This document shows, piece by piece, positions 1 to 64,000 of a stretch of 64,000 nt of DNA (positions within the stretch are counted from its first letter, which is position 1; each line of letters starts with the position of its first letter). The notes beneath the pieces are model-generated. The model was not told the origin of the DNA, searched no databases, and worked only from the letters and a program-made list of their open reading frames with translations. This DNA is from a virus. Taxonomy: Duplodnaviria; Heunggongvirae; Uroviricota; Caudoviricetes. Where the stretch lies: positions 23,495 through 87,494 of IMG/VR virus record IMGVR_UViG_3300025597_000613; one strand, written 5' to 3'. A program made the position numbers and the translations under genes.

Positions 1-168
1 TAGATATTGCCCTGGCCCTTGTTGAAGAACATTTAGAATGGTTTGATGAACAACACCACTTTTTATTCTTAAATTGAAATAAAGCATTATTTCCGCAACC
101 ATAATCACATAACATAGGAACCTCCTATGTTATTTATCGGTAAGCGCGGATTTTAACTTAAAATTATC

Positions 169-474
169 TTACGCACCAATAAATCCATTGTTTCTAAGAT
201 ATTGTTGATTGACATATTCTTGCCCAATCACCTCGAGGAAAGTGACCCAAGCTTCAGCTTCATGTTCGAAATCTCGTTCGAGTCCAAAATCATCATTGCC
301 CCAGACACAGACTCTCCAATTTAGCTCACTACCTTCTGTGTTCAATAGCTTGAGGAAAGAAACTTCAACAAGGTCAGAGACACGGGCATCACCGGTGATT
401 TTGTAATTACCGTACCAGTTATCTTGTGTACGCTTGAACGTATCTACTCTCATTATATCCCCCACGGTGCCCAC
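169..474 (-). CDS. hypothetical protein (101 aa)
   Basis: ORF on dominant minus strand; no recognisable motif. Confidence 0.4.
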   Translation of the reverse strand: MGTVGDIMRVDTFKRTQDNWYGNYKITGDARVSDLVEVSFLKLLNTEGSELNWRVCVWGNDDFGLERDFEHEAEAWVTFLEVIGQEYVNQQYLRNNGFIGA

Positions 475-734
475 GAGTCTGCAGGAATACTATCACTAAC
501 ATCCTTATCGGCCCATTTCAGGAATTGCTCCATAGTAACAGTCTTATATTTGCCATTCAGCGGCACAGCCGGACTGTCATATTGAAGTTTGGAACGATCA
601 ATACTAACCCAGAGGACATGCCGATCATTGTAGTATGATTGGAACAGGCTGCCTACAGCACGTGGTTTCTTGGCTCTGTAGACGTGACCAGCGGTAATGT
701 CTTTTTCAGTAATCATTTCACCACCCGGGCACAT
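453..734 (-). CDS. hypothetical protein (93 aa)
   Basis: minus-strand ORF, co-directional packing; no motif. Confidence 0.4.
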   Translation of the reverse strand: MCPGGEMITEKDITAGHVYRAKKPRAVGSLFQSYYNDRHVLWVSIDRSKLQYDSPAVPLNGKYKTVTMEQFLKWADKDVSDSIPADSWAPWGI

Positions 735-735
735 G

Positions 736-918
736 TTATCTAATAATTAGTGAATCTTGCGGAACATAGGGATCATCTTTTCGTGCCTGGTAATAAACAC
801 CTTCAACACCCTCTGGATAATCTCCGCCGCCGGCGTAGACTTCTTTATCTCCATATTTATCGACTGCTTCTTGCAGTTTCTTGATAAGTTCGGAGGCTTT
901 AATTCCACTTGCCCACAT
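736..918 (-). CDS. hypothetical small protein (start moved to internal Met to avoid overlap)
   Basis: ORF 736..966; internal ATG at 918 abuts upstream gene end (920); competing frame 747..1043 looks non-protein-like. Confidence 0.3.
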   Translation of the reverse strand: MWASGIKASELIKKLQEAVDKYGDKEVYAGGGDYPEGVEGVYYQARKDDPYVPQDSLIIR

Positions 919-919
919 A

Positions 920-1195
920 TTATTTCTCCAAAGGATGAGGAACGGGAAAAACCATATAGGTAGCAATGGTGATATCTCTTGATTTTTCCCCCGGGAAAAG
1001 TGGTTCTGTAGGTTGGCCGTAAAGGAATCGTTTCACGACACATTCAGCCAGGCGAACCTTTGCAGGCGTATATTGCCCGTCACCTTCTTTGACTTTTTTA
1101 GCACAACCGATAGTCGTATGAGAGAAACCGCCGTCGCTACGAGAGTAGCCGTACCAGCTACCGATGATAATTTCATTACCGAGGGCGTCAGTCAT
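920..1195 (-). CDS. hypothetical protein (91 aa)
   Basis: minus-strand ORF; 4-nt overlap with upstream gene. Confidence 0.4.
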   Translation of the reverse strand: MTDALGNEIIIGSWYGYSRSDGGFSHTTIGCAKKVKEGDGQYTPAKVRLAECVVKRFLYGQPTEPLFPGEKSRDITIATYMVFPVPHPLEK

Positions 1196-1401
1196 GATTT
1201 ATTCTTGGGTCGGTAGGTAATGAGCCAATTGAGGGCATAGTGAATGAAGTATCCAGCAAGTGCAATAGAAACTAAAGGTGCCAGGGTAGCCATGACTATG
1301 GCCAGAAACACAGGCCCTTCGTGTTCATCGATTTCAAGAAGATATCGAGCAACCAGCACGGCCTGCACAATCGCGTAGAGGATATAAATGGTTGGAATCA
1401 T
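1192..1401 (-). CDS. small hydrophobic membrane protein (69 aa)
   Basis: two hydrophobic stretches (AIVQAVLVARYLL / AIVMATLAPLVSIALAGYFI). Confidence 0.4.
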   Translation of the reverse strand: MIPTIYILYAIVQAVLVARYLLEIDEHEGPVFLAIVMATLAPLVSIALAGYFIHYALNWLITYRPKNKS

Positions 1402-1474
1402 TTGATTTGCTTTCTAAAAATGCGGGTCTTATTGACGCTGCCCGCACCGAGCGCATTCACACTGCCCAACAATT

Positions 1475-1699
1475 TTACGATGTTGCTGTCTTTTTGTCAA
1501 TGACAGCATTGGCATATTTTAGCTTGAATAGAATAGCCAGATCTTCCTCGATGTGCAAGGTAATATCCCTTCGTGGTCCCGACATGCTCATTCCAGACCA
1601 ATGCTGTGGGCCCAGGAGTGATACACGAAAGGCAACTTCCTCCTTGTAGGTATCACTATCGGCCCATCCATAGACGGTATATCTGACCCAAACCTTCAT
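1475..1699 (-). CDS. hypothetical protein (start at internal Met)
   Basis: ORF 1475..1777; internal ATG at 1699 gives ATGA-type overlap with SleB-like gene end (1696). Confidence 0.35.
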   Translation of the reverse strand: MKVWVRYTVYGWADSDTYKEEVAFRVSLLGPQHWSGMSMSGPRRDITLHIEEDLAILFKLKYANAVIDKKTATS

Positions 1700-2298
1700 G
1701 TTTTGCGCCCAGGATAGAATGGTTTGAAGAAACGGTGGTTCTCGATAATTGCCACTTGGGTATATTGTCGAGTCCATTGCGGATAAATGTATCCTTTTTC
1801 TTTCATGACTTTGTCCGCGACGTAATGCGTCGCACCCTGCGTAGGATCAGCAATTGTACGCTGGTATACAGCCCTTGCAACGCGCAGAGACTGCTGCCAG
1901 CCCGCTTGGTCAATGACATTTTTTTGTCGCGGCTCGACCTTCAGGCTCATTGCTGCCATCCGAAGAGTGGGATTATCATTGAAGACACTGTATTGTTTGG
2001 GTGCAAGCACTACGTCACAGATAGGCTTCTTCGTTGCACGATTCATAGCAGTCCACGCCACTGCAATCATTCCGTGTTCGGGTTCGCCACGAGCCTCACC
2101 GTAGACCATGGTGGCCAGACACTTAACTTCCTTGTCGGCCTTCTTTGCGTCATTGATAGAGATGAAGCCACGGCCAGCGCCGGCCTCGCCTTCTACAAAA
2201 TGGACGGCCGTTGATTTTGCTTTACCAATATGCGGCATATGCACGCCAGCATCACAGGCAACAAGGGCCAAAGGTAGGAATAGGAGTACAGCTCTCAT
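1696..2298 (-). CDS. SleB/CwlJ-family cell wall hydrolase, predicted lipoprotein
   Basis: MVYGEARGEPEHGMIAVAWTAMNRA matches SleB/Hydrolase_2 hallmark (EARGE...NR); N-terminal signal with lipobox LVAC; AGGAG 3 nt upstream of ATG. Confidence 0.6.
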   Translation of the reverse strand: MRAVLLFLPLALVACDAGVHMPHIGKAKSTAVHFVEGEAGAGRGFISINDAKKADKEVKCLATMVYGEARGEPEHGMIAVAWTAMNRATKKPICDVVLAPKQYSVFNDNPTLRMAAMSLKVEPRQKNVIDQAGWQQSLRVARAVYQRTIADPTQGATHYVADKVMKEKGYIYPQWTRQYTQVAIIENHRFFKPFYPGRKT

Positions 2299-2356
2299 AC
2301 TCCTATAATAAGACTAAACAGGATTTAGGTCAATAACCTAATCCTTATTTAAGAAT

Positions 2357-2815
2357 TTACCTGTCAACAATCCCGAGACCGAAGTGTTGAAAAAATTCCC
2401 TTGTTGCCGCAATAAATTCTTCTTCGGTGAGATGCTCAGGAATAGTGACTTCGTAGGATGTTCCCTTAAAGTGATTTTTACGAATACCGTCACTAAACAC
2501 CAGCCATCTGAGATTTCGAACATCGTCGTAGAAGACCCAGGCACCCGGATACGATTCATAGCCCTTCATATGGCAATTCGGCTTCCCGAATTTTTGAGCA
2601 ATGTCGCAACCGTGAATTCTAAAGTTCATTTCTAACTGTTGGCCGAGTGTAGAATCACCAGCCTTGACAGACCAGAAGCCACGAAAGTTAGGAAAGCGAT
2701 CGGAATAATACAGATTACTGAGTACCTCACCCTGACTGGAGATTTTTTCAATTTCCTTAATTGTGAGGTTGCCTTGGTGCTGAGTTATCATATCTACCTC
2801 AGAAATATTTTTCAA
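2357..2815 (-). CDS. hypothetical protein (152 aa)
   Basis: minus-strand ORF; no motif recognised. Confidence 0.4.
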   Translation of the reverse strand: MKNISEVDMITQHQGNLTIKEIEKISSQGEVLSNLYYSDRFPNFRGFWSVKAGDSTLGQQLEMNFRIHGCDIAQKFGKPNCHMKGYESYPGAWVFYDDVRNLRWLVFSDGIRKNHFKGTSYEVTIPEHLTEEEFIAATREFFQHFGLGIVDR

Positions 2816-3056
2816 GAACTTTCTTCACTCTGCGTTCGTGCCGCATCTCCCGAATCTCATGGGCATTATATTCTTCTTCAGTGGCCTGATTCCACCTTTG
2901 ATCATTATGCCAATATTGCCAATTCATGCATTGAAGATAAAAATTTACAGCAGAATCCAGAGAGGTGCAGATTTTAGTCTTCTTATACTTCTTACCAAAT
3001 TCTGTATAACGAACGGTGAGGGAAATTCCCTTTATTGGCTTAATATCTGTTTTCAT
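2799..3056 (-). CDS. hypothetical protein (85 aa)
   Basis: minus-strand ORF. Confidence 0.35.
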   Translation of the reverse strand: MKTDIKPIKGISLTVRYTEFGKKYKKTKICTSLDSAVNFYLQCMNWQYWHNDQRWNQATEEEYNAHEIREMRHERRVKKVLEKYF

Positions 3057-3244
3057 TTATTCAGCCATCTGAAGAAATACACTACCGCACTAATACAGAA
3101 GATGGTGTTAACAACGGGGACAAAGCATGAAGAGATATATCTACCCAGGGTCCAGCCCTTGTGATCCTCCTCAGTATTCCATTCGTAGATGGAAAGCAGA
3201 ATCATACAGATAGTGCTGATAAGATAGATGTAGAGAAGAATCAT
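3053..3244 (-). CDS. small membrane protein (63 aa)
   Basis: two hydrophobic helices; 4-nt overlap with downstream gene. Confidence 0.35.
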   Translation of the reverse strand: MILLYIYLISTICMILLSIYEWNTEEDHKGWTLGRYISSCFVPVVNTIFCISAVVYFFRWLNK

Positions 3245-3553
3245 TTGAAATTCCCGATATAGATGTGATTTCTTCCGAGTCGAACCTTAATAAACCAATC
3301 TTCGAATCCAGATACCTTAAAACCCTTATTCGTCAGGGAAATATTCCAGTTGGGGAGTCCCCTGACCGAGATATCCCATGCTTTAGAAAAAGCATACAAT
3401 CTTTTGATATGATACTTCATCTAAATCTTTCAATAATGATAGTCGCGCCAGAGTAACCAATCTTTCGCGGCCGCGCGCCGAGGTCCAACCCGTCGCTGCC
3501 AACGCCCGCTGATCAGTATCTGACCACTATCCGTATATGGACATACACCTTTC

Positions 3554-3629
3554 TGGTAGACCGCCAGGGGGTCGAACCCTGTCCTAACGATTATGAGTCG
3601 TTTGCTATTACCAACTTAGCTCGCAGTCC
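3554..3629 (-). tRNA. tRNA-Met (anticodon CAT), 76 nt, CCA encoded
   Basis: hand-folded cloverleaf: acceptor GGACTGC/GCGGTCT (two G-U), D arm GCTA-AGTTGGTAA-TAGC, anticodon arm AACGA-CTCATAA-TCGTT, T arm CAGGG-TTCGACC-CCCTG, discriminator A + CCA. Confidence 0.8.
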
Positions 3630-3777
3630 TATTTTCTTCCTTCGGGCGATATTCCTTATTTGTGACGCCCCACGGATCAGTACCGGAGAACCAGCACCAT
3701 TCTCCACGGTACAGACCCCAGCACTCAGCCCATTCGGGCGCCTCGTCCCAATTAGGTTCTTTGATTGGTGCTTCCAT
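3616..3777 (-). CDS. hypothetical Trp-rich small protein (54 aa)
   Basis: ORF from internal ATG; 3' end overlaps 5' end of tRNA-Met by ~14 nt, so doubtful. Confidence 0.25.
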   Translation of the reverse strand: MEAPIKEPNWDEAPEWAECWGLYRGEWCWFSGTDPWGVTNKEYRPKEENRTAS

Positions 3778-3778
3778 A

Positions 3779-4030
3779 TCAGTATGCAATGTCCAGCCAG
3801 TGCTTGGAAGCAAGTTCCCGCGCGGCCGGAATGTTATCAGCACGAATAGCTTCAAGGAAGAAGTTAGTCAGTTCGCAGAGGTCATCATAACCCCAGAAGC
3901 CATCTTCGGGTGCATGTTTTTCCATAAGTTGGAGGGCATCCGAGGTATCCTTGATTTTACCATCAAGGACAAGTTGAAGGAATTCCTGTGCAGGCTTAGC
4001 CAGGTGACGACTGATCATTATCTTCTCCAA
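3779..4030 (-). CDS. hypothetical protein (83 aa)
   Basis: minus-strand ORF. Confidence 0.4.
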   Translation of the reverse strand: MEKIMISRHLAKPAQEFLQLVLDGKIKDTSDALQLMEKHAPEDGFWGYDDLCELTNFFLEAIRADNIPAARELASKHWLDIAY

Positions 4031-4199
4031 TCTTATAGTTAAGGAGGTGGTTGTACTTAGGATCCCAATGTGCTTTGAATTTTACCTCAGACTCTTGGTA
4101 GAGGATTTCAGCTTTCTTAGCATCACCATTCTGTAAGGCTTCATACAAGGCAGAGCCTCGTTGTGCCAGTGTGTTTTTATACTTGATGAATTTATTCAT
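3996..4199 (-). CDS. hypothetical protein (67 aa)
   Basis: minus-strand ORF. Confidence 0.35.
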   Translation of the reverse strand: MNKFIKYKNTLAQRGSALYEALQNGDAKKAEILYQESEVKFKAHWDPKYNHLLNYKIGEDNDQSSPG

Positions 4200-4200
4200 G

Positions 4201-4497
4201 TCAATGAAGTTGCATCCGTGCTTCTTTAAACCAATCCTCGGCCACCTTCATTGCCACAGCCAAACGAGATGCGTAGTGAAGCATAATTCCGTCTCGTTGG
4301 CACACCTTCGTGACTTCTTGCAGAAGATAGAAGCGTGCCCAACTCTTGATTCCTGCTGCTCTTTCAAAGGAAAGGTGAATGTCCTGCCTGCTATTGAATT
4401 CCTGATCACAGGTTTCGTAGATCGTATCGATATCATCCGACTCCACAGCCAGATTAGTAATATCGATACGATTTCTCGTAGACAGGACCTTGTCCAT
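4201..4497 (-). CDS. hypothetical protein (98 aa)
   Basis: minus-strand ORF. Confidence 0.4.
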   Translation of the reverse strand: MDKVLSTRNRIDITNLAVESDDIDTIYETCDQEFNSRQDIHLSFERAAGIKSWARFYLLQEVTKVCQRDGIMLHYASRLAVAMKVAEDWFKEARMQLH

Positions 4498-4808
4498 TAG
4501 CCCGACACCTTTCGCAGGAAATTCGGCACGGGAATCACATCAACCGTCTTCGGGATCTTCTTTGCAGGTGCCGGTCGGTTACGTGCCGGTTTCGCAGCAT
4601 CTTTATCAAGATACCACATAAGCAATTTTTCTTGCACGAAGTGTGCCATGTTGTTGGTATGATCATGCGCAAACTTCGGCGCATCGGGACCCCAGGATTT
4701 GAACTTGAGGAAATGATGCACTGCCTCGCGGTGCTCGCGATTGGTGGGATCAAATTCGACTGCTTGTTTACGAGTAAGAATCATCTTCAACCTTTGAAAA
4801 TTGTCCAA
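4497..4808 (-). CDS. hypothetical protein (103 aa)
   Basis: minus-strand ORF. Confidence 0.4.
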   Translation of the reverse strand: MDNFQRLKMILTRKQAVEFDPTNREHREAVHHFLKFKSWGPDAPKFAHDHTNNMAHFVQEKLLMWYLDKDAAKPARNRPAPAKKIPKTVDVIPVPNFLRKVSG

Positions 4809-5008
4809 TTATTTTTTACACATATGGCCACCGCCTCGGTGTAATTATCTGCATCAAGCTTTATTTTATTACGAACCGGGACAGTACACCAACCGGTTGT
4901 ATGTGGTCTAAGATGCTGATCACAGTAGATCCAGGCATTGCGCCCAAAGGCAATTTGGTCCTCGGTGGGAGGCTTCTTTAATGCCTCAAATGTATCGTCT
5001 TCAGTCAT
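4787..5008 (-). CDS. small protein, DTF-motif paralog family member
   Basis: N-terminus MTEDDTFEALKK shares the E/D-E/D-D-T-F-x-x-L-K/R motif with 7 other small ORFs in the window. Confidence 0.4.
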   Translation of the reverse strand: MTEDDTFEALKKPPTEDQIAFGRNAWIYCDQHLRPHTTGWCTVPVRNKIKLDADNYTEAVAICVKNNWTIFKG

Positions 5009-5292
5009 GGTTTAACCTCAATCCATACGGCATTATCGATGTCTGGTCGCGCCCATGCTACTTCATTTATCTTATAGATGGTATGGCCACTGTTATTGTC
5101 ACCCAGGTATGGGCCCTGGCTATCATGCGGGAGTTTATGCAATTGTGTTGCCGGAATACAATAGATTCTTTGACCATAAGCATTGTCTGAATATCGAAAA
5201 TGAATACCACGACAAAACAACTCAATATTGAGATGGTCGAATTCATTTTGATTGCCAGAAGGCAAAAGGCAATATCTATCTTCGAATTGCAT
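5005..5292 (-). CDS. hypothetical protein (95 aa)
   Basis: minus-strand ORF; ATG start confirmed in sequence. Confidence 0.4.
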   Translation of the reverse strand: MQFEDRYCLLPSGNQNEFDHLNIELFCRGIHFRYSDNAYGQRIYCIPATQLHKLPHDSQGPYLGDNNSGHTIYKINEVAWARPDIDNAVWIEVKP

Positions 5293-5298
5293 AATGAT

Positions 5299-5373
5299 TG
5301 GTCCGGCGTAGAGGAATCGAACCTCTATCAGCGGATTAGAAGTCCGCGGTTCTGTCCGTTGAACTAACGCCAG
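5299..5373 (-). tRNA. tRNA-Arg (anticodon TCT), 75 nt, CCA encoded
   Basis: hand-folded: acceptor CTGGCGT/ACGCCGG, D arm GTTC-AACGGACA-GAAC, anticodon arm GCGGA-CTTCTAA-TCCGC, T arm AGAGG-TTCGATT-CCTCT, discriminator A + CCA. Confidence 0.8.
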
Positions 5374-5382
5374 ATTTATTCT

Positions 5383-5721
5383 TTATTTACTGAACAGTTT
5401 CAGATGATTTCGTTGAGCCATGTGAATGAAGTCGGCATAACCTGCAGGAACAGGATCGTCTCTTTCTGATACCAGGAATATCAAATCGGGATACAACCCC
5501 TTCAGCATATCGGCCGTGATATCGGTGACAAAATATTCAGCTGCGAAATTTTTATCGGTGCCCCATTCGTACCCGATTTCGGTGAGGAAATCACTTGAAC
5601 TGAAGCCTTCCGCAACGACCAAGAATTCTTGAATCTGTGGATTCAGCCACGAGAACACCGGTACGCCCGGCAGCCCTTTGATATAAATCTTCTTCATGTT
5701 AGCCGAAGAAGCTACTAGCAA
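5383..5721 (-). CDS. hypothetical protein
   Basis: track start is a TTG codon; first ATG is at 5697 (MKKIYIKG...), so the start is uncertain. Confidence 0.4.
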   Translation of the reverse strand: MLVASSANMKKIYIKGLPGVPVFSWLNPQIQEFLVVAEGFSSSDFLTEIGYEWGTDKNFAAEYFVTDITADMLKGLYPDLIFLVSERDDPVPAGYADFIHMAQRNHLKLFSK

Positions 5722-5862
5722 CCTGCACCATGATGATCATTCGTTCATGTTGGCAGAGGAAATTCAGTAGCATGAGGTCGAAAGCGTCTTTGATGATCTG
5801 GTCCATATCTGCTCCTTGTTGCCTATATTATAACAGGCTATGTGTCAGCGGTCAAATATTTA

Positions 5863-6084
5863 TTAAAGGAATAGAAGGGGAATCATAGCCAGGCTGATTA
5901 GGATAAATCCCAGCAGCTTGAGGATGGCCGGCATGGTAAATGCTGCAAGAATAAAACACATTACCTTAGGCCAAAATGTCATCTCGATAGATCCAAGATT
6001 TTCTTGAAAGACAGAGCAATAGAATTTGTAAAGGAAATAAGTTCCAATTACAAAAATTGCCAGAAAGAGAATAGTTTCTATCAT
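5863..6084 (-). CDS. small membrane protein (73 aa)
   Basis: three hydrophobic segments. Confidence 0.4.
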   Translation of the reverse strand: MIETILFLAIFVIGTYFLYKFYCSVFQENLGSIEMTFWPKVMCFILAAFTMPAILKLLGFILISLAMIPLLFL

Positions 6085-6275
6085 GACTTCTCTTGGTAGA
6101 AAGAGAGAAGTCCATCAAGAAGATCAGCAATCTCTATGGAACGAATAGGTACTGCACCGGTTCGCGGGATACCGTCGCCGAGATAGGCCCCTTTGCCGTC
6201 GTTAGGCCCTTTCATGGCGCGCAGCGTGCCAACGAGTTTACGAGCTTGATCGATGTCTATTTCGGGGTTAGGCAT
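6081..6275 (-). CDS. hypothetical protein (start uncertain; could extend to 6437)
   Basis: long ORF 6081..6437 overlaps the translationally coupled gene 6359..6571; internal ATG at 6275 chosen. Confidence 0.3.
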   Translation of the reverse strand: MPNPEIDIDQARKLVGTLRAMKGPNDGKGAYLGDGIPRTGAVPIRSIEIADLLDGLLSFYQEKS

Positions 6276-6358
6276 GATTTTTCTTAATAAAATCAAAGAG
6301 ATAAAAACCGGTTTTTCCGTTATTTCTATCTTATGCGTCTGAGTGCGTCGAATTCTTG

Positions 6359-6571
6359 TTATTGAGTCGAATTTTCGGTGTATTTGGCATGACCACTGTA
6401 ATGCCCAATCATTCCATCTTCCATTGGTTCGTTGCACTCGAATACATAGATTTTGGATTTATATTCAAGCACCTCTGGCCAATCAAGGCCCAGAGCCTGG
6501 AAAGTGGCAACAACATGCAGGAAACCGTTTCCGGTACCTACGATATGATATTGACCTGGAAGCATCTTCAT
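6359..6571 (-). CDS. hypothetical protein (70 aa)
   Basis: 4-nt overlap with upstream lipoprotein gene. Confidence 0.35.
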   Translation of the reverse strand: MKMLPGQYHIVGTGNGFLHVVATFQALGLDWPEVLEYKSKIYVFECNEPMEDGMIGHYSGHAKYTENSTQ

Positions 6572-6984
6572 GGCAGTTGCTTGATAACAAGCCTCTTACG
6601 CTCAAGGAGTTCTCTGGTCACCTTTAGTTCGGCTTCCAGAACTTTCGTGCGTGCAATCTCTACATCCACCTTTGCCAGCTCGGAATCTTTTTCGAGGATG
6701 CCCGAGGGTGCAGATGCAGGTGCCTCAACTGTGGAGGTGTAGTCTGGATATTTTCCAGACTTGGTCACCGAAGTCGAAGAATTCGGGCAACGCACAATGT
6801 GGTAGGGTGTACCACTAGAATTCCGGAAGGTAAAGAATTTACAATCCTTCAATTCTGCAGGAACCATGTCCTGAGGAATCATAGGACCCTGATCCACTCT
6901 GGGTTCACACGCCGTCAGAAGAACCGCAATGCCGACAGCAGAGAGCACAGTGGTGGCAGAAATAAACCGCAGAGGGAAGTTCAT
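6568..6984 (-). CDS. predicted lipoprotein (138 aa)
   Basis: signal peptide with lipobox LLTAC. Confidence 0.5.
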   Translation of the reverse strand: MNFPLRFISATTVLSAVGIAVLLTACEPRVDQGPMIPQDMVPAELKDCKFFTFRNSSGTPYHIVRCPNSSTSVTKSGKYPDYTSTVEAPASAPSGILEKDSELAKVDVEIARTKVLEAELKVTRELLERKRLVIKQLP

Positions 6985-6985
6985 T

Positions 6986-7180
6986 TTATTCCTTTCGGAA
7001 AGAACCGTAGGTAGAATTCAGTGCGTCAACGGCATCATGCCATTCTTCTTCGCCCCATTCGGCGAGCATAACGGCTTCATTCATGATGGCGAAGTCTTCG
7101 ATCATGTTTTCCGGAATGGAGTAAAGATTGCCGTCATAATCTTTACGAATGATTTTGCGAATGGCGAGGTCTGTTGTCAT
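6986..7180 (-). CDS. hypothetical acidic small protein (64 aa)
   Basis: minus-strand ORF. Confidence 0.35.
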   Translation of the reverse strand: MTTDLAIRKIIRKDYDGNLYSIPENMIEDFAIMNEAVMLAEWGEEEWHDAVDALNSTYGSFRKE

Positions 7181-7219
7181 GTGTGTATTTTATTGTAGAC
7201 GCCTTTATGCGTCTACTGG

Positions 7220-7705
7220 TTATTGAAGTTTGTCGGAACCTTGCACATAGAAGGAATCACCGCTGATGCTAAATCCTTCCATGGGGTCGGAATTACTGGT
7301 CACCGTCTTACCGGTTTCCACATCGGTTACGGTCGCTTCACCGATCTCATCGTCGGCAAACTCTTCTGTGGCGTATGCGTCATGGAAGGCATCTTGCAAT
7401 TGTGCCAGGAAATTTTCACGCATGATTCGATTCTCTCGCTCGGTACGAAGCATCATACGGAGAATATTCTTGGCATGGGCCTCGCTAAGATCCTGGATCT
7501 GGATGAGGTCACCCTCTTTAGTCATCCAGACTTCGTCGATGTATTCTTTACCATCCTGGGCGACATAGTTGCTTCGTTCAATCCAGGTAAGACGAATCGT
7601 GCCATCTTCGAGCTCATAGGCATCAATGGCATGCTTAGGATTCTTTTGCAATTCATTGAGTTTCTGTTGTGCTTCCGCAACGTCTTTGGTTTCAAATCGG
7701 TTCAT
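7220..7705 (-). CDS. hypothetical protein (start at internal ATG with GGAG 7 nt upstream)
   Basis: ORF 7220..7843; ATG at 7705 preceded by ACGGAG; N-terminal extension looks non-coding. Confidence 0.45.
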   Translation of the reverse strand: MNRFETKDVAEAQQKLNELQKNPKHAIDAYELEDGTIRLTWIERSNYVAQDGKEYIDEVWMTKEGDLIQIQDLSEAHAKNILRMMLRTERENRIMRENFLAQLQDAFHDAYATEEFADDEIGEATVTDVETGKTVTSNSDPMEGFSISGDSFYVQGSDKLQ

Positions 7706-7846
7706 CTTTTTCTCCGTTGTTTTGTTCAGCAAGGTCATTCTCCCTTTCAAGTTTCCTGGAGAGTTCTCTTTTATATTCAGCCTGTGCCTCAATAAGGTCA
7801 CCGAAGACCAGATGTGTAGCAACACCAAGGATGATAATTTCAAAGA

Positions 7847-8062
7847 TCATTCGTCATCTCCTACAAAACTGTCCATAGGCATTACATCAAAGATTGAATC
7901 TGTTTCGAAATAATCTTCGATTTCCCTATCTTGTTCAATGCAAAATTTAGCATATTCGGCGGGTGTAGGAATGATGTATCCTTCCCTTTCTGCTACCTTT
8001 AGCAATTCCGGATAGGTAAATTCGTTTTCCCATCCAAAAATCATTAGGTCGAATTTAGTCAT
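7847..8062 (-). CDS. hypothetical acidic protein
   Basis: ORF 7847..8128; internal Met chosen to limit overlap with the upstream Cys-rich ORF. Confidence 0.35.
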   Translation of the reverse strand: MTKFDLMIFGWENEFTYPELLKVAEREGYIIPTPAEYAKFCIEQDREIEDYFETDSIFDVMPMDSFVGDDE

Positions 8063-8249
8063 CTTTTCTTTTGCCTTCTGTGCAAAGTGTATGCCCGTAT
8101 TCACGAACGAATTCCGGATTATGCTCATTGATTAGTTGGGCACATTGACGGCAGTAATACCGTTGAGTGGAATGATTATACCAATTGGCACCCAATGCCC
8201 GGCACGAAGAGCGGTTGCATAGGCCAAGATAAGTTCCGACATTTTCCAT
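8055..8249 (-). CDS. small Cys-rich protein (64 aa), possible zinc ribbon
   Basis: CNRSSCRALGANWYNHSTQRYYCRQCAQ has paired Cys motifs. Confidence 0.35.
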   Translation of the reverse strand: MENVGTYLGLCNRSSCRALGANWYNHSTQRYYCRQCAQLINEHNPEFVREYGHTLCTEGKRKDD

Positions 8250-8384
8250 AAGTGTATTTTACTGACCTATAGGGGCAAAGTCAACATCCTGAGATGGGTG
8301 TAACTAAATGTAAATTTATATTCACCAAGGCCAACGCAAGATTCTGTTGCCATAACACCACAAAGATATTACAGGATGAAGAAC

Positions 8385-8879
8385 TTATTCACTCGGCGGT
8401 GCAGCGGGAGTCTTTCCGTTACGACGCACGCCTGTGACTTCGGGAGGATGGTGGTCCATGCAATAGGTCTTGACCCAGCCCTCTCCATCTGTGAAGCCTG
8501 GTTTTCCGCATGCTTCGCAGGTAACGCCCGACATGCCTTCTGCGAAAGATATAAGGGCATCAACCGTTTCGTTGCTATTATGCACGTATACGCGCAATGT
8601 ACCATATTTTTCTTTAATATCGGTAATCTCGGGTAATTCATCCACAACTATCTTTAGTTTTTCTCGACACTCTCTTTCGTAGTCACCATTATCATCTCTG
8701 GGATATTGTATAGATGCACGCAATCTTCCTTCGGCAGTATCTACCTTTTGATATATGGCTGCAAAAAGTTCGCGCAGGATAGACCACCAGCCTTTGTCGA
8801 CATGAATACCGGTTTGTGATTTCTCCATAAGATGTGGAAAATCTTTTGCTAATTCTTCGTAAAAATCATCATTGTTCAT
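8385..8879 (-). CDS. hypothetical protein (164 aa)
   Basis: minus-strand ORF preceded by 130-nt intergenic region with palindromes. Confidence 0.45.
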   Translation of the reverse strand: MNNDDFYEELAKDFPHLMEKSQTGIHVDKGWWSILRELFAAIYQKVDTAEGRLRASIQYPRDDNGDYERECREKLKIVVDELPEITDIKEKYGTLRVYVHNSNETVDALISFAEGMSGVTCEACGKPGFTDGEGWVKTYCMDHHPPEVTGVRRNGKTPAAPPSE

Positions 8880-8922
8880 TTGACAATTATAGCTTGATTA
8901 TGCACGTAAGTCTATAGGCACG

Positions 8923-8947
8923 TTTTTTGCGCACGATTCCTGCGCAA
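8923..8947. promoter_or_regulatory. perfect inverted repeat TTTTGCGCA-N7-TGCGCAAAA (candidate operator)
   Basis: 9-bp arms, 7-nt spacer in the intergenic region upstream of gene 8385..8879; read directly. Confidence 0.35.
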
Positions 8948-9008
8948 AATTCCAAATCTCAGATACAAATCTGAGGTGGAAAATCAGACACAGAGATTAG
9001 GCCGAGAT

Positions 9009-9449
9009 TCAAACCTCGGTTGGACACATTACGAGGAAGAGTGGTGAGGACCTTGATAAACTCTCAAAGTCACTAGATTTAGAATAATCTATTCCACCGA
9101 GGGGTACCGTACCCCTTGCTGGTAACTGGATAGTAAAGAATACATCGAAGAAATTTGTTGTTAATGCATTATCACAATCAACAATTAAATGCCTAGCCAT
9201 GCTTGTTGCTCGAACTTTACGACCATTCGGCAATGTAACTTCTGTCGGTGATTCTGGAACAATCAATATTGTACCAACTGTGTAATGAATATTATTTCTG
9301 GTGTATTTTTCTATACTATTCAAATCGAAATAATTTCTGGTTCCATTTTTTGATGCGTCAGGAACAAGCACCCACATCGTTTCTTTTGGTGTTGCTTGTG
9401 AAAAGATCGAAGTACAAATAAGAAGGAGTGCTATGAATAGTTTTCTCAT
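9009..9449 (-). CDS. secreted protein with signal peptide (146 aa)
   Basis: N-terminal MRKLFIALLLICTSIFSQA/TP signal-peptidase I-type signal. Confidence 0.45.
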   Translation of the reverse strand: MRKLFIALLLICTSIFSQATPKETMWVLVPDASKNGTRNYFDLNSIEKYTRNNIHYTVGTILIVPESPTEVTLPNGRKVRATSMARHLIVDCDNALTTNFFDVFFTIQLPARGTVPLGGIDYSKSSDFESLSRSSPLFLVMCPTEV

Positions 9450-9468
9450 ATTTGTACTTATCGTCTGC

Positions 9469-9798
9469 CTAGGAAAAGAAGATAGAAAAGTTTTTTCTAA
9501 TCCAGTTTCTTATCAGGAAATTAGACGACGGTTCTACCTGCTTTATGTCACCATAAATTAGGTTGAGTGCTGTTACATCGTCATCAGTCCCAAGGAATGT
9601 ATACTTGTAGATGAGGGGGTCTCGTGTGTCATAGTGAAATGCGCCCATCTCACGACTCCAATGATGGGCCGGATCAATTTCACTTTCGAGATCAGCCTCT
9701 AACGTGAATTTAATTCCTTGTTGCCGTAGATAAGTCTGGATGACTTCTTCTTGTTCGTCACTATTGTGGTGACGTATCAGTGTTATGTATTTCCTCAT
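9469..9798 (-). CDS. hypothetical protein (start at internal ATG with GGAG)
   Basis: ORF 9469..9897; ATG at 9798 preceded by GGAG. Confidence 0.35.
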   Translation of the reverse strand: MRKYITLIRHHNSDEQEEVIQTYLRQQGIKFTLEADLESEIDPAHHWSREMGAFHYDTRDPLIYKYTFLGTDDDVTALNLIYGDIKQVEPSSNFLIRNWIRKNFSIFFS

Positions 9799-10069
9799 AT
9801 GGTTTCTCCAAGAGAATATAAAAGGCTGTGCCGTCCGGCACGGTGTTCTTTCTAGGATGTAGCCTGGAAGTTTTTTCCGCATCAAAGAAGACGCCAAGAA
9901 ATGAGAGTAACATCATATCGGTGTCGGATATGTCGGCATCTGTAACAACATGCGTAGGATAACCATCAAGATGGTAAAATTCGATATATGATAATCCGGC
10001 AGCGACTTCTGTATTACGACGTTCCTGTGGCGTATATGTCCAGATCTGGGTATCAAAAACTCTTAGCAT
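9761..10069 (-). CDS. hypothetical protein (102 aa)
   Basis: minus-strand ORF. Confidence 0.35.
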   Translation of the reverse strand: MLRVFDTQIWTYTPQERRNTEVAAGLSYIEFYHLDGYPTHVVTDADISDTDMMLLSFLGVFFDAEKTSRLHPRKNTVPDGTAFYILLEKPYEEIHNTDTSPQ

Positions 10070-10367
10070 ATCCTAGACCCTCCGGTGTTGAATAATATTT
10101 CCTCTCAATCTCATTATAGGAAATAGGAAAATTGGCAATCTTAAATCCGCGCAATTTTAAAGCAAGAATATCCTCAGATAATTCTTTCTCAATCACTGCA
10201 TAATGAAAGAGTGGTTCCAGTTTGAAGCAGGCAGTTGAATGGTTCGACATCACCTCAAATTCTATATGAAATGGATGGATAATCCATGATGGATATAGTC
10301 TTTTTAATATCTGCTCACAATCGCCATCATCGGGATCTACAGGACGGTCGAGTTCCACAAGTATCAT
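10053..10367 (-). CDS. hypothetical protein (104 aa)
   Basis: minus-strand ORF. Confidence 0.4.
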   Translation of the reverse strand: MILVELDRPVDPDDGDCEQILKRLYPSWIIHPFHIEFEVMSNHSTACFKLEPLFHYAVIEKELSEDILALKLRGFKIANFPISYNEIERKYYSTPEGLGYAKSF

Positions 10368-10654
10368 ATGCCTGTGACCTTGATAAAATTGGTAACATTA
10401 ACTATCTTAACTGGAAATTTTAATGCAAGGAAATTAGCTTCTTCCTCACTCATATCGACGAAGAAATGAAAACATTCACCAAAACCACTTATGTTTATGG
10501 TGGTACCGATTTTTCGATCGATGATGCGAATATAGGCAATTACACCATCAGTATCTTCTCTATTTACGGACAGATGAAAATGAAAAATGTTGGATGATTG
10601 AGAAGAGGCTATCTGCATAGTACCAGGATTCGGGATGATATTCGTTCCCTTCAT
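10364..10654 (-). CDS. hypothetical protein (96 aa)
   Basis: minus-strand ORF, 4-nt overlap. Confidence 0.35.
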   Translation of the reverse strand: MKGTNIIPNPGTMQIASSQSSNIFHFHLSVNREDTDGVIAYIRIIDRKIGTTINISGFGECFHFFVDMSEEEANFLALKFPVKIVNVTNFIKVTGI

Positions 10655-10820
10655 AATGTATTTTTCTATAAACGACAGTCAACCATCGTAATTGTCTTTG
10701 ATCGTGAGAAAGCCTGACAGGATGCCAGGCAAACCACTTGGACCAATTTTCCCTCTTTTTCTCTTGCCTTAATTTACGTGAGGTGTTGAAATCTCTCAAC
10801 ACCTCAAATAATGACTTCAT
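10560..10820 (-). CDS. hypothetical protein (86 aa)
   Basis: minus-strand ORF overlapping the neighbour by ~95 nt, so doubtful. Confidence 0.3.
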   Translation of the reverse strand: MKSLFEVLRDFNTSRKLRQEKKRENWSKWFAWHPVRLSHDQRQLRWLTVVYRKIHYEGNEYHPESWYYADSLFSIIQHFSFSSVRK

Positions 10821-11161
10821 GGTGCCAGAGGGCTATTGTTGTTCGTTCCGGTGAAGACGCGAATCTTAACCTTGTGGCGATCTTCCATTGCCTTACGTTC
10901 AGCCTCTTCCTCTTCGCTGCGATAGCGTCGAATTCTCAATGCCTTCATGCCAAGTCGGAAAGTCAGGCAAGCCTCCGGATCCATTTCCATGATAGTCTCG
11001 AGGTCGCATTCCTTGGGCTTCTCTGGATTCGACGGACCAATTTCCTTCACGACGGTGAATTCGTCCGGATCAAGTCTTTCCATAATCTGGCGAAATTTAT
11101 ATTCGTCAGACGGATCAAAGGTAAACGTGTATTCGGTGCGTTGATTTTCAGTATCAGACAT
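10817..11161 (-). CDS. hypothetical acidic protein (114 aa)
   Basis: minus-strand ORF. Confidence 0.4.
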   Translation of the reverse strand: MSDTENQRTEYTFTFDPSDEYKFRQIMERLDPDEFTVVKEIGPSNPEKPKECDLETIMEMDPEACLTFRLGMKALRIRRYRSEEEEAERKAMEDRHKVKIRVFTGTNNNSPLAP

Positions 11162-11184
11162 ATAACCTCTCTCGTTAGTTCATT

Positions 11185-11412
11185 CTAGCACATCTCTGGT
11201 GTTTCCACCGACCGGATTGCATTGAGACTGAATGCTAATTTCAATAATATCATCTCACTGTCTTTGGCGTAGATGAAATAGACAAGTCCTAAATCACTTA
11301 CTGAGTGAAACCGATAATAGATCTTTTTATCTTGTAGATGTTTTATGAATCTCGATACATCTTCGGATCTGGCACATAGGAGATATCGTTTGATCATATT
11401 ATTCTTTTTCAT
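11185..11412 (-). CDS. hypothetical protein (75 aa)
   Basis: minus-strand ORF. Confidence 0.35.
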   Translation of the reverse strand: MKKNNMIKRYLLCARSEDVSRFIKHLQDKKIYYRFHSVSDLGLVYFIYAKDSEMILLKLAFSLNAIRSVETPEMC

Positions 11413-11638
11413 AAGGAAGACCCTGATTTACATCTTCCTCGGACCAGAATTTTACACCGGGAACAATTAATGAAAGATAGGTACATTCTTCCGATGAAAA
11501 ATCCTCAACTCGATAAATTTGAAAATCTACACCTCGGTAGACATATTGTGGAAAATAATTCATGTCGACAATGGCCTCAAGTAATATTGGGCATTGAGGA
11601 TCTGACACCTCCATGTAGACAAATGTTTGAGTGGTCAC
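11399..11638 (-). CDS. hypothetical protein (79 aa)
   Basis: minus-strand ORF. Confidence 0.35.
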   Translation of the reverse strand: MTTQTFVYMEVSDPQCPILLEAIVDMNYFPQYVYRGVDFQIYRVEDFSSEECTYLSLIVPGVKFWSEEDVNQGLPYEKE

Positions 11639-11865
11639 AATTCCTTCAATAGGTTACCATAGCGCAAATTTAGATAGATACGATCTTGTTCATCCATGAC
11701 GCAGAACATGATACCGTAATAATCCATCGCAGGAGGTCTCAAATTGTTGCTGTGAATATTATGCCCCTTCTTCATAATTTTCACACTCTTTAGATTTTCA
11801 ATATCCTGCATAATCTGCAGGAAATATACTGTCGGTACTTCGGTGGTAAATGAATATATCTTCAC
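11635..11865 (-). CDS. hypothetical protein (76 aa)
   Basis: minus-strand ORF, 4-nt overlap. Confidence 0.35.
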   Translation of the reverse strand: MKIYSFTTEVPTVYFLQIMQDIENLKSVKIMKKGHNIHSNNLRPPAMDYYGIMFCVMDEQDRIYLNLRYGNLLKEL

Positions 11866-12089
11866 CGTTGACGATATTCCGTGGTGCTCTTAAGCTTTGA
11901 ATGGCGAAGTTTGATGAAGAGAAGTTGTTCTTCGTTGATGATCATACCAAATGTCATCATACGCTTGAGTTGATTGTCCTTGTCCCAGACAAAGGTTTCT
12001 TCGGTAGCAGGAAAGATATTGGAATCTCGAAGCCATTCCATCTCTTCTGCAACCTGAGCCATTTCTACATCATACATAAGCCTAATCAT
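11862..12089 (-). CDS. hypothetical protein (75 aa)
   Basis: minus-strand ORF, 4-nt overlap. Confidence 0.35.
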   Translation of the reverse strand: MIRLMYDVEMAQVAEEMEWLRDSNIFPATEETFVWDKDNQLKRMMTFGMIINEEQLLFIKLRHSKLKSTTEYRQR

Positions 12090-12151
12090 ATGAGCATCCG
12101 TTAAGTTACTATTCCTTTATTTTACCTGAGTTAGTTCAGACAGTCAACAGG

Positions 12152-12577
12152 TTATTCCATCGTCTTTGATTTCAAATAAGAAAGTAGTTCCTGCCCCATC
12201 TCTTTAATTTGACTATTCATTTTATCAGAATAACTGTTATAGTATTCTTTCTTGTAAAGATCTTGTTTGTAATATAGTTTACTATCTTCCAGGTCGTAAT
12301 ACTTCTTATTGAGTTTACTGATATACTCTTTCTTTGTATTAGAATCTAAATTTTCTTCAATCTTTGGACGATCAACATATTCATTAATAAATCTTAATTT
12401 TATCAATACCGCAATATCCTCGGGAGCGGTAATGCTCACATAGTTAAAATCCTTGCTATAGGGATAATAGCTAGACACGTCCTTGATTTGGCCTGTGGGA
12501 TAAGCCCCATAGAATCCTGTAATGAATTCGCCTAATGCTAAAGACAATTTTCCTAATTTGAAATCTAACGTAACCAT
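12152..12577 (-). CDS. hypothetical Tyr/Lys-rich protein (141 aa)
   Basis: minus-strand ORF. Confidence 0.4.
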   Translation of the reverse strand: MVTLDFKLGKLSLALGEFITGFYGAYPTGQIKDVSSYYPYSKDFNYVSITAPEDIAVLIKLRFINEYVDRPKIEENLDSNTKKEYISKLNKKYYDLEDSKLYYKQDLYKKEYYNSYSDKMNSQIKEMGQELLSYLKSKTME

Positions 12578-12771
12578 ATATTGTCGCCAAATTTTAATGA
12601 TAATAGAGTGTATTCTTCTTCGGAAATTCTTAGATGGTAATACTTATAAAGCCTATTATCTGGATATCCCGAACCTACCGTCTGATCCCTTATAATTTGA
12701 AACTCGGCACTAACCAGACTTTCGATATATTTAGATTCAGATTTATCAACAGTGAGATTTGCTTCAATCAT
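12565..12771 (-). CDS. hypothetical protein (68 aa)
   Basis: minus-strand ORF. Confidence 0.35.
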   Translation of the reverse strand: MIEANLTVDKSESKYIESLVSAEFQIIRDQTVGSGYPDNRLYKYYHLRISEEEYTLLSLKFGDNIWLR

Positions 12772-13577
12772 AGATCTTTATACAGTTTTACCATGTCTGG
12801 AATGCGCGTCTTGGCATTGCGACTACCAAGCAGGATCATGAATCTTTGACCGGCCGGAGAATCGACCAACATAACAAGACAGCCACCGGCTGGATTTGTG
12901 TATCCTGTCTTCGATAAAAGAATATGCAAAGTGTTGGTCAGAGGATTAGTATTCTTGACCTTGATTGTTTTCTTCTCGGCAGCAATTTCTGCCTTCGGGA
13001 GACTAGAAAGTTGGGTAATTACTTCATTATTGGATGCAACAATCATCAGTTTTAGAAGATCAACCGCGGTGCTAGTATTTTCCCTGCTCAGGCCAGTAGG
13101 TTCAACAAAAGTGGTGTGTTCCATGCCGAGTTCTGCAGCCTTTGCGTTCATAGACTCAACGCAATTGGGCAGATTCTCACAAAGAATCTGTGCGGCAAAA
13201 TTGTCGGATTTAACAAGGGCAAGAGTCAGTAATTCACGACGAGATAGCTTATCAAGCTTTTTCGGAATGCTGCTTTGAACAGAGCGGGTAGAGGGAATAG
13301 GAAGTGACTCATCCAAATCTTGTTCTGCCGTAAGAAGAGCCACCATCAACTTACTAATTGATGCAATGGGGCGAACCTGGTCACTTTCTTTTTCCTTTAG
13401 CACCGTACCATCACGGTCAGCAATGAGGAAGCTCTGTGCAGAAAAAGGTACAGGTGCAACAGGTCTTGATTTCTTTCGTGCCTCGGCATGACCTGCAAAG
13501 GCCAGGGCCATACACGCAATGAGGAGTAGCTTCTTCATAGATTTATGTATTTTAGCACTGATGTAATAGATTTGCAA
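12768..13577 (-). CDS. secreted serine D-Ala-D-Ala carboxypeptidase / PBP-beta-lactamase-fold protein
   Basis: signal peptide MKKLLLIACMALAFAGHA; active-site triad SISK (SxxK), SDN, KTG in canonical order and spacing. Confidence 0.65.
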   Translation of the reverse strand: MQIYYISAKIHKSMKKLLLIACMALAFAGHAEARKKSRPVAPVPFSAQSFLIADRDGTVLKEKESDQVRPIASISKLMVALLTAEQDLDESLPIPSTRSVQSSIPKKLDKLSRRELLTLALVKSDNFAAQILCENLPNCVESMNAKAAELGMEHTTFVEPTGLSRENTSTAVDLLKLMIVASNNEVITQLSSLPKAEIAAEKKTIKVKNTNPLTNTLHILLSKTGYTNPAGGCLVMLVDSPAGQRFMILLGSRNAKTRIPDMVKLYKDL

Positions 13578-13580
13578 GGA

Positions 13581-13886
13581 TTATCTTACCGCCCTTATCC
13601 ATAAGGTGTCATGGATCTGGAATTCCTGATGTGGAAGGAGATGCCTTGTATTATCGGTGTACCATTGTGCAAGTATATTTTGTGAGATTAGCTTGAAAAC
13701 AAGAAGTGCCTCCGGTTCAAAAATATATTCGGAGGAAAGCTGTTTTCTTATTGTGTGATCCTGATTATATCCGGGCCGCTCAATTACAGTCCAGACTTTT
13801 CCGAAAGATGAATAACGTGCCAGTGCCTTAAATTCCTCTGGCGTTATTATACGCGAATCTTTCAGAAGAATACTAACTTCGTACAC
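13581..13886 (-). CDS. hypothetical protein (101 aa)
   Basis: minus-strand ORF. Confidence 0.4.
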   Translation of the reverse strand: MYEVSILLKDSRIITPEEFKALARYSSFGKVWTVIERPGYNQDHTIRKQLSSEYIFEPEALLVFKLISQNILAQWYTDNTRHLLPHQEFQIHDTLWIRAVR

Positions 13887-13889
13887 TTT

Positions 13890-14276
13890 CTAACCCGTAA
13901 TTAATCCCTGTGATGGGGCAGTCCATAATGGACCGGCTGATACAGGGCCATATGTCTTGACAGGAAATGCTAATGTTTCACCTGTGTCCAATCTAAAACC
14001 TAGCTTCCCGCCACGATCGGTGGTGCTTAGATAATTGTTGAGGACCTTTATCATGAATGTCCCCTGTGTAGAATCCACAAGGATGAGTTGGCGTGTATCA
14101 AAAAGTACCGAAGCAGGATTGGTGGGAAACCAGTTGATATTTACAATTCGATCAAGTTCGACGCCCGATAATCGGAAATAGCTGGGAACGCCGCTAGTGA
14201 TAACTATGCCGACTGTACCTGTTCCTTGAAAGGGACTACTAGGTAATCCGTAGATTTCGGTAATGATTGTTGCCAT
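13890..14276 (-). CDS. hypothetical beta-rich protein (128 aa)
   Basis: minus-strand ORF. Confidence 0.4.
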   Translation of the reverse strand: MATIITEIYGLPSSPFQGTGTVGIVITSGVPSYFRLSGVELDRIVNINWFPTNPASVLFDTRQLILVDSTQGTFMIKVLNNYLSTTDRGGKLGFRLDTGETLAFPVKTYGPVSAGPLWTAPSQGLITG

Positions 14277-14292
14277 CCAGTATTTATCTGGA

Positions 14293-14604
14293 TTAGAAAT
14301 TTAGTGTTTCGTTGGTTAAGTCAATAAAGGGACGCATCTGCGACTGAGAACACTTCAATTCACGATAGTTTATTAGGGCATTGAAATCATTCTCTGATAA
14401 TTCAACAGGTTTTAATGACTTTTGCAGAAAGATAAAACTAACGATAGATTCGTCTGCCTCAAATGCATGCCCGGAGGATGCAAATTCTTTATGTCCCAAT
14501 CTTAGCGTTCTATGAGACCAATCCCAATAACAGGCGGTTATTTTTGAAGCACCTGCGAATTCCAGTTCCTGTCTGGAGAAATCATCAAACCAATAGTATT
14601 TCAT
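14293..14604 (-). CDS. hypothetical protein, tandem paralog 1 (MKYYW...)
   Basis: MKYYWFDDFS...CYWDWSHRT...KEFASSGHAFEADES is homologous to the adjacent ORF. Confidence 0.45.
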   Translation of the reverse strand: MKYYWFDDFSRQELEFAGASKITACYWDWSHRTLRLGHKEFASSGHAFEADESIVSFIFLQKSLKPVELSENDFNALINYRELKCSQSQMRPFIDLTNETLNF

Positions 14605-14921
14605 GACATGGGTTGTGCGTAACGATAAATTCGTTCAGAGACTGCCATTATCAACTTCTCATTGAATTTTACATAATCGCCCCTAACGATGCGATTATAT
14701 TGTCTCTCAGAAATCTCTAAAGGCGAGTGCTTAGTCCTGAGCTCACAGAATAATTCAAATCCCTCGTCTGCCTTGAATATAAATCCCTTCTTGGCAAATT
14801 TATCAGTGTCGTGCCTGGACATACCGAGATGCCATTCCCAATAGGTTCGGTGAATGTGATTTGCGCCTATTGCTCTGATATTATCTTTGCCGGCATCCTC
14901 GTAGATCCAATAGTATTTCAT
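14601..14921 (-). CDS. hypothetical protein, tandem paralog 2 (MKYYW...)
   Basis: MKYYWIYEDAG...TYWEWHLGM...DKFAKKGFIFKADEG; 4-nt overlap with paralog 1. Confidence 0.45.
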   Translation of the reverse strand: MKYYWIYEDAGKDNIRAIGANHIHRTYWEWHLGMSRHDTDKFAKKGFIFKADEGFELFCELRTKHSPLEISERQYNRIVRGDYVKFNEKLIMAVSERIYRYAQPMS

Positions 14922-15196
14922 TTCCTATATTTGTTCTTTAGTTCATCACTAATATAGGATATAACCATACGATCTGCAAGATACGCATTTTGGAGTTTTA
15001 GAATAGATGCGATAGATGAATTTATCGAACCACCTATGCGATAGAATACGTCCATTGCATATCCCATATTATCGATATCATACTCGAGTTCGTGTTTTGT
15101 TCGTATAAAGTCGTCGCCGAACTGAAGAAGTATTTTTTCAACCTCTTCTCGTCTTGATGGTTCAATCAAGAATTCAACGTAGACAAATTCCTTCAT
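14918..15196 (-). CDS. hypothetical protein (92 aa)
   Basis: minus-strand ORF, 4-nt overlap. Confidence 0.4.
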   Translation of the reverse strand: MKEFVYVEFLIEPSRREEVEKILLQFGDDFIRTKHELEYDIDNMGYAMDVFYRIGGSINSSIASILKLQNAYLADRMVISYISDELKNKYRK

Positions 15197-15540
15197 ACAT
15201 CAATGACTTCGTGATAGATAATATCTACTCTTCGGATATCAATAATTTCACAGGAGGGTACAAACTTCTTGTGCTTTATAGGAATAGGTTGTATTCCTAA
15301 TTTTTCAAATACTTCACGACAGGTTAGTGGATTCTTTAACGTAACGTGTAGATGAATGGATCTATCTCTAAACTCAACATCTACATTTTCAATACTCGGA
15401 TTTTGGAATTCACGAATAGTTTGCGGTCGGAGGAAAGATACTAAAGGATCCTCATTCACTAACCAATTCATGGTTAGGACAGAAAAAATAGCTGCAAATA
15501 ATGCGGTATATAGGAGAGGCCGGGTGGCAAGTTTTTTCAT
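15193..15540 (-). CDS. membrane-anchored/secreted protein (115 aa)
   Basis: N-terminal hydrophobic segment LLYTALFAAIFSVLTMNWL. Confidence 0.4.
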   Translation of the reverse strand: MKKLATRPLLYTALFAAIFSVLTMNWLVNEDPLVSFLRPQTIREFQNPSIENVDVEFRDRSIHLHVTLKNPLTCREVFEKLGIQPIPIKHKKFVPSCEIIDIRRVDIIYHEVIDV

Positions 15541-15560
15541 GGAGTTTGTGATTATACCCC

Positions 15561-15568
15561 TATTTATA
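15561..15568 (-). promoter_or_regulatory. TATAAATA (T4-late-promoter-like) ~21 nt upstream of gene start at 15540
   Basis: exact octamer on minus strand; only two such octamers seen in the window. Confidence 0.2.
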
Positions 15569-16079
15569 TATTCATCTTACATTGGCTGTAGAAAGAGGCG
15601 AGTTCATCCTTGTATTTCGTAAGATCAAACGAAGTGATATATCTTTTTCCATCCGACCCCGTCCAGGCTACTGTGATAGTTTTACCCAAATGGAGTGCCT
15701 TCATAAGATTAGTGGATGAAGTAATGGTTCGGTAGACAAGATTCCCATCTTGTGACCAATTACCTTCGTTGCCTTGAAGCAATTTCCCGTCAATCTGAAT
15801 GTTAGGACGGATAGAAGATTCCGGATTTACTCCTTCCCAGAAAACCGCGATGACAGGATCATCTTTTCCTACCACAGTGCATACCAGGCGCAATCCTGTG
15901 ATAGCCTTTTCAACCTTATCACCGGTTACCTTCTTACCTACCGCATAGGTATGGTAGATATATCCGACTTTTGAGTTACTGTCGGGATCAGTGATTTCAA
16001 CAAGTTTCCAGCCATTATAGGATTGGGCCGATGCAAGACCGCATGAAAGAACCAACAGTGCTGAAACTAAAAACTTCAT
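15564..16079 (-). CDS. secreted protein with signal peptide (171 aa)
   Basis: MKFLVSALLVLSCGLASA/QS signal peptide. Confidence 0.5.
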   Translation of the reverse strand: MKFLVSALLVLSCGLASAQSYNGWKLVEITDPDSNSKVGYIYHTYAVGKKVTGDKVEKAITGLRLVCTVVGKDDPVIAVFWEGVNPESSIRPNIQIDGKLLQGNEGNWSQDGNLVYRTITSSTNLMKALHLGKTITVAWTGSDGKRYITSFDLTKYKDELASFYSQCKMNI

Positions 16080-16145
16080 GAGAAACCTCCGATAAATGCA
16101 TTATACACGCATTTTAACGGAGGTTCAACAGAAGTCTGTGCGGAA

Positions 16146-16481
16146 TTAGCAGTAATTACTCAATAGCTTTTCTACTAATTCATTGACATCTTTTTCTAAT
16201 CTATCGGTATTAATGAAGACTTTTACATCTCTCATCTTTTTAAAGGATTCTTCCATATCCTCCCATGATAGATTTTTATTTAGAGGGATGGGATGAGTAA
16301 GTTCATTACCACTGAGCTCCACTACGCTTCCATCATAATATTGTACCAAAACCTGCTCGATATATTTTGCAGGAATCTCCTTTGCTTCGACTTCCTTCAC
16401 AATCCTATCAAAGACTGAAGGTTTAGCAATTCGACTAATTGCTTTATCGAGATTAAAGCTAGTGGTTGACTTCTTCGACAT
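16146..16481 (-). CDS. hypothetical protein (111 aa)
   Basis: minus-strand ORF. Confidence 0.4.
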   Translation of the reverse strand: MSKKSTTSFNLDKAISRIAKPSVFDRIVKEVEAKEIPAKYIEQVLVQYYDGSVVELSGNELTHPIPLNKNLSWEDMEESFKKMRDVKVFINTDRLEKDVNELVEKLLSNYC

Positions 16482-16502
16482 ATATGCCTCCCAATTACCT
16501 AT

Positions 16503-16510
16503 TATTTATA
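16503..16510 (-). promoter_or_regulatory. TATAAATA (late-promoter-like) ~22 nt upstream of gene start at 16481
   Basis: exact octamer on minus strand immediately after a hairpin. Confidence 0.2.
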
Positions 16511-16512
16511 AG

Positions 16513-16540
16513 AAATAACCGGTATCAAAACCGGTTATTT
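16513..16540 (-). terminator. hairpin AAATAACCGGT-ATCAAA-ACCGGTTATTT (11-bp perfect stem)
   Basis: perfect inverted repeat between genes 16551..17312 and 16146..16481. Confidence 0.4.
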
Positions 16541-16550
16541 ATTGGATGGC

Positions 16551-17312
16551 TTAAGCCTGTTCGGCTGCCCTAGCAGCATCTCTTTCCAGTTTTGCTGCCA
16601 CCTTGGCATCAATAGCAGCATTTTTCTTCTCTACCTTAGCTTCGGCAGCCTTGCGTTGATCGCGCTCGCGACGCTTTTGCTTGCGTTCTTCGAGCTTGGC
16701 TTCCTTTTCTTCCTCTGGTGTAGGAGGACGACCGCGACCCGGACGAAGTTCGGGTGCCATTTCGTAGGCCTTTTCACGCTTTGCATTAGCATCAGCTTCC
16801 AGTACCTCAGCCTGGGCAATCAATGCCTTAGCCTGCGCTGCAGGATCCTGCATTTGTGCAGCCATTGCCTCGGCTGCTGCCTTCCTCTCCTCGGGGGTTC
16901 TTGTATCCTCCGGTGGAGTTGGGCGAGCCTGACTATTCTTGTATTCTTCAATCTTTCCGTCAATGGTTGCATTGATAAGAGCCAAAGGTACTGCCTGGCC
17001 GGGAAGTGGAAGCATAACGACATTGGTAACAGGTTCTTTACGCAAAAATCCGCGCTGGTGTAATGCAGTCAAGCAATTCAATCCATCGGGGAAAGTTCTA
17101 CGATTTAATACCTCATAGAATTCATTTGTTTCCATTGCTTCTTTAGAATTTAAGCATTGGATAAGATAGTCGTGATAGCTATCTGGAAGGCGCTCAGTCT
17201 CTACAATCAAACAAGACTTATCGTCATTTGGTAGTTTTCTGAACACAACCGCTACACGAACTCCGGTATTTGAAAGCTGACCGGCGTGCTTTTTCAATCC
17301 TTCGATTGCCAT
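16551..17312 (-). CDS. protein with globular N-terminal domain and Lys/Ala/Glu-rich low-complexity C-terminal tail (253 aa)
   Basis: C-terminal ~110 aa of KAAEAK / EEKEAK-type repeats; function unknown. Confidence 0.5.
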   Translation of the reverse strand: MAIEGLKKHAGQLSNTGVRVAVVFRKLPNDDKSCLIVETERLPDSYHDYLIQCLNSKEAMETNEFYEVLNRRTFPDGLNCLTALHQRGFLRKEPVTNVVMLPLPGQAVPLALINATIDGKIEEYKNSQARPTPPEDTRTPEERKAAAEAMAAQMQDPAAQAKALIAQAEVLEADANAKREKAYEMAPELRPGRGRPPTPEEEKEAKLEERKQKRRERDQRKAAEAKVEKKNAAIDAKVAAKLERDAARAAEQA

Positions 17313-17322
17313 AGTTACTCCT

Positions 17323-17340
17323 TTGAAGGGGCAAGCCCCC
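17323..17340 (-). terminator. short GC hairpin GGGGC-AAG-CCCC
   Basis: inverted repeat just downstream of gene 17345..17629. Confidence 0.3.
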
Positions 17341-17344
17341 TCAA

Positions 17345-17629
17345 TTATTGTGCTGCTTCAGCAGTGGTTTCGCCCTTCTCTTCAGCTTCCTTCTTTTGTA
17401 CGCTTTCTACGTATGTTAGGAAACTTGCAAGCTTATTGTAGGCATCACCCACTTGTGATAGCTCGCCTGCCTGGAATGCACCACGGCGTGAAGCCAAATC
17501 AACAATGCGACCTAGCAATTGAAGATCAGCGATAGTCAATTGTACTGGTTCCACTGAAGTTGTGGTTGGTGCCTCAGCGGCTGGTTGAGCTACTTGTTCT
17601 ACAGGTGGTGTAATTTTCTTTTTTGCCAT
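17345..17629 (-). CDS. hypothetical protein (94 aa)
   Basis: minus-strand ORF with GGAG upstream of ATG. Confidence 0.45.
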   Translation of the reverse strand: MAKKKITPPVEQVAQPAAEAPTTTSVEPVQLTIADLQLLGRIVDLASRRGAFQAGELSQVGDAYNKLASFLTYVESVQKKEAEEKGETTAEAAQ

Positions 17630-17743
17630 TTTATTTTCTCCGTTAAATGGTGTTATAATCTTCTAACACATTTACTTATCTCTCTGTTCACAAAAATGTT
17701 ATTTTCTTGGACAAAAAGAGCCATTTTATAGGAGTAGAAATAA

Positions 17744-17767
17744 GAAAGGGGCCCTAGGGCCCCTTTC
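17744..17767 (-). terminator. rho-independent terminator GAAAGGGGCCC-TA-GGGCCCCTTTC followed by T-rich run on minus strand
   Basis: perfect 11-bp palindrome arms downstream of HNH gene end. Confidence 0.5.
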
Positions 17768-17783
17768 TATGCGTAGTTATTCA

Positions 17784-18377
17784 CTACTGATCGTTAGCTA
17801 CCATATTACTTGGATGGCTTACTACTTTGACGAGCTCATCGGCCCAATCAAGGTAATATTTCCATTCCGGATCTCGAATATAGATAGGCAATTGCTTTCT
17901 CTTGTTCAAGACTTCGTAATAGGTCGGCTTATATGGCTTAACCTTAGGCAAGATGGAAGCATCGTTACCCTTTTCACTGTTACAGGTCTTGCACGAGGTG
18001 CAGACGTTGAGCCAATTGGTCTTGCCGCCGCGCGACCTTGGGACCACGTGATCGATGGTTAAATCCGCCATTTTTGTCTTGCCACCGCGCTCACGGCATA
18101 GCGACGTGCTTTGCAGCTGACACGTAAAATTGTCACGCAAATAGACGTTGGTTCTGCTGTACTTTAGGTGTTTATTCCACTTAACCTGCTCAGTCATGAT
18201 CACAATAGACGGAACAGGAATTTCCAGGTGTTGCGACCTTACAACCCAATCGTCATAGGATTTCAACACCTTGACCTTGTCGGTGTAGATAAGACGCATA
18301 GCATCTTGCCATGTAGCCACAGAAAGTGGCAACAAGGAAAGTGGCATACCATCGGCGTTGAGTACAAGTGTGTCCAT
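17784..18377 (-). CDS. HNH endonuclease (Cys4 zinc-binding HNH)
   Basis: CQLQSTSLC...DHVVPRSRGGKTNWLNVCTSCKTCNSEKG is an HNH motif with flanking Cys pairs. Confidence 0.6.
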   Translation of the reverse strand: MDTLVLNADGMPLSLLPLSVATWQDAMRLIYTDKVKVLKSYDDWVVRSQHLEIPVPSIVIMTEQVKWNKHLKYSRTNVYLRDNFTCQLQSTSLCRERGGKTKMADLTIDHVVPRSRGGKTNWLNVCTSCKTCNSEKGNDASILPKVKPYKPTYYEVLNKRKQLPIYIRDPEWKYYLDWADELVKVVSHPSNMVANDQ

Positions 18378-18449
18378 GATTTTTTGGATTTGAAATTGTT
18401 AGATTTCTAACTAACAGTGTACTGACTGAGGGTGTATAAGTCAATACAC

Positions 18450-18710
18450 CTAATTGATAATTTGAAGGTATTTTTGTAATTCTTCCGGTACACCTTTGAG
18501 TCGCATAACCAGTGCATCTTCATCATTCATGAAATCTACACGTATGGTTTCATTCCACCATAGTCGCCCGCCGCCATCCGAAGCAATAGTAGAATATGCA
18601 ACTTCATCATTGCAGATTCCATCGGCCCAATCTTTGAAGAAGAGGTCAAGAATCTTCTTCTTTTCCGGAGTAGCTCTTAGATGATAATACAGGGAAGTTC
18701 GATACATCAA
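18450..18710 (-). CDS. hypothetical protein (86 aa)
   Basis: minus-strand ORF. Confidence 0.4.
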   Translation of the reverse strand: MMYRTSLYYHLRATPEKKKILDLFFKDWADGICNDEVAYSTIASDGGGRLWWNETIRVDFMNDEDALVMRLKGVPEELQKYLQIIN

Positions 18711-18750
18711 AGTTGCCTTTGATGTATTTATCTTTCATTGTACTACAGTT

Positions 18751-19026
18751 TTACTTCTTGGGCGTATGGTCAATCAGCCATTGCTCGATAGCCGAGGGCT
18801 TGTTGTCTGCAACGGCCGGGGCAGATGCTGCGGGCTCAGTAGACGTCGCAGCATTAGGCGATTTTACAGCATTATCCATCAGGGCTGCAGGACCAAAAAA
18901 CAATGCAACAGCCATCAAGATGACAAAGAGCCAAATGAAATTTCTTGCCATAAGCTTAAACAACCAATCAAGGGAATAAATGCCAGCAATGAATAGAATA
19001 GCCAGCCCAGAGAATATTGATTTCAT
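18751..19026 (-). CDS. small membrane protein (91 aa)
   Basis: three hydrophobic segments. Confidence 0.4.
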   Translation of the reverse strand: MKSIFSGLAILFIAGIYSLDWLFKLMARNFIWLFVILMAVALFFGPAALMDNAVKSPNAATSTEPAASAPAVADNKPSAIEQWLIDHTPKK

Positions 19027-19040
19027 GATACTCCTAAAAA

Positions 19041-19062
19041 GAAAAGGGCCTAAGCCCTTTCC
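19041..19062 (-). terminator. hairpin AAAGGGC-CTAA-GCCCTTT followed by T-run on minus strand
   Basis: inverted repeat just downstream of VWA gene end. Confidence 0.4.
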
Positions 19063-20265
19063 TTATCGACGCTTCGGGGAATGACTATCCGGCTCGTACC
19101 AGGCAGTCATACCAAACGGTGCAACCAACCGATGAGACGGGTCACCGTGAATCAGGAACAGGGTGTCGCAATAATTCTCATCACCCCAGCTACCACAAGG
19201 ATAACCGTCCGTCATCATAATGAATCGTTCAGGTTGCAGGTCCTTAGACTTCATGAACTCCCAATTACACATGAAATCGGTGCCACCGCCACCGGCCAGC
19301 GGATACTCATTGATTTCTTCGAGATTTTCCGGAGTGTACTTGATATGGTTGTACACGCGAGTATCGAAGCACCAAACATCCAGCTCAAAGTCCATGAACT
19401 GTTCCATAATGCCCTTAGTTTCGCCGAGCAAATCGCGCAGCATATCTTCAGACATAGAACCCGACGCATCGATGGAGACAGCGGCCTTGACCTTGAAGTC
19501 ATTCTTGGTAGCAGGCAGATAGATGCCCGAGGCCTGCATCTTACGCGAGCAACGATCCCAGGTAAAATCGCTCTTCACCATCGATTGAATCTTCATGTTA
19601 AGAATCTCGCGCCAGTCCATCTGCGGCTCGGTGAGATCCTTCAGCATGCGGCGCACACCGGCAGGGGTATTACCGGCACCGGATGCCTTCGCAGCCTGCA
19701 TCACAGCATTGCGAATTTCGTCACGCAGCGCGGCAACTTCTTCGGCCGACATGGGTTCACCACGACCATCACCGGAGCCGGGCTCAAGGTGGATGTCGAA
19801 CTCGGGGAAGTTTTGGTTCGGATCCTTCATCAGCAGTTCGTAGACTTCTTCAGCGAACATGCCCTTGTACTTTTCATCGATACAACCTTGCACACCCGAA
19901 GTCTTCGGATTCGGCATCTTACCGATGCGGTGCTCACTCAGTTCCAGATTGATAACGAAGTCGGCTGCCGCGTTCCACATCTTCGGCTTACGCTCACCAC
20001 GACGGTTCATGTGATCGTAGACACAGTGTTCCACTTCGTGCGCAACAAGGAAGATGGTCTCTTGTTTATCGAGTTTGGAGATGAAATCACGGTTGTAGTA
20101 GAAATAGCGACCGTCCGTACCGGCGGTCTTACACCAGTCTTCATCAGTCGCATCCTTGAGGATCAGGCGCGTGGCCAGCGTACCCCAAAACGGTTGCTGA
20201 AGGAGAAGGGAAATACGAGCGCGGGTGAGTTGCTCAAGAACGGCTGCGGGACTGTTATCTGCCAT
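19063..20265 (-). CDS. VWA-domain protein with N-terminal HExxH metallopeptidase-like domain (DUF2201-like, MoxR partner)
   Basis: HEVEHCVYDH (HExxH); MIDAS motif DASGSMS; start set at ATG preceded by AGAGG. Confidence 0.7.
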   Translation of the reverse strand: MADNSPAAVLEQLTRARISLLLQQPFWGTLATRLILKDATDEDWCKTAGTDGRYFYYNRDFISKLDKQETIFLVAHEVEHCVYDHMNRRGERKPKMWNAAADFVINLELSEHRIGKMPNPKTSGVQGCIDEKYKGMFAEEVYELLMKDPNQNFPEFDIHLEPGSGDGRGEPMSAEEVAALRDEIRNAVMQAAKASGAGNTPAGVRRMLKDLTEPQMDWREILNMKIQSMVKSDFTWDRCSRKMQASGIYLPATKNDFKVKAAVSIDASGSMSEDMLRDLLGETKGIMEQFMDFELDVWCFDTRVYNHIKYTPENLEEINEYPLAGGGGTDFMCNWEFMKSKDLQPERFIMMTDGYPCGSWGDENYCDTLFLIHGDPSHRLVAPFGMTAWYEPDSHSPKRR

Positions 20266-20331
20266 TGTAGACCTCTTAGTTGATGTTTGTATTTTAGTAG
20301 GATGTTGCGTAATGGTCAACCAGTTGCACCA

Positions 20332-20514
20332 TTATATATCCATTGCGCATTCATGACTGCATCTTTCGCAGCAATTGCACATGGTTTCGTAATCTTCGTT
20401 TATTTCCTCAGTGTAGGGACAGGTATGAGGTTCGAGGCCTGTACGGTTGCATCTGTCGCATTTTCCGTACACTAGTCGCTCAAACGTCTCTTCCTCGGTG
20501 TGGGTCTTTTTCAT
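20332..20514 (-). CDS. small Cys-rich protein, DTF-family-like N-terminus
   Basis: MKKTHTEEETFERL... then CDRC/CPY/CNCCERCSHEC cluster; track's longer ORF reads through an upstream hairpin, so start moved to internal ATG. Confidence 0.4.
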   Translation of the reverse strand: MKKTHTEEETFERLVYGKCDRCNRTGLEPHTCPYTEEINEDYETMCNCCERCSHECAMDI

Positions 20515-20522
20515 ATTAGAAG

Positions 20523-20544
20523 GACAGGGGCCTGAGCCCCTGTC
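20523..20544 (-). terminator. hairpin GACAGGGGC-CTGA-GCCCCTGTC
   Basis: perfect 9-bp stem; near-identical to the hairpin at 20781..20800. Confidence 0.45.
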
Positions 20545-20578
20545 AAATGGTTCCCCAACCAAATCATTATTTTTGCTT

Positions 20579-20779
20579 TTATCCCCACGCACCAGGCATT
20601 TCCTCTTCTCTGGTCATAGCCTGGATAAATGTGGTCATATTGCCGATGTTATGAGAGGCCACGCCGCCCTGTAATACCCACCCTAATGCAAGGTAGGCAT
20701 TGACAGCATTCTCTAAAAGGGCGATAGTATCACCCCTTACAATCATGTACTCTTTCGACATCGGCATATTGTTCTCCAT
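20579..20779 (-). CDS. hypothetical protein (66 aa)
   Basis: minus-strand ORF bracketed by two similar hairpins. Confidence 0.35.
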   Translation of the reverse strand: MENNMPMSKEYMIVRGDTIALLENAVNAYLALGWVLQGGVASHNIGNMTTFIQAMTREEEMPGAWG

Positions 20780-20780
20780 A

Positions 20781-20800
20781 GATAGGGACTTGAGCCCCTA
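20781..20800 (-). terminator. hairpin ATAGGG-ACTTGAGC-CCCTAT (variant of the 20523 hairpin)
   Basis: inverted repeat just downstream of AAA ATPase gene. Confidence 0.35.
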
Positions 20801-20804
20801 TCCA

Positions 20805-21896
20805 TCAGTCTTCCAGGATGTACTTACCGTACTTCTCGTGGAACTGCTTGAACGCCTTCAGCTCGCGGTGGTTAATCAGTTCCACGTAGTCGCGCAGTGC
20901 GGTCTTAGCACCCAGGACGATCATCTCGGTCTGGAAGTTAGCCATCATGTACACGAAGAAGTTATCCACGCATTCATGCCACGCCTTCATATCGAAGCCG
21001 TCTTCCTTCGCCTTCGCCTTCGCGGTCCATTCCTGGAGCGTATAGCACATGGAGATGGTCAGCGAATACATGGCGCTCAGATCCTTGACGTTCAGATCCT
21101 TGACCTTACCCACCAGCACATCTTCCGGCTTCGGCATCTTGGCCGCAACACGACGGTGAGCAGCGAACTCGGTAGCCAGACCGTCACCAACGGTACCGGC
21201 GACCAGCGTCGTATTCAGCGATTCCGGCAGCTCGTCACCAATCAGCTGCGAAACGAATGCCCACGAACGCGGAGTAGCGAACGCCTTGTCCGGGCTCTTC
21301 GGATCGAAGTTGAAGAGCTTTTGCTTGTGGTGCGACAGGAAGCCCACGACGTCCGGATGGACCTTGGCACCAATCGCCCACTTCTGCCAGTCTTCGAAGT
21401 TAGCACCCATCTCGATGTGAACCAGACGGTTGGCCAGCGGGCTGGGCATACGGTAGGTAACACCCTTGTCGCTATCACGGTTGCCCGCGCACACCATCGA
21501 CACACCCTTCGGCAGCTTGTATTCGCCAACACGACGGTTCAGGATCAGCTGGTAGGCCGCAGCTTGCACGCTCGGCGGAGCAGCGTTGATTTCGTCCAGG
21601 AACAGGATTGCATTTTCCAGGAACGTGTCGGTCGGCAGGTCAGCCGGTTGCGCCCACTTCATCGTCTTCGATTCCGGATCAAAATACGGAATACCCTTGA
21701 TGTCGGTCGGTTCCAGCAGAAGCAGACGCATGTCGATAACGGGACGACCAGTCTCTTCGCCGATCTCGGCAATCAGTTCCGACTTGCCAATGCCCGGAGG
21801 GCCCCAGATCATCGCAGGGCGGCCAACCTTCATGCAACGGGTCAGCAGGGTTCGAACGTCGCGCGGACGGCTGGGATCACGGGTGGAATTGCTCAT
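20805..21896 (-). CDS. MoxR/CobS-like AAA+ ATPase
   Basis: Walker A GPPGIGKS; Walker B ILFLDEIN; ~360 aa single AAA module typical of MoxR/CobS family. Confidence 0.8.
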   Translation of the reverse strand: MSNSTRDPSRPRDVRTLLTRCMKVGRPAMIWGPPGIGKSELIAEIGEETGRPVIDMRLLLLEPTDIKGIPYFDPESKTMKWAQPADLPTDTFLENAILFLDEINAAPPSVQAAAYQLILNRRVGEYKLPKGVSMVCAGNRDSDKGVTYRMPSPLANRLVHIEMGANFEDWQKWAIGAKVHPDVVGFLSHHKQKLFNFDPKSPDKAFATPRSWAFVSQLIGDELPESLNTTLVAGTVGDGLATEFAAHRRVAAKMPKPEDVLVGKVKDLNVKDLSAMYSLTISMCYTLQEWTAKAKAKEDGFDMKAWHECVDNFFVYMMANFQTEMIVLGAKTALRDYVELINHRELKAFKQFHEKYGKYILED

Positions 21897-21956
21897 GTAA
21901 AGTTCTCCTTGGTTGGTTGGGTTGAGCTAAAAACGTATGTCACTATTATGTATGTG

Positions 21957-22355
21957 TTATGCAATGGCGTCAATTGGCTTAGACTGATTCTTGAATGTCA
22001 TGCCACCAAAGGTAAGCGTGAACAACAAACAATCTTCCTCGTTCACAAAGAAGAAATCAAAATAATCAAATAGTTGACTCCAAATCCAGTTATCTCCGAA
22101 TTTTTCATTGCACCATTTTGCCATGTTGTTGAACTCGTCGTCGCTTACTTGGTTTATATCGAATCTAATGCCGGGAAATTTATTTTGAAGTTTTACCTTA
22201 TTCACAGTTGTGAATTCTCCAAGCCCAAAGGATTGAAATTTTATTTTCAAATTCTCCAGAGTGGGACCGTTGAGTGCTACCATAATATTTGGTCGTATGA
22301 TTGCAATTCCAAGACTAACGTAAGATTCTTTGAGGAATAAACCACCATCGGTCAT
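21957..22355 (-). CDS. hypothetical protein (start at internal ATG, ATGA overlap with upstream gene)
   Basis: ORF 21957..22421; ATG at 22355 preceded by AAGG. Confidence 0.4.
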   Translation of the reverse strand: MTDGGLFLKESYVSLGIAIIRPNIMVALNGPTLENLKIKFQSFGLGEFTTVNKVKLQNKFPGIRFDINQVSDDEFNNMAKWCNEKFGDNWIWSQLFDYFDFFFVNEEDCLLFTLTFGGMTFKNQSKPIDAIA

Positions 22356-22678
22356 TTTACCTTCCCGGCCAGAATGTCCCACATAAGCTTCTCTTCGCAC
22401 TCTGTGGCAAAGTTGGGCCAAATCTCGGTGAGTTTGGTAAAGGTGATGCGATTGTATCCTTTTCTGATCTTTGATTGCACCAGTTTCTGCAATTCACCGC
22501 CAGTTACATCGGCCTTGAATTGCATAGCCTTGCCTCGCCGAGCCCAGAAGATAACACAATTCCAACCATAATCTTTGCTAGACCAGGTAGAAGTGCCCGT
22601 GTCACGAAGAAAATAACCCCACACCTTGTCGTGATTGTCTTCGTGACACCAGCCAATGAATGGGAATTCAGTCTTCAT
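22352..22678 (-). CDS. hypothetical protein (108 aa)
   Basis: minus-strand ORF. Confidence 0.4.
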   Translation of the reverse strand: MKTEFPFIGWCHEDNHDKVWGYFLRDTGTSTWSSKDYGWNCVIFWARRGKAMQFKADVTGGELQKLVQSKIRKGYNRITFTKLTEIWPNFATECEEKLMWDILAGKVK

Positions 22679-22944
22679 TTCTTTTCCAGAAGTTTATTCA
22701 GACGTCGAGTCGGATAGAGCACACTTGCCATATCATCGTGAGTAACGCGACTCCTAATCTGATCGTTCTCGCTGAGTATAACATCAAATTCCGGAAATTC
22801 AGTGTCATCCCAATTGATATATTCTTCTGATTGAAAAATCTTGAAATAGATTTCTTCACCTTCGATAATTCCGTCGTTCGTCCAGGTAACTGGAATCTCA
22901 TTGATATTATCGCCCTGTCTAATGATAAGCTTTGCGTTGGTCAT
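22675..22944 (-). CDS. hypothetical protein (89 aa)
   Basis: minus-strand ORF, 4-nt overlap. Confidence 0.4.
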   Translation of the reverse strand: MTNAKLIIRQGDNINEIPVTWTNDGIIEGEEIYFKIFQSEEYINWDDTEFPEFDVILSENDQIRSRVTHDDMASVLYPTRRLNKLLEKK

Positions 22945-23606
22945 ATACTTCCTTTAATAATACCGACCATGGTATCACTTTCTTCTTCGAAGCGTTGTTG
23001 CTCCAACCCGGGCCAATCGGCAAGGAAAATCTTCACATCATAACCCCAACTTTCATTTCCGCCACCACCAGAGCCGGTTTTTAATCCAACAAGATTAACT
23101 AGTGCGCTATATGGATAATCATTATTGTGTTTAGGGAGTCGCTTCAAGACCCCGTCGATACGACCATTCCACCCGGGATAACCCTTAGGTAATGTAGGAT
23201 CATTTACACACCAATTTGTGGTGCCATTATCGGGACATCTATGCGAATTAGATATCAATTTATTGAATCTACCAACCTTAAGCGTCAATTTGGTAAATTC
23301 ATCAGTATCTGGATAGCATTTTTCAGAGAAGGAATGATAGTCCTTGGCGTGAATTCCCGCTTTAAAAGCTTTCATGATTGTTTTCTGGTTTTCCAGGAAC
23401 CAGGGAACAATTTGATCCACATGAGTAATTTTTAGTTTTTCTTCATGGAGCCATTTCCAGAAATTTTTGGAAATTTGCCTATATTCGCGCTCGTCCCTCA
23501 TCTCCTTGCGTAACTCCTTGAGATGATTTATATATTTTCTTCGCTCATGTTTTTCGAAGATGAGCCCGGTAAACCGGCATTTATATACCTCGACACGCAT
23601 TAACAA
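22941..23606 (-). CDS. hypothetical protein (221 aa)
   Basis: minus-strand ORF; Gly-rich segment TGSGGGGNESWG. Confidence 0.45.
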   Translation of the reverse strand: MLMRVEVYKCRFTGLIFEKHERRKYINHLKELRKEMRDEREYRQISKNFWKWLHEEKLKITHVDQIVPWFLENQKTIMKAFKAGIHAKDYHSFSEKCYPDTDEFTKLTLKVGRFNKLISNSHRCPDNGTTNWCVNDPTLPKGYPGWNGRIDGVLKRLPKHNNDYPYSALVNLVGLKTGSGGGGNESWGYDVKIFLADWPGLEQQRFEEESDTMVGIIKGSI

Positions 23607-23953
23607 TCCTTAATAATTTCCATCACGGCTTTAGTGCTAATTCCGAGAGCAATAGCTTTGCTATGCAGACGATGGGCAACATCATAATGCCGCTTATGTG
23701 CATGGCCCGACCACATATGTTTACCCTTTTCCATCTCATATTCCCAACCACATGCATCGACATGACTGGCATGGCAGAATTTTTGATGATGGATAATAGC
23801 AAGTTTTTCGATATCACTAAGTGAATCAAAATATTCATCCTGTGATCGCAATCTTTGAATTTCTGCCTTGATTTGTTCGGCATGATCTTCTAATTTCTTA
23901 ATCTTGTCTTGGTTAGGAGTCATAATAGTTCCTAAAGAAAATAGGGGCAACAT
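23600..23953 (-). CDS. hypothetical His-rich protein (117 aa)
   Basis: HHQKFCHASHVDACGWEY...HMWSGHAHKRH, possible metal binding. Confidence 0.4.
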   Translation of the reverse strand: MLPLFSLGTIMTPNQDKIKKLEDHAEQIKAEIQRLRSQDEYFDSLSDIEKLAIIHHQKFCHASHVDACGWEYEMEKGKHMWSGHAHKRHYDVAHRLHSKAIALGISTKAVMEIIKDC

Positions 23954-23968
23954 TACTGTTACCCCTAT
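23938..23968 (-). terminator. hairpin AATAGGGG-N14-CCCCTATT
   Basis: 8-bp inverted repeat downstream of gene 24000..24629. Confidence 0.3.
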
Positions 23969-23999
23969 TATAAGCCCTTATGGGCGGCAGTCAATTGGT

Positions 24000-24629
24000 T
24001 TAGAAGAAAGCTCCACCAAGTGCCACAGTGAGGACAGTCAGGCCAATCATCACCCAGAATGCCAGCCATTCACCGTCGGTCTTTAGGTCCTGGATAGACT
24101 TAGGAACACGAACCAGCTTGGTACCGGAGATTGCACCCCAGAGATAGCTATACGGGACTTCCTTCATTTCCTTGGTGAAGAGTCGCTTGTAGACAACACG
24201 AACCATGGTAAGGCCTACCACCACAAACAGAGTGCCGTACATCATCTTCAGGATAGTCGTGCCCGCAACCTTCCAAATAATGACAATTGCGGTCAGGATA
24301 CCTGCCGGGCTCTTCAGGAAATCATTGATAGTCACATTCAGTTCTTTTGCAGCAATTCCGAGTGCCTTAGCGAAACCTTCGGCAGCCGCTGCAAGCTGAT
24401 TGCCCCAGGTTGCAGCAAGAGTCACACCGGCCGTAATCGATTCAGGCTTCACTTCCGCCTTAGGCGAAGCTACCTGAGCAGCGGTTTCAGCCACCTTCTT
24501 TGCAGCAATTGCCTTCAGTTCGGCAATTTGTGCCTCAGAGAGGCCCGAAGTATCGACGGTGGTTTGACCGGCAAATGAAGCCATAGCACAGAATGCCAGG
24601 GCAAAGGACGCAATTACTTTACGAAACAT
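24000..24629 (-). CDS. membrane/secreted protein (start at ATG with AGAGG SD)
   Basis: signal-like N-terminus MFRKVIASFALAFCAMASFA; C-terminal TM helices. Confidence 0.45.
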   Translation of the reverse strand: MFRKVIASFALAFCAMASFAGQTTVDTSGLSEAQIAELKAIAAKKVAETAAQVASPKAEVKPESITAGVTLAATWGNQLAAAAEGFAKALGIAAKELNVTINDFLKSPAGILTAIVIIWKVAGTTILKMMYGTLFVVVGLTMVRVVYKRLFTKEMKEVPYSYLWGAISGTKLVRVPKSIQDLKTDGEWLAFWVMIGLTVLTVALGGAFF

Positions 24630-24834
24630 GGTTACCTCTTTGGTTGAATGTTGAACTCTTATATACGTTGATATGCGGAAGACCGTACTTATCATTCAGC
24701 TTTTCGCAAAGCTGTAAAGCATCATCCATCGTACCACAACGAGTTCGGATACCGTCGAACATAGCGTAATGTGCGTCGGAACCAATCCATTGATAGTACG
24801 CAGATTTATATTTCTGATCAAGTGGTTTCAGCAT
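24619..24834 (-). CDS. hypothetical small protein
   Basis: ORF 24619..24984 trimmed to internal ATG; upstream part is Arg/Ser-rich and overlaps the AAA gene. Confidence 0.25.
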   Translation of the reverse strand: MLKPLDQKYKSAYYQWIGSDAHYAMFDGIRTRCGTMDDALQLCEKLNDKYGLPHINVYKSSTFNQRGNHVS

Positions 24835-24865
24835 ATCAACATTGTAAGGCAATATGCCCTCGGCG

Positions 24866-25960
24866 TCAATAGACGTAATCCTGCCAGTTCTTCTTTTCTG
24901 CCTTTTCCTTGCTGAAGACAACAACCGCGACATCCGGCGTGCCTTCGTTGAGGACGTAAGTGAAAGTACCCTTCTCAACGTCAATTGCCTTCAGGTAACG
25001 CTGATCCACATCCAGGGTGAAGGAAGTTTCCTCTTCGGTATCTTCTCCATTGCCATTGGGGTCGGTATCAATCCAAAGATTGATAGTATTGTGCATCATC
25101 GGATTACCACGGAAGGAATCAGGATTGACATGTTCAGGTCCGAATTCTTTGCCCTTTGCCATCACCTTGACATCATAGGTAGTATAACTACCTTGGACGA
25201 AGGGTTTGACGTTAAGCATTTCCAGTGCCTGTTGCGGGCTTTCGTTGTATCGATTCATTTCTTCGACAAGAGCCTTCAGCATGTCAAAGTTGATACTATC
25301 AAAGACCATGGTAAGGCGCACCACCGATTCGAGGTATTCCTTATTCAGAAGATTGTCTTCGCAGTAGCTACGAATGAAATCAGCCTCAAGTCCCTTATAT
25401 TCCAGGGCGTAGAAAATTCGACCCGGTCGATTAGTCATATTGCTGTTGATGCGACCACGATCGTTGGAAGTAAGCACAAACAGAGTCTTCGAAGGATAAA
25501 CACCATCAAGGAGAGTCAGCAGGGCTTCCTGGTCCTTCTCACTGTATACCTTCTCGAATTCATCAAAAACAACAACTTTCGGTTCAGTAATATCTTGGAT
25601 GAATTTATTGAAGGCGTCGCCATTGAAGGAATTATTGACGATAATGGTAGGAATACCACGCTCGGCCGCCTTACGGGTTACCAGTTTAGCAAGGAGGGTC
25701 TTGCCCGAGCCTTTTTCGCCATTCAGGAGCACACCAGTGCTTGCAGGACGAGAAAGGAAAGTATCAAGGATTCGATCGGCCTGACGCGGGGAATTACCGT
25801 AGATCTTACCGGTGATATCAAAGTCCTTGGTTTCAGTCAGAAAAAATCCCTCCAAGCTGACATTGACCATATAGGTGCCGACCGGAAGACCGTCACGAAT
25901 ATCGTATGCACCAGGTTGGGTAATAAAGAGATTTTCGCCTCGCTTAAGGAAGTGTGTCAT
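24866..25960 (-). CDS. AAA-family ATPase
   Basis: Walker A GEKGSGKT; Walker B VVVFDEFE; the antisense 421-aa plus-strand ORF was rejected. Confidence 0.65.
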   Translation of the reverse strand: MTHFLKRGENLFITQPGAYDIRDGLPVGTYMVNVSLEGFFLTETKDFDITGKIYGNSPRQADRILDTFLSRPASTGVLLNGEKGSGKTLLAKLVTRKAAERGIPTIIVNNSFNGDAFNKFIQDITEPKVVVFDEFEKVYSEKDQEALLTLLDGVYPSKTLFVLTSNDRGRINSNMTNRPGRIFYALEYKGLEADFIRSYCEDNLLNKEYLESVVRLTMVFDSINFDMLKALVEEMNRYNESPQQALEMLNVKPFVQGSYTTYDVKVMAKGKEFGPEHVNPDSFRGNPMMHNTINLWIDTDPNGNGEDTEEETSFTLDVDQRYLKAIDVEKGTFTYVLNEGTPDVAVVVFSKEKAEKKNWQDYVY

Positions 25961-25976
25961 AGTTTTCTTTCAAAAG

Positions 25977-26210
25977 TTATTTGTGTGCTTGAAGATAGGT
26001 GCGAACCCAGGTCGCAATATTGTCGCTGTCGGTATAGAATCGAAGTTCGTTTCCATTCATACCGACAGCTTCAAAAATGTATTCGTCTGTCGAATAATTG
26101 TTTTTCAGAGATTTTTTAAAGTCGGCAAGTTCCTCAACAACATAAAGGCTCAGACGACCGAGGTCCCAGCCATATTTTGCCTTACGTGATTTCAATTCTC
26201 TTGAGTACAT
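25977..26210 (-). CDS. hypothetical protein (77 aa)
   Basis: minus-strand ORF. Confidence 0.4.
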   Translation of the reverse strand: MYSRELKSRKAKYGWDLGRLSLYVVEELADFKKSLKNNYSTDEYIFEAVGMNGNELRFYTDSDNIATWVRTYLQAHK

Positions 26211-26211
26211 A

Positions 26212-26733
26212 TTACAGAGTGGTTACGGTTGAATCAGGGAGCCAGAGAGTGACAGGAAAATCCATTGTCTCCTCAATAATGGTAGAGATAATTTTCCAAT
26301 TGCCGCCGCCACGAGCGGCACCAATCATAGGAATATGAACTTCTGCTGGCGCAAAGACAACGTCCTTATTTCCCTCGAAAAGGGTGTTGGATGCCTTTGC
26401 TTCTTCAATTTCTGCGATGTATTCATTTACAGCCTCGAAGCAGGTCGCAATTGCTTCATAGGATGTATGGCGATTTCCTGCCCCGTAGGAATCTTGCGTA
26501 ATTGCATTCCAAACAATCAGCCCTTCGGCAGCCAGCACCGGGTATGCTCTACCAAGCACAAGTCCATCTTCGCCATAGATTTGACGATAATTTTGGTACA
26601 CATGTGGCCAGGTGTTTTTCACGCCCAGGGCCACGCCGGATCCCATTACACCTTGTGCATTGCATCCGTGAACAATGTGTCCTTGTTTCACATGCAACAG
26701 ATTACCGGTTTTGACAACAATGGTAGTAGTCAT
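26212..26733 (-). CDS. macro-domain protein (ADP-ribose binding/hydrolase-like)
   Basis: IVHGCNAQGVMGSGVALGVK matches macro-domain N-A-x-N ... G-G-G-V signature; AAGGA SD before ATG at 26733. Confidence 0.7.
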   Translation of the reverse strand: MTTTIVVKTGNLLHVKQGHIVHGCNAQGVMGSGVALGVKNTWPHVYQNYRQIYGEDGLVLGRAYPVLAAEGLIVWNAITQDSYGAGNRHTSYEAIATCFEAVNEYIAEIEEAKASNTLFEGNKDVVFAPAEVHIPMIGAARGGGNWKIISTIIEETMDFPVTLWLPDSTVTTL

Positions 26734-26734
26734 T

Positions 26735-26983
26735 TTATTCCTTAGTAGCCACAATTATATATTGCTTTATTAGTTCTTGCAACTCGGTAATTACCTTTTT
26801 ATTCGTTTCCCGTTCGGTGTCAATCATCTCGAGAATTTGGGATTCTGGGGACCTGGAACTAAAGTAATCAATCGGGTATCTTTTCTCTAATTCGTTTAGG
26901 AGAAAACAATATCTACCTAACGGTGTTCCTGGACCCGAATCTCTAGCTTTAGATAATCGCTGAAGGGCTGTTCTCCGCTTCAT
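26735..26983 (-). CDS. hypothetical protein (ATGA overlap with upstream gene)
   Basis: internal ATG at 26983. Confidence 0.35.
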   Translation of the reverse strand: MKRRTALQRLSKARDSGPGTPLGRYCFLLNELEKRYPIDYFSSRSPESQILEMIDTERETNKKVITELQELIKQYIIVATKE

Positions 26984-27252
26984 TTTCTTTCGTGTGGCTG
27001 GTGGCAAAACACACAATTATCGTAAGCCGGATCTTCAAAACGTTCATAGGCACAGAATCCAAAAGGGGAATCCTCACATTCCCATTCTCCTACCTGCATT
27101 CCAATAGGCAATAAGCCCATTTGTTCAAAGATTGGATCTGTCAAGCCATTAATTTTATCGTATGCCGTGGTAATTTTATTTTTCTCTTTCCTAACAGCAT
27201 TCATCAATGCAACCCTCGAACCAAGTTTGAGGGCGAGCTTATCTTCACTCAT
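26980..27252 (-). CDS. hypothetical protein (90 aa)
   Basis: minus-strand ORF. Confidence 0.4.
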   Translation of the reverse strand: MSEDKLALKLGSRVALMNAVRKEKNKITTAYDKINGLTDPIFEQMGLLPIGMQVGEWECEDSPFGFCAYERFEDPAYDNCVFCHQPHERK

Positions 27253-27673
27253 CTTTCATCTCGATTTTTACACAGTATTTTCCAAGGTGCGATTTCACAG
27301 CATGTTTGATAAATCCATCCGGTTGATCTCTTCGGTACATTTTTCGTTCTCGAAGATAGTCGGTGATAAAAACAATAGTTCCAATAATTGCAGCAACAAT
27401 GGAGACAACACCAAGTGTGATTAGAAAAACCATGCCGATGGGATTAATAAGCCAGAATCCGGTAAAAATCCAAAAGCCAATTGCCATCAATACATCAACC
27501 ACCATACAGGCCAACAAGGTATAGGTCGCGAGGCAAATTAATGCCACGAGTGATGCCTTCAGGAAAGACTTGGTATAGGTACAGATATCAGTAGTATCTG
27601 AGATAAAATCATCGGTGAAGAGAGATATCAACTGATAATGCCAACTTTTTCTACTAAACTCTAGTGTGTTCAT
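27245..27673 (-). CDS. multi-pass membrane protein
   Basis: ATG at 27673 preceded by GGAG; 3-4 TM helices. Confidence 0.4.
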   Translation of the reverse strand: MNTLEFSRKSWHYQLISLFTDDFISDTTDICTYTKSFLKASLVALICLATYTLLACMVVDVLMAIGFWIFTGFWLINPIGMVFLITLGVVSIVAAIIGTIVFITDYLRERKMYRRDQPDGFIKHAVKSHLGKYCVKIEMKDE

Positions 27674-28793
27674 CTTCTTCTCCAATTGTTTCGTCATCTT
27701 CTTCCTCGAACCCCCATTCGGCCTGTTCCTCATTTTCTTTCTTGAGCACAGCCGACATGGCATTGATAAGAACTTCGTATCCAAGGTGTTCACTATTTTG
27801 GGAGCCAGCACCTGTATTCTTTGTCCAATGCTTTCTGGTATGGGCCATATAGGAGTTAATCCAATACGTGGTCAAGCACTCCTTAACGAAACTTGCAAGG
27901 TTGTCCCAATCTTCCCTTTCCACATATCCACTGACGTGTTCGGATGCATCAAGAAGCCCCCAAGGACCCTGCGAGGTTCGCCTAAATCCATTCATAAATC
28001 TTCCGGCAAGACATTTATCATTATGTTCAAATTCGACATTATTCATTAATTTGAACAATCTACGGCTAGCAGGATGATTCATCCCTTGTCCGGAAAGTTG
28101 AATCTCAGTCTCCAGTGCTTTAAGTTCCTCTCGTTGCTCCTTAACTCGCTGAATATACTCGGGAATAGAATTAAGCAGGTCCTTGAAATAAATGTGGACA
28201 TACTTATTATCATATCCGGTATTTCCATCTTCGCCGACATACTGTTCAATATACCAATTATTTAGGATAGAACGGAAGATATCCCCGTGAACAATCACAT
28301 GAGTAACACGACGGAAAGCATCTACCTTCTTAATTTTATTTGCAAGTCGGTCCAGTTCAAAATTCTCTGCATCTGACAGACCTTTTTCGGTATGCTTCTG
28401 TGACAATTGCCGATGATCGTATTGGTCATGATTGAAGAGCGACGCATCTTCAATCCCGAGCCTATTTTCACTATCTGCTTCAAACATCAATTCAAGATCA
28501 AAGTTCTTTCTGTTCACAATGCAATCGTGTACAGAATTGGAGCCTTGACCGAATTCATACAATCTTGATTTAATGGCTTCAACGACAATGTTGAGACCGA
28601 AGCCGTGACATTCTTCTACACCACCGTAGTCGTTATATTCACCGTAGAAGGGAAGAGGACATACATCATAGAAGGAATTTGTGTAACAATTATTATCTTC
28701 CTCGCTATTCTTCAAGATCATGAAGACAGCGACATCCTGTCCGTGCGTAACGTGCAGGTTAGAAATCATACATGTACCATTCCAGCAACCCAT
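27654..28793 (-). CDS. hypothetical protein with strongly acidic C-terminal tail (379 aa)
   Basis: long minus-strand ORF; no motif recognised; C-terminus EEQAEWGFEEEDDETIGEEDE. Confidence 0.5.
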   Translation of the reverse strand: MGCWNGTCMISNLHVTHGQDVAVFMILKNSEEDNNCYTNSFYDVCPLPFYGEYNDYGGVEECHGFGLNIVVEAIKSRLYEFGQGSNSVHDCIVNRKNFDLELMFEADSENRLGIEDASLFNHDQYDHRQLSQKHTEKGLSDAENFELDRLANKIKKVDAFRRVTHVIVHGDIFRSILNNWYIEQYVGEDGNTGYDNKYVHIYFKDLLNSIPEYIQRVKEQREELKALETEIQLSGQGMNHPASRRLFKLMNNVEFEHNDKCLAGRFMNGFRRTSQGPWGLLDASEHVSGYVEREDWDNLASFVKECLTTYWINSYMAHTRKHWTKNTGAGSQNSEHLGYEVLINAMSAVLKKENEEQAEWGFEEEDDETIGEEDEHTRV

Positions 28794-28795
28794 AA

Positions 28796-29119
28796 TTATT
28801 TTCCTTCAAATTGTTTGCGCAGGCGCTCAAATTCGGCTCGTTCTCTAGCCAGCTTTGTCGATTCTGCAATTTCTTCTTCAACCACTCGTTTGGCGAATTC
28901 TTCGTCAGTCTCTTCTCGAGATTTGATCAGATGATACCCCGGGGTGTCACTATATTGACTATATCCGTAAGGGCACCAAGAAAGCTGGAGGTTACTTCCG
29001 TGTTCAGCAGTCCAATCGGCAATTTGTTGGCTTAGGCTTGCGAGACTACCGTCAAGTGAATATGCTGAAACCTCCTCAACGGTTTCTTGAATAATTTTTT
29101 TCTGTAATTTCTTTTTCAT
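28796..29119 (-). CDS. hypothetical protein (107 aa)
   Basis: minus-strand ORF. Confidence 0.4.
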   Translation of the reverse strand: MKKKLQKKIIQETVEEVSAYSLDGSLASLSQQIADWTAEHGSNLQLSWCPYGYSQYSDTPGYHLIKSREETDEEFAKRVVEEEIAESTKLARERAEFERLRKQFEGK

Positions 29120-29391
29120 TCAATATCCAGGCAATAGCGCATTTTTTCGAATTCTCGAAAATAGCAGTAGAGTCCAACTCGAATTTTTACGCCGATGACA
29201 GGGACACCTTCGATTTCGGAAATGATGTGTTCGATGGGATCTCTGTGGTAGGATGTGGTAAAAGAGCCCATTCGCTTACCATCAATCACCTCAGTGGGCT
29301 CTTGCATAAGCTTAACAGAAATCTTTTTGCCAAAGCGATCCTTCAGACGCTTTACATCAGATTCGGTGAAATATTCAACATCGTGTCTCAT
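29116..29391 (-). CDS. hypothetical protein
   Basis: start trimmed to internal ATG abutting upstream stop. Confidence 0.35.
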   Translation of the reverse strand: MRHDVEYFTESDVKRLKDRFGKKISVKLMQEPTEVIDGKRMGSFTTSYHRDPIEHIISEIEGVPVIGVKIRVGLYCYFREFEKMRYCLDIE

Positions 29392-29642
29392 TATTCGCCC
29401 TTCAATTGTCTTGCAATCTCTTCGCGCTCTGCCCGAGCCTTGCATTCAGTGAAGAATGCAATTAATCCATCTAGGTCGACAGAACTAAGCATCAACGTGG
29501 TATAAGAATAACCATGATGACCATTCTCGATATGGAGATTACCATATTTGTCATACGTGAGTTTATGACCGCCATTGTCGATGTGTTGATAGACAGTCAT
29601 CAACGAATCGCCATTTGTCGGCGTAACCTCATGAAATTTCAT
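29391..29642 (-). CDS. hypothetical protein
   Basis: start trimmed to ATG giving ATGA overlap with upstream gene. Confidence 0.35.
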   Translation of the reverse strand: MKFHEVTPTNGDSLMTVYQHIDNGGHKLTYDKYGNLHIENGHHGYSYTTLMLSSVDLDGLIAFFTECKARAEREEIARQLKGE

Positions 29643-30676
29643 TTCCTGATCTCCAGTTGCGAGGGCCACAGGAAGATAGTAATGTCGCCCCTGTCGGAAG
29701 GTTCGTATCCCAATTCCTTCTCCTTAAAGGAGACCGCAACCTTACCGAGATTTAAGAAATCATGCCATTTGGGATTGAACGCAACAACCTTACCTTTTGC
29801 GCCGATCTCTTCTTGGGAACAGCCACCATAGGACCAATTGGGATCTTGGTGAGCCACTACCACTTTCTGTTTAGGCTTGAATTTATTTCTCAGCAGTTCA
29901 CTGAGGTTCTCCGAGCATTCGCGCAACATGGAGAGATGCAATTCCGTCCACTTCTGGTCAGCATAATCGACTTCGGTTTCCTCGATAACAATCTTGCTAG
30001 GATCCTTGCCTTCCTCTACCAGAATTTCATCAATGATTTCATCTGCAAGTGCATTCTGATCCTTCTCTTCCTGCGTCAGGTGTCGCTTAGAAAGGGGAAC
30101 CCAGAAATTGCCGCGTACAACTTCTCTTTCGAGAAATCGAATCCATGCCTTGCAAAAATTCAGTGACAGTTGCAGGAACCATGCTGGCGTCTCATCAGTC
30201 AATTGAAAGATTTTGCTGTAATCCTTGGACAAAGGATAAGGCCTTGTGAAAGAATAGGACATTAAATCCTTGGCACGATCTCGATCAACAATTGAATCGT
30301 AGAGTGCCTCTTCACTAAGGTGTTTATTTAGAATTCGCAGTGGAAAATATTTCTTAAGTTCCTCCTTAAATTCCTCATCGGCCACACGATGGCCTTCCTC
30401 TTCACCGAGTGTCCTCACATATCGATCAAGGCGAGATGCATGCCATTTCGCTTCTTTGGCATGACACTCGGCAATGATACTTTTCCATTCGCTATCAGTG
30501 GGTTCTTCCAATTCGTCAATTCTGACGCCCTTTTCATCGACAATCATGCCGTCACGGAGACCATATCCGTTGCCGATGACAAATAGGATATGTTCGAGTA
30601 GGGAAGCAGGACTATCAAACAATGATGCATATCGGCACATCGTTGTGGACATGAAGGGGCTGATTTTATCAAACAT
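29639..30676 (-). CDS. hypothetical protein (345 aa)
   Basis: long minus-strand ORF; no motif recognised. Confidence 0.5.
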   Translation of the reverse strand: MFDKISPFMSTTMCRYASLFDSPASLLEHILFVIGNGYGLRDGMIVDEKGVRIDELEEPTDSEWKSIIAECHAKEAKWHASRLDRYVRTLGEEEGHRVADEEFKEELKKYFPLRILNKHLSEEALYDSIVDRDRAKDLMSYSFTRPYPLSKDYSKIFQLTDETPAWFLQLSLNFCKAWIRFLEREVVRGNFWVPLSKRHLTQEEKDQNALADEIIDEILVEEGKDPSKIVIEETEVDYADQKWTELHLSMLRECSENLSELLRNKFKPKQKVVVAHQDPNWSYGGCSQEEIGAKGKVVAFNPKWHDFLNLGKVAVSFKEKELGYEPSDRGDITIFLWPSQLEIRK

Positions 30677-30730
30677 GGGTTACCTCTTAATAACTGTACT
30701 TTATTTGGTTATATAGATAGCGTCAATTGG

Positions 30731-31063
30731 TTACTGACTAGTACACCAACCGAAAGAAAGTATATACATGTCGTTGCTAATTTCACACAGTCCGTGTTCA
30801 TAAAGGTCCGGACGGAAATAATCAATCCTCCACCATCTTTTTACTGGACCGAGGATAAACATGCGATCTTTATCACTGGTACGGCTAAGGATAATGTTGA
30901 TTCTATGGTGGTTTTGACCGGTCTTTACAGGATCTTTGTGCTTAGGTACGCCACAACCCTTAGGCACATACAGCAGATGCAAATCACACCTAAAAACCGT
31001 AGAGCTAAAGAACGTGTGTTTTTTGTACCCACTATTCTGTCTGCCAAGCACCCATTTGAACAT
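30731..31063 (-). CDS. hypothetical protein (110 aa)
   Basis: minus-strand ORF. Confidence 0.4.
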   Translation of the reverse strand: MFKWVLGRQNSGYKKHTFFSSTVFRCDLHLLYVPKGCGVPKHKDPVKTGQNHHRINIILSRTSDKDRMFILGPVKRWWRIDYFRPDLYEHGLCEISNDMYILSFGWCTSQ

Positions 31064-31065
31064 GA

Positions 31066-31326
31066 TTATTTCCTGTTATAGGGAGGTAAAAAGGATCTGA
31101 TAGTTCTTTCTCTTTCGTAATCTTCTTTTGTCCACCCATACATCTTAATTCGTTTTTCAATGCAATCTTCCGACACAAATGGGTCGTCCAGTTGCCTCAT
31201 TCTTAATTGCACCACTCCCGTGTGTACTTCAGTAAAGGATGAACGCCGAAGTGCCTTAAACGTATCCTCTTCGGTATGATATGTAGTCATAAAAGGAAAA
31301 AGGTTGTGTACCATTATAGCACACAA
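31066..31326 (-). CDS. small protein, DTF-motif family member
   Basis: TEEDTFKALRRSSFTEV...MYGWTKEDYE; start uncertain (track start is TTG). Confidence 0.4.
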   Translation of the reverse strand: MCAIMVHNLFPFMTTYHTEEDTFKALRRSSFTEVHTGVVQLRMRQLDDPFVSEDCIEKRIKMYGWTKEDYERERTIRSFLPPYNRK

Positions 31327-31364
31327 CCTGGGGAGTTACGACAGGAGTTTCCTCCTGCCTTCAC

Positions 31365-32615
31365 TTACTTTTTGGCACCAGCCGGAGCTTGACGCACACC
31401 CATATCGACCGCAACTTCCTTAGCAGTCTTGGCAGTCATCAGGTCGACCAGACCAGCAGCATTGTTACCACCGTTGCCTTGCCCACTCGAACCCATAACC
31501 ACCGAGGGAGCCCATGCACCAGGTTGGGCATTCTTGATAGCATCAGCGTACAGTTCGTTGATCTTCACGACAGCCTCAAGGCGCTTATCAAGTTGACCGT
31601 CGGCCTCCATAACCAGGCGCTTACGTTCAGCTTCACCCTGGCCTCGGAGGATTTCCGATTTCTTGAAAGCTTCAGCTTCCTTGACGTTAGCTTCAGCAAT
31701 CGTAACCTTAGCCTGTGCATCAGCAATTGCCTTCGCAGCAATGGTCTTTTGTTCCCATTCAGCCTTGGCAGCGTTAGCGCGACCTTGGGCTTCAGCAGTC
31801 AGTGCATCCTGGTCAGCCTTTTTAGCGTTAGCGATAGCCACAACCGCTGCATTGGTAGCCGCTTGCTGTTGCTGGATCTGCTCTTCAACTCGCTTCTCAT
31901 AGCTGAATGCACTGATAGTCATAGGCAGCATCTGGACATTGTATTTTTCCACATAGCTGGCCTGTGCGCGGATGGGTTGACCCTTATCATCCTTGACAAT
32001 TTCAACCACAGTCATATCCTTTTCCACGCCTGCAATATCCTTGGCACGGATGGTCTTGCTGACAGTCTTATAAACGCCGCGCAGAACCTGATCATTCATA
32101 ATCTGAAGCAGCTCGTTACGACGGCCCGCAGCAGAATCAAATGAGCTCATGGTAGGGCCCGAGAAGGTAGCAGCCGATTCCATAGAGCGTCGGATAGCCT
32201 GGACTTCAAAGGCTTCGGCCGAGCGGAATTCCTTATGGATCTCGATAACATCCTTCGGAGTCAGCGGCATCAACCAGGAAATAGAGCCACACAGGGTAGC
32301 ATTACCACCGTCGTAGAAACGAATGCCCAGACCGCCCGTGGAAACATGCTTCTTTTCCTCTGCGTTCTTCATGCATTCCGGATCCATGAACTTCAGTTCA
32401 TTGCGTCGCGGATATTTAGTGACGGTACCGAAACCTTGCCACTTGTAACCACCATTGTCCGCATACACAGTAAGTTCACCAGTAAGCGGGTGTTGGATGA
32501 CCATGATTTCACTTGCATCCATATCTTCAAAAAGCTTAGGCAGGCTAACAAGCACTGCGAAAGCAAACATCACCGCCAGAACGGCGCCGGCAATTCGACC
32601 AATAGTCCAGTTCAT
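31365..32615 (-). CDS. SPFH/band-7 (flotillin/stomatin-like) domain protein
   Basis: N-terminal TM, SPFH core, then Ala/Glu/Lys coiled-coil (AEAQGRANAAKAEWEQKTIAAKAIADAQAK...) typical of flotillin-like proteins. Confidence 0.7.
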   Translation of the reverse strand: MNWTIGRIAGAVLAVMFAFAVLVSLPKLFEDMDASEIMVIQHPLTGELTVYADNGGYKWQGFGTVTKYPRRNELKFMDPECMKNAEEKKHVSTGGLGIRFYDGGNATLCGSISWLMPLTPKDVIEIHKEFRSAEAFEVQAIRRSMESAATFSGPTMSSFDSAAGRRNELLQIMNDQVLRGVYKTVSKTIRAKDIAGVEKDMTVVEIVKDDKGQPIRAQASYVEKYNVQMLPMTISAFSYEKRVEEQIQQQQAATNAAVVAIANAKKADQDALTAEAQGRANAAKAEWEQKTIAAKAIADAQAKVTIAEANVKEAEAFKKSEILRGQGEAERKRLVMEADGQLDKRLEAVVKINELYADAIKNAQPGAWAPSVVMGSSGQGNGGNNAAGLVDLMTAKTAKEVAVDMGVRQAPAGAKK

Positions 32616-32878
32616 TTTTTCTCCAGTTCTGCCTTACGGCGGTTGATTTCATCAAGTTCTTCCTTGAGCGCAACATATTCGATTGTTTCACTCAATTGTT
32701 CAGCAGCCACATCCACTCTTGCCTTCATCGGGGTAATCCTCCTGAAGGTAGGAAAGAAAGGCGTACCTCGTGTAAACGGCAGGATAATCTGCGTCACCAG
32801 GAGCAGGATAACAATACCTGCACTAAGGAACAGAAATAGGTTCAGTAGCATTATTTTCTCCACACCCGTTATGGGCAA
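32612..32878 (-). CDS. small membrane protein, possible NfeD-like partner of SPFH
   Basis: 4-nt overlap with SPFH gene; one long hydrophobic segment. Confidence 0.45.
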   Translation of the reverse strand: MPITGVEKIMLLNLFLFLSAGIVILLLVTQIILPFTRGTPFFPTFRRITPMKARVDVAAEQLSETIEYVALKEELDEINRRKAELEKK

Positions 32879-32921
32879 ACATTATTATAATACAATGACA
32901 GCAAAGATCAACAGGTTGCTA

Positions 32922-33329
32922 TCATTCGCCGAGAATGTCCTTAACCCTCTGTCTATCTTGTGCCAATTCTGCTAGAATCTTTACATATTGGCTAAATTTT
33001 AGGTCGGAATCGTTACATCCGATAAGGTAGTTACTACCATCTTTCAGATATACGGTACCCAGCAAGGTTTCAACATCATCGGAGTCGTGGAACGTGTCAG
33101 TAAAGGCACGCTCGCTAAATGTTTGAGGCTGAATGGTCTTTTCCCAATCTACTCCGTATTTCTTTACATCCTCGCGGAGTTTCTTCATGGCAGCATCACT
33201 CTTGCGCCAATCATTATGCAAATATTCATAATGGCCGCCGTAGTAACTCCAATTACCATCGGTGAGTACTCCATTTTCAATCATGTAGGCCCACACAAAT
33301 TTTAGAGATTCGTCTTCTTTCTGTCCCAT
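32922..33329 (-). CDS. hypothetical protein (135 aa)
   Basis: minus-strand ORF. Confidence 0.4.
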   Translation of the reverse strand: MGQKEDESLKFVWAYMIENGVLTDGNWSYYGGHYEYLHNDWRKSDAAMKKLREDVKKYGVDWEKTIQPQTFSERAFTDTFHDSDDVETLLGTVYLKDGSNYLIGCNDSDLKFSQYVKILAELAQDRQRVKDILGE

Positions 33330-33562
33330 AATCTTCTCCCAAATTCCTTATAGTATTCTTCTGCTGCCCATCCATAAGGATGGAGTATCTTGTTTAGTTG
33401 TTCTTTATTTGTTGTCATGGTGTTGAGGTCACCATCGGTGTATGTTCCCGAATTAATAATTCCCTGGAGATGAAGACTAACTTCCTCGTAGGTACATCTA
33501 CGTAGTAATCTAAATGTTTCGTCCTCAGGTGCAGTCACAGTAATTTTTCCTGCAAGAAGCAC
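33302..33562 (-). CDS. small protein, DTF-motif family member
   Basis: EDETFRLLRRCTYEEV...YGWAAEEYY. Confidence 0.4.
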   Translation of the reverse strand: MLLAGKITVTAPEDETFRLLRRCTYEEVSLHLQGIINSGTYTDGDLNTMTTNKEQLNKILHPYGWAAEEYYKEFGRRLWDRKKTNL

Positions 33563-33719
33563 AGGGGCACCTACCGCCGGGCGGAATCGGTGGATAGTTG
33601 CCCCATCCGTTCTTCTTTATATCCTTGTATGATTTATAACCAAGCACAAGATAAATGACAAGCATTACTCCTATGAAGGAAAAGAAGACGGTTAGAAATA
33701 TAACATCAAGAATAGGCAT
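33525..33719 (-). CDS. small membrane protein with C-terminal Cys cluster
   Basis: TM helix then GGRCPCASCRKNYCDCT. Confidence 0.35.
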   Translation of the reverse strand: MPILDVIFLTVFFSFIGVMLVIYLVLGYKSYKDIKKNGWGNYPPIPPGGRCPCASCRKNYCDCT

Positions 33720-33738
33720 TTTATTTGTATTTTGAAAT

Positions 33739-33927
33739 TTAAAAATTGCCTGATTTATCGTATTCGTTATATTCTTCTATGGTGTAGCCGGCTTCTTTCA
33801 GATACCTTTCAAGGTCTCTGCGCTCTCTGATAAAACCGAGGGCTATTTTTTTGAATATATGTTCGTATACTTCCTCGATAGGGCGGCGTGAGAGTCTACG
33901 AAAAGTGTCTTCCTCGGAAAAATCCAT
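33739..33927 (-). CDS. small protein, DTF-motif family member
   Basis: MDFSEEDTFRRLSRRPIEEV. Confidence 0.4.
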   Translation of the reverse strand: MDFSEEDTFRRLSRRPIEEVYEHIFKKIALGFIRERRDLERYLKEAGYTIEEYNEYDKSGNF

Positions 33928-33928
33928 G

Positions 33929-35122
33929 TTAACCCTTCACGCAGAGTACCTGCTTCAGTGTATGCACGATTTCCACAAGATCAGATTGTGCTGCCATTAC
34001 TTCATCAATGTCTTTGTAAGCACCGGGAATTTCATCCAGCACAGCATCATCTTTTCTGCATTCAACACCAGCAGTCTGTTCTGCCAAATCGAGCGAAGTG
34101 AACAATTTCTTCGCTTGATTGCGGCTATGCTTTCTGCCAGCACCGTGAGAGCAAGAGCAATAGGATTCGGCATTTCCCTTACCACGAACGATAAAGGATT
34201 TTGCACCCATCGAGCCAGGAATAATACCCATTTCGCCATAGCGTGCAGATACAGCACCCTTTCGAGTTACCCAAATACCTTGCTCACCGTGTTCTTCCCA
34301 CGAGGTGAAATTATGATGACAGTTGACAACTTCCCCCACAATTTTCATGGAAGGGAAACGAGTCTTCATCGCTGCCAACACCAGATTCATCATGGTGTCT
34401 CTATTCATACGGGCATAATCTTGAGCCCAATGCATAGCTTCAATATAGGAATCGAATTCCGGGGTGCCTTCGTCGAGCCAAGCAAGATCTTGGTCAGCAA
34501 GGCCCCAGGCACGCTTAATTGCCTGTTCCTTGGCCATTTCAATAGCCACGGTACCAATTTGGTTGCCAATACCGCGGCTGCCCGAATGTAGCATAATCCA
34601 GACACGATTCTCAGTATCAAGACAGATTTCGATAAAGTGGTTACCGCCACCAAGTGTCCCAACCTGACGACCAATACGATGTTCATCGGCACGTCCAAGC
34701 TTTGCCTTAAGTGCCAGCGAATCCCAACGCTTCATCACCTTAACAAGGTTCTTACGAAGAACATCGGCGTAGGGTCCCGATACGGCAGGAATGCCAGCCT
34801 TATGCTCATTGAAGCCGACAGGTACATCACGCTCGATTTGGTTGCGGATCGCAAACAAGGATTCCGGAAGATCGTCAGCAGTCAGGCTGGTCATCACGGC
34901 GCACATTCCGCAACCAATATCGACACCGACGGCTGCAGGAATGATTGCATTGCGAGTAGGAATAACAGAACCAACAGTGGCTCCCTTACCCATGTGAACG
35001 TCCGGCATAATGGCAATATGCCCTGCCAGAATCGGTAGAGTGGAGATGTTGGTGATTTGTGTAACGGCAGCCTCTTCGACCTCCATTGCACCAACCCACA
35101 TCTTTACATTTTGAATTTCCAT
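33929..35122 (-). CDS. rtcB: RtcB-family RNA ligase (3'-phosphate/2',3'-cyclic phosphate to 5'-OH)
   Basis: MPDVHMGKGATVGSVI, GGGNHFIE, SGSRGIGNQ, NCHHNF, CSHGAGRK cover all conserved RtcB metal/GTP-binding blocks; GAGGT SD confirmed. Confidence 0.9.
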   Translation of the reverse strand: MEIQNVKMWVGAMEVEEAAVTQITNISTLPILAGHIAIMPDVHMGKGATVGSVIPTRNAIIPAAVGVDIGCGMCAVMTSLTADDLPESLFAIRNQIERDVPVGFNEHKAGIPAVSGPYADVLRKNLVKVMKRWDSLALKAKLGRADEHRIGRQVGTLGGGNHFIEICLDTENRVWIMLHSGSRGIGNQIGTVAIEMAKEQAIKRAWGLADQDLAWLDEGTPEFDSYIEAMHWAQDYARMNRDTMMNLVLAAMKTRFPSMKIVGEVVNCHHNFTSWEEHGEQGIWVTRKGAVSARYGEMGIIPGSMGAKSFIVRGKGNAESYCSCSHGAGRKHSRNQAKKLFTSLDLAEQTAGVECRKDDAVLDEIPGAYKDIDEVMAAQSDLVEIVHTLKQVLCVKG

Positions 35123-35641
35123 TTAAACCTCGACGCCGTGCCTCTTAATATCTTCACGTAGTATATACTCAACAAACTGATTTAGCGACATATCAGCTTC
35201 ATGTGCCATTTCCATTAGCATTATTCGCTCTTTGTCATCCAACTCCAGTGTGACCATAATGCGAGTGTCGTATTCTTCACCCAAGAAAATTGCGCGAGCC
35301 TTTTCAATGATGTCTTCGGGCACTTCCAAATTGATGAACTTGCGTTCGTCAAATGACTTCTTCCACTTGACATTACGGCCCTTGGCTTCTTTCTTGTGTG
35401 CATCAATATAGTCGGGATGAATCCAACGATATTCCCTTTGATTGGCATAATCCCACGCCTGCATTTCGTACACAGTTTGATCTACAGTATCAAACAGAAT
35501 GAAGATTGTATCGGCCTCGTGCCCTTCTTTACTTTGATATTCCAGATATCGCACATTCGGGCCGTAGCAATTCCACATATATTCGGTACCACCAGTGATG
35601 TGGTATTCAATGCATTCGAGGAAGTCTTTGATTGTAATCAT
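35123..35641 (-). CDS. two-domain protein, paralog A: unknown N-domain + C-terminal ribbon-helix-helix
   Basis: WNCYG / EMQAWDY / EYRWIHPDYI / EKARAIFLGEEYD shared with 36839..37351; C-terminal RIMVTLELDDKERIMLMEMAHEADMSLNQFVEYIL fits a beta-alpha-alpha RHH. Confidence 0.55.
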   Translation of the reverse strand: MITIKDFLECIEYHITGGTEYMWNCYGPNVRYLEYQSKEGHEADTIFILFDTVDQTVYEMQAWDYANQREYRWIHPDYIDAHKKEAKGRNVKWKKSFDERKFINLEVPEDIIEKARAIFLGEEYDTRIMVTLELDDKERIMLMEMAHEADMSLNQFVEYILREDIKRHGVEV

Positions 35642-35880
35642 TTTATTGCCTTTAATTTTCTAAGTGTCCTTTGTTGATCATATTGTTCCATAACTTCCTT
35701 AATCAGGAATTTAAAACAAGATGTCCAACCTGAACCATCGGGGTTACGCGGGATTTCTCCACTCAAAAATGAGTGAGCGATGGGTATTACTCTTTCATTT
35801 TCCCAGACAGCAATCCAAGAGAGTGCATCCAACAGGGTTGGTTCTTCGCACGCTCTATCGATTGCTTCTTGGAAGTTCAT
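35638..35880 (-). CDS. hypothetical protein (80 aa) within the RNA-repair cassette
   Basis: 4-nt overlaps on both sides. Confidence 0.4.
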   Translation of the reverse strand: MNFQEAIDRACEEPTLLDALSWIAVWENERVIPIAHSFLSGEIPRNPDGSGWTSCFKFLIKEVMEQYDQQRTLRKLKAIK

Positions 35881-36842
35881 GCTTGTACGATTTCAATAAC
35901 ACGCGGTGCATGTACCTTCGGAAGATCTGCGCCACAGGATTTACGAGTCAGTTCCGGATGGTTCTTGGCGTAGTCTTGCACATACCAAAGCTGACCACAA
36001 CCACCACCAATATCATCCTGACCTGCAGGATCAAAGCAACGAGTAGAAAAACCACGCTCCAACATTAAACCCATGAAATCGGTGGCCAAAGCACGTTGGC
36101 GCTCATTTGCAGCAGCAACAGATTCATCCTGTTCGCAAACAACTGACACAGTGGATTGCCAAATCCTTGGATCAAACAGGCCAAACAGGCGATCAGCATC
36201 GGCAGCCGATGAATTATCGGCATGGGCGCAATAGTTAAAGAAAGGTTGGCGGCCGGTGGCCATAAACCACAGCATACCTTCTTCTGCAATTCTTTGCAGA
36301 TTGAGCTTGGCTTTGAAAGGGATCAATCTATCGCGTGCTTCGTCAGTGCTTTCATGTACGCTAAATTGCAGACCGACAGTGGGAATTTCCACAGAGATAT
36401 CCCTGACCCACTGATAATCCACATCGGGTGCGGAAGTGCTGATAAGCAATGCAGCAGTCGGATACAATGCATGCAGTTTTCTCAGCGCATCGGTAAGACC
36501 CTGTTTATTCAGCAAGGGCTCACCCATGGACATGAACATGATCTGAGTACGCTTCACCTTGGATTGATCGATATTCTGATCAGCAAACAGATGTTGCACC
36601 TGTGCAACAATTTCATCTCCCGTCAAACTACGGATAAAGAATTCACCAGTGCCGCAGAATCTGCATCCAACCGGGCAACCCGATTGAGTGCTGCAACAGA
36701 TGACCGTACGATCTTCGTAGGTTGGATACTTATACAACACCGCTTCTGCAACCGCGGCGCGTTCTTTCTCGTTGGTAAACACATACTTACGGACGTTTTG
36801 ATCCGAGCTTGGAATACAGCGAACACTTTCCCATTGATTCAT
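35877..36842 (-). CDS. RlmN/Cfr-family radical SAM RNA methyltransferase
   Basis: CPVGCRFC (Cx3Cx2C); MGEPLLN, ISTSAP and C-terminal GGGCGQL align with RlmN blocks (MGEPLLN, LSTSG, ACGQL catalytic Cys). Confidence 0.75.
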   Translation of the reverse strand: MNQWESVRCIPSSDQNVRKYVFTNEKERAAVAEAVLYKYPTYEDRTVICCSTQSGCPVGCRFCGTGEFFIRSLTGDEIVAQVQHLFADQNIDQSKVKRTQIMFMSMGEPLLNKQGLTDALRKLHALYPTAALLISTSAPDVDYQWVRDISVEIPTVGLQFSVHESTDEARDRLIPFKAKLNLQRIAEEGMLWFMATGRQPFFNYCAHADNSSAADADRLFGLFDPRIWQSTVSVVCEQDESVAAANERQRALATDFMGLMLERGFSTRCFDPAGQDDIGGGCGQLWYVQDYAKNHPELTRKSCGADLPKVHAPRVIEIVQA

Positions 36843-37351
36843 TTTTTGTCCTTGATATAGTCTGTTAGAATTTGGTTAACAAATTCATTCAGTGTTAGAT
36901 CTTCTTCATGCGCCATACACATCAATTGGTATTTGTCCTCTTCGGAGAGGTCAACCCTTACCAGCAATCTGGAATCGTATTCAATTCCGAGATAGATTGC
37001 ACGAGCCTTTTCAAGCATGTCATCGAGTTCTTCAATATCAATGAATTGATTATCATCAATGGATTGATAAAAATCGACACGTCGACGTTTAGCTTCCGCA
37101 AATGCAGATTCGATATAACCAGGATGGATCCAGCGATATTCTCGGAAGGATTTTCTTTCCCACGCCTGAATTTCAAATACCTGCTGGGTGTTACGATCGA
37201 AGACACAACTTACAGTAACTTCGTTATCTTTGCTTACCATTCTGGAATGGGAAATTGCCTGTGCGTTTCCACCGTAGCAATTCCATTGGAATTCATAGCC
37301 ATCAACTACATTGTAATTGATAATTTTCAAAAAATCATCGAGATTTATCAT
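36839..37351 (-). CDS. two-domain protein, paralog B (homolog of 35123..35641) with C-terminal RHH
   Basis: same conserved blocks (WNCYG, EIQAWE, EYRWIHPGYI, EKARAIYLGIEYD) and RHH-like C-terminus. Confidence 0.55.
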   Translation of the reverse strand: MINLDDFLKIINYNVVDGYEFQWNCYGGNAQAISHSRMVSKDNEVTVSCVFDRNTQQVFEIQAWERKSFREYRWIHPGYIESAFAEAKRRRVDFYQSIDDNQFIDIEELDDMLEKARAIYLGIEYDSRLLVRVDLSEEDKYQLMCMAHEEDLTLNEFVNQILTDYIKDKK

Positions 37352-37620
37352 TTGGATCCAGTTAAACGTTGGACGATTAATTTCTGTTCATGCTCTGCCA
37401 TGAGAGCGGTCAATGTAATTTTAGCAGGATCCTGTGATTCGGCAAATGTTACCAGCTCACAATCTTGATAACAAGACAGTGATTTTGAATAAGTTGTAAT
37501 CAATGAAAAATGTGCCTTCAATGAAGGTAGAGTCCAAACCTTACCCGTCTTAAGCCATTTAGGCGGATGACCGCCACTGGAATATTTGCCATCCTTATTT
37601 CTAATTTTGTAAAGTATCAT
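37348..37620 (-). CDS. hypothetical protein (90 aa)
   Basis: minus-strand ORF, 4-nt overlap. Confidence 0.4.
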   Translation of the reverse strand: MILYKIRNKDGKYSSGGHPPKWLKTGKVWTLPSLKAHFSLITTYSKSLSCYQDCELVTFAESQDPAKITLTALMAEHEQKLIVQRLTGSK

Positions 37621-37829
37621 TTTACACCATATTTTAGGATTAGCATATTCATCTCAGTGTCATCTAATTTACATAGCCTGCAGACTTCCTTCAATGTGAT
37701 TTGGTCACCGGCTATGTACCATCTACCTAGGTAGATGTATGGATGAAAATCATCGCCGGTCTGTGCTTCGTGGGTATACTCCTCAAAGAGAAGAATTTTT
37801 CTTCCAACTACACTTTCTCGAGTAACCAT
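37617..37829 (-). CDS. hypothetical protein (70 aa)
   Basis: minus-strand ORF, 4-nt overlap. Confidence 0.4.
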   Translation of the reverse strand: MVTRESVVGRKILLFEEYTHEAQTGDDFHPYIYLGRWYIAGDQITLKEVCRLCKLDDTEMNMLILKYGVK

Positions 37830-38599
37830 TACAGTTCCAATATTAGATTCTTATCAAAATTTGGATTCAATTCATCAGGATAATATCCAAAGGGATTACA
37901 TACCACCCTGATATCATTAATCATGTAATCAAGGCTGCGATGTGTATGTCCATGCAGCCACAATTTTACATTTCCATGATAGGCAATTTGTTCTTCGATG
38001 CTTGCATGGTATAAATGATCACTATAGGTATCACGTCCGTTGAGCTTTAATCCATTGCCCGGACTGTGGTGCGTGATAACAACGGTGGGACCATCGAAGG
38101 GTTTTTCAATTTCCTTCAGATAAAAATCCATGAATTCATCGTGTTGCTTAAGGATGAAGGCAGGTGTAATTCTACGATAATTTTCATCGTAGATAACTTG
38201 ATAATCGGACATTTTTCGATGTGCGTATGCCATAATCAGTGGATCACCATCGTCGAAACTAGTCCACATGGTTCCACCGATAAATCTAACTCCATCGATC
38301 CACCTTACATCATTATGAAGAAAGTGAAAATTCTTAGGGCCCGATTCTTCGTAGATTTTCCATTCCTCAATGACTTTATCAAATCTGTGCTCATAGAATT
38401 CATGATTGCCACAGATACGAAGAACATATTTGAAATGTTCAGACAATTCTGTCATGAATGGTTGCGAATATGCACCAATATCAATATCGCCGGCAAGGAT
38501 AAGGATAGTCTCCTTATCCTGATCTGATTTTTCCCAGAGGTGTTCCCAGCGGCGACCGCTGAACTCGAGGTGAAGGTCGGAAAGTAATCTAATCTTCAT
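37829..38599 (-). CDS. calcineurin-like metallophosphoesterase (phage Ser/Thr-phosphatase-like)
   Basis: DLHLE, ILAGDIDIG (GDxxDxG), CGNHEFY (GNHE), HGHTH; start set at ATG 38599 (MKIRLLSD) to clear the HNH gene. Confidence 0.7.
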   Translation of the reverse strand: MKIRLLSDLHLEFSGRRWEHLWEKSDQDKETILILAGDIDIGAYSQPFMTELSEHFKYVLRICGNHEFYEHRFDKVIEEWKIYEESGPKNFHFLHNDVRWIDGVRFIGGTMWTSFDDGDPLIMAYAHRKMSDYQVIYDENYRRITPAFILKQHDEFMDFYLKEIEKPFDGPTVVITHHSPGNGLKLNGRDTYSDHLYHASIEEQIAYHGNVKLWLHGHTHRSLDYMINDIRVVCNPFGYYPDELNPNFDKNLILEL

Positions 38600-38608
38600 A
38601 AATATGCC

Positions 38609-39268
38609 ATGGATTATCAAAAACATTATACACGGCTTATCGAACGTGCGCAAGATAGAATCTTACCGGACTACTCTGAAAAACATCATATATTGCCAAG
38701 ATGCCTCGGTGGTTCAAATTCTAAATCAAATATTGTAAAATTAACACCCGAGGAACACTATGTTGCCCATCAGTTATTATCTAAGATACATCCAGAAAAT
38801 CATTCGCTGAAAAAAGCTGCATGGATGATGACAGTAAGATCAGCAAATCAGCAAAGAAATAATAAAGCCTACGGATGGATTAAAAGAAATGCTCGCCCGA
38901 TGGGCATCACCAATGGTATGTTTGGGAAGACACATTCGGATGAGATAAAAACCAAACTTGCAGAATTAGCCAAACACAGATTTTCAGGTAAGACCTATGA
39001 GGAATTATACGGAAAAGAAAAATCTGATAAATTAAAATTCCAGAGATCAATCAAAGCAAAAGAATTGAGGGCAAAACATCCGACTGTGGGAAAACTCAAC
39101 CCGAATGCTAAATCTTATAAATTTACCAATCCCGAAGGGAATGAATTTTATGTATCTGGAAATTTGAAAGAATTCTGTAAGACAAATAGTCTATGGATTG
39201 AGAAAATTATAGATGTTGCAAAAGGACGAATACCAGAATATAGAGGTTGGAAAATTATCTATGTGTAA
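38609..39268 (+). CDS. HNH homing endonuclease (freestanding, plus strand)
   Basis: N-terminal HHILPRCLGGSNSKSNIVKLTPEEHYVAH is an HNH_3-type motif; opposite strand to neighbours, inserted between two minus-strand genes. Confidence 0.75.
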   Translation: MDYQKHYTRLIERAQDRILPDYSEKHHILPRCLGGSNSKSNIVKLTPEEHYVAHQLLSKIHPENHSLKKAAWMMTVRSANQQRNNKAYGWIKRNARPMGITNGMFGKTHSDEIKTKLAELAKHRFSGKTYEELYGKEKSDKLKFQRSIKAKELRAKHPTVGKLNPNAKSYKFTNPEGNEFYVSGNLKEFCKTNSLWIEKIIDVAKGRIPEYRGWKIIYV

Positions 39269-39522
39269 TCTCCTTCAGTTCTGGCAAATCTCTCAATATC
39301 AAATTCACTTTCGGTCCAACCATATTTCCGGTATGCCTTATTCCATGCGTCCTTAATCATTTCTTTAATTACATCTAATTCGGCCTTACTGGCGGTCTTA
39401 TAACGCTTTGCATGCTTCCTCATTAACCGACGAGCCTCTTGCGCCTCCTCACTGGTATCCAAATCCTCGAATGTTTTCCTTCCTAATTTTCTAAAACATT
39501 CATCTTCGTCATTTTCACTCAT
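39259..39522 (-). CDS. small protein, DTF-motif family member (variant)
   Basis: DEDECFRKLGRKTFEDL...YRKYGWTESEFD. Confidence 0.4.
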   Translation of the reverse strand: MSENDEDECFRKLGRKTFEDLDTSEEAQEARRLMRKHAKRYKTASKAELDVIKEMIKDAWNKAYRKYGWTESEFDIERFARTEGDYT

Positions 39523-40378
39523 TGCTTTCTTCTGTTTCCAAAATTCTCTTCATGACCCCGGTGAATCTCTTCGAAGTCTTAGTCTTTCCAGTTAACATAT
39601 CAGCGGTAAGGTCAAGTTTGATTGCTTCCCTCACCTCATCACTGAAGTCCCAATCCTTTAATTCCTTGAAAGATTTCTTTAGTTGCTCTACCAAAAGAAC
39701 CCACTGCTTTGTCGTTAACTTTGAGTCAGCCATAATATTAGCATCAAGTTTTTTTACCAGCAATGGATATCTGTACATTACTCGGCGAACCTCGGTTTGA
39801 TTGACAAGTGTCTTTGTATTTGCGAGGAAGATGTCACCGAATTTTTCATCGTATCTGATCATGTTTATCCAAAATGTATCATTTGTACAATAATTAGAAA
39901 AATCTTTGATGTAGATATCAACAAATTTTGGATGTCTAGCCGAAAGCGTATATAGCTTATCAGAAGTCAATTGCGGAACTTCTTTAACATTTTCAACATA
40001 CCATTCCGGTGCTTCAACAAACCAAGTTGCTTGTTCTGTTTTAGATAATTTTAGGAATCTTTCTTTACGAACATATTTTTTGAAATCTATTTTTAATAGT
40101 CGTGAATAGATATCATTCTTCAATGATTCTATTTCATTCTCTTCTATTACCACTTTAGTGTGGATAGTTCTAAGCTTATTGGTAGCCAAAATTTCAACCT
40201 TCAATGCGGCATCGGCATTTTCTATATCTAATAGTTTAAAGAAAGTCTTTACATTTATTTTCAGTAATTCTACTTTTTCGTAATACGAAAGTTTTGTAAA
40301 ATCAAGTAGTTCTGGATGTTGATCTATAATTTTAGAAACATCTATAATTCTACTAAGAATGGTATGAGGTATATGCAT
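39515..40378 (-). CDS. hypothetical protein (287 aa)
   Basis: long minus-strand ORF; no motif. Confidence 0.45.
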   Translation of the reverse strand: MHIPHTILSRIIDVSKIIDQHPELLDFTKLSYYEKVELLKINVKTFFKLLDIENADAALKVEILATNKLRTIHTKVVIEENEIESLKNDIYSRLLKIDFKKYVRKERFLKLSKTEQATWFVEAPEWYVENVKEVPQLTSDKLYTLSARHPKFVDIYIKDFSNYCTNDTFWINMIRYDEKFGDIFLANTKTLVNQTEVRRVMYRYPLLVKKLDANIMADSKLTTKQWVLLVEQLKKSFKELKDWDFSDEVREAIKLDLTADMLTGKTKTSKRFTGVMKRILETEESNE

Positions 40379-40865
40379 TTTTATTTTCTACCTTTATGAT
40401 TCCACGTCTAATACGACGCGCAATTTCGCGTTTATATTCTTTGGGTTTATACTTTATTCCGTCGAGCCAATATTGCTTTGGTCCACCATATTCAATCACA
40501 GCAGGACCATCTTCTCGGTGCAGATTTCCGTGTCTGTACCAGAACATGCTATTTTTATGAATACGTGCAGGTCCAAATTCACAATGTAATTTTCCATTAA
40601 GGTACCATTCGGTAATATCATACTTGGGTATTCTAACAGCGGGGCCATATTTTCTATGATATTGCCCGAGATGATTTCTATAACAGAAACCTATATCACT
40701 AACAAGCCAGTCGTGTCCACGATATCTTATCCAGCTCTGATTACCACCATAACCCCCATAGGGAAAATTATAGAAGGCAGTTTTCTTGCTTTGATAATAG
40801 GTAGGAAGTTCCTCTCTAGTGAGGACTAGCTCTTCATACAGGATATCTTCGGCTGTAGGTTCCAT
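40353..40865 (-). CDS. MORN-like repeat protein
   Basis: three ~23-aa repeats (EWYLNGKLHCEFGPARI / FWYRHGNLHREDGPAVI / YWLDGIKY) of the W-Y-x-N-G-x-L-H-R-x-D-G-P-A type. Confidence 0.5.
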   Translation of the reverse strand: MEPTAEDILYEELVLTREELPTYYQSKKTAFYNFPYGGYGGNQSWIRYRGHDWLVSDIGFCYRNHLGQYHRKYGPAVRIPKYDITEWYLNGKLHCEFGPARIHKNSMFWYRHGNLHREDGPAVIEYGGPKQYWLDGIKYKPKEYKREIARRIRRGIIKVENKNAYTSYHS

Positions 40866-40888
40866 GCTACATTATAGCATGTTATGCC

Positions 40889-41254
40889 TCAATGTTCAAT
40901 ATTGTAACAGGTTTCTAGGAAACCTTCGATTCCACCATGCAATTTTATCATCATTGCATCCATTTCCGAAAATAAAATCAATCTTTTCTTTGTGAAGAAA
41001 TAGGGATAGGTCATTTGCGACATACCCATTTGGTGCCTTGTTTTTATTGTTTCCGGAATCTCAAAGCTGTATGCTGTGAAAATATTTTTCAGGATAAGAA
41101 AGCCGGAATATGATAAGCGAATTTTGTCAGGTAACTGGAACATTAGCTTATTCAAGTCTTCGTCACTCAACTTGCCGGCTTCGGCATGTTGGACTCTAAC
41201 CTCCGAAAATATAGCTTTCTTTAATGCGTCCATGTCATTATTTATAAGAGCCAT
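40889..41254 (-). CDS. hypothetical protein
   Basis: start trimmed to internal ATG. Confidence 0.35.
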   Translation of the reverse strand: MALINNDMDALKKAIFSEVRVQHAEAGKLSDEDLNKLMFQLPDKIRLSYSGFLILKNIFTAYSFEIPETIKTRHQMGMSQMTYPYFFTKKRLILFSEMDAMMIKLHGGIEGFLETCYNIEH

Positions 41255-41466
41255 CTTGCGATGCCCACGACATTGATAACGATAAAGAACAACATCTGCC
41301 ATTTTAGAACTTTCGAGGCATTGGATTGATTTAGAAGGTACACACCGGCTATATTAGAAAACAAAAATGGAATATACGCCCATCCACTAATGGCAACATT
41401 CATTGCTAATAATGATGCTCCGATGATAGCTCCCCAAAGTGAGACCTGCTCTAAGATAGTTTTCAT
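41242..41466 (-). CDS. small membrane protein (74 aa from internal ATG)
   Basis: two TM helices; longer version would overlap the plus-strand HExxH ORF. Confidence 0.35.
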   Translation of the reverse strand: MKTILEQVSLWGAIIGASLLAMNVAISGWAYIPFLFSNIAGVYLLNQSNASKVLKWQMLFFIVINVVGIARWLL

Positions 41467-41487
41467 TATTAGGCGATAAATAGTCGT

Positions 41488-41859
41488 ATGCGTGTAAAAG
41501 ATTTTCTTCTTGAGACAATGATAACACATCTTCTCGAATTGTGCAAGCAAGAGCTTGAATTAGAAGATGTACCGCCCATTGAAATTATCTCTGATAGGGA
41601 TACCATAGACGGGCAATCTTCCTTTGGCATTTTCGATGGTAGCATTAAGGTAATTTCTAAGAATAGACATCCAATGGATGTTATGAGAACACTTGCTCAC
41701 GAATTGGTTCATTGGAAACAAAGAATGCAGGGAGAACCCATGAGTGGTGAAGATGGAAGTCCCACTGAAAACGCTGCAAATGCAATAGCGGGAATTATTC
41801 TAAGACGCTTTGGTAAAATGTATCCAGAATATTTTATCAATTCCCTACCTGAACGTTAA
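41488..41859 (+). CDS. small HExxH zinc-metallopeptidase-like protein (plus strand)
   Basis: LAHELVHWKQ contains HExxH; protein-like composition; opposite strand to neighbours. Confidence 0.4.
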   Translation: MRVKDFLLETMITHLLELCKQELELEDVPPIEIISDRDTIDGQSSFGIFDGSIKVISKNRHPMDVMRTLAHELVHWKQRMQGEPMSGEDGSPTENAANAIAGIILRRFGKMYPEYFINSLPER

Positions 41860-42169
41860 AGCAAAGTCTAAAAGACATTTCTTCAATCGACTTAGGAACA
41901 AAAAGAATACTAAGTTGCCCCATTTCTTCATCTAGATATCCACCGAAGGGAATTTTTAATTCCTGCAGCCAGGCTGCCATTGTTGGATAACGTTTTCTTA
42001 TAAATTTTTCAGCAAGTCTATGATGAATATCAGAAGTACGAACCTCAAATAAAGAGTACTCTTGAATTTGCCTTCTGTATTCCTGAATTTCGTTGATGTG
42101 ACAATAACCGAGAATGTAGGTAGCTAACCATTCATTCTCGTATCTTTTGATTCCATCGTAAATAATCAT
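41837..42169 (-). CDS. hypothetical protein (110 aa)
   Basis: minus-strand ORF. Confidence 0.4.
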   Translation of the reverse strand: MIIYDGIKRYENEWLATYILGYCHINEIQEYRRQIQEYSLFEVRTSDIHHRLAEKFIRKRYPTMAAWLQELKIPFGGYLDEEMGQLSILFVPKSIEEMSFRLCFNVQVGN

Positions 42170-42200
42170 CTAACAAGTTTACGAGAAACTTGTTGAAATA

Positions 42201-42533
42201 TCAATCTTCTCCCTCGGCGCAAGGTGTACCGGTTGTGAGCTTGTAGACAGTAAATTCTGTTGTTTTGAAAAGTTTATTCAACCTTTCGGCCAAGTTGAAA
42301 GCATGACCTGAATTTGAAAAGCTTACCTTTTTGTACTTAGGGCCAGGATAAGAAACAAGGTGACTCAGAGTTCTAAGATTTATGGGTTTCCCTTGATAGA
42401 AAACTGCATAGATTGCATCAGCATCTAGAACCTGTTCGGCCTTATAATTCTTGGGATTGACATGTTCCAAAATGATGGTGGGTTTTGGGCGTGCCATTTC
42501 TTTTCCTCCAATAAATGCATACATATTTATCAA
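42201..42533 (-). CDS. hypothetical protein (110 aa)
   Basis: minus-strand ORF. Confidence 0.4.
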   Translation of the reverse strand: MINMYAFIGGKEMARPKPTIILEHVNPKNYKAEQVLDADAIYAVFYQGKPINLRTLSHLVSYPGPKYKKVSFSNSGHAFNLAERLNKLFKTTEFTVYKLTTGTPCAEGED

Positions 42534-42554
42534 AAACAGGTATTTTATTGGATG

Positions 42555-42578
42555 AAAAAAGGGGACCGAAGTCCCCTT
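42555..42578 (-). terminator. rho-independent terminator AAGGGGAC-CGAA-GTCCCCTT followed by T-run on minus strand
   Basis: perfect 8-bp stem, TTTTTTCATCC after the stem on the transcribed strand. Confidence 0.5.
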
Positions 42579-42777
42579 ATAAAGCGCCGCCGTCCATTAT
42601 TATTTGAGTTTTAGACGTGGTTTCATTGAGCACCGTTTCTTCCGGCTTTTCTAATGTTCTTTTTAGATTATCTATTTCAGATAATAGTTGCTTTGCTTCA
42701 ACAACGGTCATACGATATTCTGTAGCGTTCTTATGAATATTGCCGAGCCTCTTTCTTAGTTTTTCAATCTCATACAT
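42577..42777 (-). CDS. hypothetical coiled-coil small protein (66 aa)
   Basis: minus-strand ORF. Confidence 0.4.
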   Translation of the reverse strand: MYEIEKLRKRLGNIHKNATEYRMTVVEAKQLLSEIDNLKRTLEKPEETVLNETTSKTQIIMDGGAL

Positions 42778-43108
42778 ATTTCAATTTGACAATGACGAAA
42801 AGTTTTTCAATTTCTTCGTATACATTAGGATGCAATTCAATAAAAGCATCTTCGGTGATAAATTTCCAGCCCTCGCTTATCTTTATGGTTTTATAAGTTT
42901 TCAACCAATCGCTATTGAAATTTCCAATTCTGCCGAGAGCACTTATATTCAATTCGCCACCAATTTCTCCCGATATTTCAAAACATTGGAGATCAACATC
43001 TTCTAGGATTGTCCCGGTGGTTCCCGTAGGCCTAACCAAGATCTTAATTGCCGACCCCTCTGCGAGATTAGGATAGCAAGCGATGTATCGAATTTTAGTA
43101 TAGTTCAC
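42770..43108 (-). CDS. hypothetical protein (112 aa)
   Basis: minus-strand ORF. Confidence 0.4.
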   Translation of the reverse strand: MNYTKIRYIACYPNLAEGSAIKILVRPTGTTGTILEDVDLQCFEISGEIGGELNISALGRIGNFNSDWLKTYKTIKISEGWKFITEDAFIELHPNVYEEIEKLFVIVKLKYV

Positions 43109-43424
43109 CCTTCAATACCTTATCTAAAATAAACATCTCGATATCGTTCACAGCTTCTGGAAAATATTTTTCAATGGCACCCGGAGATATTGGCTTATAA
43201 CCATCGTCCATCTTTCTTCTTTTCTGCATATATAACTGAGAATCTAATCTTCCGGTTGTTGAAAGAAATTTTGTGGCAGAATTTTCCGATCCCCAGACAA
43301 TATACTTGGCATTATAGGCATATACCGGGCCTGCGACTGTATATTGAGTTTTGACAAATGCCCAGAAATGTCTGGTACCAGACATGTCCTTCTTCATTCC
43401 AAAAAAGTCAATACGCAGACTCAT
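43095..43424 (-). CDS. hypothetical protein (109 aa)
   Basis: minus-strand ORF. Confidence 0.4.
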   Translation of the reverse strand: MSLRIDFFGMKKDMSGTRHFWAFVKTQYTVAGPVYAYNAKYIVWGSENSATKFLSTTGRLDSQLYMQKRRKMDDGYKPISPGAIEKYFPEAVNDIEMFILDKVLKGELY

Positions 43425-43752
43425 TTTTCAATTTTAGAATTACGGCCTGTTGTTCGATGCATTCGAGAATTTTATTTTCCATTTCCGGCATAGGAATCGA
43501 GGGCTTATATTCATACACGCGAGCGCGTCTCTTATGAACAAATCGATTATTATACATTCCCTTTTTTATATTAAATGTTCCCGAATGAATATTTCCTGTT
43601 TTACCCCAAAAGATATAAATTTCGGGACCAGTGGTTTGATAGCAATAACCCAAACCATAATTTACGAATTCTTGAATTCCGGTGCAATTTTCTTCAGTGC
43701 AGGCATAGCCCCAAAAACGGTCGTGTTTTACACCCAGATAATGAATAATCAT
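43408..43752 (-). CDS. hypothetical protein (114 aa)
   Basis: minus-strand ORF. Confidence 0.4.
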   Translation of the reverse strand: MIIHYLGVKHDRFWGYACTEENCTGIQEFVNYGLGYCYQTTGPEIYIFWGKTGNIHSGTFNIKKGMYNNRFVHKRRARVYEYKPSIPMPEMENKILECIEQQAVILKLKNESAY

Positions 43753-44246
43753 TTATTAGAATTTTTTTCTTTTCGGAGATTTGTGAGCCGTGATCTCATT
43801 TCAAGTTCAGTCTTAAATGGCCCAGCAAATTCGTAGGTTTCGAGTGTGGATAATTTCGGGCAATATGCCGGCATCCAATTCTTGGGGAAATGCAAGCAAT
43901 AATATCCTGCACTGTAATAGACTTCGCTGGTTGCTTTCTTACTGAACAAAGGCAATCTATTTCCGGCAATAATTACTTCATGTGGATTATCAAAGTCTAC
44001 CGGATATCCGTTAATGAAATAGTCCCTCTTTACATCAACCGGTTCCTCAACTGTAACCACATTTTGAAATACATCTTCATTAAAATACGTGTTTACTTCT
44101 TTTCGGTTTAGGAATTGCTTCTTGGCACCCGATACCATAAGCACATATCTATTTTGAATTTCGGTTAACAGCCCGATTCGAATATCTTCGGTATCTCCAA
44201 GCACGAGCCAACTTTTTTCTGTAATAGGTTTTAATTTCACTGACAT
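43749..44246 (-). CDS. hypothetical protein
   Basis: start trimmed to internal ATG. Confidence 0.4.
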   Translation of the reverse strand: MSVKLKPITEKSWLVLGDTEDIRIGLLTEIQNRYVLMVSGAKKQFLNRKEVNTYFNEDVFQNVVTVEEPVDVKRDYFINGYPVDFDNPHEVIIAGNRLPLFSKKATSEVYYSAGYYCLHFPKNWMPAYCPKLSTLETYEFAGPFKTELEMRSRLTNLRKEKNSNK

Positions 44247-44248
44247 TA

Positions 44249-44440
44249 TTATATTTCTACCTTCATGAAACAAGCACGATCTCTAGAGCTATATACTCCA
44301 TTCAGAGATTCGCACTTAACTTGTTCTTCTTTCAACGTATCTGCATATGGGCCCACTACTTCAAAAACAAAGTAAAGGAAACCAGTAAATAGCAGTGGAA
44401 AGACAATAGGTGCAAACATTTCCTCGAAGAATTCGAGCAT
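44249..44440 (-). CDS. small membrane protein (63 aa)
   Basis: one TM helix. Confidence 0.35.
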   Translation of the reverse strand: MLEFFEEMFAPIVFPLLFTGFLYFVFEVVGPYADTLKEEQVKCESLNGVYSSRDRACFMKVEI

Positions 44441-44619
44441 TATTTCACCTCAATAACTGCATCTCGCTTTAGGCAGACAAACTCATGCTTCAATTGCAGC
44501 AATATTCCACCTGCTTGTTCACATTTTTCGCGATTAAATGTATATCGTTCGGCTGAAAAATAAAGAAGAATTCCCACAAAAACGAGAAAGACGAGCACGC
44601 CAGCAATAAAATATTTCAT
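44440..44619 (-). CDS. small membrane protein (59 aa, below ORF-track cutoff)
   Basis: hand-translated MKYFIAGVLVFLVFVGILLYFSAERYTFNREKCEQAGGILLQLKHEFVCLKRDAVIEVK; stop overlaps next start (TAATG). Confidence 0.25.
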   Translation of the reverse strand: MKYFIAGVLVFLVFVGILLYFSAERYTFNREKCEQAGGILLQLKHEFVCLKRDAVIEVK

Positions 44620-44620
44620 A

Positions 44621-45676
44621 TTATTCCTCGTATTTAGCTTTCAACATTGGCATAAAATTAGCATTATTATCACCAATTTTCTTTAATGCCCATTTACCAC
44701 AGAACTTCATAAAGCCCATTCCGATTTCTACCGCCGGGACATTCTTTCGTTGAGTCTCTTCGGCAATAATGGTAAGGCATTGGGCCTTAACCTCATCCGG
44801 AATTTGTGATAGGTCGATAAGCTTACGATTCATATCGTAGCATTCTTTTACTTTTTGCTCCACCTTGTTGTGGTCAACCCATTTCTGGAGCATAAAGTTA
44901 TTCCAAGAATACCCCTTACCATTGCGGTCTTCGTATGCTTCCCTGATACCAACTGTTTTCTTGGTGCCCTTCTCTCTTACACCGGGATAGGCACTAAAGA
45001 TATTGTCGGTGTCATCACCACGGATACACTTTAGGAAAAGTGCATACTCGTACCAATCTTCTGCGGGAGTAAAGTTAGGATCAACATCACCGACCTTAAT
45101 TTTTGCACCACTTGTCAATGTGAATGCAAGCTTCTTGCCATCATCATTATAGATGCCGTCGCGCTGGATACGAATATCCTTAACAGGATCGTAAATGATT
45201 ACATTGGGGAAACGTAGCAATTGGAAAAAATCAGAGTCGGAACTGATAAGGACGTGCCTATCATCCGGATGGGCCTCGATGAACATAGTAATCATGTCAT
45301 CGGCTTCGGCCTTAGGATTACGAAGAACAGTGATGTTTGTTTTCTGATCAAGGTAATTTACTAGATCATCAAAGGCTTCTTGGAGGAGTTGCTGTTCTTC
45401 CTGCTCTTTTTCAGTAAGGGCAGCGTAAGCCACCTTTCTGTTTGCTTTGTAAGCAGGATAGACGTCTTTGCGCCAAGAACGCCCCTCAAGGAAGAATACG
45501 CAATGTGTACCCTGCCATGTATTATATTCCTTCTTCATACTATTTAGAATCATATGAAGAGCCATACCGATCATGCTGTCAATCCCGTAGGCAGGATTCG
45601 TCATGCGGATCTGGCGATAGAATAAATTTTGTCCGTCGTTAAGAATAAATGTATGCATGTGGCAAGTATATGACAC
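44621..45676 (-). CDS. 5'-3' exonuclease / flap endonuclease (T4 RNase H / T5 D15-like)
   Basis: VFFLEGRSWRKDVYPAYKANRK and VLISSDSDFFQL match FEN/53EXO metal-binding blocks. Confidence 0.8.
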   Translation of the reverse strand: MSYTCHMHTFILNDGQNLFYRQIRMTNPAYGIDSMIGMALHMILNSMKKEYNTWQGTHCVFFLEGRSWRKDVYPAYKANRKVAYAALTEKEQEEQQLLQEAFDDLVNYLDQKTNITVLRNPKAEADDMITMFIEAHPDDRHVLISSDSDFFQLLRFPNVIIYDPVKDIRIQRDGIYNDDGKKLAFTLTSGAKIKVGDVDPNFTPAEDWYEYALFLKCIRGDDTDNIFSAYPGVREKGTKKTVGIREAYEDRNGKGYSWNNFMLQKWVDHNKVEQKVKECYDMNRKLIDLSQIPDEVKAQCLTIIAEETQRKNVPAVEIGMGFMKFCGKWALKKIGDNNANFMPMLKAKYEE

Positions 45677-45690
45677 ACAACACTAATTTG

Positions 45691-45990
45691 TCAAACAAAA
45701 TAATCATCCATTTCTTCTGGATGATCCCTATCCCAAAAATAGGATAGCGCAGAAGCAATTACCTTCTTAAAATCAGGATCCCTAAACACCTTGTGTTCAC
45801 GTGGAATAGTCAACATCCATTCCCCGGGCATGCGTGAATATCTTTGAGCATCTAGTTTGCGCAATACGTCACCATCTGAGAGGCCCTCTCGATGTAATTC
45901 CATAAATTCAATTCCATCGAGTGTCACAATAACTGTGCGGAACCGACGCGGCTGAACTTCCTGCAATTCTAGCGTATTTTCCCTGGTCAT
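45691..45990 (-). CDS. hypothetical protein (99 aa)
   Basis: minus-strand ORF. Confidence 0.4.
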   Translation of the reverse strand: MTRENTLELQEVQPRRFRTVIVTLDGIEFMELHREGLSDGDVLRKLDAQRYSRMPGEWMLTIPREHKVFRDPDFKKVIASALSYFWDRDHPEEMDDYFV

Positions 45991-46709
45991 TTATATTCCC
46001 TACGTCCCTCTGAGCTCCAACGTTTTACTGTCTCAAGATTTGCCGCCGAATCTGCTGTAAAATCGCCGGTGCCGTCAAATTCCTCCAGGGCAATGTTACG
46101 GCAAACTTCCATAAACCATTGATTCACAATGGAATCTGGTGTAGGACCCTGGTATCCCTCTTTCTTTAGATTTTCTACAAAATATTCATTCCAGTCTAAT
46201 TCAAAGCTTCCTTCAAGGGACTTGGTACCACCGAAGTTCATCTCAAGGACATTTACCCACGGCTCTTTATTCAGTGTGGCAAATTTCTTCTCATACTCAA
46301 TCTGTTTGATCTTACCGGCTTTGTAGTCAATATCAAGTAACATCAATTCACGACGGGTTTCGTCCTCAACGAGGGATGCCAATTTACGAAGATGGTCGAA
46401 CTCATCGATGATTCCGTATTTCTTCTCGAAATCTGCAAGCTTTACCTTATAGTCTTTTTCTGTAAGAGTTGTCTTTTCTAGTTCAAGACATTGCCTCTCA
46501 AATTCTTGTTCATTGATAAGACCATGCTTCTTTGACCATTCCGCCATTTTAAGTTGGAACTGCAATTCGGACATAGAATCGCGATTGATTTCAATCAATC
46601 TTCTTTCAAGTTCGGCACCTGTTAATTCATATTCTGCCTTTGCAATTTCAAAGGTCTTTCCCTTTAGTCCCCAACTACCGGGTAACCAATTAAAAGGAAT
46701 CTTAGCCAT
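45987..46709 (-). CDS. hypothetical protein (240 aa)
   Basis: minus-strand ORF. Confidence 0.45.
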   Translation of the reverse strand: MAKIPFNWLPGSWGLKGKTFEIAKAEYELTGAELERRLIEINRDSMSELQFQLKMAEWSKKHGLINEQEFERQCLELEKTTLTEKDYKVKLADFEKKYGIIDEFDHLRKLASLVEDETRRELMLLDIDYKAGKIKQIEYEKKFATLNKEPWVNVLEMNFGGTKSLEGSFELDWNEYFVENLKKEGYQGPTPDSIVNQWFMEVCRNIALEEFDGTGDFTADSAANLETVKRWSSEGRREYK

Positions 46710-46906
46710 ATATATCTCCGTATTTGAGTGTGAATGAAAGACAATCTTCTGCTGTCTCGAATACCAAAATAAGAAAAAAAGATACCTTCTTCGCAGATGG
46801 TATCAAATTCAAATTTTTCAATCATATCTTTCTTTGCAATTTCCAGATCCTTTATGCCCTGAAAATATGCGGTATATTTAGTTCGAAAAATTCTATCATC
46901 ATGCAT
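46664..46906 (-). CDS. doubtful ORF (80 aa)
   Basis: overlaps the start of 45987..46709; C-terminal half looks non-protein-like. Confidence 0.2.
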   Translation of the reverse strand: MHDDRIFRTKYTAYFQGIKDLEIAKKDMIEKFEFDTICEEGIFFSYFGIRDSRRLSFIHTQIRRYIWLRFLLIGYPVVGD

Positions 46907-47135
46907 AAACTTGGGACCAATCCCTATTCCCCCATCGCAATTTGAATGCTAGAGCATCTTCCGAATTTTCAAACCACCATGTCGAATTATCAACCTTGAC
47001 GAAAAATTTTCCATCACTGTTATTATTTCTGCACCACGACATCATCACCGTGGCATAAAAAGTTCCGCCCTTCGGGCCCTGAACTGTTTTCCACTGAGAT
47101 TCTCGGTAGCGTTTCTGCCGATTCCAATACTGCAT
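46899..47135 (-). CDS. small protein, EDA-FK C-terminal motif family (member A)
   Basis: C-terminus WWFENSEDALAFKLRWG matches 50533..50841 and 52600..52806; N-terminal 37 codons overlap the end of 47023..47370 in another frame. Confidence 0.35.
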   Translation of the reverse strand: MQYWNRQKRYRESQWKTVQGPKGGTFYATVMMSWCRNNNSDGKFFVKVDNSTWWFENSEDALAFKLRWGNRDWSQVYA

Positions 47136-47370
47136 CTACTTTTATATATTTTCTAAAATCGTATTTCCACATAGGATACGATAATACATATCCTGTCCAA
47201 CCCTCGTCTGTAAATATAAAATACAGATAATGTTCAATGCTTCCCTCTTCTGTCCAATCTATATAGATTTCTTCTGCCCAGGTTCTCACAGTTTCGTCAA
47301 TATACCTGAAAGATTTTTCGAGAGATTTTTGGTCTCTCGGGTTATAGGGACCGCATTTGTATATAATCAT
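47023..47370 (-). CDS. hypothetical protein (start trimmed to ATG abutting QueE stop)
   Basis: ORF 47023..47427 in a different frame from 46899..47135; frameshift or sequencing error possible. Confidence 0.3.
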   Translation of the reverse strand: MIIYKCGPYNPRDQKSLEKSFRYIDETVRTWAEEIYIDWTEEGSIEHYLYFIFTDEGWTGYVLSYPMWKYDFRKYIKVDAVLESAETLPRISVENSSGPEGRNFLCHGDDVVVQK

Positions 47371-48245
47371 GCAAGGCTTGCGTACAGATGCATTTGAAGA
47401 TTGAGTCTTAGTCCGTGCTGAATACAATACTTCGCAGTGTATTCGTGATTTTCTTGATTAGCCTTCAGATTAAGAAGACCTGGTTCCCAGAAACTAATTA
47501 CTTCATCTACAGTTGATCTTTCATCTAATGTGATATTACCTTGCTTTTCAGAACGCAATAGCTTGATCTTCTGAGGGAAAGTATTGTAGATGTTCATGGG
47601 GCTGACATAGATTTCTTTCTTAGGATTGCTGAGTCTCCATTCAAGTGCCCAATCAGGAATGGTGTTGTATGGATTGCCAGGTTCAGCAGTCATAACAAAT
47701 TTCAAACAGTCCGCACGTTCAAGAATAGTTTTTGATGGTGCAAGATACTTTACCGCTACACCATTCTTTTCTACACACTTTGGGCTGCATACAAGTGTAA
47801 CACCCGCCGGAACGGTAGTATCAAGAATACCATTGCTCTCAACCTGTACTGCACCAAAATGCTCCAACTGTCTCTGCATGAATGCACTAATATTATCCTG
47901 TAGCAATGGTTCGCCACCCGTCATAACAAGTACCACTCCTGGATAGTTATTGAAACCATTTACGGCCCAGGTAGGTGCAGATTCACCTTTGTCATTCCAG
48001 AAGTTGCAAATTGTTTCATACATTTTACTTTCTATCTGGGTGGTATTTAACCAGTCACCATCATCGAAGAATGTATCACAGAAACTGCAATCAAGATTAC
48101 ATTTTGCTAATCTAATAAACAATGCAACTTTTCCAGCGTGTGGGCCTTCGCCCTGCAATGTGAAAAACATACTTGTTACAAAAAGACTATCGGCGGGTGC
48201 ATCCTTAAAGAATTTCTTGCCTACAATTTCATTGGTACCAAACAT
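47367..48245 (-). CDS. queE: 7-carboxy-7-deazaguanine synthase QueE (radical SAM)
   Basis: FFTLQGEGPHAGKVALFIRLAKCNLDCSFCDT aligns with the QueE N-terminal signature (TLQGEG...FIRL.GC..C..CDT). Confidence 0.85.
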   Translation of the reverse strand: MFGTNEIVGKKFFKDAPADSLFVTSMFFTLQGEGPHAGKVALFIRLAKCNLDCSFCDTFFDDGDWLNTTQIESKMYETICNFWNDKGESAPTWAVNGFNNYPGVVLVMTGGEPLLQDNISAFMQRQLEHFGAVQVESNGILDTTVPAGVTLVCSPKCVEKNGVAVKYLAPSKTILERADCLKFVMTAEPGNPYNTIPDWALEWRLSNPKKEIYVSPMNIYNTFPQKIKLLRSEKQGNITLDERSTVDEVISFWEPGLLNLKANQENHEYTAKYCIQHGLRLNLQMHLYASLA

Positions 48246-48835
48246 TATTCTTTTGCTCCTTTTAGCTTATCCATAATTTTAGATGCTTCCCATAGATAAG
48301 TCAAGTCATCTGCTGAAAGCGGCCCCTTATCTTTAGATATAGCAATAATTTCCTCAAACACGGTATCCCTCATTCGGCGTTTTGTACTTGCTGTTATGCC
48401 GGCGGCCATTTCTCCACCGATAGAAACTGCCTTTCCGAAAGCTTCTGCAGCCTCGTCGACATTGATTTCCTTAGCCCATTTAACTGAACCATCTCTTTCA
48501 AGTCGCACAATTTCTTGATTATTGGTACCATGCAAGGCAAATATAGACAATGGCGGATTATATCCAACGGTTGTACCCATTCCTAGAGCACCTGTACCAT
48601 ACGCTGTCGTAAAAATGGGGGCGTTTACGCCGCCAGCCATTGCGACCCCGGTTGCATTTATTGTAGGGGCAGGTGCTGCATTTGTTACAACACTTGTGAT
48701 ACCGGTATTATAGGCATGTGTAGGATAATGTGTAGGATAATTCGTCATAGTAGGAACTGCCTTCTCTTTAATTGGTGTCTTCTTTACGGTTAAAGATGTA
48801 ATAAGTTTCTGAAAAATTTGTTTCGGATTAAGCAT
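48245..48835 (-). CDS. hypothetical protein with Thr/Ala/Gly-rich low-complexity segment (196 aa)
   Basis: minus-strand ORF. Confidence 0.4.
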   Translation of the reverse strand: MLNPKQIFQKLITSLTVKKTPIKEKAVPTMTNYPTHYPTHAYNTGITSVVTNAAPAPTINATGVAMAGGVNAPIFTTAYGTGALGMGTTVGYNPPLSIFALHGTNNQEIVRLERDGSVKWAKEINVDEAAEAFGKAVSIGGEMAAGITASTKRRMRDTVFEEIIAISKDKGPLSADDLTYLWEASKIMDKLKGAKE

Positions 48836-49112
48836 TTGTACGCATCCATTTTAGAACTCTTTCTTTCTTGGCAATCTTTGCCTTTTCGAGTCCTTCTTCG
48901 GTAATACCAATACCTGCTTCTCTGCACATATCAATCATTGCTAATACATCTCCCAATTCCATTTCTAGGTTTTGGAGATTATTTAGCCCATCACCGGATT
49001 TGCGGTTCAATAAACCGAAACGCTTTATCTTAGATGCTGCCTGAATAACTTCGGAGCATTCCTCTTGAAGGATTTCAAGGCATTCCTCTTGGTGGTCAGT
49101 TAAATGACGCAT
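48828..49112 (-). CDS. MazG-like nucleotide pyrophosphohydrolase (small all-alpha NTP-PPase)
   Basis: EECLEILQEECSEVIQAASKIKRFG matches the MazG EExxE...A...FG helix motif. Confidence 0.5.
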   Translation of the reverse strand: MRHLTDHQEECLEILQEECSEVIQAASKIKRFGLLNRKSGDGLNNLQNLEMELGDVLAMIDMCREAGIGITEEGLEKAKIAKKERVLKWMRTNA

Positions 49113-50061
49113 ATTTCTTCTCCCATCCGAGGGCATGTTCAAGCATGTCCTCGATATTGTAATTTGGAGCCCAATCTAATACAGATTTTGCCCTATGAAT
49201 ATCGGCGGTTAATACAGCTGGATCCCCCGGTCTTCTTTCCTTATAAGAAATGTTTAGTTTCTTACCGGTTAGTTTTTCAGCAAATTTTACAAGAGTATAT
49301 ACACTGATTCCCACTCCTGATCCGAGATTTAGAGTTTCGCTACCCTTATCTCCACATAGAAATTCTACGGCCAAAACATGAGCATTGGCAATATCGGCAA
49401 CATGGACATAATCCCTTACACAGGTCCCGTCAAATGTATCATAGTCATTGCCATAGATAGAAAATTCCTCTCCAGTTAGAATTTTCTTACAGAGAATGGG
49501 AATAACGTGAGTGGCGGGATTCTGTACATATCCAAATCTTAGGGACGGATCGGCACCAGCGGCATTAAAATATCTGAAATTTACATATTTCAATCCGTAT
49601 GCCTTAGAATAATCTCTGATCAACAATTCTCCCGCCGCCTTGGTTGAGGCATAGGGATTGATTGGTGAATATGGGAGAGTTTCGGGCAGTAAAGCACTTC
49701 CACCCTGCGAACCATAAATTCCGCCGCTAGAACTATAGATGATTTTATTCATGCCTAGCTCAACCATCTTGTCAAGCATAACCTTCATTTTTACCACATT
49801 ATTTTCGTAGAATTCAGAGGGAATTTCTGTGCTCTTATGCACAATGTGATCCGCTGCTAGATGTATAACCGTATCGAATTTTTCCTCTAGATTATTGAAG
49901 AATTCTGCATAGTCAATAACCTTATAGAGTCCTGCCGGCATATGTCTCGGATTTTCACGATCAACAATTGTTATATCGTATCCGCGGGCGGCCAGCGCCC
50001 AGGCAGTCTGATTTCCTATAAATCCACCGCCGCCTGTAATGAGTATCTTATTGTTCACCAA
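49096..50061 (-). CDS. NAD-dependent nucleotide-sugar epimerase/dehydratase (GalE-like extended SDR)
   Basis: ITGGGGFIG Rossmann motif; catalytic YASTKAAGE (YxxxK). Confidence 0.75.
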   Translation of the reverse strand: MVNNKILITGGGGFIGNQTAWALAARGYDITIVDRENPRHMPAGLYKVIDYAEFFNNLEEKFDTVIHLAADHIVHKSTEIPSEFYENNVVKMKVMLDKMVELGMNKIIYSSSGGIYGSQGGSALLPETLPYSPINPYASTKAAGELLIRDYSKAYGLKYVNFRYFNAAGADPSLRFGYVQNPATHVIPILCKKILTGEEFSIYGNDYDTFDGTCVRDYVHVADIANAHVLAVEFLCGDKGSETLNLGSGVGISVYTLVKFAEKLTGKKLNISYKERRPGDPAVLTADIHRAKSVLDWAPNYNIEDMLEHALGWEKKYASFN

Positions 50062-50278
50062 CCGTCATCCTTTCGATAATCTTGTAGGCCTCAAAAGCCT
50101 CTCTTAGTGCAGGGTACTTATCGAGATGCACGGCCGGCGGATCAATAATCAACAAACGACGTTCTACCTTTCGCAGGCGTTCTTCGATATCCATAACAGG
50201 ATACTTGTTATTTTGCCCACTGTATGATTTTGACCAAGCTATGGTTTCTGAATCAAAATCACTTTCCATGATTTTCAT
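50048..50278 (-). CDS. hypothetical protein, tandem paralog (KYPALREAFEAYKIIER)
   Basis: homologous to the adjacent ORF 50259..50543. Confidence 0.4.
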   Translation of the reverse strand: MKIMESDFDSETIAWSKSYSGQNNKYPVMDIEERLRKVERRLLIIDPPAVHLDKYPALREAFEAYKIIERMTVGEQ

Positions 50279-50543
50279 TTACCAACCTCTCAATAATTTT
50301 ATATTGTTCGTATGCTTCTTTTAGGGCAGGAAATTTATCATGCAATCCAAAGGACGGATGAAGAATTGCAAGTCGTTCTTCGATTTTTTCCATCCTTAGA
50401 TTTAGCTCATTGAATTCCCTATTATTTTTCAAATCCAATTCAATTGAACTCCAGCTTGCACCATTTCCGACGCCGTTAGATATAAGAACCCCGTTTCCTG
50501 CTGTAAGTGTAGGAACGCCGTGCCATGCTTGATTAGTCGCCAT
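50259..50543 (-). CDS. hypothetical protein, tandem paralog (KFPALKEAYEQYKIIER)
   Basis: shares IEERL...LHDKFPALKEAYEQYKIIERL block with 50048..50278. Confidence 0.4.
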   Translation of the reverse strand: MATNQAWHGVPTLTAGNGVLISNGVGNGASWSSIELDLKNNREFNELNLRMEKIEERLAILHPSFGLHDKFPALKEAYEQYKIIERLVNENHGK

Positions 50544-50841
50544 ATTTTATCCTAAACATTAATGCATCATCCGGATCTTCAAATCCTATATAGACGCAAT
50601 CGATATAATTTTGATTTATTGAAATTGATCCTTTGGAATTTTTATTCAACCACATTATCCATTCGTAGGAATCAATAGCATCAATAACTCTCTTCTTTAA
50701 AACAACCTTATACTTTTCGTCGAACCCCGGGGTTACTTCTTGAGGCTTGATATTTTCTTCTTGATGAGGTTCTTCTGCAATGGGCTTAGGTGGTCGTAGA
50801 AAGTCAAACCATTTAGGTGATCTAATTCGTGTTGGAAACAT
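50533..50841 (-). CDS. small protein, EDA-FK motif family (member B)
   Basis: C-terminus VYIGFEDPDDALMFRIKYGD; first 36 codons overlap the 3' end of the PDF gene, no alternative start before Met63. Confidence 0.35.
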   Translation of the reverse strand: MFPTRIRSPKWFDFLRPPKPIAEEPHQEENIKPQEVTPGFDEKYKVVLKKRVIDAIDSYEWIMWLNKNSKGSISINQNYIDCVYIGFEDPDDALMFRIKYGD

Positions 50842-51248
50842 ACTGAATCTAATCCTTGGAGGGTAAGCTCAAAGAATTCTCCATTTTCGTCCTGTGCCAT
50901 GATGTGTATCTTATTAGGTCTTTTCACATAGGCAAAGATATCGGGGAAACTTAGGCACCCTTCTCTCCATCTTTCTGTATCCTTAGCATCAATAATTTCC
51001 GGATTAATGAATACCCTGCGTTTTTGACCACTATTCGATGTATCGGTGACAAATATTCTTTTTGTTACTCCGACTTGATTTGCCGAAAGACCCACACCAT
51101 TCTTGTTGTACATTGTAATGAACATATTTTGAACAAGTTCTTTTAGTTCATTATCAAATACAGTCACGGGTTCGCAGATTTCCTTAAGAATAGGATCCGG
51201 AAAGATCCTAATCTCTAGAAGCTTCGGCTCAGGTAATTCTACTGTCAT
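50733..51248 (-). CDS. def: peptide deformylase
   Basis: all three PDF motifs: GVGLSANQVG, EGCLSFP, QHELDHLNG. Confidence 0.85.
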   Translation of the reverse strand: MTVELPEPKLLEIRIFPDPILKEICEPVTVFDNELKELVQNMFITMYNKNGVGLSANQVGVTKRIFVTDTSNSGQKRRVFINPEIIDAKDTERWREGCLSFPDIFAYVKRPNKIHIMAQDENGEFFELTLQGLDSVCFQHELDHLNGLTFYDHLSPLQKNLIKKKISSLKK

Positions 51249-51592
51249 ACTCTATATGATAGGACAGCACCGTTTTCCGCGTCTTCACTTACTTCGACAT
51301 CAATACCTCGACCTGTGTATTTCTTTGAAATATAATCAATCAGGTCTTCTGCAAGCATTTCGCAGCTCTTATAATCCATTTGCAGTGTGTTGGAACCATA
51401 GAGTGCCTCGAGTTCTCTCTTGAATAGGATGAACTCAATATCTCTATCGTTATGGAACACATCGATGGTTACCCTGAAATGAAAAATGTGCCTATGTGGA
51501 TAGGCCAAGAATTCAACACCCTCAGGGGCGGCCGGGTATTTGTGAATACCCTCTTTCTGAAATGTTACAAAGATTTTTCTTTTGCTAATCAT
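51245..51592 (-). CDS. queD: QueD-like 6-carboxytetrahydropterin synthase (PTPS fold)
   Basis: FVTFQKEGIHKYPAAPEG...YPHRHIFHFRVTI parallels QueD F.FEAAHRLP.VPEG...LHGHSF.V.LEI (HRH in place of HGH); ~115 aa. Confidence 0.6.
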   Translation of the reverse strand: MISKRKIFVTFQKEGIHKYPAAPEGVEFLAYPHRHIFHFRVTIDVFHNDRDIEFILFKRELEALYGSNTLQMDYKSCEMLAEDLIDYISKKYTGRGIDVEVSEDAENGAVLSYRV

Positions 51593-52410
51593 TATTGTGC
51601 CTTCTTCTTGCCCTTAGCCTTAGTCCCCGCTTCCGCGTATGCTTCTGCAGCTGATTGAGGTGACGATGGAACTGCCGTATCTTCATTTGCTTTTTGAACT
51701 TCATTTGGATCGGGCTTTAGTTGTGATTTCGAATTAGGATCAAGACCTAAAGAACCATCATTCTTCATTTCGTCTTTGATCTTATCGAGAACAGTTTCTG
51801 TAATTTCAGCATTACCTGTGTCAACAATAGTGGTGGTTTTCGGAACGGGAACTCTCAGTCCGCCCGCCCAACCTGTGGGGCCTGGATCAACTACTACTGT
51901 ATTTTCAATGACTACATCACTGCCATAATCCTGCCAATCAGTGAAACGATTGCTATCTGTTACTTCATGCCAGTGTAGACACCATACACCGGGATTCGTT
52001 GCCTTGAAATCAACATCATCAATTTTTACTGTAAGGTTGACACTTGATGTCTGTACCTTAGGAATACGAACTCCTAACAAAGGTACAAATTGACGGCATT
52101 GCCAGATACCCGGATTTAGCATCTTTAGAACATGTTCATGTTCATGTGCTTGATAATCAAGAGTTACCCAATATCCGAAGTCAAGCATTGCTGTAATAAC
52201 TTCGTTCCAATATGGATCTTCCGATGCCGAATTAAACGAATGATTGGCACCCATAAAGATGTGTGAAACTTTATGTTCCTGTGCAAGTTTTCTAATGTCA
52301 GCAATTGTTTGCTTACCTACCACAAATAGTGTCTTTCTAGAATATGCGGGAGTATGTTCAACTTCCGGTCCAATGAAAAACTTTGTATTGTTATGACCTT
52401 CTCTGTTCAT
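51592..52410 (-). CDS. hypothetical protein (272 aa) with Thr-rich/acidic C-terminal tail
   Basis: minus-strand ORF between QueD-like and GT genes; no motif recognised. Confidence 0.45.
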   Translation of the reverse strand: MNREGHNNTKFFIGPEVEHTPAYSRKTLFVVGKQTIADIRKLAQEHKVSHIFMGANHSFNSASEDPYWNEVITAMLDFGYWVTLDYQAHEHEHVLKMLNPGIWQCRQFVPLLGVRIPKVQTSSVNLTVKIDDVDFKATNPGVWCLHWHEVTDSNRFTDWQDYGSDVVIENTVVVDPGPTGWAGGLRVPVPKTTTIVDTGNAEITETVLDKIKDEMKNDGSLGLDPNSKSQLKPDPNEVQKANEDTAVPSSPQSAAEAYAEAGTKAKGKKKAQ

Positions 52411-52411
52411 G

Positions 52412-52600
52412 TTAGTTCCTATCTGAAAATTCTACCAATCGAATTTTAGTGTCATATTGATCACTAAAACCATCATTCCTTAATGCTTCCCTGAGATTTT
52501 CGAGAACGTCCTCGCATCCAGAATTTCCCGAATCTGCAAGGTTTTCCCAATATTCATCATTACCCTCAGTAATAACAATTTCAAAAACGTATCTCTTCAT
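52412..52600 (-). CDS. hypothetical acidic small protein
   Basis: start trimmed to ATG abutting stop of upstream ORF. Confidence 0.35.
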   Translation of the reverse strand: MKRYVFEIVITEGNDEYWENLADSGNSGCEDVLENLREALRNDGFSDQYDTKIRLVEFSDRN

Positions 52601-52806
52601 TATACACCCATCGCCATCTTGAAAACAATGGCATCCTCGCCTTTTGAAAAATAAAATTCGGAATAATTTGAGAAGGGACACCAGGCCCAGCAATTATCCT
52701 GCCTGTACCTGTTGAATTCACCGAATTTCTCTACGCAAAATCTTACCGCAGATACTACAGTATCGTTCGGAATCTTACATATTATTATGCGAGAATTTTC
52801 TCGCAT
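52600..52806 (-). CDS. small protein, EDA-FK motif family (member C)
   Basis: C-terminus FYFSKGEDAIVFKMAMGV; start trimmed to clear the GT gene. Confidence 0.3.
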   Translation of the reverse strand: MRENSRIIICKIPNDTVVSAVRFCVEKFGEFNRYRQDNCWAWCPFSNYSEFYFSKGEDAIVFKMAMGV

Positions 52807-52810
52807 GCCT

Positions 52811-53989
52811 TCAATACTTTGGACGAGCAACATGCTTTCTGTAATCGTTATTATTTCTTGCCCACTGCTGACCGCCACCTTCTAGAATATCAATGGTGCG
52901 ATCAATGGTTCCATTTTGCCAATCACTTACGGCACCGGTAGAATATGCCCATGGCGACAATATCATGCTTCTAAGTCTCATATTGGCATCCTGGATGCTC
53001 CATGGGATATACATATTATCGGCATTATTGGCGAACACCTCTGGAAAACTTCTATATGCAGGATAAAGAGTCAGTGTGCCAAAGGTATCGGCCTCGCTAA
53101 CGGTGTTGCTTACCCAATCCTGTAATGCACAATTGAACAGAACCATGCTATTGGATAGAAGTGTGTAATAATCATTCTTCTTCAATCCTGTGTAGATTTT
53201 GAAATTAGCCTTGTCACTTCCCTGCAATGCTAGGGCGCGTTCCACTAATTCGTGATTATTACTCTTTAGTTCGGGATGACCACAAAACACCGCAAACTCT
53301 ACATCGGGCGTATGTTTATAGAATTCTTCTGCAAGATCCATATAAAAATGCGGTTGCTTCTCATCGTCCCAGCGTGCTGCAAACCCGACGCGCCTAGTTC
53401 TCTGTGTGATGTCTTTAGGTGCAGGAATACGACTACGTACTTCATCTTTACCAAACGGCAAGCCAGTCACATAGATTGGGGCAGTCATGCCTGCAATGCG
53501 CAGATGAGCTACCATTTCTTCACTAGCCACAAGTATACCAGTAACAAATTCGTCAACCATCTGTTCATATTTTCTCATCCAATGAGCCATTCCCTCACGG
53601 TTCACGAAATCGTCTGGATCGATAGTTTGTGCAAGGCATCTAACATAAACCATGGGACGATATTCTGCAGGAACCTGTTCAAGAATATATGGTAGACTTT
53701 CAATACCCGGAGTATACATATCTTCATAGAAGATGACGTCTTCGCTTGTAACCTTACCTTCTTTCATCAACTTAATAAGATTTGCAGTTTGATGAAGACT
53801 GTAGAAGGTACGACCATGGGCATCAAGAACACTACCGGTAACAATTTTCTTATCTGTGGTTAATTCCATGCCGGTAATGCATTCATAATCAATTCCGCGT
53901 AGTTTGAACACACGCTCATTCCAATCTTGCAATTGAAGTGTGTAACGACTTTCATAAGATTCAAGGCCCATATACCAAATTTTTCGCAT
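52811..53989 (-). CDS. putative glycosyltransferase (GT-B-like)
   Basis: ~390 aa; weak GT-B features (RVGFAARWDDEKQPHF mid-protein, C-terminal E-x7-E-like SEADTFGTLTLYP); assignment tentative. Confidence 0.35.
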   Translation of the reverse strand: MRKIWYMGLESYESRYTLQLQDWNERVFKLRGIDYECITGMELTTDKKIVTGSVLDAHGRTFYSLHQTANLIKLMKEGKVTSEDVIFYEDMYTPGIESLPYILEQVPAEYRPMVYVRCLAQTIDPDDFVNREGMAHWMRKYEQMVDEFVTGILVASEEMVAHLRIAGMTAPIYVTGLPFGKDEVRSRIPAPKDITQRTRRVGFAARWDDEKQPHFYMDLAEEFYKHTPDVEFAVFCGHPELKSNNHELVERALALQGSDKANFKIYTGLKKNDYYTLLSNSMVLFNCALQDWVSNTVSEADTFGTLTLYPAYRSFPEVFANNADNMYIPWSIQDANMRLRSMILSPWAYSTGAVSDWQNGTIDRTIDILEGGGQQWARNNNDYRKHVARPKY

Positions 53990-54011
53990 TAGTAGTTCTC
54001 CAGTTCTATGT

Positions 54012-54959
54012 ATGATAAATATTTATAGATTGTTACAACTGTATAGGTATTATTTCGTTATGTCAACAAAGAAGCTCACACAAGATACTTTCATCTCTCG
54101 CTGTAAAGAAATACACGGAGATAAATTTGACTATTCCCCGGCAGTCTATAAAAACATGGCCACAAAGGTGCAGATTATATGCCATTCTTGTAATATAGAG
54201 TGGGAGGTAACGCCTGCAAATCATATACATCTGAAATCCGGATGCCCACAGTGTAAGACAAATAAACATCAAATTAGGATGAATTCTGCAGTCCTCTCTA
54301 CTGAGGAATTTATTTCTCGCTCTAAAGAAATGCACGGCAACAAATTTGACTACTCAATGTCCGAATACAGAGGATCTAATACCAAAATAAAAATTCTTTG
54401 TCCTATACACGGTGAGTTTGAACAATGGCCGCAGGATCATATGAACGGTCGCGGTTGTGAAAAATGCAGTGGTGTAAAAAAGAAAACTACTGAAGAATTT
54501 ATTTCTCAGGCTAAAAGTATTTTCCCGCAATTTGACTATTCACTTGTGGAATATGTAAATGCACATACTCCAGTAAAAATTATTTGTCCTGAACACAACG
54601 AATTCCTTCAAAAGCCTAATGCAATCTTGAATCATATAGGTTGCGAGAAGTGCGGCATTGAAAGAATGTTACAGACCAAAATAGAAAGAAAAATTATTGC
54701 CGATCCTGCAGATAAAACTGAATATGAAAACTATCGTAGAAAAGTTTGGAGAATTTCAAATCAACAATATAAACTACACAAAGATAAAATCAATCCAGAA
54801 AATTTGCCACGAAGTTTGAAATATCATCTAGACCACATCTATTCAATTCAACAGGGATGGGTAAACGGAAAACCAGCTGAAGAAATTGGGCACTGGACAA
54901 ATCTTCAAATATTGGAAGGTACTGAAAATAGGAAGAAGGGAAATAAACTTATTATTTAG
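54012..54959 (+). CDS. HNH homing endonuclease with three tandem zinc-ribbon DNA-binding repeats (plus strand)
   Basis: three repeats EEFISx...HGxKFDYS...CxxHGEF...GCxKC, then C-terminal HNH (HLDHIYSI...NLQIL...NRKKGNK); opposite strand to neighbours. Confidence 0.7.
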   Translation: MINIYRLLQLYRYYFVMSTKKLTQDTFISRCKEIHGDKFDYSPAVYKNMATKVQIICHSCNIEWEVTPANHIHLKSGCPQCKTNKHQIRMNSAVLSTEEFISRSKEMHGNKFDYSMSEYRGSNTKIKILCPIHGEFEQWPQDHMNGRGCEKCSGVKKKTTEEFISQAKSIFPQFDYSLVEYVNAHTPVKIICPEHNEFLQKPNAILNHIGCEKCGIERMLQTKIERKIIADPADKTEYENYRRKVWRISNQQYKLHKDKINPENLPRSLKYHLDHIYSIQQGWVNGKPAEEIGHWTNLQILEGTENRKKGNKLII

Positions 54960-55281
54960 GATATACATCGCAAACCCATAATTTTTTCTTATTATTGGCG
55001 TCGTAGATTATATATCTTCTACCATGATCGTTTTCTATCCAATAATGGGTGGCTGATTGCCCGTAGCATTCTTTGACCGCTATTTCAAATTGATTCATGT
55101 AATCTTTATTATTCCAGTCATCGGCGAGGTGATCAAAAACCATATGGCAGGTGAAGTCAAAAACAGGGTCATCTCCCTTTAGTGTTCTTGCTAATTTCTC
55201 GTGTTCAAAAAATTTCGGGTCCGATACCAAATTAAGAACTTCTTTAGGTAATTTGCGTGTCCATGTGCCCATATATGTCAT
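54952..55281 (-). CDS. hypothetical protein (109 aa)
   Basis: minus-strand ORF. Confidence 0.4.
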   Translation of the reverse strand: MTYMGTWTRKLPKEVLNLVSDPKFFEHEKLARTLKGDDPVFDFTCHMVFDHLADDWNNKDYMNQFEIAVKECYGQSATHYWIENDHGRRYIIYDANNKKKLWVCDVYPK

Positions 55282-55574
55282 AATCTAAAAATCATCCTAA
55301 CATCATTATCAATAAATGTTGAATTTGCTGATTCTGGGGTAAGAAATCCATAAGGAATATATATCTCTACAAATTCCTCATATGGATCTTCTATCACAGT
55401 TGTTTTTGTCTTCCAATAATCAATTTCTGTATCTAAAGATTTAGTCTCATTATCACGTATATAAACAATTGAATAATCCGTGCTAACAACTATTCTCTTA
55501 TAATTTTGATTTGCAGGATCATTCAACAATGCCCTTGCACCCTGAATCTTGTTTGCCGTTACCTGTGTATTCAT
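55278..55574 (-). CDS. hypothetical protein (98 aa)
   Basis: minus-strand ORF, 4-nt overlap. Confidence 0.4.
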   Translation of the reverse strand: MNTQVTANKIQGARALLNDPANQNYKRIVVSTDYSIVYIRDNETKSLDTEIDYWKTKTTVIEDPYEEFVEIYIPYGFLTPESANSTFIDNDVRMIFRL

Positions 55575-55915
55575 TGGTCTTCGTCCTTTTTATATTCTGG
55601 TCTTATTGTGAAAATTTTGCCCGTAGATTCCTGCATTGGTTGAACGCCCATAATTTCATGTGCAATAGTTCCGGGTATTATTCTTCTAATCATCGGCATT
55701 ACGATTTTTTCAAAATCAGAAATTACCGGCTTCGGTGGTGCAGCAAGACGACGAACAATTTCATCTGCTTCCTCCTCCTCGGTCATTGCGGCTTTCTTAA
55801 GATTGACTTCCTCGATAAGAAATTTTCGATGATTCTCTAGTATTTCTTTACTTAGATCATCAAGGCTGTCAATCAAGCTTTTCTTGGTCGGATCATATTT
55901 AGCAGTGTCAGTCAT
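55571..55915 (-). CDS. hypothetical protein (114 aa)
   Basis: minus-strand ORF, 4-nt overlap. Confidence 0.4.
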   Translation of the reverse strand: MTDTAKYDPTKKSLIDSLDDLSKEILENHRKFLIEEVNLKKAAMTEEEEADEIVRRLAAPPKPVISDFEKIVMPMIRRIIPGTIAHEIMGVQPMQESTGKIFTIRPEYKKDEDQ

Positions 55916-56159
55916 TGCTACCTGCGTATTTCAAAATATATGCTGTTGCCTCTTCTCCAGATAACAAGATTGTCTGGTTTGAATACACAAGATGCCCATC
56001 GCCACGGTAATAATAATCCTTCTTGATGGGTTTTACCCTCATCATTTTTGGATTGAGTCTAATTACCTTGCATACCTGCAATAAATTCTTATGGGAAACT
56101 GCTACATAGTTTCCTTCTTGTATAGTCTGCCCTAATATGTCGAGGTGCCTTTCCGCCAT
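55908..56159 (-). CDS. hypothetical protein (83 aa)
   Basis: minus-strand ORF. Confidence 0.4.
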   Translation of the reverse strand: MAERHLDILGQTIQEGNYVAVSHKNLLQVCKVIRLNPKMMRVKPIKKDYYYRGDGHLVYSNQTILLSGEEATAYILKYAGSND

Positions 56160-56404
56160 GTCTCTAAATCCTTCATTATTTCTGCATCAATTTCTGCCGA
56201 AATTTCCTGCGAAAGTATTTCACTTATTACCTTAGCAAGTTCTGCTGCCTTTTCAGCATCAAGTTCTTGTTTGGTTTTCGATAGTTTACTGACAATTTCG
56301 TCAGCTTGCGACTCATCCGCGGGATTTATGTCAGCTGAGCTCTTCGACGGTGTATCCGTTAAAGGTAATCTCGAAATCAGGGAGTTCCAATCTATCCCAG
56401 TCAT
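56132..56404 (-). CDS. doubtful small acidic helical protein
   Basis: N-terminal part is Ser/Thr-rich and overlaps the 2H phosphoesterase gene by >70 nt. Confidence 0.2.
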   Translation of the reverse strand: MTGIDWNSLISRLPLTDTPSKSSADINPADESQADEIVSKLSKTKQELDAEKAAELAKVISEILSQEISAEIDAEIMKDLETWRKGTSTY

Positions 56405-56789
56405 TTGGTGCGTCAGAGGCGACAGTGATGTGCGCGATGTATTCCGGGTAGTCATGTGTTGCTCCGTGTTTTTCCATAAACAGTTCATGCAATCTTGTTG
56501 CATTGGGACAATAAATTTCGAGAACCAAGACTTTCTTGTCTGTCCCTAAAACTTTCCAACCAATTGGTAATGCCTGACATGGTAGTCCAAAATCTTCTCT
56601 TGCGACATCGGAACACTCTGTCTTACTGTAGATTATTGTACAGTGATATTCATCGGAATCCACAAGATTTTCGATGCCTTGCTTCACACAAAAATTCAAT
56701 AATTCTTCGCGTGATTCGACTGATGGAATTAAGCTTGAATAGGTACCGCCAGGATGTGCAGATTCAAAAAGGTAATCAATTTTCTTCAT
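56331..56789 (-). CDS. 2H-superfamily phosphoesterase (Acb1-like / LigT-like cyclic phosphodiesterase)
   Basis: two H-x-T/S-x motifs (YHCTIIYS, AHITVASD) ~72 residues apart; 152 aa. Confidence 0.55.
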   Translation of the reverse strand: MKKIDYLFESAHPGGTYSSLIPSVESREELLNFCVKQGIENLVDSDEYHCTIIYSKTECSDVAREDFGLPCQALPIGWKVLGTDKKVLVLEIYCPNATRLHELFMEKHGATHDYPEYIAHITVASDAPNDWDRLELPDFEITFNGYTVEELS

Positions 56790-57003
56790 ATTTTAATATC
56801 TCAAATTCATTTTTTGCATAGAGAACCTTTGTATCACCATAGTAATTTTTATATGTTCTCTTGTATAGAATACCTATACTGCTATTTCCGTCGATTGTTT
56901 TTACCGGAATGACACGGAATGTCTTTGTCCAGGAGGTCACTGGATGAAGACGAAAAATATTGGCACCATCTGTTACGGGTGGTGGGACCGGTACCCAGGC
57001 CAT
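56776..57003 (-). CDS. hypothetical protein (75 aa)
   Basis: minus-strand ORF. Confidence 0.35.
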   Translation of the reverse strand: MAWVPVPPPVTDGANIFRLHPVTSWTKTFRVIPVKTIDGNSSIGILYKRTYKNYYGDTKVLYAKNEFEILKYEEN

Positions 57004-57473
57004 TAGAAAAATCTAGCCTTCTCGGGATCTTCGAAACCAGCAAGCTTATTTCTTGTCTTTTCTTGCTCTGCCCAATCGTATTCTTGATTAATGCGCTTAC
57101 GAAGATATTCTCTTATGGTACCTCTTTCATTCCAGATAAATTTCTCAAATCTTGTAAGACCGTTGCAAGGGCAATCAACTACAAAATTAATTCCGTTGAG
57201 CTGTTTTCCAGAGATTCCGTCAAGATCATAGTGTAGGATAACACCTTCGGGATTTTTTGCATGTTCCGTCCTGCAGTATTCTTTCCATCTTTCTCTATCA
57301 TCCTCTATGCTGTTTGTATCAGCATAATCCGGCGGGCCGTAACTGGTTTCTGGGCAAAGGTGTAATCTTCCACACCAACCACACTCCATGTCAGCAGAAC
57401 CCACCCCGAAATCAATGGAATATACAAACATATCCGATGGGGCTTCGTCGTCGGTTTTGTACTTCTTCGACAT
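57003..57473 (-). CDS. hypothetical Cys-containing protein (156 aa)
   Basis: ATG with AAGGA SD; CGWCGRLHLCPE ... DCPCNG motifs. Confidence 0.4.
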   Translation of the reverse strand: MSKKYKTDDEAPSDMFVYSIDFGVGSADMECGWCGRLHLCPETSYGPPDYADTNSIEDDRERWKEYCRTEHAKNPEGVILHYDLDGISGKQLNGINFVVDCPCNGLTRFEKFIWNERGTIREYLRKRINQEYDWAEQEKTRNKLAGFEDPEKARFF

Positions 57474-57729
57474 CGCTATTCCTTATAATATCAAAGATAG
57501 TTTCTTTGTACTCATATTCTGGTGTACCGAAAAGTCTATCTATCCAGTGATATTGTGTATACCCTATTTGGCGACGATAAACAAATTCCAACCAGACTTT
57601 CCCATCGCCGACTCGGACAGGATACCATGCAAACCATTTATACCAATTACAATATTTGTAATCTTTATTCTTGATTTTCCACTTCATGATTTGTATCTTT
57701 CTTATAATCTTTCCATATTTGATAGACAA
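57412..57729 (-). CDS. hypothetical protein (105 aa)
   Basis: minus-strand ORF. Confidence 0.35.
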   Translation of the reverse strand: MSIKYGKIIRKIQIMKWKIKNKDYKYCNWYKWFAWYPVRVGDGKVWLEFVYRRQIGYTQYHWIDRLFGTPEYEYKETIFDIIRNSDVEEVQNRRRSPIGYVCIFH

Positions 57730-57787
57730 TGAGCACCGTAATGAGTACCATGGAAATCATAGCGAATAATGTCAATAAAGCTGCCAT

Positions 57788-58630
57788 TTAGACCTCAAAC
57801 TTTCTTGCTTCTTCAAAAGTAACTTTGAATCCAGATGCTGTAGCATGTCCGCCACCACCAAATTGCTCTGCAATTTTGGCAACATCTATTCCGTCTGGCG
57901 TTGATCGCAAACCAAAAAACCTCGCATCGGGTTGATCGTAATAATATGCTGCAAAAGGCTCGTTTTTACACAGTGCAGAACAAATATCCGATCCGTATTG
58001 GTACGTAACATTTGCAGCAGGAATATTATATCCCGCTATATTCAAGCGCCGCACGACCACACCCATCAATTCCTTAACGTCTTTGGCCATTCTGCGTTCA
58101 ATCGCAGTACCTTCCTTGATTTGTTCGTCGAGAGATTGATTTACCAATCTATCCCAATTCTCGAAGGTATATTCATAACTGTAGACGTTGGCTTGGATTT
58201 CTCTGGTTCCGGGCAATAAGAATTTCCAGCGATCTCTATCGTCAATGTGTTTGATAAATTGTGGTACAGGATTTGTAGGGAAGAAATACTTCCAGGCAAG
58301 CATTGCACCGCTCTCAGTATTTTCCGGACTGTAAAATTTCTCCAGGTTTGGTGGATTAAAATCCTTCAAATCCTCGATAGCACTAATGTGATGGTCAATG
58401 TGAATTATTGCCCTTGCCTTTTTGGCTAGTTCTTCCATTACAGGCTTCTTATAACTGAAATCTACAATGTAGACTATCTTGTCAGTTACATCCGGTGGTG
58501 CATCTTTGTAGAAACCGGCGTGAAATTCTATTTCACCCTGTGATAATCTTACAACCCATGCAGCGGTAAACCCATCAGCACAATTACCATGATATATACA
58601 AATTTTCTTAGTCATTCTTTCTTTCTTCAA
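57788..58630 (-). CDS. DHH/DHHA1-family phosphoesterase (NrnA-like nanoRNase/pAp phosphatase fold)
   Basis: DGFTAAWVV, IHIDHH (DHH), C-terminal GGGGHATASGF (DHHA1 GGGH). Confidence 0.75.
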   Translation of the reverse strand: MKKERMTKKICIYHGNCADGFTAAWVVRLSQGEIEFHAGFYKDAPPDVTDKIVYIVDFSYKKPVMEELAKKARAIIHIDHHISAIEDLKDFNPPNLEKFYSPENTESGAMLAWKYFFPTNPVPQFIKHIDDRDRWKFLLPGTREIQANVYSYEYTFENWDRLVNQSLDEQIKEGTAIERRMAKDVKELMGVVVRRLNIAGYNIPAANVTYQYGSDICSALCKNEPFAAYYYDQPDARFFGLRSTPDGIDVAKIAEQFGGGGHATASGFKVTFEEARKFEV

Positions 58631-58829
58631 CTACCTGCATTGATACGGAAGAAAATGCATCAAATCTTTCCTTATTTGCCTCAATAAAGCGTGCTGCAAG
58701 AAGTAATGAAATTCCTTCTGTACCACCAATGCCGTAATTTTGAATATTACGTGTATACTCTTTCTGTGCCCAATCGAGAGCCTTTATTGTTTCATCGGCG
58801 GTTACCGGATATTGTAAAATATTTCTCAT
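58608..58829 (-). CDS. hypothetical protein (73 aa)
   Basis: minus-strand ORF. Confidence 0.4.
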   Translation of the reverse strand: MRNILQYPVTADETIKALDWAQKEYTRNIQNYGIGGTEGISLLLAARFIEANKERFDAFSSVSMQVVEERKND

Positions 58830-59026
58830 TTTCTTTTCCCTCGTATAGTTTTATGTCTTATACCGGAGGCTCTAAAATCTTTCCCACTTGCGAATTTTGG
58901 ATTGCAATTAGCAAAAACTGAATGGGCCATAATGAGCCCATTCAATAATCCGTGCATGTAATCATGTTGCGATTTGGGATATGGCGGGACGCAATTTCTC
59001 TGGATAGAGATTAGGTTCTCTACCAT
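58826..59026 (-). CDS. hypothetical small basic protein
   Basis: start trimmed to ATG with AAGGGA SD, clear of DpdA stop. Confidence 0.35.
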   Translation of the reverse strand: MVENLISIQRNCVPPYPKSQHDYMHGLLNGLIMAHSVFANCNPKFASGKDFRASGIRHKTIRGKRK

Positions 59027-59048
59027 CTTAATTCCCTTTTGTAACCTA

Positions 59049-60617
59049 TTACTCATCGAGATTGATAAGATCTTCCTTATCGAGACTTGCAAGTTCTTCG
59101 ACGGTAGGTACGTGTTCTTCGTTACCTTCCTCTTCACCACCGAATAATGATTCAAAAGTGGTTACTGCCTTCTTGTCGCCGAAGCTGACATAGTCAAGGA
59201 ATGCCTGATTCTCCTTCAACATAGTATACGGATCTTTATTTGAGGGGTCAAGAAGTTCTTCTACGAAATTATTAAAGAATAGAATTGAATTAGGGACAAA
59301 ATCACTAATGTTGGTTTGCTTCTTCTTATCTCTCATTTGATACCAGTCTTTGTAACTGATATTTTTACGAACTGCATATTCGATGTCAGCTAATCTATTG
59401 ATTTCCTGAACAGCCTGAATGTGGTTGTAGACATTATGCGCCATTACCAATGCATAGGTAGTGGTATCCCAGCTTGTCTTACCAATCTTGTCTTGCTTGT
59501 TCTTATCGGTGGGACCCATTACGCACATATCACCAGTTGTCAAACGTTCCATAATTGGGCCCTGGAATGGCATTGCATAATCTGTGCCTTTAAGTCCCTT
59601 GTCGTCGAGGCCGCGGCCCATTGCGTATGTTAGCTGATCTGGCTTGAAATAATTGTAGTTATAGGACAATGCATAGCCACCCGCTGCCACAAATGGGCTT
59701 GCAGCGTCAAAGCTGATGTTGACATTAGGATTATCGTGCTTCCTCAATAATCTCTCAATGGATGTCAAATAGCATGCCCAATCAAGTCTACCAATGCCCA
59801 AGAAGTGAATCCAGTCCTTGCCTTCGAGGAGACCGTCCCTGCGTAGATCAAGCATTCGTTCAAGAACAGTTTTCATGTTCTTCATGTTAATACCTGCAAA
59901 TGCATAACCTTCCAGAGTATGGTTACGTGGATAGCCCATTAATTCTACGGAATCTGGATTACTGAAATGCTTAACTTCCTCGTACCATTCTTTAGAATTT
60001 TCATTATCGCTACCAGATAGGACATTTAGGAATTTTGTCTTTCCCGGAATTCTATTCTTGATAAAATAATGCAGATTGTGGACAGAGATATCCAGCGTAT
60101 CTTCAAATTTAGTCAATCCTGTTTTGGCACTGAGTGGTGGCTTGGCCGCAAAGGCAGGAACATCCAGCGTCATTGACCAATCTGCTGTGTGTTCGAGATA
60201 ACGAAGAATTTCTTCCCTGAGCTTGTCACCTTCGGGGCCCTTCACTGTTGCCCAATCCAGTTTAATAACACCGGTAGCGATTTGGAATCCACCCGAGTCA
60301 CCGATGAGAATAGTTTTCTCCCGATCGCGCTCGTGGATCATAGGTTCCCTCTTGTCACATTTATCAAGATTTCTCTCTGCGTGACCTGCCGAATACAATC
60401 CAAATTTGTAATTGAAGTAACTACCTTCTTCCTTCAGAAAATTAAGGCCTTCGATTCCATATTCGAAATTCTTTGGAATACGCTCAGCCGGAATAAAATT
60501 CGGATCTGATTGTGCCTTTCCGAGATGTGTAGTATAGAAGCCACTAATTGCTGGGAGATATTTTGCCCATCCGCCAGCCAGATGTCTTTCTGTGAAATTT
60601 ACTCTGTTTTTTGTCAT
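59049..60617 (-). CDS. dpdA: TGT-family transglycosylase, DpdA-like (DNA 7-deazaguanine insertion)
   Basis: ILIGDSGGFQ matches TGT catalytic-Asp motif (LTDSGGFQ); FLGIGRLDW resembles TGT LMGVGKPEDL; co-located with QueE/QueD-like genes. Confidence 0.6.
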   Translation of the reverse strand: MTKNRVNFTERHLAGGWAKYLPAISGFYTTHLGKAQSDPNFIPAERIPKNFEYGIEGLNFLKEEGSYFNYKFGLYSAGHAERNLDKCDKREPMIHERDREKTILIGDSGGFQIATGVIKLDWATVKGPEGDKLREEILRYLEHTADWSMTLDVPAFAAKPPLSAKTGLTKFEDTLDISVHNLHYFIKNRIPGKTKFLNVLSGSDNENSKEWYEEVKHFSNPDSVELMGYPRNHTLEGYAFAGINMKNMKTVLERMLDLRRDGLLEGKDWIHFLGIGRLDWACYLTSIERLLRKHDNPNVNISFDAASPFVAAGGYALSYNYNYFKPDQLTYAMGRGLDDKGLKGTDYAMPFQGPIMERLTTGDMCVMGPTDKNKQDKIGKTSWDTTTYALVMAHNVYNHIQAVQEINRLADIEYAVRKNISYKDWYQMRDKKKQTNISDFVPNSILFFNNFVEELLDPSNKDPYTMLKENQAFLDYVSFGDKKAVTTFESLFGGEEEGNEEHVPTVEELASLDKEDLINLDE

Positions 60618-60814
60618 TTGAATCTGTAATCGTTTAGTTTGGTAATGAAATCGTCGACATTCCAGCCATGATCCACAATAATATGGTGGTAGAATTCGTG
60701 AAGCGTAAGTTGAAAAGTTTGTGGATTTACAGTAACTCTATCATTGATAATATTTCTTACCGTCCTAAAGTCTGTTCTCTTTAAGGCTTCGAAAGTCCTG
60801 TCGTAATCGTCCAT
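60614..60814 (-). CDS. small protein, DTF-motif family member
   Basis: MDDYDRTFEALKRTDFRTV...HGWNVDDF. Confidence 0.4.
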   Translation of the reverse strand: MDDYDRTFEALKRTDFRTVRNIINDRVTVNPQTFQLTLHEFYHHIIVDHGWNVDDFITKLNDYRFK

Positions 60815-60821
60815 ATTGTAT

Positions 60822-61073
60822 TTAGATTTTTGGCCGTGGAGGAAGCAATATTCCCTTTAGAAGTTTCTTTGCAAACTTCTTGTCATTCCTGATTCTTTCT
60901 TCTAACTCATCCATTCGAGGTTTCATTTCGGGATCAGATAAACGAACTGGTTCGCCATTTTCCCAAAATCCGCCACGGGCTTCGGCAGCCCGGAGATCAC
61001 GCCATGTGTGATAATCCGGATACTTTAGTGCCCATAGGGTTTCTAAGTAATCCGGTGTTTTCTTAGGCATCAT
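60822..61073 (-). CDS. hypothetical protein (83 aa)
   Basis: minus-strand ORF. Confidence 0.4.
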   Translation of the reverse strand: MMPKKTPDYLETLWALKYPDYHTWRDLRAAEARGGFWENGEPVRLSDPEMKPRMDELEERIRNDKKFAKKLLKGILLPPRPKI

Positions 61074-61398
61074 CTACTACAATTCCAGACTCAATAATAG
61101 ATCTAATCTCGAATTTTTCGCCCACATGTATTCCACGAACAATATATGTCTGGAATGAAGATGCCTTTTCATAATGTTTCTTAATCGGCATAAATGTCTG
61201 GGAATCTAAGACAACCACATCCATAGGAATATTCTGTTCGATTACCTTTCGAAATTTTAGTTTTTGTGACCTAACATTTTCGTCAATAACCCCGTAATTA
61301 TCGAGATTCAAAACAGAATAATATTCTTTTAATTCAGTAAAAATTTCCTCGGGAACATTATCCAAATCTAACCTATTATGTCTAAAAGTTTTGTCCAT
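61063..61398 (-). CDS. hypothetical protein (111 aa)
   Basis: minus-strand ORF. Confidence 0.4.
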   Translation of the reverse strand: MDKTFRHNRLDLDNVPEEIFTELKEYYSVLNLDNYGVIDENVRSQKLKFRKVIEQNIPMDVVVLDSQTFMPIKKHYEKASSFQTYIVRGIHVGEKFEIRSIIESGIVVDDA

Positions 61399-61401
61399 AA
61401 T

Positions 61402-61626
61402 TTAAGCCTTTCTTTCCCATCCTAATTTAATAAGAAGCTTTTCGTGCTCTGCACTAAAATCATCGTATGTCCAGCCATATGCTGCTAATTTTTCTACAAT
61501 ATATGGTCGAAACAATATTTCTGGCCGAAATGTATTGGGATTTATTATTACCCAACTATCCTTGTTTAGAACTGAAACAAAGGGCTCTCGTTGCAGTCTT
61601 CGAAAAGTATCACCCTCGTTCGTCAT
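61402..61626 (-). CDS. small protein, DTF-motif family member
   Basis: MTNEGDTFRRLQREPFVSV...YGWTYDDF. Confidence 0.4.
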   Translation of the reverse strand: MTNEGDTFRRLQREPFVSVLNKDSWVIINPNTFRPEILFRPYIVEKLAAYGWTYDDFSAEHEKLLIKLGWERKA

Positions 61627-62348
61627 GCCTTGCTTGCTGGGAGAATGTAGGAATACTTTCCGAGGCCGCTATCGACTTCAATCTTCAATGCACCCATATC
61701 TGAGAAATACATGGTTACATCTTCATTATCGTTGAGTTTCAAGATGCTCAAGACCTGTGTTAGAGGCCAAGACCACTGATGCTTCAATGCACCAGTGATT
61801 CCCTTAGCAAAGGTAATGGTGGTACGATCAGTCGGACCGGAACCGATAGCAAACTTCAATGCGTCCTTATCTGTGGATACAGTAAAACGCTTCTCAAATC
61901 CGCCAAGAATTCCTTGATAGCTATTCAGTGTAGCAATCTTCTGCTTCTCAGGCTTTAGGGTAATATTCCATGTTGCACCTTTGAATGGCGGAACCTTAAT
62001 TTGCTCATTCACCATCGCTTCACTCATGAAGCGATAGACCGCAACGTCTTCACCGTTATCAAAAGTCATTTCAGTAGGTACTGTTGCACCACCGCGAACT
62101 TCTGTAACGATAGATACATTGGAACCATTGTGCAGATCAATGAAGCCCTTCAGCTGAGCAAGACGCGACAAACCTACGGTTGAATCGATATCCTTAATAG
62201 GTTGATATAGATCACCATAAAGTACCACTGTTTTGTCTGCATCAATTGCTTCAATCTTTGCTTCATTTACTGAGCCTACCAATTTTACCATATCGATGAA
62301 GCCTAAGCTCGATGTATGCTTCACAATATCCTTAAATGCGTCAATCAT
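61623..62348 (-). CDS. putative sliding clamp (gp45-like processivity factor)
   Basis: ~240 aa, immediately downstream of DNA polymerase; only loose resemblance to T4 gp45 by eye; position-based call. Confidence 0.4.
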   Translation of the reverse strand: MIDAFKDIVKHTSSLGFIDMVKLVGSVNEAKIEAIDADKTVVLYGDLYQPIKDIDSTVGLSRLAQLKGFIDLHNGSNVSIVTEVRGGATVPTEMTFDNGEDVAVYRFMSEAMVNEQIKVPPFKGATWNITLKPEKQKIATLNSYQGILGGFEKRFTVSTDKDALKFAIGSGPTDRTTITFAKGITGALKHQWSWPLTQVLSILKLNDNEDVTMYFSDMGALKIEVDSGLGKYSYILPASKA

Positions 62349-62407
62349 GTTTTCCCTTTCTGAAAAGATTCTGTAGTGTAATGAATTTTGTTTTGAATGT
62401 CAACGTT

Positions 62408-64000
62408 TCACAGTGCGCTGAAGTCAAATAGTGTTTCCAGATGTGCATGTTCTTTATTGGTACGGCTTAAATCCCATTTCAGCACACCTAACAGGTTTTC
62501 TACCTTCTTATCAACAATACCTGCCATCATCTCATCGCTTGCAAATGGCAAGGATAAGAACCAGGATGGTAGATGAACTTCATCAACCGGATATGCAATG
62601 CTAGACATAAAGTTTTCGCTTGTTTCCTTTAGTTTGCAGACAATAATTTTCTGTCCGTCAACAATACGCATTGAGTGCTGATCCTTGTTAATTTCCTTCA
62701 ATCTATTCCACATCAGGCTTGCACGAACGTGACCGGGCATATTTACACCACCTGTCGCTTCGCCCCTTGCCTTCTTGGCAGCATGCAGTTCTTCCTTCTC
62801 TCTATAGAAAGAAAGCTTATTCACAGCACGAGGAGTTCCTTGTTGCCAAGGCTTCAAGTCTTCAAATTTCTCCTTGAACTTACGGATCTTATCAATAACA
62901 AAGTTTTCTCCCTTGTCACACAATGTATCCATAAGAATCTCTGATAAGAATTCCTGTACAAACTTAGGAGTATCAGATCTCTTCAAATCAAGACCCATAG
63001 CCTTAATCTTACCAGGCTTTCCACCAACGTCAAGGCGGATGTTGTCTTTATCATACATCAAACAAGCATAACGCTTCTTCACGATCCAGATTCCAGATTC
63101 AGAAACTGTTTCACGCGAACTTGCGATAACGCCGGTTGAACGCTTTACAGGCACATTAAGTTTCTTTTCCAAGAATTCCGGGAAAGTAGCCGACACTGCC
63201 TTCGCTAGGTCGTTATACAATTCAATTGTGCTTTCCTTAGTCCACACAATTTCACCACGGGCAATCTCTTCCTTAAGAATAGGATATGCTGAGAAATAAC
63301 AAGAGTCAGTATCTCCGTACACAATTGATTTACCGTAATGGTCATATTCTCCAGCAATCATCAGATTTGTCTGACTTGCCATGTGTTTGGTAATTGTTCT
63401 ACCTGAAAGAGTAGTTGATTGTCCTAGCCTTTGATCAAAGAAACGACTACCGACGTTCAAAAGAGCACCGTAGGCTGAGTTTAGATTAATTTTCTTTACC
63501 AGCTGTCTCTTATCCCAATAACCAATAATTCTTTTTAGGTCTTTTTGGTCACGGTGAATTGCCTTGCCGTCTTTTACCATCAACCTGTGTTGATTCATGT
63601 ATTGAACGACGCGCTTCTTATGACCTTCGGCAATAATTTCCTTTAACTTCTTGGGTTTGTAAGCTTCAGTTTCGGAATATGGATTTGCCTTTGTTTCGGC
63701 ATCGCTGATATCATCATTGGTAAACAATTCCTCAGGAACCTTTACACCATCAATTTTTGGATTATCTTCGATATCCTGATAATTTGTCATGATACCTTGA
63801 AGAGTCTTACGCTCGCTATACCAGCGAGTCAATAGTGCAGGAATTACGCCGTCAATATCAGTCCTGAAAATTGTGCCATTGGCGCTGATACACCATGGCT
63901 GTCCACTTTCAAAAATCAGATCGTGCAGTTCCTTGCCTGTGATTTCAAACGACTGCCCGTCTTCCATATCAAGAATTAGCTTTGTACCAATATCTTGATT
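62408..64000 (-). CDS. B-family DNA polymerase, C-terminal (polymerase) part; N-terminus lies beyond window edge
   Basis: motif B KKINLNSAYGALL (KxxxNSxYG), motif C IVYGDTDSCYF; reading frame stays open upstream of first Met to position 64000. Confidence 0.85.
   Translation of the reverse strand, partial: NQDIGTKLILDMEDGQSFEITGKELHDLIFESGQPWCISANGTIFRTDIDGVIPALLTRWYSERKTLQGIMTNYQDIEDNPKIDGVKVPEELFTNDDISDAETKANPYSETEAYKPKKLKEIIAEGHKKRVVQYMNQHRLMVKDGKAIHRDQKDLKRIIGYWDKRQLVKKINLNSAYGALLNVGSRFFDQRLGQSTTLSGRTITKHMASQTNLMIAGEYDHYGKSIVYGDTDSCYFSAYPILKEEIARGEIVWTKESTIELYNDLAKAVSATFPEFLEKKLNVPVKRSTGVIASSRETVSESGIWIVKKRYACLMYDKDNIRLDVGGKPGKIKAMGLDLKRSDTPKFVQEFLSEILMDTLCDKGENFVIDKIRKFKEKFEDLKPWQQGTPRAVNKLSFYREKEELHAAKKARGEATGGVNMPGHVRASLMWNRLKEINKDQHSMRIVDGQKIIVCKLKETSENFMSSIAYPVDEVHLPSWFLSLPFASDEMMAGIVDKKVENLLGVLKWDLSRTNKEHAHLETLFDFSAL

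Follow-up and report, generated by a model that had tools for sequence, protein, structure and literature searches.

A PBP7-like DD-peptidase gene of an uncultured jumbo phage and its possible part in remodelling the host cell wall

Discussion of peptidoglycan-active phage enzymes is usually confined to the two ends of the infection, entry with its tail lysins and exit with its endolysins. The window considered here, by which we mean the whole stretch of 64,000 nucleotides that was analysed, raises the question of what a phage may do with a penicillin-binding protein (PBP) of the serine peptidase family S11, a kind of enzyme well known from bacteria. We ask which enzyme the gene encodes, whether the phage owns it, how it is likely to be expressed and which role in the infection its features point to.

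The gene and its phage

Minus-strand open reading frames (ORFs) cover about 94% of the window. Its products include RtcB, the C-terminal portion of a family B DNA polymerase of the T4 type, HNH endonucleases, a 5'-3' exonuclease, a MoxR-type ATPase with its DUF2201/VWA partner and two tRNAs. One domain of the Bacteroidetes-type DUF4884 is encoded near the PBP gene. The polymerase is closest to those of Sinorhizobium phage Phosso (43%), Agrobacterium phage Atu_ph07 (42%) and the Rak2/121Q-like enterobacterial phages (39%), and the DUF2201 protein to that of Pseudomonas phage PA5oct (53%). Megablast of the 11-16 kb part of the window against 50,697 phage records returned no match, so there is no close cultured relative among them. 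These comparisons place the window in an uncultured jumbo phage whose kinship with Atu_ph07, Rak2 and PA5oct is distant. The PBP gene has the GC content of its surroundings and is, on sequence grounds, owned by the phage.

Our best guess for the host is a Gram-negative bacterium, probably a proteobacterium, because the named relatives all infect Proteobacteria and the promoters are of the TTGACA/TATAAT type. These sigma-70 promoters and the proteobacterial-phage relatives argue against a host among the Bacteroidota, which was also considered. A scan of the GTDB genomes with the single protein found nothing. When GTDB species representatives were scanned with an alignment of the phage clade described below, no clade member appeared and the only bacterial homologues stood at 30-42% identity, the best of them mostly from Beta- and Gammaproteobacteria; at this distance neither host nor donor can be named.

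The longest ORF at the site spans 12768..13577 on the minus strand, and the preliminary description had accordingly started the protein at the TTG at 13575-13577. That start does not stand: it adds 13 codons absent from every homologue, and the TTG forms the first three bases of the -35 element TTGCAA. The ATG at 13538 coincides with the start position in all homologues and gives a product beginning with MKKLLL. Judged by these alignments the true start is this ATG, and the resulting 256-aa product is identical to a called protein (P0001) on a 239-kb metagenomic contig. Coordinates of the gene and of the surrounding features are collected in Table 1.

Table 1. Features of the PBP locus and of the putative lysis region, in window coordinates
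Feature	Position	Strand	Basis or remark
PBP7-like S11 serine DD-peptidase CDS, 256 aa	12768..13538 (stop included)	minus	Pfam PF00768, PbpG identity, AF2 fold
Predicted Sec signal peptide, residues 1-20, MKKLLLIACMALAFAGHAEA	13479..13538	minus	cleavage after A-E-A; read from sequence
SxxK motif, S60-I-S-K63, nucleophile Ser and general-base Lys	13350..13361	minus	invariant in alignment A1
SxN motif, S111-D-N113	13200..13208	minus	invariant in A1
KTG motif, K210-T-G212	12903..12911	minus	invariant in A1
Cys pair C120...C126 (LCENLPNC)	13161..13181	minus	invariant in A1; at least 90% in A2
Sigma-70-type promoter	13549..13577	minus	-35 TTGCAA 13577-13572, 17-nt spacer with TG, -10 TAAAAT 13554-13549
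ORF, 68 aa	12565..12771	minus	ATG overlaps PBP stop codon (ATGA)
Two conserved upstream neighbours, 128 aa (13890-14276) and 101 aa (13581-13886)	13581..14276	minus	mark cassette insertion point
Hydrolase_2 (SleB-type) protein, 200 aa	1696-2298	minus	PHROG 'endolysin' families; about 10.5 kb downstream of PBP gene
Small ORFs with two hydrophobic segments	1192-1401, 3053-3244		near Hydrolase_2 gene

The shared ATGA suggests that translation of the 68-aa ORF is coupled to that of the PBP gene; its homologues abut the PBP stop in two further loci (L110 and L117), and it has no match in Pfam or PHROG. The 128-aa and 101-aa proteins encoded upstream, for which profile searches gave no family match, recur in related loci with 42-64% identity, and both loci that lack the PBP gene are among these. 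A family of small paralogous proteins around the gene, sharing a '..KLR..' motif, was considered and rejected, since BLASTP support was absent and the sole paralogues are those encoded at 14293-14604 and 14601-14921.

A PBP7-like member of the S11 family

The preliminary description had read the product as a serine enzyme of the PBP/beta-lactamase fold with a signal peptide, and this much is borne out. Pfam Peptidase_S11 (PF00768) matches at 123.3 bits (E 1.4e-35, cut-off 27.6), and an AlphaFold2 (AF2) model built from 26 homologues has a mean pLDDT of 86, uncertain solely in the signal peptide and the linker. Searched with Foldseek against the PDB, the model has 363 matches at E<=0.001, all PBPs or DD-peptidases among the matches listed. 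The class is scarce in catalogued phages: matches were obtained in only 42 of the 50,697 phage records, none of them reaching 38% identity, and in only seven BFVD structures.

Within S11 the protein lies closest to PBP7, the product of pbpG. The top sequence relatives in the PDB are 6azi (Enterobacter cloacae) and 6muq (Yersinia enterocolitica), annotated as a D-alanyl-D-alanine endopeptidase and a murein DD-endopeptidase (E about 1e-31); endopeptidases of the PBP7 type in the PDB span E 1e-30 to 1e-31. The same two structures head the Foldseek matches to the predicted fold (TM 0.79, rmsd 2.2-2.3 A), and E. coli K-12 PbpG is 44% identical in the core (193 aa, E 2e-39). These proteins are likewise soluble periplasmic single-domain S11 enzymes with a signal peptide, and their motifs stand at equivalent positions. 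The best NCBIfam model is the PbpG (PBP7) DD-endopeptidase equivalog NF008668 (154.5 bits), with other S11 models at 43 or below. Against an equation with PBP7, this score is about half of the equivalog cut-off of 294 and the middle motif is SDN, not the SEN of PbpG; we describe the phage protein as PBP7-like and not as a PbpG orthologue.

The three catalytic motifs occur in canonical order, with nucleotide coordinates checked by reading the sequence, and align with those of E. coli PbpG (S60/K63 with S67/K70, S111-D-N113 with S124-E-N126 and K210-T-G with K231-T-G). They are invariant across the 26 aligned homologues and kept in 120 of 120 (the best 120 of 2175), which includes the catalytic Ser and Lys on whose conservation the initial assignment had been made to depend. 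In E. coli PbpG, S67/K70 have been probed by mutagenesis, and S67, S124 and K231 are required for both the toxicity of overproduction and Bocillin binding (Liu et al. 2024, PMC11586513). Sequence, predicted fold and comparative data together identify a PBP7-like S11 enzyme with intact catalytic residues, for which penicillin-binding and DD-peptidase activity is predicted.

The predicted protein begins with MKKLLLIACMALAFAGHAEA followed by RKK and shows the n/h/c layout typical of Sec signal peptides. Two lysines precede a hydrophobic core of 13 residues, and A-E-A, of the A-x-A type, stands before the predicted point of cleavage. All aligned clade members have this layout, 107 of 116 full-length homologues pass a crude signal-peptide heuristic, and the signal peptide of E. 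coli PbpG is comparable. In the AF2 model an N-terminal helix is followed by a disordered, low-confidence linker. Export through Sec and removal of the signal peptide are therefore probable by these features. A lipoprotein reading of 'LIAC' (residues 6-9) was set aside: the Cys is too near the N-terminus and is absent from homologues, and the upstream extension from the TTG is promoter.

Several features separate the phage protein from PbpG. It has 256 aa where PbpG has 310, its loops are shorter, and it possesses an extra Cys pair, present in 116 of 120 homologues (the best 120 of 2175) and absent from E. coli PbpG, which may form a disulfide in the periplasm. It also stops at about PbpG residue 280 and so lacks the last 30 or so residues, which form the C-terminal midcell-targeting alpha-helix. 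In E. coli this helix is required for the midcell localisation of PBP7 and dispensable for its activity (PMC11586513). Unlike pbpG, finally, the gene belongs to a phage and is driven by a consensus promoter that is predicted to leave hardly any leader.

The choice of substrate bond is less easily read. The preliminary description had labelled the enzyme a DD-carboxypeptidase, which would trim the terminal D-Ala of pentapeptide stems and leave fewer transpeptidation donors and less new cross-linking, while cross-links already formed would stay uncut. The fold and motifs are indeed those of S11 carboxypeptidases, of which short single-domain examples match the model at TM 0.74-0.78. Lmo2812, Rv2911 and B. 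subtilis DacB, at about 0.75, are among the points against an endopeptidase. JGI gives one relative the name of carboxypeptidase, and UniProt labels viral homologues 'DacC'. The sequence is nevertheless much nearer PbpG than carboxypeptidases of the DacA/DacB type, with 154 bits against 37 for DacD, 24 for DacA and 20 for PRK10001 (cut-offs 610-765), and with 44% identity to E. coli PbpG against 21-25% to PBP5/PBP6 (DacA/DacC). The top two fold matches are DD-endopeptidases. Although the catalytic domain of PBP5/PBP6 is alike in fold and motifs, Pfam and the model find in the 256 residues no second domain, hence neither the C-terminal beta-sandwich domain nor the amphipathic membrane anchor of those enzymes. 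The carboxypeptidase label consequently gave way, and we regard that activity as unlikely; closest similarity favours a DD-endopeptidase, with the proviso that sequence is no reliable guide to this choice.

Distribution, selection and promoter of the gene

A search of 5.8 billion proteins returned 2175 matches, the best 120 of which are all 58-75% identical to the phage protein and 242-284 aa long; several lie on contigs of 344-388 kb. In a library clustered at 50% identity this clade is one full-length representative (315 bits). The next full-length proteins score 221 and 193 bits and are 47-48% identical; beyond them lies a continuum at about 40%. The jumbo-phage clade is a tight cluster of at least 58% identity. 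IMG/VR holds relatives on 420 viral contigs. Of the best 80, about 45 are clade members, and the rest carry copies 37-45% identical in unrelated neighbourhoods, on contigs of up to 524 kb.

A neighbour-joining tree recovers the clade as monophyletic within a group of 'short-form' proteins with the Cys pair, and the longer bacterial proteins resembling PbpG fall outside this group. Such short forms (about 235-260 aa) share length class, Cys pair, signal peptide and motifs with the phage protein. They are only 38-48% identical to it, have no flanking genes in common with it and lie in differing neighbourhoods; in some viral copies (among L064-L101 of IMG/VR) the ATG likewise follows a promoter at a distance of 5-6 nt. 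By sequence comparison the short form is not specific to phages, as one gene (P0126/P0276) is chromosomal and lies, on a bacterial contig of 1.1 Mb, among ordinary cellular genes such as those for pyruvate kinase, Fur and thioredoxin.

Within the clade, four contexts share the order AAA ATPase, DUF2201, HNH, 253-aa, 111-aa, small genes, 127-130-aa and PBP, and this synteny recurs on contigs of 362-388 kb. Presence of the PBP gene was scored in loci anchored on the neighbouring 253-aa gene, and not on the PBP gene, that had enough downstream sequence. It was found in 12 of 14 such loci (8 of 10 distinct ones), 2.9-4.0 kb downstream of the anchor. In the other two (L119 and L123) it is cleanly missing between conserved 101-aa and 75-aa genes. 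The dN/dS ratio is 0.05-0.08 in the 4 of 325 pairs that could be used, the remainder being saturated at synonymous sites, and purifying selection on the gene is evident from these alignments. The gene has its own promoter, sits as an insertion between genes that are conserved and occurs patchily among relatives, as expected of a moron or accessory cassette; no terminator was found at the cassette. By all these sequence comparisons, the gene is a long-resident and selected, yet dispensable, accessory cassette.

The placement of the promoter is conserved. A promoter that agrees with the consensus at 9 or more of 12 positions, and whose end lies 5-7 nt ahead of the ATG, is present in 18 of 26 distinct clade loci; five of these have a perfect TTGACA-N17-TATAAT. 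ATG is the start codon in all loci compared. Among 138 other genes of three clade loci the same 5-7-nt arrangement occurs in only 9 (Fisher p 1e-11). In the window the promoter ends 10 nt ahead of the ATG, a longer spacing than is usual in the clade, its -35 box is weaker, and there is no Shine-Dalgarno sequence. Two loci (L026 and L027) differ in having a 16-nt leader that contains GAGG. A like promoter-to-ATG geometry is seen at some other genes of the window and of one relative (L003).

Transcription usually starts about 7 nt past the -10 box. A gap of 5-7 nt to the ATG thus places the predicted 5' end of the mRNA on the AUG or directly beside it, and such an mRNA would be leaderless. A promoter of the sigma-70 type implies transcription by the unmodified host RNA polymerase and, through it, early expression. 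We infer host transcription, early timing and leaderless translation from these sequence features.

Possible role during infection

To the reading that best fits these observations we give a probability of roughly 60%: the gene would encode an early, Sec-exported, PBP7/PbpG-like low-molecular-weight PBP (MEROPS S11) with which the jumbo phage cuts cross-links and loosens the host wall. Soon after infection, host sigma-70 RNA polymerase would transcribe the gene from its own near-consensus promoter into a near-leaderless mRNA. The precursor would be exported by Sec and lose its 20-residue signal peptide. In the periplasm the enzyme would cleave D-Ala-meso-DAP 4-3 cross-links by an acyl-serine mechanism (S60/K63, S111/N113, K210), as judged by homology and assuming the corresponding host peptidoglycan chemistry. 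Since the divisome-targeting helix is missing, it should act over the whole wall and lower its cross-linking. More speculatively, the loosened wall might allow the infected cell to stretch during the long cycle of a jumbo phage, or might prime it for the real lysis genes.

An extensible or pre-weakened sacculus fits two observations on bacterial enzymes: overproduced PBP7 is toxic and lytic in E. coli with or without its helix (PMC11586513), and endopeptidases have been described in the literature as 'space-makers'. Early release of a lytic endopeptidase could also be harmful, which counts against the proposed role unless the dose is somehow limited, and two related phages (L119 and L123) manage without the gene. 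Wall remodelling during infection is plausible on balance.

Use of the enzyme at the end of the cycle, as a secreted endolysin or as an accessory that accumulates in the periplasm for wall destruction, appears rather improbable. Its likely substrate is peptidoglycan by homology, the lytic effect of overproduced PBP7 agrees with such a use, and the PHROG match (5304) is merely a generic 'peptidase'. Signal-peptide endolysins do exist, and endolysins, including the signal-peptide and SAR types, are likewise phage-encoded, exported and active on peptidoglycan, properties read here from the sequence. The peptidase domains of known endolysins are mostly M15, M23, CHAP or NlpC/P60, not S11. The PBP gene, however, has its own host-type consensus promoter and lies outside any lysis cassette. 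Its immediate neighbours encode small soluble proteins with no membrane segments and no family matches, and neither a holin-like nor a spanin gene adjoins it. A separate candidate is present elsewhere in the window: the Hydrolase_2 protein, which begins with a lipoprotein signal (lipobox), MRAVLLFLPLALVAC, and has small two-TM ORFs nearby. A 388-kb relative (L004) carries a Hydrolase_2 gene at the equivalent relative position. For lysis, the Hydrolase_2 gene and the two-TM ORFs are stronger candidates than the PBP gene. The hosts of the two related phages that lack it must still be lysed. The PBP enzyme is thus probably not the main lysin.

A further proposal, that the altered wall defeats the tail lysins or the DNA ejection of competing phages, is a good deal less probable still. 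Exclusion systems such as Sp and Imm of T4 are typically early, periplasmic and dispensable phage proteins, a profile that this gene would share, and its moron-like cassette, own promoter and patchy presence would suit such a function. Reviews of jumbo phages have also proposed modification of peptidoglycan or capsule against rivals. The cutting of cross-links should, however, ease and not hinder the breaching of the wall, and an S11 enzyme is without precedent in exclusion. The beta-lactamase-like activity that the preliminary description had also entertained, which as a hydrolase or a beta-lactam sink would shield the infected cell from antibiotics, can practically be dismissed: the fold is held in common, and Pfam Beta-lactamase2 gives a weaker match of 52.6 bits, as expected for such a fold, but this covers residues 49-177 only, the class A model NF033103, whose cut-off captures the omega-loop deacylation machinery, reaches 16.9 bits against a cut-off of 200, and the closest relatives are all PBPs.

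The preferred reading, an early wall-loosening endopeptidase, can be extended to a more general and distinctly tentative statement. The clade of jumbo phages of about 350-390 kb, and independently other large phages, might loosen the sacculus from the start of infection by means of a PBP7-like endopeptidase that is not confined to one site and is translated from a leaderless, host-transcribed mRNA. If that doubtful generalisation held, the enzyme would have a 'space-maker' function, with the cell swelling to house giant virions, and would represent an unrecognised class of phage host takeover, directed at cell-wall growth rather than at lysis.

S11-like phage genes were already present in databases, as PHROG 5304, in the annotation of a Microcystis phage and in four BFVD entries named 'DacC' or 'Peptidase S11' from uncultured Caudovirales. 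A literature search on S11 enzymes, PBP7 and DD-endopeptidases of phages and jumbo phages brought up no paper devoted to an S11 enzyme from a phage, the sole match to 'pbpG' being a list of host virulence genes. The kind of enzyme is well known, and the new elements lie in its use by a phage clade: the gene is conserved in synteny across much of a large clade of jumbo phages, its product naturally lacks the helix that targets the divisome, its promoter predicts a leaderless arrangement, and it is separate from the lysis genes.

The locus thus presents a host-type wall-remodelling enzyme under strong selection. Early expression and export to the periplasm appear to be built into the gene, and its product is naturally devoid of the segment by which the bacterial counterpart is kept at the division site. 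The recurrent spacing between promoter and ATG offers a test case for the leaderless translation of phage early genes. Should the proposed role prove true, the enzyme would be a compact, naturally deregulated DD-endopeptidase for the study of cross-link cleavage in wall expansion and lysis, and jumbo phages would actively manage the wall of their host during their long infections.

Probable lysis genes and wider gene content of the window

The true lysis region of the window is probably formed by the gene of a Hydrolase_2 protein together with the holin-like small ORFs found near it. The protein bears at its N-terminus a lipoprotein signal, MRAVLLFLPLALVAC, with the lipobox LVAC, and L004, a 388-kb relative, carries a Hydrolase_2 gene at the matching relative position.

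Features of the window by position
Feature	Coordinates	Strand	Remarks
Hydrolase_2 (SleB-type) protein	1696-2298	-	200 aa; PHROG 'endolysin' families
Small holin-like ORFs	1192-1401; 3053-3244	-	two hydrophobic segments each
tRNA-Met (CAT)	3554-3629	-	among small ORFs
tRNA-Arg (TCT)	5299-5373	-	among small ORFs
DUF2201, MoxR-type AAA and second AAA genes	19063-20319; 20700-22073; 24854-26119		each with a plus-strand antisense ORF
Putative RNA-repair and sugar-chemistry gene set	31365-32615; 33929-35122; 35877-36842; 47367-48245; 49096-50061; 52811-53989	-	products in text
Family B DNA polymerase ORF	62408-63967	-	match to T4-type polymerases, C-terminal half only

The gene set spread over 31365-53989 encodes an RtcB RNA ligase, a radical-SAM protein whose score of 28.9 bits is close to the Pfam threshold of 29.5, an NAD-dependent sugar epimerase/dehydratase and an SPFH/Band-7 protein, along with a second, weaker radical-SAM match and a weak glycosyltransferase match. 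Judged from these domain matches, the set hints at RNA repair and sugar-nucleotide chemistry, which would serve DNA or envelope modification. Paralogous genes are also found: the tandem overlapping genes 14293-14604 and 14601-14921 (minus strand) each start with MKYYW and are paralogues by BLASTP, and four further paralogue pairs occur in the window, such as 35123-35641 with 36839-37351.

The family B polymerase ORF aligns to positions 440-854 of PHROG 262. Its match in phage Atu_ph07 is annotated as two polymerase genes, and this suggests a polymerase split as in related jumbo phages. The plus-strand ORFs lying opposite the DUF2201 and AAA genes are 400-457 aa long, near-equal in length to the genes that they face, and the GC content around these genes is raised to 0.47-0.53 against about 0.40; they are probably shadow ORFs arising from composition.

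Promoters and host signals

TTGACA-N17-TATAAT-like promoters end 5-6 nt upstream of the ATG at the minus-strand starts 45658, 42169, 40865, 24834, 8249 and 2298 of the window, the last being a sigma-70-like promoter 6 nt before the Hydrolase_2 start codon, and they recur at the same spacing in the related viral locus L003 (starts 7864, 10823, 13085, 13685 and 14272). Given this spacing, early genes across this phage group may generally be expressed as leaderless mRNAs transcribed by the host. One small neighbouring protein (16555-16971 in the related locus L001 and the equivalent region of the window) matches Pfam DUF4884, a domain described from Bacteroidetes; as a host signal, this match does not fit the promoters, which are of proteobacterial type, or the phage relatives.

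Distribution of the PBP gene among phages

A second set of viral contigs (IMG/VR loci L064-L101, including L079 on 524 kb and L069 on 270 kb) carries short PBP7-like genes of 37-45% identity, whose products have signal peptides and intact motifs. Since their neighbours are wholly unlike those of the jumbo-phage clade, the gene contexts suggest that other large phages acquired such genes independently. In two related loci, L119 (4087-4365) and L123 (13022-13546), the flanking genes for 128-aa, 101-aa and 75-aa proteins are kept with no PBP gene between them, and these loci represent natural 'knockouts' that could be compared with the relatives bearing the gene.

What the first reader, a model, noticed from the sequence alone, without database searches (positions are those of the whole stretch)
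24866..26733. Macro-domain protein next to an AAA ATPase
26212..26733 has the macro-domain signature (HGCNAQGVMGSGVALGVK). Macro domains bind or hydrolyse ADP-ribose, and in phages could reverse ADP-ribosylation of DNA or protein imposed by host toxins such as DarT, or process NAD-derived immune signals. It lies one small ORF away from a Walker A/B ATPase (24866..25960) of unknown role.
Basis: partly seen in the sequence, partly recalled or inferred. Interest (0 to 1): 0.55.

Follow-up and report, generated by a model that had tools for sequence, protein, structure and literature searches.

The report
Phage macrodomain hydrolase beside separable ATPase
An uncultivated giant phage carries a small enzyme of a known phage family that removes or trims ADP-ribose to undo bacterial immune chemistry, and the ATPase next to it is a frequent but dispensable neighbour, so the finding is real but mostly ordinary.

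Summary
26212..26733(-) encodes a 173-aa macrodomain protein, 25977..26210(-) a 77-aa ORF, and 24866..25960(-) a 364-aa classical AAA+ ATPase.

The macrodomain belongs to the DarG/TARG1/SCO6735/Poa1p ('ALC1-like') class, not the MacroD/Af1521 class. It keeps His22, Asn25, Gln80 and both ADP-ribose loops. It falls in PHROG 335, whose tested relatives are T4 Tk.4/AdfM (anti-DarTG2) and Vibrio phage Gary Adpp (an ADPR-1''-phosphate phosphatase that counters aRES). PhiKZ AdfM is a further tested phage macrodomain.

Sequence cannot decide between these two activities. I slightly favour removal of ADP-ribose from DNA, because no NARP1 gene lies in the window.

The ATPase is not an obligate partner:
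- Close relatives keep macro, 77-aa ORF and membrane protein without the ATPase.
- Most ATPase homologues have no macro gene nearby.
- Even so, this ATPase family sits beside three different macrodomain subtypes.
- In another lineage it sits directly after NMNAT-Nudix > macro > NAMPT. This NAD+/ADP-ribose neighbourhood was not in the papers I searched.

Verdict: a new member of a known kind, of modest interest.

The parts
26212..26733 (-). Gene for a 173-aa stand-alone macrodomain protein of the ALC1-like / DarG-TARG1-SCO6735-Poa1p class (PHROG 335)
   Evidence: ORF and translation. PHROG 335 at 1.7e-36. Profile hits to PDB entries. AlphaFold2 model and Foldseek matches. An identical 173-aa gene call in metagenomes.
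26629..26670 (-). ADP-ribose binding loop 1, H22-G-C-N25-A-Q-G-V-M-G-S-G-V-A. H22 corresponds to Adpp H24 and Poa1p H23. N25 corresponds to the conserved Asn of DarG/AdfM.
   Evidence: H22, G23, C24, N25, A26 and G28-A35 are invariant, and Q27 nearly so, in 42 homologues. Alignment to relatives. An Adpp H24A mutant was made, and the Adpp mutations abolish anti-aRES activity. Mutation of the conserved Asn reduces PhiKZ AdfM activity.
26494..26496 (-). Gln80, at the position of SCO6735 Gln85, TARG1 Lys84 and DarG Lys80
   Evidence: Invariant in the subfamily. Alignments. SCO6735 Q85A is inactive.
26296..26331 (-). Diphosphate-binding loop 2, P135-M-I-G-A-A-R141-G-G-G-N-W. R141 is invariant in the 42-sequence alignment of homologues (>=57% identical to the window protein). 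TARG1 Asp125 aligns with G142.
25977..26210 (-). 77-aa ORF with no family match, packed tightly between the macro and ATPase genes. It is conserved after the macro gene in some relatives, including ones that lack the ATPase.
   Evidence: No Pfam, PHROG, NCBIfam or PADLOC hit. Gene junctions. tblastn hits in L003, L094, L103, L104 and L108.
24866..25960 (-). Gene for a 364-aa classical-clade AAA+ ATPase (PHROG 2376). It has an N-terminal beta domain, an AAA core at about residues 57-250, and a C-terminal beta-rich domain.
24000..24695 (-). 231-aa predicted membrane protein (PHROG 19575), the conserved downstream neighbour. In relatives without the ATPase it directly follows the macro gene or the 77-aa ORF.
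   Evidence: PHROG hit. tblastn across loci. Cluster c23.
23940..23969 (-). Terminator-like hairpin with a 13-bp stem, a possible end of the co-directional gene string (weak evidence)
   Evidence: Consensus scan. The number of terminator-like sites in the region is not above the shuffled expectation.

Best explanation
The 173-aa ORF is a catalytically competent, stand-alone macrodomain hydrolase of the DarG/TARG1/SCO6735/Poa1p class. It comes from an uncultivated jumbo phage with a genome of roughly 360-385 kb. It belongs to the widespread phage family (PHROG 335) whose tested relatives are counter-defence enzymes.

Proposed mechanism. The fold is shown; the chemistry is inferred. ADP-ribose binds between loop 1 (H22...N25...G-S-G) and loop 2 (P135...G-G-G). 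The enzyme then hydrolyses whatever is attached to C1'' of the distal ribose. Gln80 positions that ribose, as Gln85 does in SCO6735.

The physiological substrate I consider most likely is thymidine-linked ADP-ribose placed on phage single-stranded DNA by host DarT2. That would make the protein an orphan 'antitoxin', like T4 Tk.4/AdfM and PhiKZ AdfM.

The AAA+ ATPase one ORF downstream is a separate accessory gene. It often travels with ADP-ribose and NAD+ genes but is not needed by the macrodomain. I put the class assignment and the counter-defence role at about 0.9. The confidence figure given applies to the specific DNA substrate.
For: Class assignment:
- Profile hits to BT1257 (6e-16), SCO6735 (1.6e-11), Thermus DarG (1.8e-11), M. 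tuberculosis DarG (1.6e-9) and Poa1p (2.7e-6), with no MacroD or Af1521 hit at E <= 0.01.
- Foldseek top hits are DarG, SCO6735, Poa1p and BT1257.
- The best NCBIfam model is DarG.
- The PADLOC DarG score is 54.7 bits, above T4 AdfM at 36 bits.

Residues: H22, N25 and Q80 and both loops are invariant in 42 homologues. They align with residues shown to matter in Adpp, AdfM and SCO6735.

Family function:
- A tk.4 knockout sensitises T4 to DarTG2.
- PhiKZ AdfM removes DarT2 ADP-ribose from DNA.
- SCO6735, one of the closest characterised proteins, cleaves thymidine-linked ADP-ribose on DNA.

Context:
- The gene is stand-alone, as Tk.4 is in T4.
- tblastn finds no Adps, Namat, Nampt or Nmnat in the 64-kb window.
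- The same window carries an Acb1 anti-CBASS homologue, so this phage does carry counter-defence enzymes.

ATPase separability:
- 8 of 18 close macro loci lack the ATPase, although 3 of these sit on short contigs or close to a contig end.
- L102 and L104 keep macro and membrane protein (L104 also the 77-aa ORF) with no ATPase between them.
- 60 of 85 ATPase loci have no macro gene within the sequence fetched.
Against: - No assay was done.
- The closest phage relatives with informative context are macro genes embedded in NARP1 operons of Vibrio phages RYC and 1.063.O (30% identity, E about 1e-16). T4 Tk.4 is more distant (27%, about 1e-8).
- In sister lineages the macro gene at the ATPase locus sits inside NARP2 operons.
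- The protein is acidic (pI 5.25, net charge -7). The DNA-acting DarG, SCO6735 and TARG1 domains are basic (pI 8.5-9.8). T4 Tk.4 is also acidic, however.
- Tk.4 and Adpp are 35% identical to each other, so the two reported activities are not separated by sequence.
- The catalytic Lys of DarG and TARG1 is replaced by Gln.
- The neighbour-joining tree that places this subfamily next to SCO6735/BT1257 is crude.
Confidence: 0.45

Rival explanations
1. Adpp-like role. The macrodomain acts on soluble ADP-ribose derivatives. Chiefly it would dephosphorylate ADPR-1''-phosphate, made by RES-type NAD+ phosphorylases such as aRES, to ADPR. The ADPR would then feed a NAD+ reconstitution pathway or a Nudix ADPR pyrophosphatase encoded elsewhere in the roughly 370-kb genome.
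For: - Gary Adpp is a Poa1p-like macrodomain that converts ADPR-1P to ADPR, and its H24 (our H22) was mutated.
- The nearest phage homologues outside the subfamily lie inside NARP1 operons.
- 11 of 62 more distant macro loci have NARP1 or NARP2 genes within 8 kb.
- About 12 ATPase loci show NMNAT-Nudix > macro > NAMPT > ATPase.
- In Serratia phage BF and phage 121Q the macro gene lies 1.3 kb from a NudE-like Nudix gene.
- The protein is acidic, like most phage family members.
- The loop-2 arginine R141 is shared with the RYC-type NARP1 macro proteins.
- Iyer et al. 2021 predicted this role for jumbo-phage macrodomains.
Against: - No Adps, Namat, Nampt or Nmnat is present in the 64-kb window.
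- None is present in 733 kb of polymerase-anchored loci from the same lineage.
- In the published model the phosphatase helps only together with NARP1.
- Poa1p is a weaker match than DarG or SCO6735.
- Only one Adpp has been tested biochemically.
Confidence: 0.3
2. The macrodomain, the 77-aa ORF and the AAA+ ATPase work together as one module. For example, the ATPase could remodel or unfold a host ADP-ribosyltransferase or NADase, or an ADP-ribosylated target, while the macrodomain removes the mark.
For: - The genes are tightly packed and co-directional.
- Macro is the commonest genuine neighbour of this ATPase family: 25 of 85 loci, always on the same strand.
- All 13 members of the window's ATPase clade have a macro gene upstream; it is directly adjacent in 12 and about 3 kb away in L009.
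- Three different macro subtypes sit beside the ATPase: the window's type, the Adpp/Tk.4/phi92 type and a DarG-like type.
- phi92 and Microbacterium phage Pumpernickel also keep the two genes within 1-2 kb.
- Control loci anchored on the DNA polymerase have no macro gene in 733 kb.
Against: - Both genes occur widely without the other.
- Close relatives differ by presence or absence of the ATPase between the 77-aa ORF, or the macro gene, and the membrane protein.
- Gene order is reversed in phi92 and Pumpernickel.
- The validated relatives Tk.4, PhiKZ AdfM and Adpp need no ATPase.
- The loci are phylogenetically related, so the counts are not independent events.
- The ATPase fold matches are generic.
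Confidence: 0.15
3. Housekeeping or self-directed role. The macrodomain would clear ADP-ribose by-products of RNA repair, like Poa1p after Tpt1 in tRNA splicing. Alternatively it would reverse protein or RNA ADP-ribosylation, either by the phage's own ADP-ribosyltransferases or by a host mRNA-modifying toxin.
For: - RtcB lies 7 kb upstream in the window.
- In Pumpernickel RtcB lies two genes from the macro gene.
- Poa1p is a structural match.
- SCO6735 also removes ADP-ribose from proteins.
Against: - From my own knowledge of these enzymes: RtcB joins 3'-phosphate and 5'-OH ends directly, so it leaves no 2'-phosphate. No Tpt1 step and no Appr>p by-product would therefore be expected.
- The Pfam and PHROG scans covered about 45 of the window's ORFs, mostly the larger ones, and found no Tpt1/KptA or ADP-ribosyltransferase.
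- The RtcB linkage is loose.
Confidence: 0.07
4. A non-catalytic reader or sponge. The protein would only bind ADP-ribose-containing immune signals and sequester them.
For: Some macrodomains only bind their ligand, and phage sponges for ADPR-derived signals exist (abstracts listed).
Against: Every residue whose mutation impairs activity in relatives is invariant in the subfamily (H22, N25, Q80). The closest characterised homologues are all enzymes.
Confidence: 0.03

Closest known systems
T4 Tk.4 = AdfM (anti-DarT factor, macrodomain; HIDEN-SEQ preprint 10.1101/2025.11.20.689424) and PhiKZ gp104 AdfM (PMC13309987)
   Same: Both are small, stand-alone phage macrodomains of the DarG-like class. 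The window protein shares the H-G-C-N and G-S-G loop 1, a Gln at the DarG Lys80 position (as in Tk.4) and the G-x-G-x-G-G loop 2. Tk.4 is 27% identical, E = 2e-10. Like Tk.4 in T4, the gene has no NAD+ salvage genes around it.
   Different: The window protein falls in a different subfamily, which a rough neighbour-joining tree places nearer SCO6735/BT1257. It has 'GAARGGG' with an invariant Arg141 in loop 2, where Tk.4 has 'GAGIGKG'. It was not compared directly with PhiKZ gp104. Anti-DarT2 activity is untested.
Adpp, the ADPR-1''-phosphate phosphatase of NARP1-AP (Vibrio phage Gary gp182; preprint 10.64898/2026.01.28.702374)
   Same: Both hit PADLOC's DarG model, and Adpp is 35% identical to Tk.4. 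The functionally required His is conserved (Adpp H24 = H22 here). The NARP1-embedded macro proteins of Vibrio phages RYC and 1.063.O are the nearest phage relatives outside the subfamily, at 30% identity.
   Different: The gene is not inside or next to a NARP1 operon, and no Adps or Namat is in the window. It is only 22% identical to the Gary Adpp that was actually tested.
SCO6735 (Streptomyces coelicolor; PDB 5E3B) and BT1257 (PDB 2FG1)
   Same: These are the best sequence matches among solved structures. Gln replaces the catalytic Lys (SCO6735 Q85 = Q80 here), and the TARG1-type Asp is absent. SCO6735 removes thymidine-linked ADP-ribose from DNA.
   Different: They are cellular and basic proteins (pI about 9-10), whereas the phage protein has pI 5.25. 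The loop after the Gln lacks the two lysines (SCO6735 K89 and K94) reported to aid DNA binding and instead has a conserved Arg88. Identity is 27-29%.
DarG antitoxin of DarTG2 (PDB 5M31, 5M3E, 5M3I)
   Same: Same macrodomain class and top structural match. Loop 1 is strongly similar: G-V-M-G-K-G-V-A in DarG against G-V-M-G-S-G-V-A here.
   Different: There is no C-terminal DarT-binding domain and no adjacent darT gene. The NCBIfam DarG score is 48.5 bits against a cut-off of 250. Lys80 is replaced by Gln, and DarG has Asn where this protein has His22.
Yeast Poa1p (PDB 6LFQ), an ADP-ribose-1''-phosphate phosphatase
   Same: Structural match with TM about 0.70. Poa1p His23 corresponds to H22 here; this correspondence rests on the PDB mutant names together with my recollection of the Poa1p sequence.
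   Different: It is the weakest of the class matches, at 2.7e-6, and only the N-terminal half aligns. It acts in eukaryotic tRNA splicing.
PHROG 2376 ATPases (phi92 gp190, Pumpernickel gp160) and classical AAA+ modules (p97/Cdc48 D2, NSF D2, YjoB, Bcs1)
   Different: No member of the phage family has a known function. The N-terminal beta domain and the C-terminal beta-rich domain of about 110 aa have no identified relative.

Membership tests
Macro domain superfamily (Pfam PF01661) | Score above the Pfam gathering threshold | tested here: not met
   18 bits against a cut-off of 22 for the window protein. Many homologues at 57-67% identity do carry a precomputed PF01661 hit. Tk.4, Adpp, phi92 gp185 and the Pumpernickel protein all pass.
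Macro domain superfamily (Pfam PF01661) | Three-layer alpha/beta/alpha macro fold | tested here: met
   AlphaFold2 model with pLDDT 83.8 and pTM 0.82. Foldseek gives probability 1.00 and TM-scores of 0.63-0.76 to DarG, SCO6735, Poa1p and BT1257, and 162 PDB matches at E <= 1e-3.
Macro domain superfamily (Pfam PF01661) | The two ADP-ribose/diphosphate-binding glycine-rich loops | tested here: met
   H22-GCNAQGVMGSGVA and P135-MIGAARGGGNW. Most of their residues (loop 1 apart from Q27; I137-A139 and R141-G144 in loop 2) are invariant in 42 homologues, and both loops align to the loops of DarG, SCO6735 and TARG1.
ALC1-like macrodomain class (TARG1/DarG/SCO6735/Poa1p) | Closest sequence and structure relatives lie in this class rather than the MacroD type | tested here: met
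   All ten profile hits at E <= 0.01 are BT1257, SCO6735, DarG, an unnamed macro-domain protein (7OMU) or Poa1p. No MacroD, Af1521 or YmdB hit appears. The Foldseek ranking agrees.
ALC1-like macrodomain class (TARG1/DarG/SCO6735/Poa1p) | Catalytic Lys (TARG1 K84, DarG K80) and TARG1 Asp125 | tested here: not met
   Gln80 and Gly142 occupy these positions. The same substitution pattern occurs in the active enzyme SCO6735, where Q85 is essential, and in Tk.4 and Adpp.
DarG antitoxin (type II TA DarTG2) | Macrodomain plus a C-terminal DarT-binding domain, encoded next to darT | tested here: not met
   The protein is 173 aa with a macrodomain only. The NCBIfam DarG score is 48.5 bits against 250, matching only model positions 1-60. 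The neighbours are a small ORF and an ATPase.
AdfM (phage orphan anti-DarT2 macrodomain) | Stand-alone phage macrodomain homologous to Tk.4 or DarG2, with the conserved catalytic-site Asn | tested here: met
   27% identity to Tk.4, E = 2e-10. PADLOC DarG 54.7 bits. N25 is invariant. The Asn requirement comes from the PhiKZ AdfM work.
AdfM (phage orphan anti-DarT2 macrodomain) | Removes DarT2-installed ADP-ribose from ssDNA and protects the phage from DarTG2 | not testable with these tools
   This needs a biochemical assay or an infection assay.
Adpp (NARP1-AP phosphatase) | Macro gene within two genes of Adps and Namat | tested here: not met
   tblastn with Gary Adps and Namat, and with NAMPT and NMNAT representatives, finds nothing in the 64-kb window at E <= 1e-2.
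Adpp (NARP1-AP phosphatase) | Conserved His (Gary H24, Poa1p H23) required for function | tested here: met
   H22 is invariant and aligns with Adpp H24. The H24A mutant is listed.
Adpp (NARP1-AP phosphatase) | Converts ADPR-1''-phosphate to ADPR | not testable with these tools
   This needs an LC-MS assay.
MacroD/Af1521-type macrodomains | Sequence or profile similarity to MacroD, YmdB or Af1521 with their catalytic motifs | tested here: not met
   No such hit at E <= 0.01 in the profile search. YmdB appears only at Foldseek rank 49-50.
Classical AAA+ ATPase (Pfam PF00004), for the neighbouring gene | Walker A, Walker B, sensor-1 and second-region-of-homology arginines, with a score above the Pfam threshold | tested here: met

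The most novel reading that the evidence does not exclude
The PHROG 2376 AAA+ ATPase may be a so-far unrecognised component of phage NAD+/ADP-ribose counter-defence.

It repeatedly sits on the same strand directly after NMNAT-Nudix > macro > NAMPT (a NARP2 operon with an embedded macro gene). It also sits directly after macro genes of three different subtypes. One possibility is that it remodels or unfolds host NADase or ADP-ribosyltransferase effectors while the neighbouring enzymes repair the chemical damage.

A related possibility is that the window's macro subfamily has a substrate that is neither DarT2-modified DNA nor ADPR-1''-phosphate, such as another ADPR-derived immune signal. That subfamily is acidic, has the invariant Arg141 in loop 2 and falls below the Pfam threshold.
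Probability: 0.15. Interest if true: 0.65.

Novelty: new member of a known kind. Interest (0 to 1): 0.33.

Why it matters
Phage macrodomains have only recently been shown to defeat bacterial immunity. AdfM acts against DarTG2 and Adpp against aRES.

This gene adds a divergent, abundant subfamily from uncultivated jumbo phages. At least 1,756 database homologues were found. Its substrate would show whether the DNA-repair and NAD+-salvage activities are separable within one fold.

The by-product of this check is more useful than the gene itself. One AAA+ ATPase family is a recurrent neighbour of macro genes and of NAMPT/NMNAT-Nudix genes in several phage lineages. That gives a concrete, testable lead to a function for an ATPase found in many large phages, phi92-like coliphages included. 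It also points to macro genes embedded in NARP2 operons, which I did not find described.

Tried and rejected
- Nucleotide similarity. Megablast of 24000..27300 against 50,697 phage records found nothing. The phage has no close cultured relative; its DNA polymerase is only 40-43% identical to Phosso, Atu_ph07 and Serratia BF.
- Pfam alone would have rejected the domain, at 18 bits against a cut-off of 22. Profile and structure evidence overrule this.
- A search of the window for NARP1 and NARP2 genes was negative. Pfam and PHROG scans of about 45 of the window's ORFs, mostly the larger ones, found no Nudix, Sir2, ADP-ribosyltransferase or Tpt1.
- I considered an RtcB/Tpt1-type RNA-repair link and ranked it low, because RtcB ligation leaves no 2'-phosphate (this rests on my own knowledge).
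- The promoter and terminator scan was not above the shuffled expectation.
- I tried net charge and pI as a discriminator between DNA and small-molecule substrates. It is inconclusive, because the genetically validated Tk.4 is acidic too.
- ATPase structure search gave only generic AAA+ and STAND-like matches, and no clue to the terminal domains. PADLOC and NCBIfam gave only weak P-loop hits.
- An early idea was that the ATPase is a conserved anchor next to a variable island. In this lineage it is contradicted by the presence or absence of the ATPase itself.
- The neighbour-joining trees are distance-based, have no support values, and should be read only coarsely.
Full report
**What is there.**
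All genes in this part of the window run on the minus strand. ORF 26212..26733 encodes 173 aa. Its ATG follows an AAGGA ribosome-binding site and the stop codon of the upstream ORF. A 77-aa ORF (25977..26210) starts 2 nt after the macro stop codon. The 364-aa ATPase ORF (24866..25960) starts 16 nt after the stop of the small ORF. Independent gene calls on four metagenome contigs carrying the identical ATPase give the same three products. The described anatomy is therefore correct.

**Is the macrodomain real?**
Pfam Macro scores only 18 bits, below its cut-off of 22, so the family model alone would not accept the protein. Other evidence is strong:
- PHROG 335 ('phosphatase'), E = 1.7e-36.
- phmmer hits to BT1257, SCO6735, both DarG macrodomains and Poa1p.
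- A profile of 42 homologues hits the same structures: BT1257 at 6e-16, SCO6735 at 1.6e-11, Thermus DarG at 1.8e-11, M. tuberculosis DarG at 1.6e-9 and Poa1p at 2.7e-6. It returns no MacroD or Af1521-type entry.
- An AlphaFold2 model (pLDDT 83.8) matches DarG, SCO6735, Poa1p and BT1257 first, with Foldseek probability 1.00 and TM-scores of 0.63-0.76.

The protein is a macrodomain of the DarG/TARG1/SCO6735/Poa1p ('ALC1-like') class. This class naming follows the SCO6735 paper read.

**Catalytic residues.**
H22, N25, Q80 and most residues of both ADP-ribose-binding loops (H22...A35 and P135...W146) are invariant in the 42 homologues.
- Q80 aligns with SCO6735 Gln85, TARG1 Lys84 and DarG Lys80. 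TARG1 Asp125 aligns with Gly142. SCO6735 Q85A is inactive although that enzyme lacks the Lys/Asp pair.
- H22 aligns with Adpp His24, which was mutated to test Adpp function.
- N25 aligns with the conserved Asn of DarG/AdfM, whose mutation lowers PhiKZ AdfM activity.

One subfamily-specific feature is an invariant Arg141 in loop 2 ('GAARGGG', where relatives have 'GCGLAGG'). Among the sequences compared, only the NARP1-linked macro proteins of Vibrio phages RYC and 1.063.O share it.

**What is known about the family.**
Three recent reports cover phage members or close relatives.
- T4 tk.4 was the single HIDEN-SEQ hit needed on a DarTG2 host. It was renamed adfM.
- PhiKZ gp104, also named AdfM, removes DarT2-installed ADP-ribose from DNA.
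- The macro gene between Adps and Namat in Vibrio phage Gary, named Adpp, converts ADPR-1''-phosphate to ADPR. This lets NARP1 overcome the aRES defence.

Tk.4 and Gary Adpp are 35% identical to each other, E = 2e-23. The window protein is 27% identical to Tk.4 and 22% to Gary Adpp. It is 30% identical to the NARP1-embedded macro proteins of Vibrio phages RYC and 1.063.O, and 27-29% to SCO6735 and BT1257. All three phage proteins hit PADLOC's DarG model: the window protein at 54.7 bits, Adpp at 44.6 and Tk.4 at 36. Homology therefore fixes the class and the counter-defence theme, but not the substrate.

**Which substrate?**
Points favouring removal of ADP-ribose from DNA:
- The best characterised matches, SCO6735 and DarG, act on thymidine-linked ADP-ribose.
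- The gene is stand-alone, as Tk.4 is in T4.
- The 64-kb window holds no Adps, Namat, Nampt or Nmnat, and the published benefit of Adpp depends on NARP1.

Points favouring a soluble ADPR derivative:
- The nearest phage relatives with informative context sit inside NARP1 operons.
- Relatives at the equivalent locus sit inside NARP2 operons.
- In Serratia phage BF and phage 121Q the macro gene is 1.3 kb from a NudE-like Nudix gene.
- The protein is acidic (pI 5.25), whereas DarG, SCO6735 and TARG1 are basic. Tk.4 is also acidic, which weakens this point.

My estimates are about 0.45 for the AdfM-like reading, 0.30 for the Adpp-like reading and the remainder for other readings. The two activities may coexist in one enzyme.

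**The ATPase.**
It is a classical-clade AAA+ protein.
- Pfam AAA scores 39.3 bits, with p97/Cdc48 D2-type hits.
- Walker A, Walker B, sensor-1 and an R-P-G-R motif are conserved across several phage lineages.
- Its N-terminal beta domain and C-terminal beta-rich domain match nothing informative.
- It belongs to PHROG 2376. Cultured homologues occur in phi92-like coliphages (35% identity) and Microbacterium phage Pumpernickel (48.5%).

**Is the adjacency meaningful?**
I fetched 80 IMG/VR loci anchored on ATPase homologues and clustered the ORFs on the ATPase strand within 7 kb.
- Macro is the commonest genuine neighbour family: 25 of 85 loci, always on the same strand.
- NAMPT occurs in 22 loci and NMNAT-Nudix in 18. 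Together these are the NARP2 genes, confirmed by Pfam. They lie just upstream of the ATPase.
- About 12 loci read NMNAT-Nudix > macro > NAMPT > ATPase.
- Of 64 loci with at least 4 kb of upstream sequence, 30 have a macro gene or NAMPT.
- A control set of 54 loci (733 kb) anchored on the DNA polymerase of the same jumbo lineage has no macro gene, no NAD+ gene and no ATPase.
- Macro genes of three different subtypes sit beside this ATPase family: the window's own type, the Adpp/Tk.4/phi92 type (39-49% identical to the phiAbaA1 macro, only 25-33% to the window protein) and a DarG-like type in Pumpernickel. The first two types are interleaved on the ATPase tree.
- phi92 keeps a Tk.4-like macro gene (28% identity, E = 4e-14) 2 kb downstream of its ATPase. 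The genes between them include a HAD hydrolase and a ComF-like PRTase.

**Evidence against an obligate pair.**
- 60 of 85 ATPase loci have no macro gene in the sequence fetched.
- Among 18 macro loci at least 50% identical to the window protein, 8 lack the ATPase, although three of these lie on short contigs or near a contig end. None of the 62 loci at 35-45% identity has it.
- L104 reads macro > 77-aa ORF > membrane protein, and L102 reads macro > membrane protein. The ATPase is simply missing from both.
- The validated relatives work without such an ATPase.

My reading is that the ATPase is a separable accessory gene. It shares a neighbourhood, and possibly a theme, with ADP-ribose and NAD+ counter-defence genes. 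A functional module remains possible at about 0.15. The counts are not phylogenetically independent, and the trees are simple neighbour-joining trees.

**Genome context.**
- The DNA polymerase is 76-90% identical across most of the matching IMG/VR contigs, four of which are 360-385 kb long. It is only 40-43% identical to cultured jumbo phages such as Phosso, Atu_ph07 and Serratia BF.
- The window itself has no megablast match.
- The identical ATPase occurs on a 239-kb contig.
- The window also encodes an Acb1 anti-CBASS homologue, RtcB, a MoxR-type ATPase with a DUF2201 partner, peptide deformylase, two radical-SAM proteins, and DHH and metallophosphoesterase-type phosphoesterases.

This is the auxiliary, counter-defence-rich part of a jumbo phage genome. 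That matches what Iyer et al. described for jumbo-phage Macro, NADAR and Nudix genes.

**Verdict.**
The macrodomain is a new, divergent member of an already characterised kind of phage counter-defence enzyme, and its exact substrate is undecided. The ATPase has no demonstrated link to it. Its recurrent placement next to macro and NARP2 genes is a modestly novel lead worth one experiment.

Noticed in passing
window 56331..56789 (-): A 152-aa ORF matches Pfam Acb1 (anti-CBASS 2H phosphodiesterase) at 61.1 bits against a cut-off of 27. This is a second likely counter-defence enzyme in the same window.
   Followed up: no
L018, L024, L041, L046, L056, L065, L076, L081, L088 (IMG/VR loci anchored on ATPase homologues): A macro gene of the Adpp/Tk.4 type is embedded between NMNAT-Nudix and NAMPT (NARP2 genes) and is followed directly by the PHROG 2376 ATPase. 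L081 has no NMNAT-Nudix in the sequence fetched. I found no description of macro genes in NARP2 operons in the papers searched.
   Followed up: partly
L001 7153..7605 (Microbacterium phage Pumpernickel gene 167, NC_073468.1 96347..96799): This gene is annotated 'ADP-ribosyltransferase' but is a macrodomain: Pfam Macro scores 29.4 bits (cut-off 22), and its best match in my set is Thermus DarG. It is probably misannotated. It lies 1 kb from the ATPase homologue and two genes from RtcB, amid tRNA genes.
   Followed up: partly
window 20805..21896 (-) and 19063..20319 (-): A MoxR-type AAA_5 ATPase (PHROG 1297) is followed by a DUF2201/DUF2201_N protein. PHROGs labels the latter 'HNH endonuclease', which looks like a mislabel. 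This is a second, unrelated ATPase pair 3 kb downstream of the finding, and it is syntenic in all close relatives.
   Followed up: no
window 24854..26119 (+), 20700..22073 (+), 19081..20283 (+): Long ORFs of 400-457 aa run antisense across the ATPase, MoxR and DUF2201 genes. They are most likely shadow ORFs, since no independent gene call supports them.
   Followed up: partly
window 33929..35122 (-), 35877..36842 (-), 47367..48245 (-): An RtcB RNA ligase (PHROG 1075, E = 2.4e-144) and two weak radical-SAM-like ORFs lie upstream of the finding. RtcB is also near the ATPase and macro genes in Pumpernickel.
   Followed up: partly
L002 6572..10321 (phage phi92 gp187-gp182): phi92 places its Tk.4-like macro gene immediately after a HAD hydrolase and a ComF-like PRTase (PF15610), with a TerC membrane protein three genes downstream. 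This is a different metabolic context from NARP1 or NARP2.
   Followed up: no
L102, L104 versus the window (24866..25960): Close relatives differ by presence or absence of the ATPase gene between the 77-aa ORF (or the macro gene) and the 231-aa membrane protein. The ATPase is therefore itself an accessory gene in this lineage.
   Followed up: partly
window 50733..51248 (-), 12768..13577 (-), 1696..2298 (-), 57788..58630 (-): Other auxiliary genes are present: peptide deformylase (176.7 bits), an S11 D-Ala-D-Ala carboxypeptidase (123 bits), a cell-wall hydrolase, and a weak DHH/DHHA1 phosphoesterase. tRNA-Met and tRNA-Arg lie at 3554..3629 and 5299..5373.
   Followed up: no

Follow-up and report, generated by a model that had tools for sequence, protein, structure and literature searches.

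Five consecutive genes occupy the minus strand of the 64,000-nucleotide stretch of DNA analysed here (the window), which belongs to an uncultured jumbo phage with contigs of about 240 kb and relatives of 350-370 kb. A preliminary description of this DNA had placed five ORFs here and quoted the motifs CPVGCRFC, MGEPLLN, GGGCGQL, WNCYG, EYRWIHP and EKARAI.LG.EYD; all five ORFs are present and every motif was found. The genes and the flanking genes that bear on their interpretation are:

37829-38599, minus strand: calcineurin-like metallophosphoesterase, the upstream anchor of a variable interval
36839-37351, minus strand: parA, 170 aa, a divergent second member of the par family
35877-36842, minus strand: rSAM, 321 aa, an RlmN/Cfr-like class A radical SAM methylase without the N-terminal accessory domain
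35638-35880, minus strand: sm80, 80 aa, a small conserved three-helix protein
35123-35641, minus strand: parB, 172 aa, a phage-family protein with an unmatched alpha/beta N-domain and a probable C-terminal ribbon-helix-helix (RHH)
33929-35122, minus strand: RtcB RNA ligase, 397 aa
31365-32615, minus strand: SPFH/Band-7 protein (Pfam Band_7, 5.4e-6), the downstream anchor
30731-31063, minus strand: small 2OG-Fe(II)-oxygenase-like protein, 110 aa, which recurs beside RtcB in other phages

How specific to these genes is their tight packing? The five had been described as joined throughout by ATGA overlaps. Overlaps of 4 nt do occur at the parA/rSAM, rSAM/sm80 and sm80/parB junctions, but parB and RtcB abut with zero gap (TAA followed by ATG). 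Upstream of the five genes, 4-nt and 1-nt overlaps go on through a 90-aa gene, a 70-aa gene and the metallophosphoesterase gene (37348-38599); downstream, the genes are separated by gaps of at most 43 nt or overlap as far as the SPFH gene at 31365. No minus-strand terminator-like site with a stem above 7 bp lies inside the block, and 31329-31301 is where a strong one first appears. Because the overlap chain runs beyond the five genes, it is not specific to them; it is a general property of this region of the genome. In tightly packed jumbo-phage genomes, translational-coupling overlaps alone thus say little about whether genes form a functional cassette.

The RNA ligase is a genuine full-length member of its family, as profile searches show: Pfam PF01139 is matched at E 8.5e-126 (421 bits; cut-off 27) over profile positions 1-426 of 426, PHROG 1075 ('tRNA splicing ligase') at 2.4e-144, and RtcB homologs in the PDB at up to 9e-36. 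It is 53-61% identical to the RtcBs of isolated jumbo phages (phiCbK-like, BcepSaruman and Psa21-like). Residues D68, C71, H162, H179, H269, H270 and H326, the last within SCSHGAGR, are invariant across seven phage RtcBs, one of them only 30% identical. We take these residues to be the metal-binding and guanylylated positions known in Escherichia coli as D75, C78, H168, H185, H281 and H337. The enzyme would join RNA 2',3'-cyclic-phosphate or 3'-phosphate ends to 5'-OH ends and, judging from the established chemistry of the family, its most likely role is to reseal tRNA or rRNA that host ribonuclease defences have cut.

RlmN and Cfr are class A radical SAM RNA methylases that act on C2 or C8 of A2503 in 23S rRNA and on C2 of A37 in tRNA. 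The proposed kinship of rSAM to these enzymes is upheld by profile searches. RlmN and Cfr models make up its top eight NCBIfam matches, led by TIGR00048 (E 1e-27), and the profile of its family aligns a core of ~270 residues with RlmN and Cfr structures in the PDB at 1e-29 to 2e-23. The scores fall far below the curated cut-offs (97 of 290 bits for TIGR00048, 77 of 530 for CfrAB, 71 of 550 for rSAM_Cfr), and rSAM is a relative rather than an ortholog. The [4Fe-4S]/SAM motif CX3CX2C is C56-PVG-C60-RF-C63. Both extra catalytic cysteines are kept as well: C49, seven residues before C56, aligns with the cysteine of RlmN 'VCVS' (C118 in E. coli), and C282 of GGGCGQL aligns with RlmN 'AACGQL' as the counterpart of the methyl-carrying E. 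coli C355. Loss of the second catalytic cysteine, named beforehand as a finding that would speak against the assignment, is thus not seen. Throughout the phage family, C49, C56, C60, C63 and C282-G-Q-L do not vary. The N-terminal accessory (RNA-binding) domain of RlmN is missing, residues 12-285 of rSAM matching positions 76-342 of the 355-position TIGR00048 model and the alignment to an RlmN chain in the PDB beginning at RlmN residue 85. From the conserved set of cysteines, rSAM most likely methylates a carbon of adenine (C2 or C8) by a methyl-cysteine radical mechanism, and a tRNA anticodon loop would be a likelier target than A2503 of 23S rRNA.

The par proteins belong to a large phage-only family. 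As described earlier, parA and parB are paralogs (44% identity, E 2e-52) whose N-terminal domain has no matches and whose tail is probably RHH. A recent duplication is not indicated: among the family members found, none comes closer to parA than 51-54% identity, and parA is a divergent homolog of parB, not a recent duplicate. It occurs only in the seven contigs of this phage species and is missing from the closest relative (L018), and two par copies are found at none of 71 other par loci. In both proteins, the C-terminal 40 residues fit a strand-helix-helix pattern like that of RHH domains (CopG/Arc/MetJ) and HicB antitoxins, and an AlphaFold2 model places two terminal helices after an extended segment. 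Comparison of the tail with an approximate CopG sequence gave a weak but concordant match (hhalign E 5.6e-4, probability 30%, 35 columns), and Pfam HicB matches to these 40 residues are likewise weak and sub-threshold. The par proteins are predicted to act as dimeric DNA-binding regulators of the RHH type, with an N-terminal domain peculiar to phages. Elsewhere, par genes lie directly beside other enzyme genes, such as those for a GFO/IDH/MocA-type oxidoreductase, a 518-aa protein and the metallophosphoesterase. The last is the commonest par neighbour, found within 10 kb at 20 of 71 par loci and often directly adjacent. The small protein sm80 is predicted to form an all-helical hairpin, has no match in Pfam, PHROG or PADLOC, and is found beside unrelated genes elsewhere.

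The metallophosphoesterase (Pfam Metallophos 8.8e-12; PHROG 1649 2.3e-49; start likely at M19 of the listed ORF) and the SPFH gene, whose syntenic position is kept in L018, L019, L024, L012-14 and L257, delimit an interval in which almost every combination of these genes is found among related phages. The exact five-gene order is confined to one phage species (seven contigs). L018 has rSAM-sm80-parB-RtcB with a parB 99% identical to that of the window; L024 has rSAM-par-RtcB; L020 and L022 have both enzymes but no par; L107 and L257 have par and RtcB without rSAM. Of these genes, one 373-kb contig carries sm80 and RtcB only, and L012-14 par only. When both enzymes are present in the interval, rSAM is always upstream of RtcB in this lineage. 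Between the window and L018, identity is about 100% over roughly 36450-34950, drops to ~80% in the outer portions of the rSAM and RtcB genes, and is 66-74% in the flanking DNA, a pattern that probably reflects recent recombination.

Beyond this lineage, neighbours within 10 kb were counted at 80 rSAM, 71 par and 80 RtcB viral loci. RtcB accompanies rSAM at seven of the 80 rSAM loci (it is absent within 10 kb at the other 73), par at five and sm80 at one; no single neighbour family exceeds 15 of 80. Around par, RtcB occurs at 6 of 71 loci, rSAM at 5 and an adjacent sm80 at 1, and 65 have neither enzyme within 10 kb. An RlmN-like gene is found at three of the 80 RtcB loci. At locus L089, an RlmN-like methylase and RtcB are 4.3 kb apart. 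The 5-kb flanks of the rSAM genes of phages ANB28, Arash and Vibrio phage 496E54-1 contain no RtcB, and genome-wide searches at E 1e-8 found none in seven rSAM-bearing Vibrio phages or in Aeromonas phage Ahp1. The ANB28 methylase gene itself is situated inside a tRNA gene cluster.

A second family of N-terminally truncated RlmN/Cfr-like radical SAM proteins (~300 aa; PHROG 27142, 'Fe-S-cluster redox domain-containing') is also found in jumbo phages, including 201phi2-1, Psa21, RVTF4, CcrColossus and Brevundimonas phages. Its best NCBIfam match is RlmN (2e-16). It is only ~29% identical to rSAM, lacks the cysteine at -7 and has SCGTF rather than CGQL as its C-terminal motif. In the Pseudomonas phages Psa21, D6 and RVTF4 and in IMG/VR loci L233 and L261-263, the gene precedes RtcB by 1-2 kb on the same strand; in Caulobacter, Brevundimonas and Viktualia phages it is 36-52 kb from RtcB. 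LR756500, 201phi2-1 and Phabio apparently have the methylase without RtcB. RtcB is also encoded in 4 of 13 phage records carrying the window rSAM family and in at least 16 of 22 carrying the second, frequencies far above the base rate of 578 in 50,697 phage records (1.1%), although these are raw counts that ignore kinship and genome size. The recurrent pairing argues for some functional or selective coupling, with genome size, shared ancestry and the modular nature of phage genomes as confounders. The link between methylase and ligase drawn in the preliminary description thus stands in part: the second family and genome-level co-occurrence speak for it, and the RtcB count at rSAM loci speaks against it.

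We favor, with a probability of about 0.6, the reading that the five genes are separate auxiliary genes in a hyperplastic accessory interval, forming a loose neighbourhood and not a fixed machine. The interval would probably be transcribed as one section of an extensive, densely packed array of early or middle genes, and its residents may be gained, lost and swapped through recombination among related phages. RtcB and the methylase would need neither each other nor the par and sm80 proteins; they may share one RNA pool, which one would repair and the other harden. A loose methylase-ligase link is possible, and the comparative data do not show par and sm80 to be part of it.

Alternatively, the RlmN-like methylase and RtcB could be a two-enzyme counter-defence pair, with or without the 2OG-Fe(II)-like protein, an explanation that we consider conceivable but rather unlikely. 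The methylase would modify a carbon of an adenine, located either in rRNA or in the tRNA anticodon loop or its vicinity, and thereby keep host ribotoxins from cutting or re-cutting the RNA; molecules already cut would be resealed by RtcB, following the 'repair and immunise' logic of Pnkp/Hen1 with different enzymes. In its favour, each of two families only ~29% identical sits upstream of RtcB, 1-3 kb away and in the same orientation, in jumbo-phage lineages that are unrelated, with L089 as a third case, and there is an excess of genomes encoding both; the tRNA-cluster setting of the ANB28 gene also fits. So does the 2OG-Fe(II)-like protein, which flanks RtcB in both the window lineage and the Psa21/D6/RVTF4 lineage. 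The 110-aa protein of the window is 35% identical (E 1e-17) to a 113-aa RVTF4 protein encoded immediately upstream of RtcB, which itself matches Pfam 2OG-FeII_Oxy_3 at 2.5e-4, and a homolog directly follows RtcB in L018; this protein may be a partner of the two enzymes, although 6 of 10 loci of its family have no RtcB nearby. Against the pair stand the 73 rSAM loci without a neighbouring RtcB, the 36-52 kb that separate the second family from RtcB in three groups of phages, the phages that seemingly have a methylase and no RtcB (the Vibrio phages, Ahp1, LR756500, 201phi2-1 and Phabio), and the majority of RtcB phages, which lack such a methylase. Furthermore, without the cysteine at -7 the second family may differ from the first in chemistry. 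That phages recruited truncated RlmN/Cfr-like methylases alongside RtcB at least twice, as a base-methylation analogue of Pnkp/Hen1, is doubtful on the same evidence. In a further conceivable variant, the truncated methylase would have switched substrate, for example to adenine in phage DNA.

The dedicated five-gene operon of the preliminary description is not supported by the comparison, since the overlaps run past the block, L018 lacks parA, relatives mix subsets of the genes and the families mostly occur apart. Nor does an autoregulated RNA repair/modification operon, in which parA would control or chaperone the methylase and parB RtcB, seem at all probable. Each par gene does directly precede an enzyme gene, overlapping or abutting it, par adjoins other enzyme genes elsewhere, and the RHH tail suggests DNA binding. 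However, the order is limited to a single species, a phage with a nearly identical parB does without parA, L020 and L022 carry both enzymes without par, both enzymes are missing near most par genes, a double set of par is seen nowhere else, sm80 elsewhere lies beside unrelated genes, and the overlap chain is general to the region; the comparative data largely refute this reading. A toxin-antitoxin-like or anti-defence pair unrelated to RNA repair, with par as a HicB-like antitoxin and sm80 as its small partner, is very improbable: the HicB resemblance, the automatic JGI names 'HicB family' or 'HTH antitoxin' given to some par members and the position of sm80 directly before parB, like hicA before hicB, are countered by HicB scores under the Pfam cut-off that concern the tail only and leave out the N-terminal partial RNase-H-like fold of HicB, by an all-helical sm80 without a HicA match or the dsRBD-like fold of HicA, and by the adjacency of sm80 and par at a single one of 71 par loci.

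Cleavage of tRNA or rRNA is a common form of host defence, exemplified by PrrC, RloC, PARIS, Septu, retron effectors and Cas12a3. To our knowledge, phages have so far been described to counter it with spare tRNAs and RNA ligases. A phage radical SAM methylase that hardens RNA against nucleases would, if real, represent a new class of counter-defence and the first RlmN/Cfr-type role beyond housekeeping and antibiotic resistance. Handles on this question are provided by the two phage RlmN-like families, which are widespread and uncharacterised, by natural variants that have or lack RtcB, and by isolated carriers (ANB28, Arash, Psa21, D6, RVTF4, 201phi2-1 and CcrColossus).

Among known systems, the window RtcB shares with the E. 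coli enzyme a full-length domain of ~400 aa. Differently to the RtcR-RtcA-RtcB operon, no RtcA or RtcR is encoded by the adjoining genes, as a scan of the eight ORFs between 33739 and 37829 found neither domain. With RlmN and Cfr, rSAM has in common the CX3CX2C motif, the cysteine at -7, the C-terminal CGQL cysteine and the MGEPL motif; it differs in lacking the accessory domain of ~75 residues, in a conserved phage-specific C-terminal tail of ~35 residues and in being a stand-alone gene carried by phages of many types. A parallel in proposed logic is Pnkp/Hen1, where an RNA ligase function is also encoded beside an RNA methyltransferase. The conserved operonic pairing of that system has no equivalent here, where the two enzymes are neighbours at 7 of 80 rSAM loci and 3 of 80 RtcB loci, in two or three lineages. 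Pnkp, Hen1 and an ATP-grasp ligase are absent here, and the methylase would act on a base carbon, whereas the Hen1 system methylates the 2'-OH.

Five consecutive genes lie on the minus strand of the window, where the open reading frame listing places them just as the preliminary description did and recovers every motif that it quoted. In order of transcription they are:

36839-37351, minus strand, parA, 170 aa
35877-36842, minus strand, radical SAM protein (rSAM), 321 aa
35638-35880, minus strand, small protein sm80, 80 aa
35123-35641, minus strand, parB, 172 aa
33929-35122, minus strand, RtcB, 397 aa

The ATGA overlaps described between neighboring genes are present at parA/rSAM, rSAM/sm80 and sm80/parB; parB and RtcB abut, with a TAA followed by an ATG. 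Tight junctions extend well beyond the block. Upstream, reading of the window gives a 1-nt overlap between the calcineurin-like Metallophos gene and a 70-aa gene, and 4-nt overlaps between the latter and a 90-aa gene and between the 90-aa gene and parA; downstream, gaps of at most 43 nt or overlaps continue until the SPFH gene at 31365. By a consensus scan, terminator-like sites with stems above 7 bp are lacking from the minus strand of the block, and the first strong site, with a 13-bp stem, lies past the SPFH gene at 31329-31301. Since there is no such site in the block and the tight junctions run past it, the five genes are probably co-transcribed, as part of a far longer array. The overlaps are a regional property and no mark of a five-gene unit; the apparent operon structure is mostly genome compaction.

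The five-gene cassette is no unit. The interval from Metallophos to SPFH is syntenic across related phages and combinatorial in gene content, and the exact five-gene order occurs in a single phage species, on seven metagenomic contigs that measure up to 239 kb.

Gene arrangements in the window and in other phages (Met, Metallophos gene; 70 and 90, the 70-aa and 90-aa genes; par, a gene of the parA/parB family; L numbers, IMG/VR loci)
Window and six other same-species contigs: Met-70-90-parA-rSAM-sm80-parB-RtcB-...-SPFH
L018, the closest relative (parB 99% identical): Met-63aa-rSAM-sm80-parB-RtcB, without parA
L019: rSAM-sm80-(about 0.6 kb)-par-RtcB
L024/L025: rSAM-par-RtcB, without sm80
L020, L022: rSAM and RtcB, without par
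L107, L257: par and RtcB, without rSAM
373-kb contig: sm80 and RtcB only
L012-14: par only

Three samples of loci were compared, comprising 80 from IMG/VR with the family of the radical SAM protein (57-85% identity), 71 with par and 80 with RtcB. Within 10 kb of rSAM, RtcB is found in 7 of the 80 loci, six of them the closest relatives of the window, par in 5 and sm80 in 1. Among the par loci, RtcB accompanies 6 and the methylase 5, and none of the 71 holds two par copies; any RlmN-like gene is present in 3/80 RtcB loci. The cassette proposed in the preliminary description gives way to an interval of changing content, whose genes are mostly apart in all three samples. Clustering of same-strand ORFs within 4 kb yields no shared partner for the methylase either: no family reaches more than 15 of the 80 loci, and those common to up to 15 reflect sub-lineage synteny. 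None of the five proteins matches a PADLOC defence model; Metallophos matches PDC-S10 weakly.

The DNA of the window and L018 is ~100% identical from ~36450 to 34950 (7760-9260 in L018). The tract spans sm80 and parB entirely, and with them the 3' two-thirds of the methylase gene and the initial ~170 nt of RtcB; identity is ~80% in the outer parts of rSAM and RtcB and 66-74% in the flanking genes. The tract looks like a recent exchange for which the two enzyme genes served as homology arms, and exchange of this kind fits the variable content between the two in other relatives.

The source is an uncultured jumbo phage, with relatives of 350-370 kb. No isolated phage is near in DNA: the block and 24 kb of the window, searched by megablast against 50,697 phage records, gave 0 matches. 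The window also codes for DNA polymerase B, a 5'-3' exonuclease, AAA ATPases and sugar-modifying enzymes, and the following features lie around the block:

3554-3629 and 5299-5373, minus strand, tRNA-Met(CAT) and tRNA-Arg(TCT), two phage tRNA genes ~30 kb from the block
19063-20319 and 20805-21896, minus strand, DUF2201 metallopeptidase/VWA-like protein beside an AAA (MoxR-like) ATPase
24866-25960, a further ATPase, AAA/STAND-like
30731-31063, minus strand, 2OG-Fe(II)-oxygenase-like protein, 2.9 kb downstream of RtcB
38609-39268, plus strand, HNH homing endonuclease (PHROG 655, 7e-51)

The HNH gene lies just upstream of the Metallophos gene on the opposite strand and overlaps the longest Metallophos ORF in its N-terminal extension. 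It is missing from two otherwise identical same-species contigs (L255, L256) and is therefore a presence/absence mobile insertion. Small proteins of 62-87 aa form a multi-copy family scattered over the gene array, at 33739-33927, 33302-33562, 31066-31326 and 39259-39522 (all minus strand), with weaker matches at 61405-61668 and 60617-60856. Its members share the motif E-[ED]-D-[TE]-(C)-F-[RK]-x-L-x-R ... Y-G-W-[TA]-x-E-[ED]-[YF]; an HMM of four copies retrieves six ORFs, and pairwise BLASTP values range from 1e-4 to 5e-6.

For rSAM, RlmN and Cfr models take the first eight places among the NCBIfam matches (1e-27 to 3e-16), the next family standing at 0.003, and a ten-member family profile aligns over the whole core with the sequences of RlmN/Cfr crystal structures (1e-29 to 2e-23). 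The cluster motif C56-x3-C60-x2-C63 is invariant in the phage family, as are C49 (at -7) and C282 in GGGCGQL, the counterparts of E. coli C118 and C355. A missing catalytic Cys or a closer match to a non-RlmN family would have spoken against the RlmN/Cfr assignment of the preliminary description; with both Cys kept and RlmN/Cfr profiles matching best, the assignment holds, and the protein can be placed by its sequence within the RlmN/Cfr clade. It is nonetheless orthologous to neither RlmN nor Cfr: its score is 97 bits, the RlmN cut-off being 290 bits, and it carries a conserved C-terminal tail of ~35 residues. Its residue 12 aligns with position 76 of the RlmN model, which means that the accessory domain at the N-terminus is missing. 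The methylase represents a new, N-terminally truncated subfamily of the RlmN/Cfr kind. The family is abundant in viral metagenomes (250 confirmed IMG/VR stretches) and is auto-annotated as RlmN by JGI and in one GenBank record. Homologs ~64% identical in BUCTxx99 (OR529408.1, 96510-97454) and JGB6 (OQ436456.1, 50121-51062) are labelled 'prohibitin family / SPFH Band 7 protein', apparently a mis-annotation. A full-text search of the literature turned up no paper that deals with RlmN-like enzymes of phages or the pairing of RtcB with RlmN, and a survey of jumbo phages treats RtcB and never mentions radical SAM or RlmN (PMC7824862).

As judged from its family, the methylase would C-methylate adenine through the RlmN/Cfr methyl-cysteine radical mechanism. 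Its gene lies within a tRNA cluster in Stenotrophomonas phage ANB28, adjoins NAD-salvage genes in Vibrio phages and has hypothetical genes around it in Salmonella phage Arash; no RtcB is present in the 5-kb flanks examined at these loci. A tRNA gene lies within 10 kb of rSAM in 21 of the 80 loci, which is suggestive and, in tRNA-rich phages, not discriminating. Speculatively, tRNA is favored as the target over A2503 of 23S rRNA: some phages carry the gene inside or close to their tRNA clusters, m2A2503 is already made by the host, and the missing N-terminal domain hints at a change in substrate recognition. Equally speculatively, methylation might shield RNA from nucleases.

The RtcB assignment is unambiguous, borne out by matches to Pfam PF01139 over the full length (E 8.5e-126), to the PHROG 'tRNA splicing ligase' (2.4e-144) and to RtcB homologs in the PDB (best 9e-36), and by candidate catalytic Asp, Cys and His residues that are invariant in an alignment of seven phage RtcBs. 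The protein is an ordinary member of the RtcB family, which joins 2',3'-cyclic-phosphate or 3'-phosphate ends to 5'-OH ends. Most plausibly, to go by the family, the phage enzyme would reverse cuts made by host defence nucleases in tRNA or rRNA.

The paralogy of parA and parB claimed earlier is confirmed, at 44% identity. The par family is large, an exhaustive profile search giving 1262 clusters at 50% identity, nearly all of 160-190 aa, on contigs that reach 388 kb. Within it parA stands apart (best identity to any member found, 54%) and has no tblastn match among isolated phages. A recent tandem duplication is ruled out by this outlying position and the 44% identity. The AlphaFold2 model of par is confident (pLDDT 92.9). 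The C-terminal 40 residues look RHH-like: sub-threshold Pfam HicB matches are confined to this tail, and hhalign aligns it with CopG over strand, helix, helix (E 5.6e-4). The par proteins are best read as putative DNA-binding proteins of the RHH type that also have a partner or sensor domain specific to phages. Their commonest neighbor is neither RtcB nor the methylase; it is the Metallophos gene (20/71 loci), which often abuts or overlaps par in either gene order (L111, L118-L131, L159-L160 and others). In other sub-lineages par is followed directly by the gene for a GFO/IDH/MocA-type oxidoreductase or preceded by that for a 518-aa protein. Neighbor clustering reveals no universal partner, only lineage-specific ones (Metallophos, a 145-aa protein, the 518-aa protein and the oxidoreductase). 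As for sm80, its 25 clusters and invariant Cys and Trp residues mark it as a real conserved protein; it is predicted to form a three-helix hairpin, and a fold search returns generic helical hairpins only and no informative relative. A reading of par and sm80 as HicAB is rejected, the test for HicAB membership having failed.

The small 2OG-Fe(II)-like protein is a third recurring neighbor. It is 35% identical to the product of the gene immediately upstream of RtcB in Pseudomonas phage RVTF4; its homologs lie directly after RtcB in L018 (10285-10638) and next to RtcB in RVTF4-type Pseudomonas jumbo phages (5877-6218 in L172, the RVTF4 locus). The proteins have 110-117 aa and conserved H-x-D-P and H-x-R-x-N motifs. 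RtcB is absent nearby in 6 of 10 other loci with this family.

RVTF4 also has a radical SAM protein of a second, distant RlmN-like family (47911-48804, 297 aa), ~29% identical to the window enzyme and with RlmN as its best NCBIfam match (2e-16). RlmN resolves the enzyme-RNA crosslink with a Cys at -7 from the cluster motif; the second family has no Cys at this position. It is found in RVTF4 and 21 other phage records, among 201phi2-1-like, CcrColossus-like and Brevundimonas jumbo phages, and corresponds to the PHROG 'Fe-S-cluster redox domain-containing'. In RVTF4 the gene lies four small genes upstream of RtcB on the same strand, and in Psa21, D6 and four IMG/VR loci (L233, L261-263) it precedes RtcB by 1.1-1.2 kb. 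Both genes are also present, 36-52 kb apart, in Viktualia, CcrColossus, CcrPW and eight Brevundimonas phages; 201phi2-1 and Phabio have the second family and apparently no RtcB.

For the family of the window, a chimeric query of the methylase sequence and the RtcB C-terminus finds both in the genomes of ANB28, BUCTxx99, JGB6 and Arash, and the methylase without RtcB in seven Vibrio phages, Aeromonas phage Ahp1 and an uncultured 462-kb phage. RtcB is present in at least 20 of 35 methylase-bearing records vs 578 of 50,697 overall, an excess inflated by shared ancestry and large genome size. Most RtcB phages are without the methylase, among them the Erwinia RAY-like group, Ralstonia RP12, the P. 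aeruginosa PA1C-like group and most phiCbK-like phages. Of the co-occurrence of RtcB and RlmN-like genes raised in the preliminary description, what stands is a recurring connection, with the adjoining position in the second family and the sharing of genomes; in the sampled loci the two are rarely close. The association is a loose one and may be functional. Two independent phage RlmN-like families adjoin RtcB, and their role there is of specialist interest.

Among known systems, the test for membership of a Pnkp/Hen1-type operon failed. The enzymes are not shared, and neither is a conserved operon. Pnkp/Hen1 is nevertheless the closest system-level analogue, the common ground being the logic of a ligase combined with a methylase.
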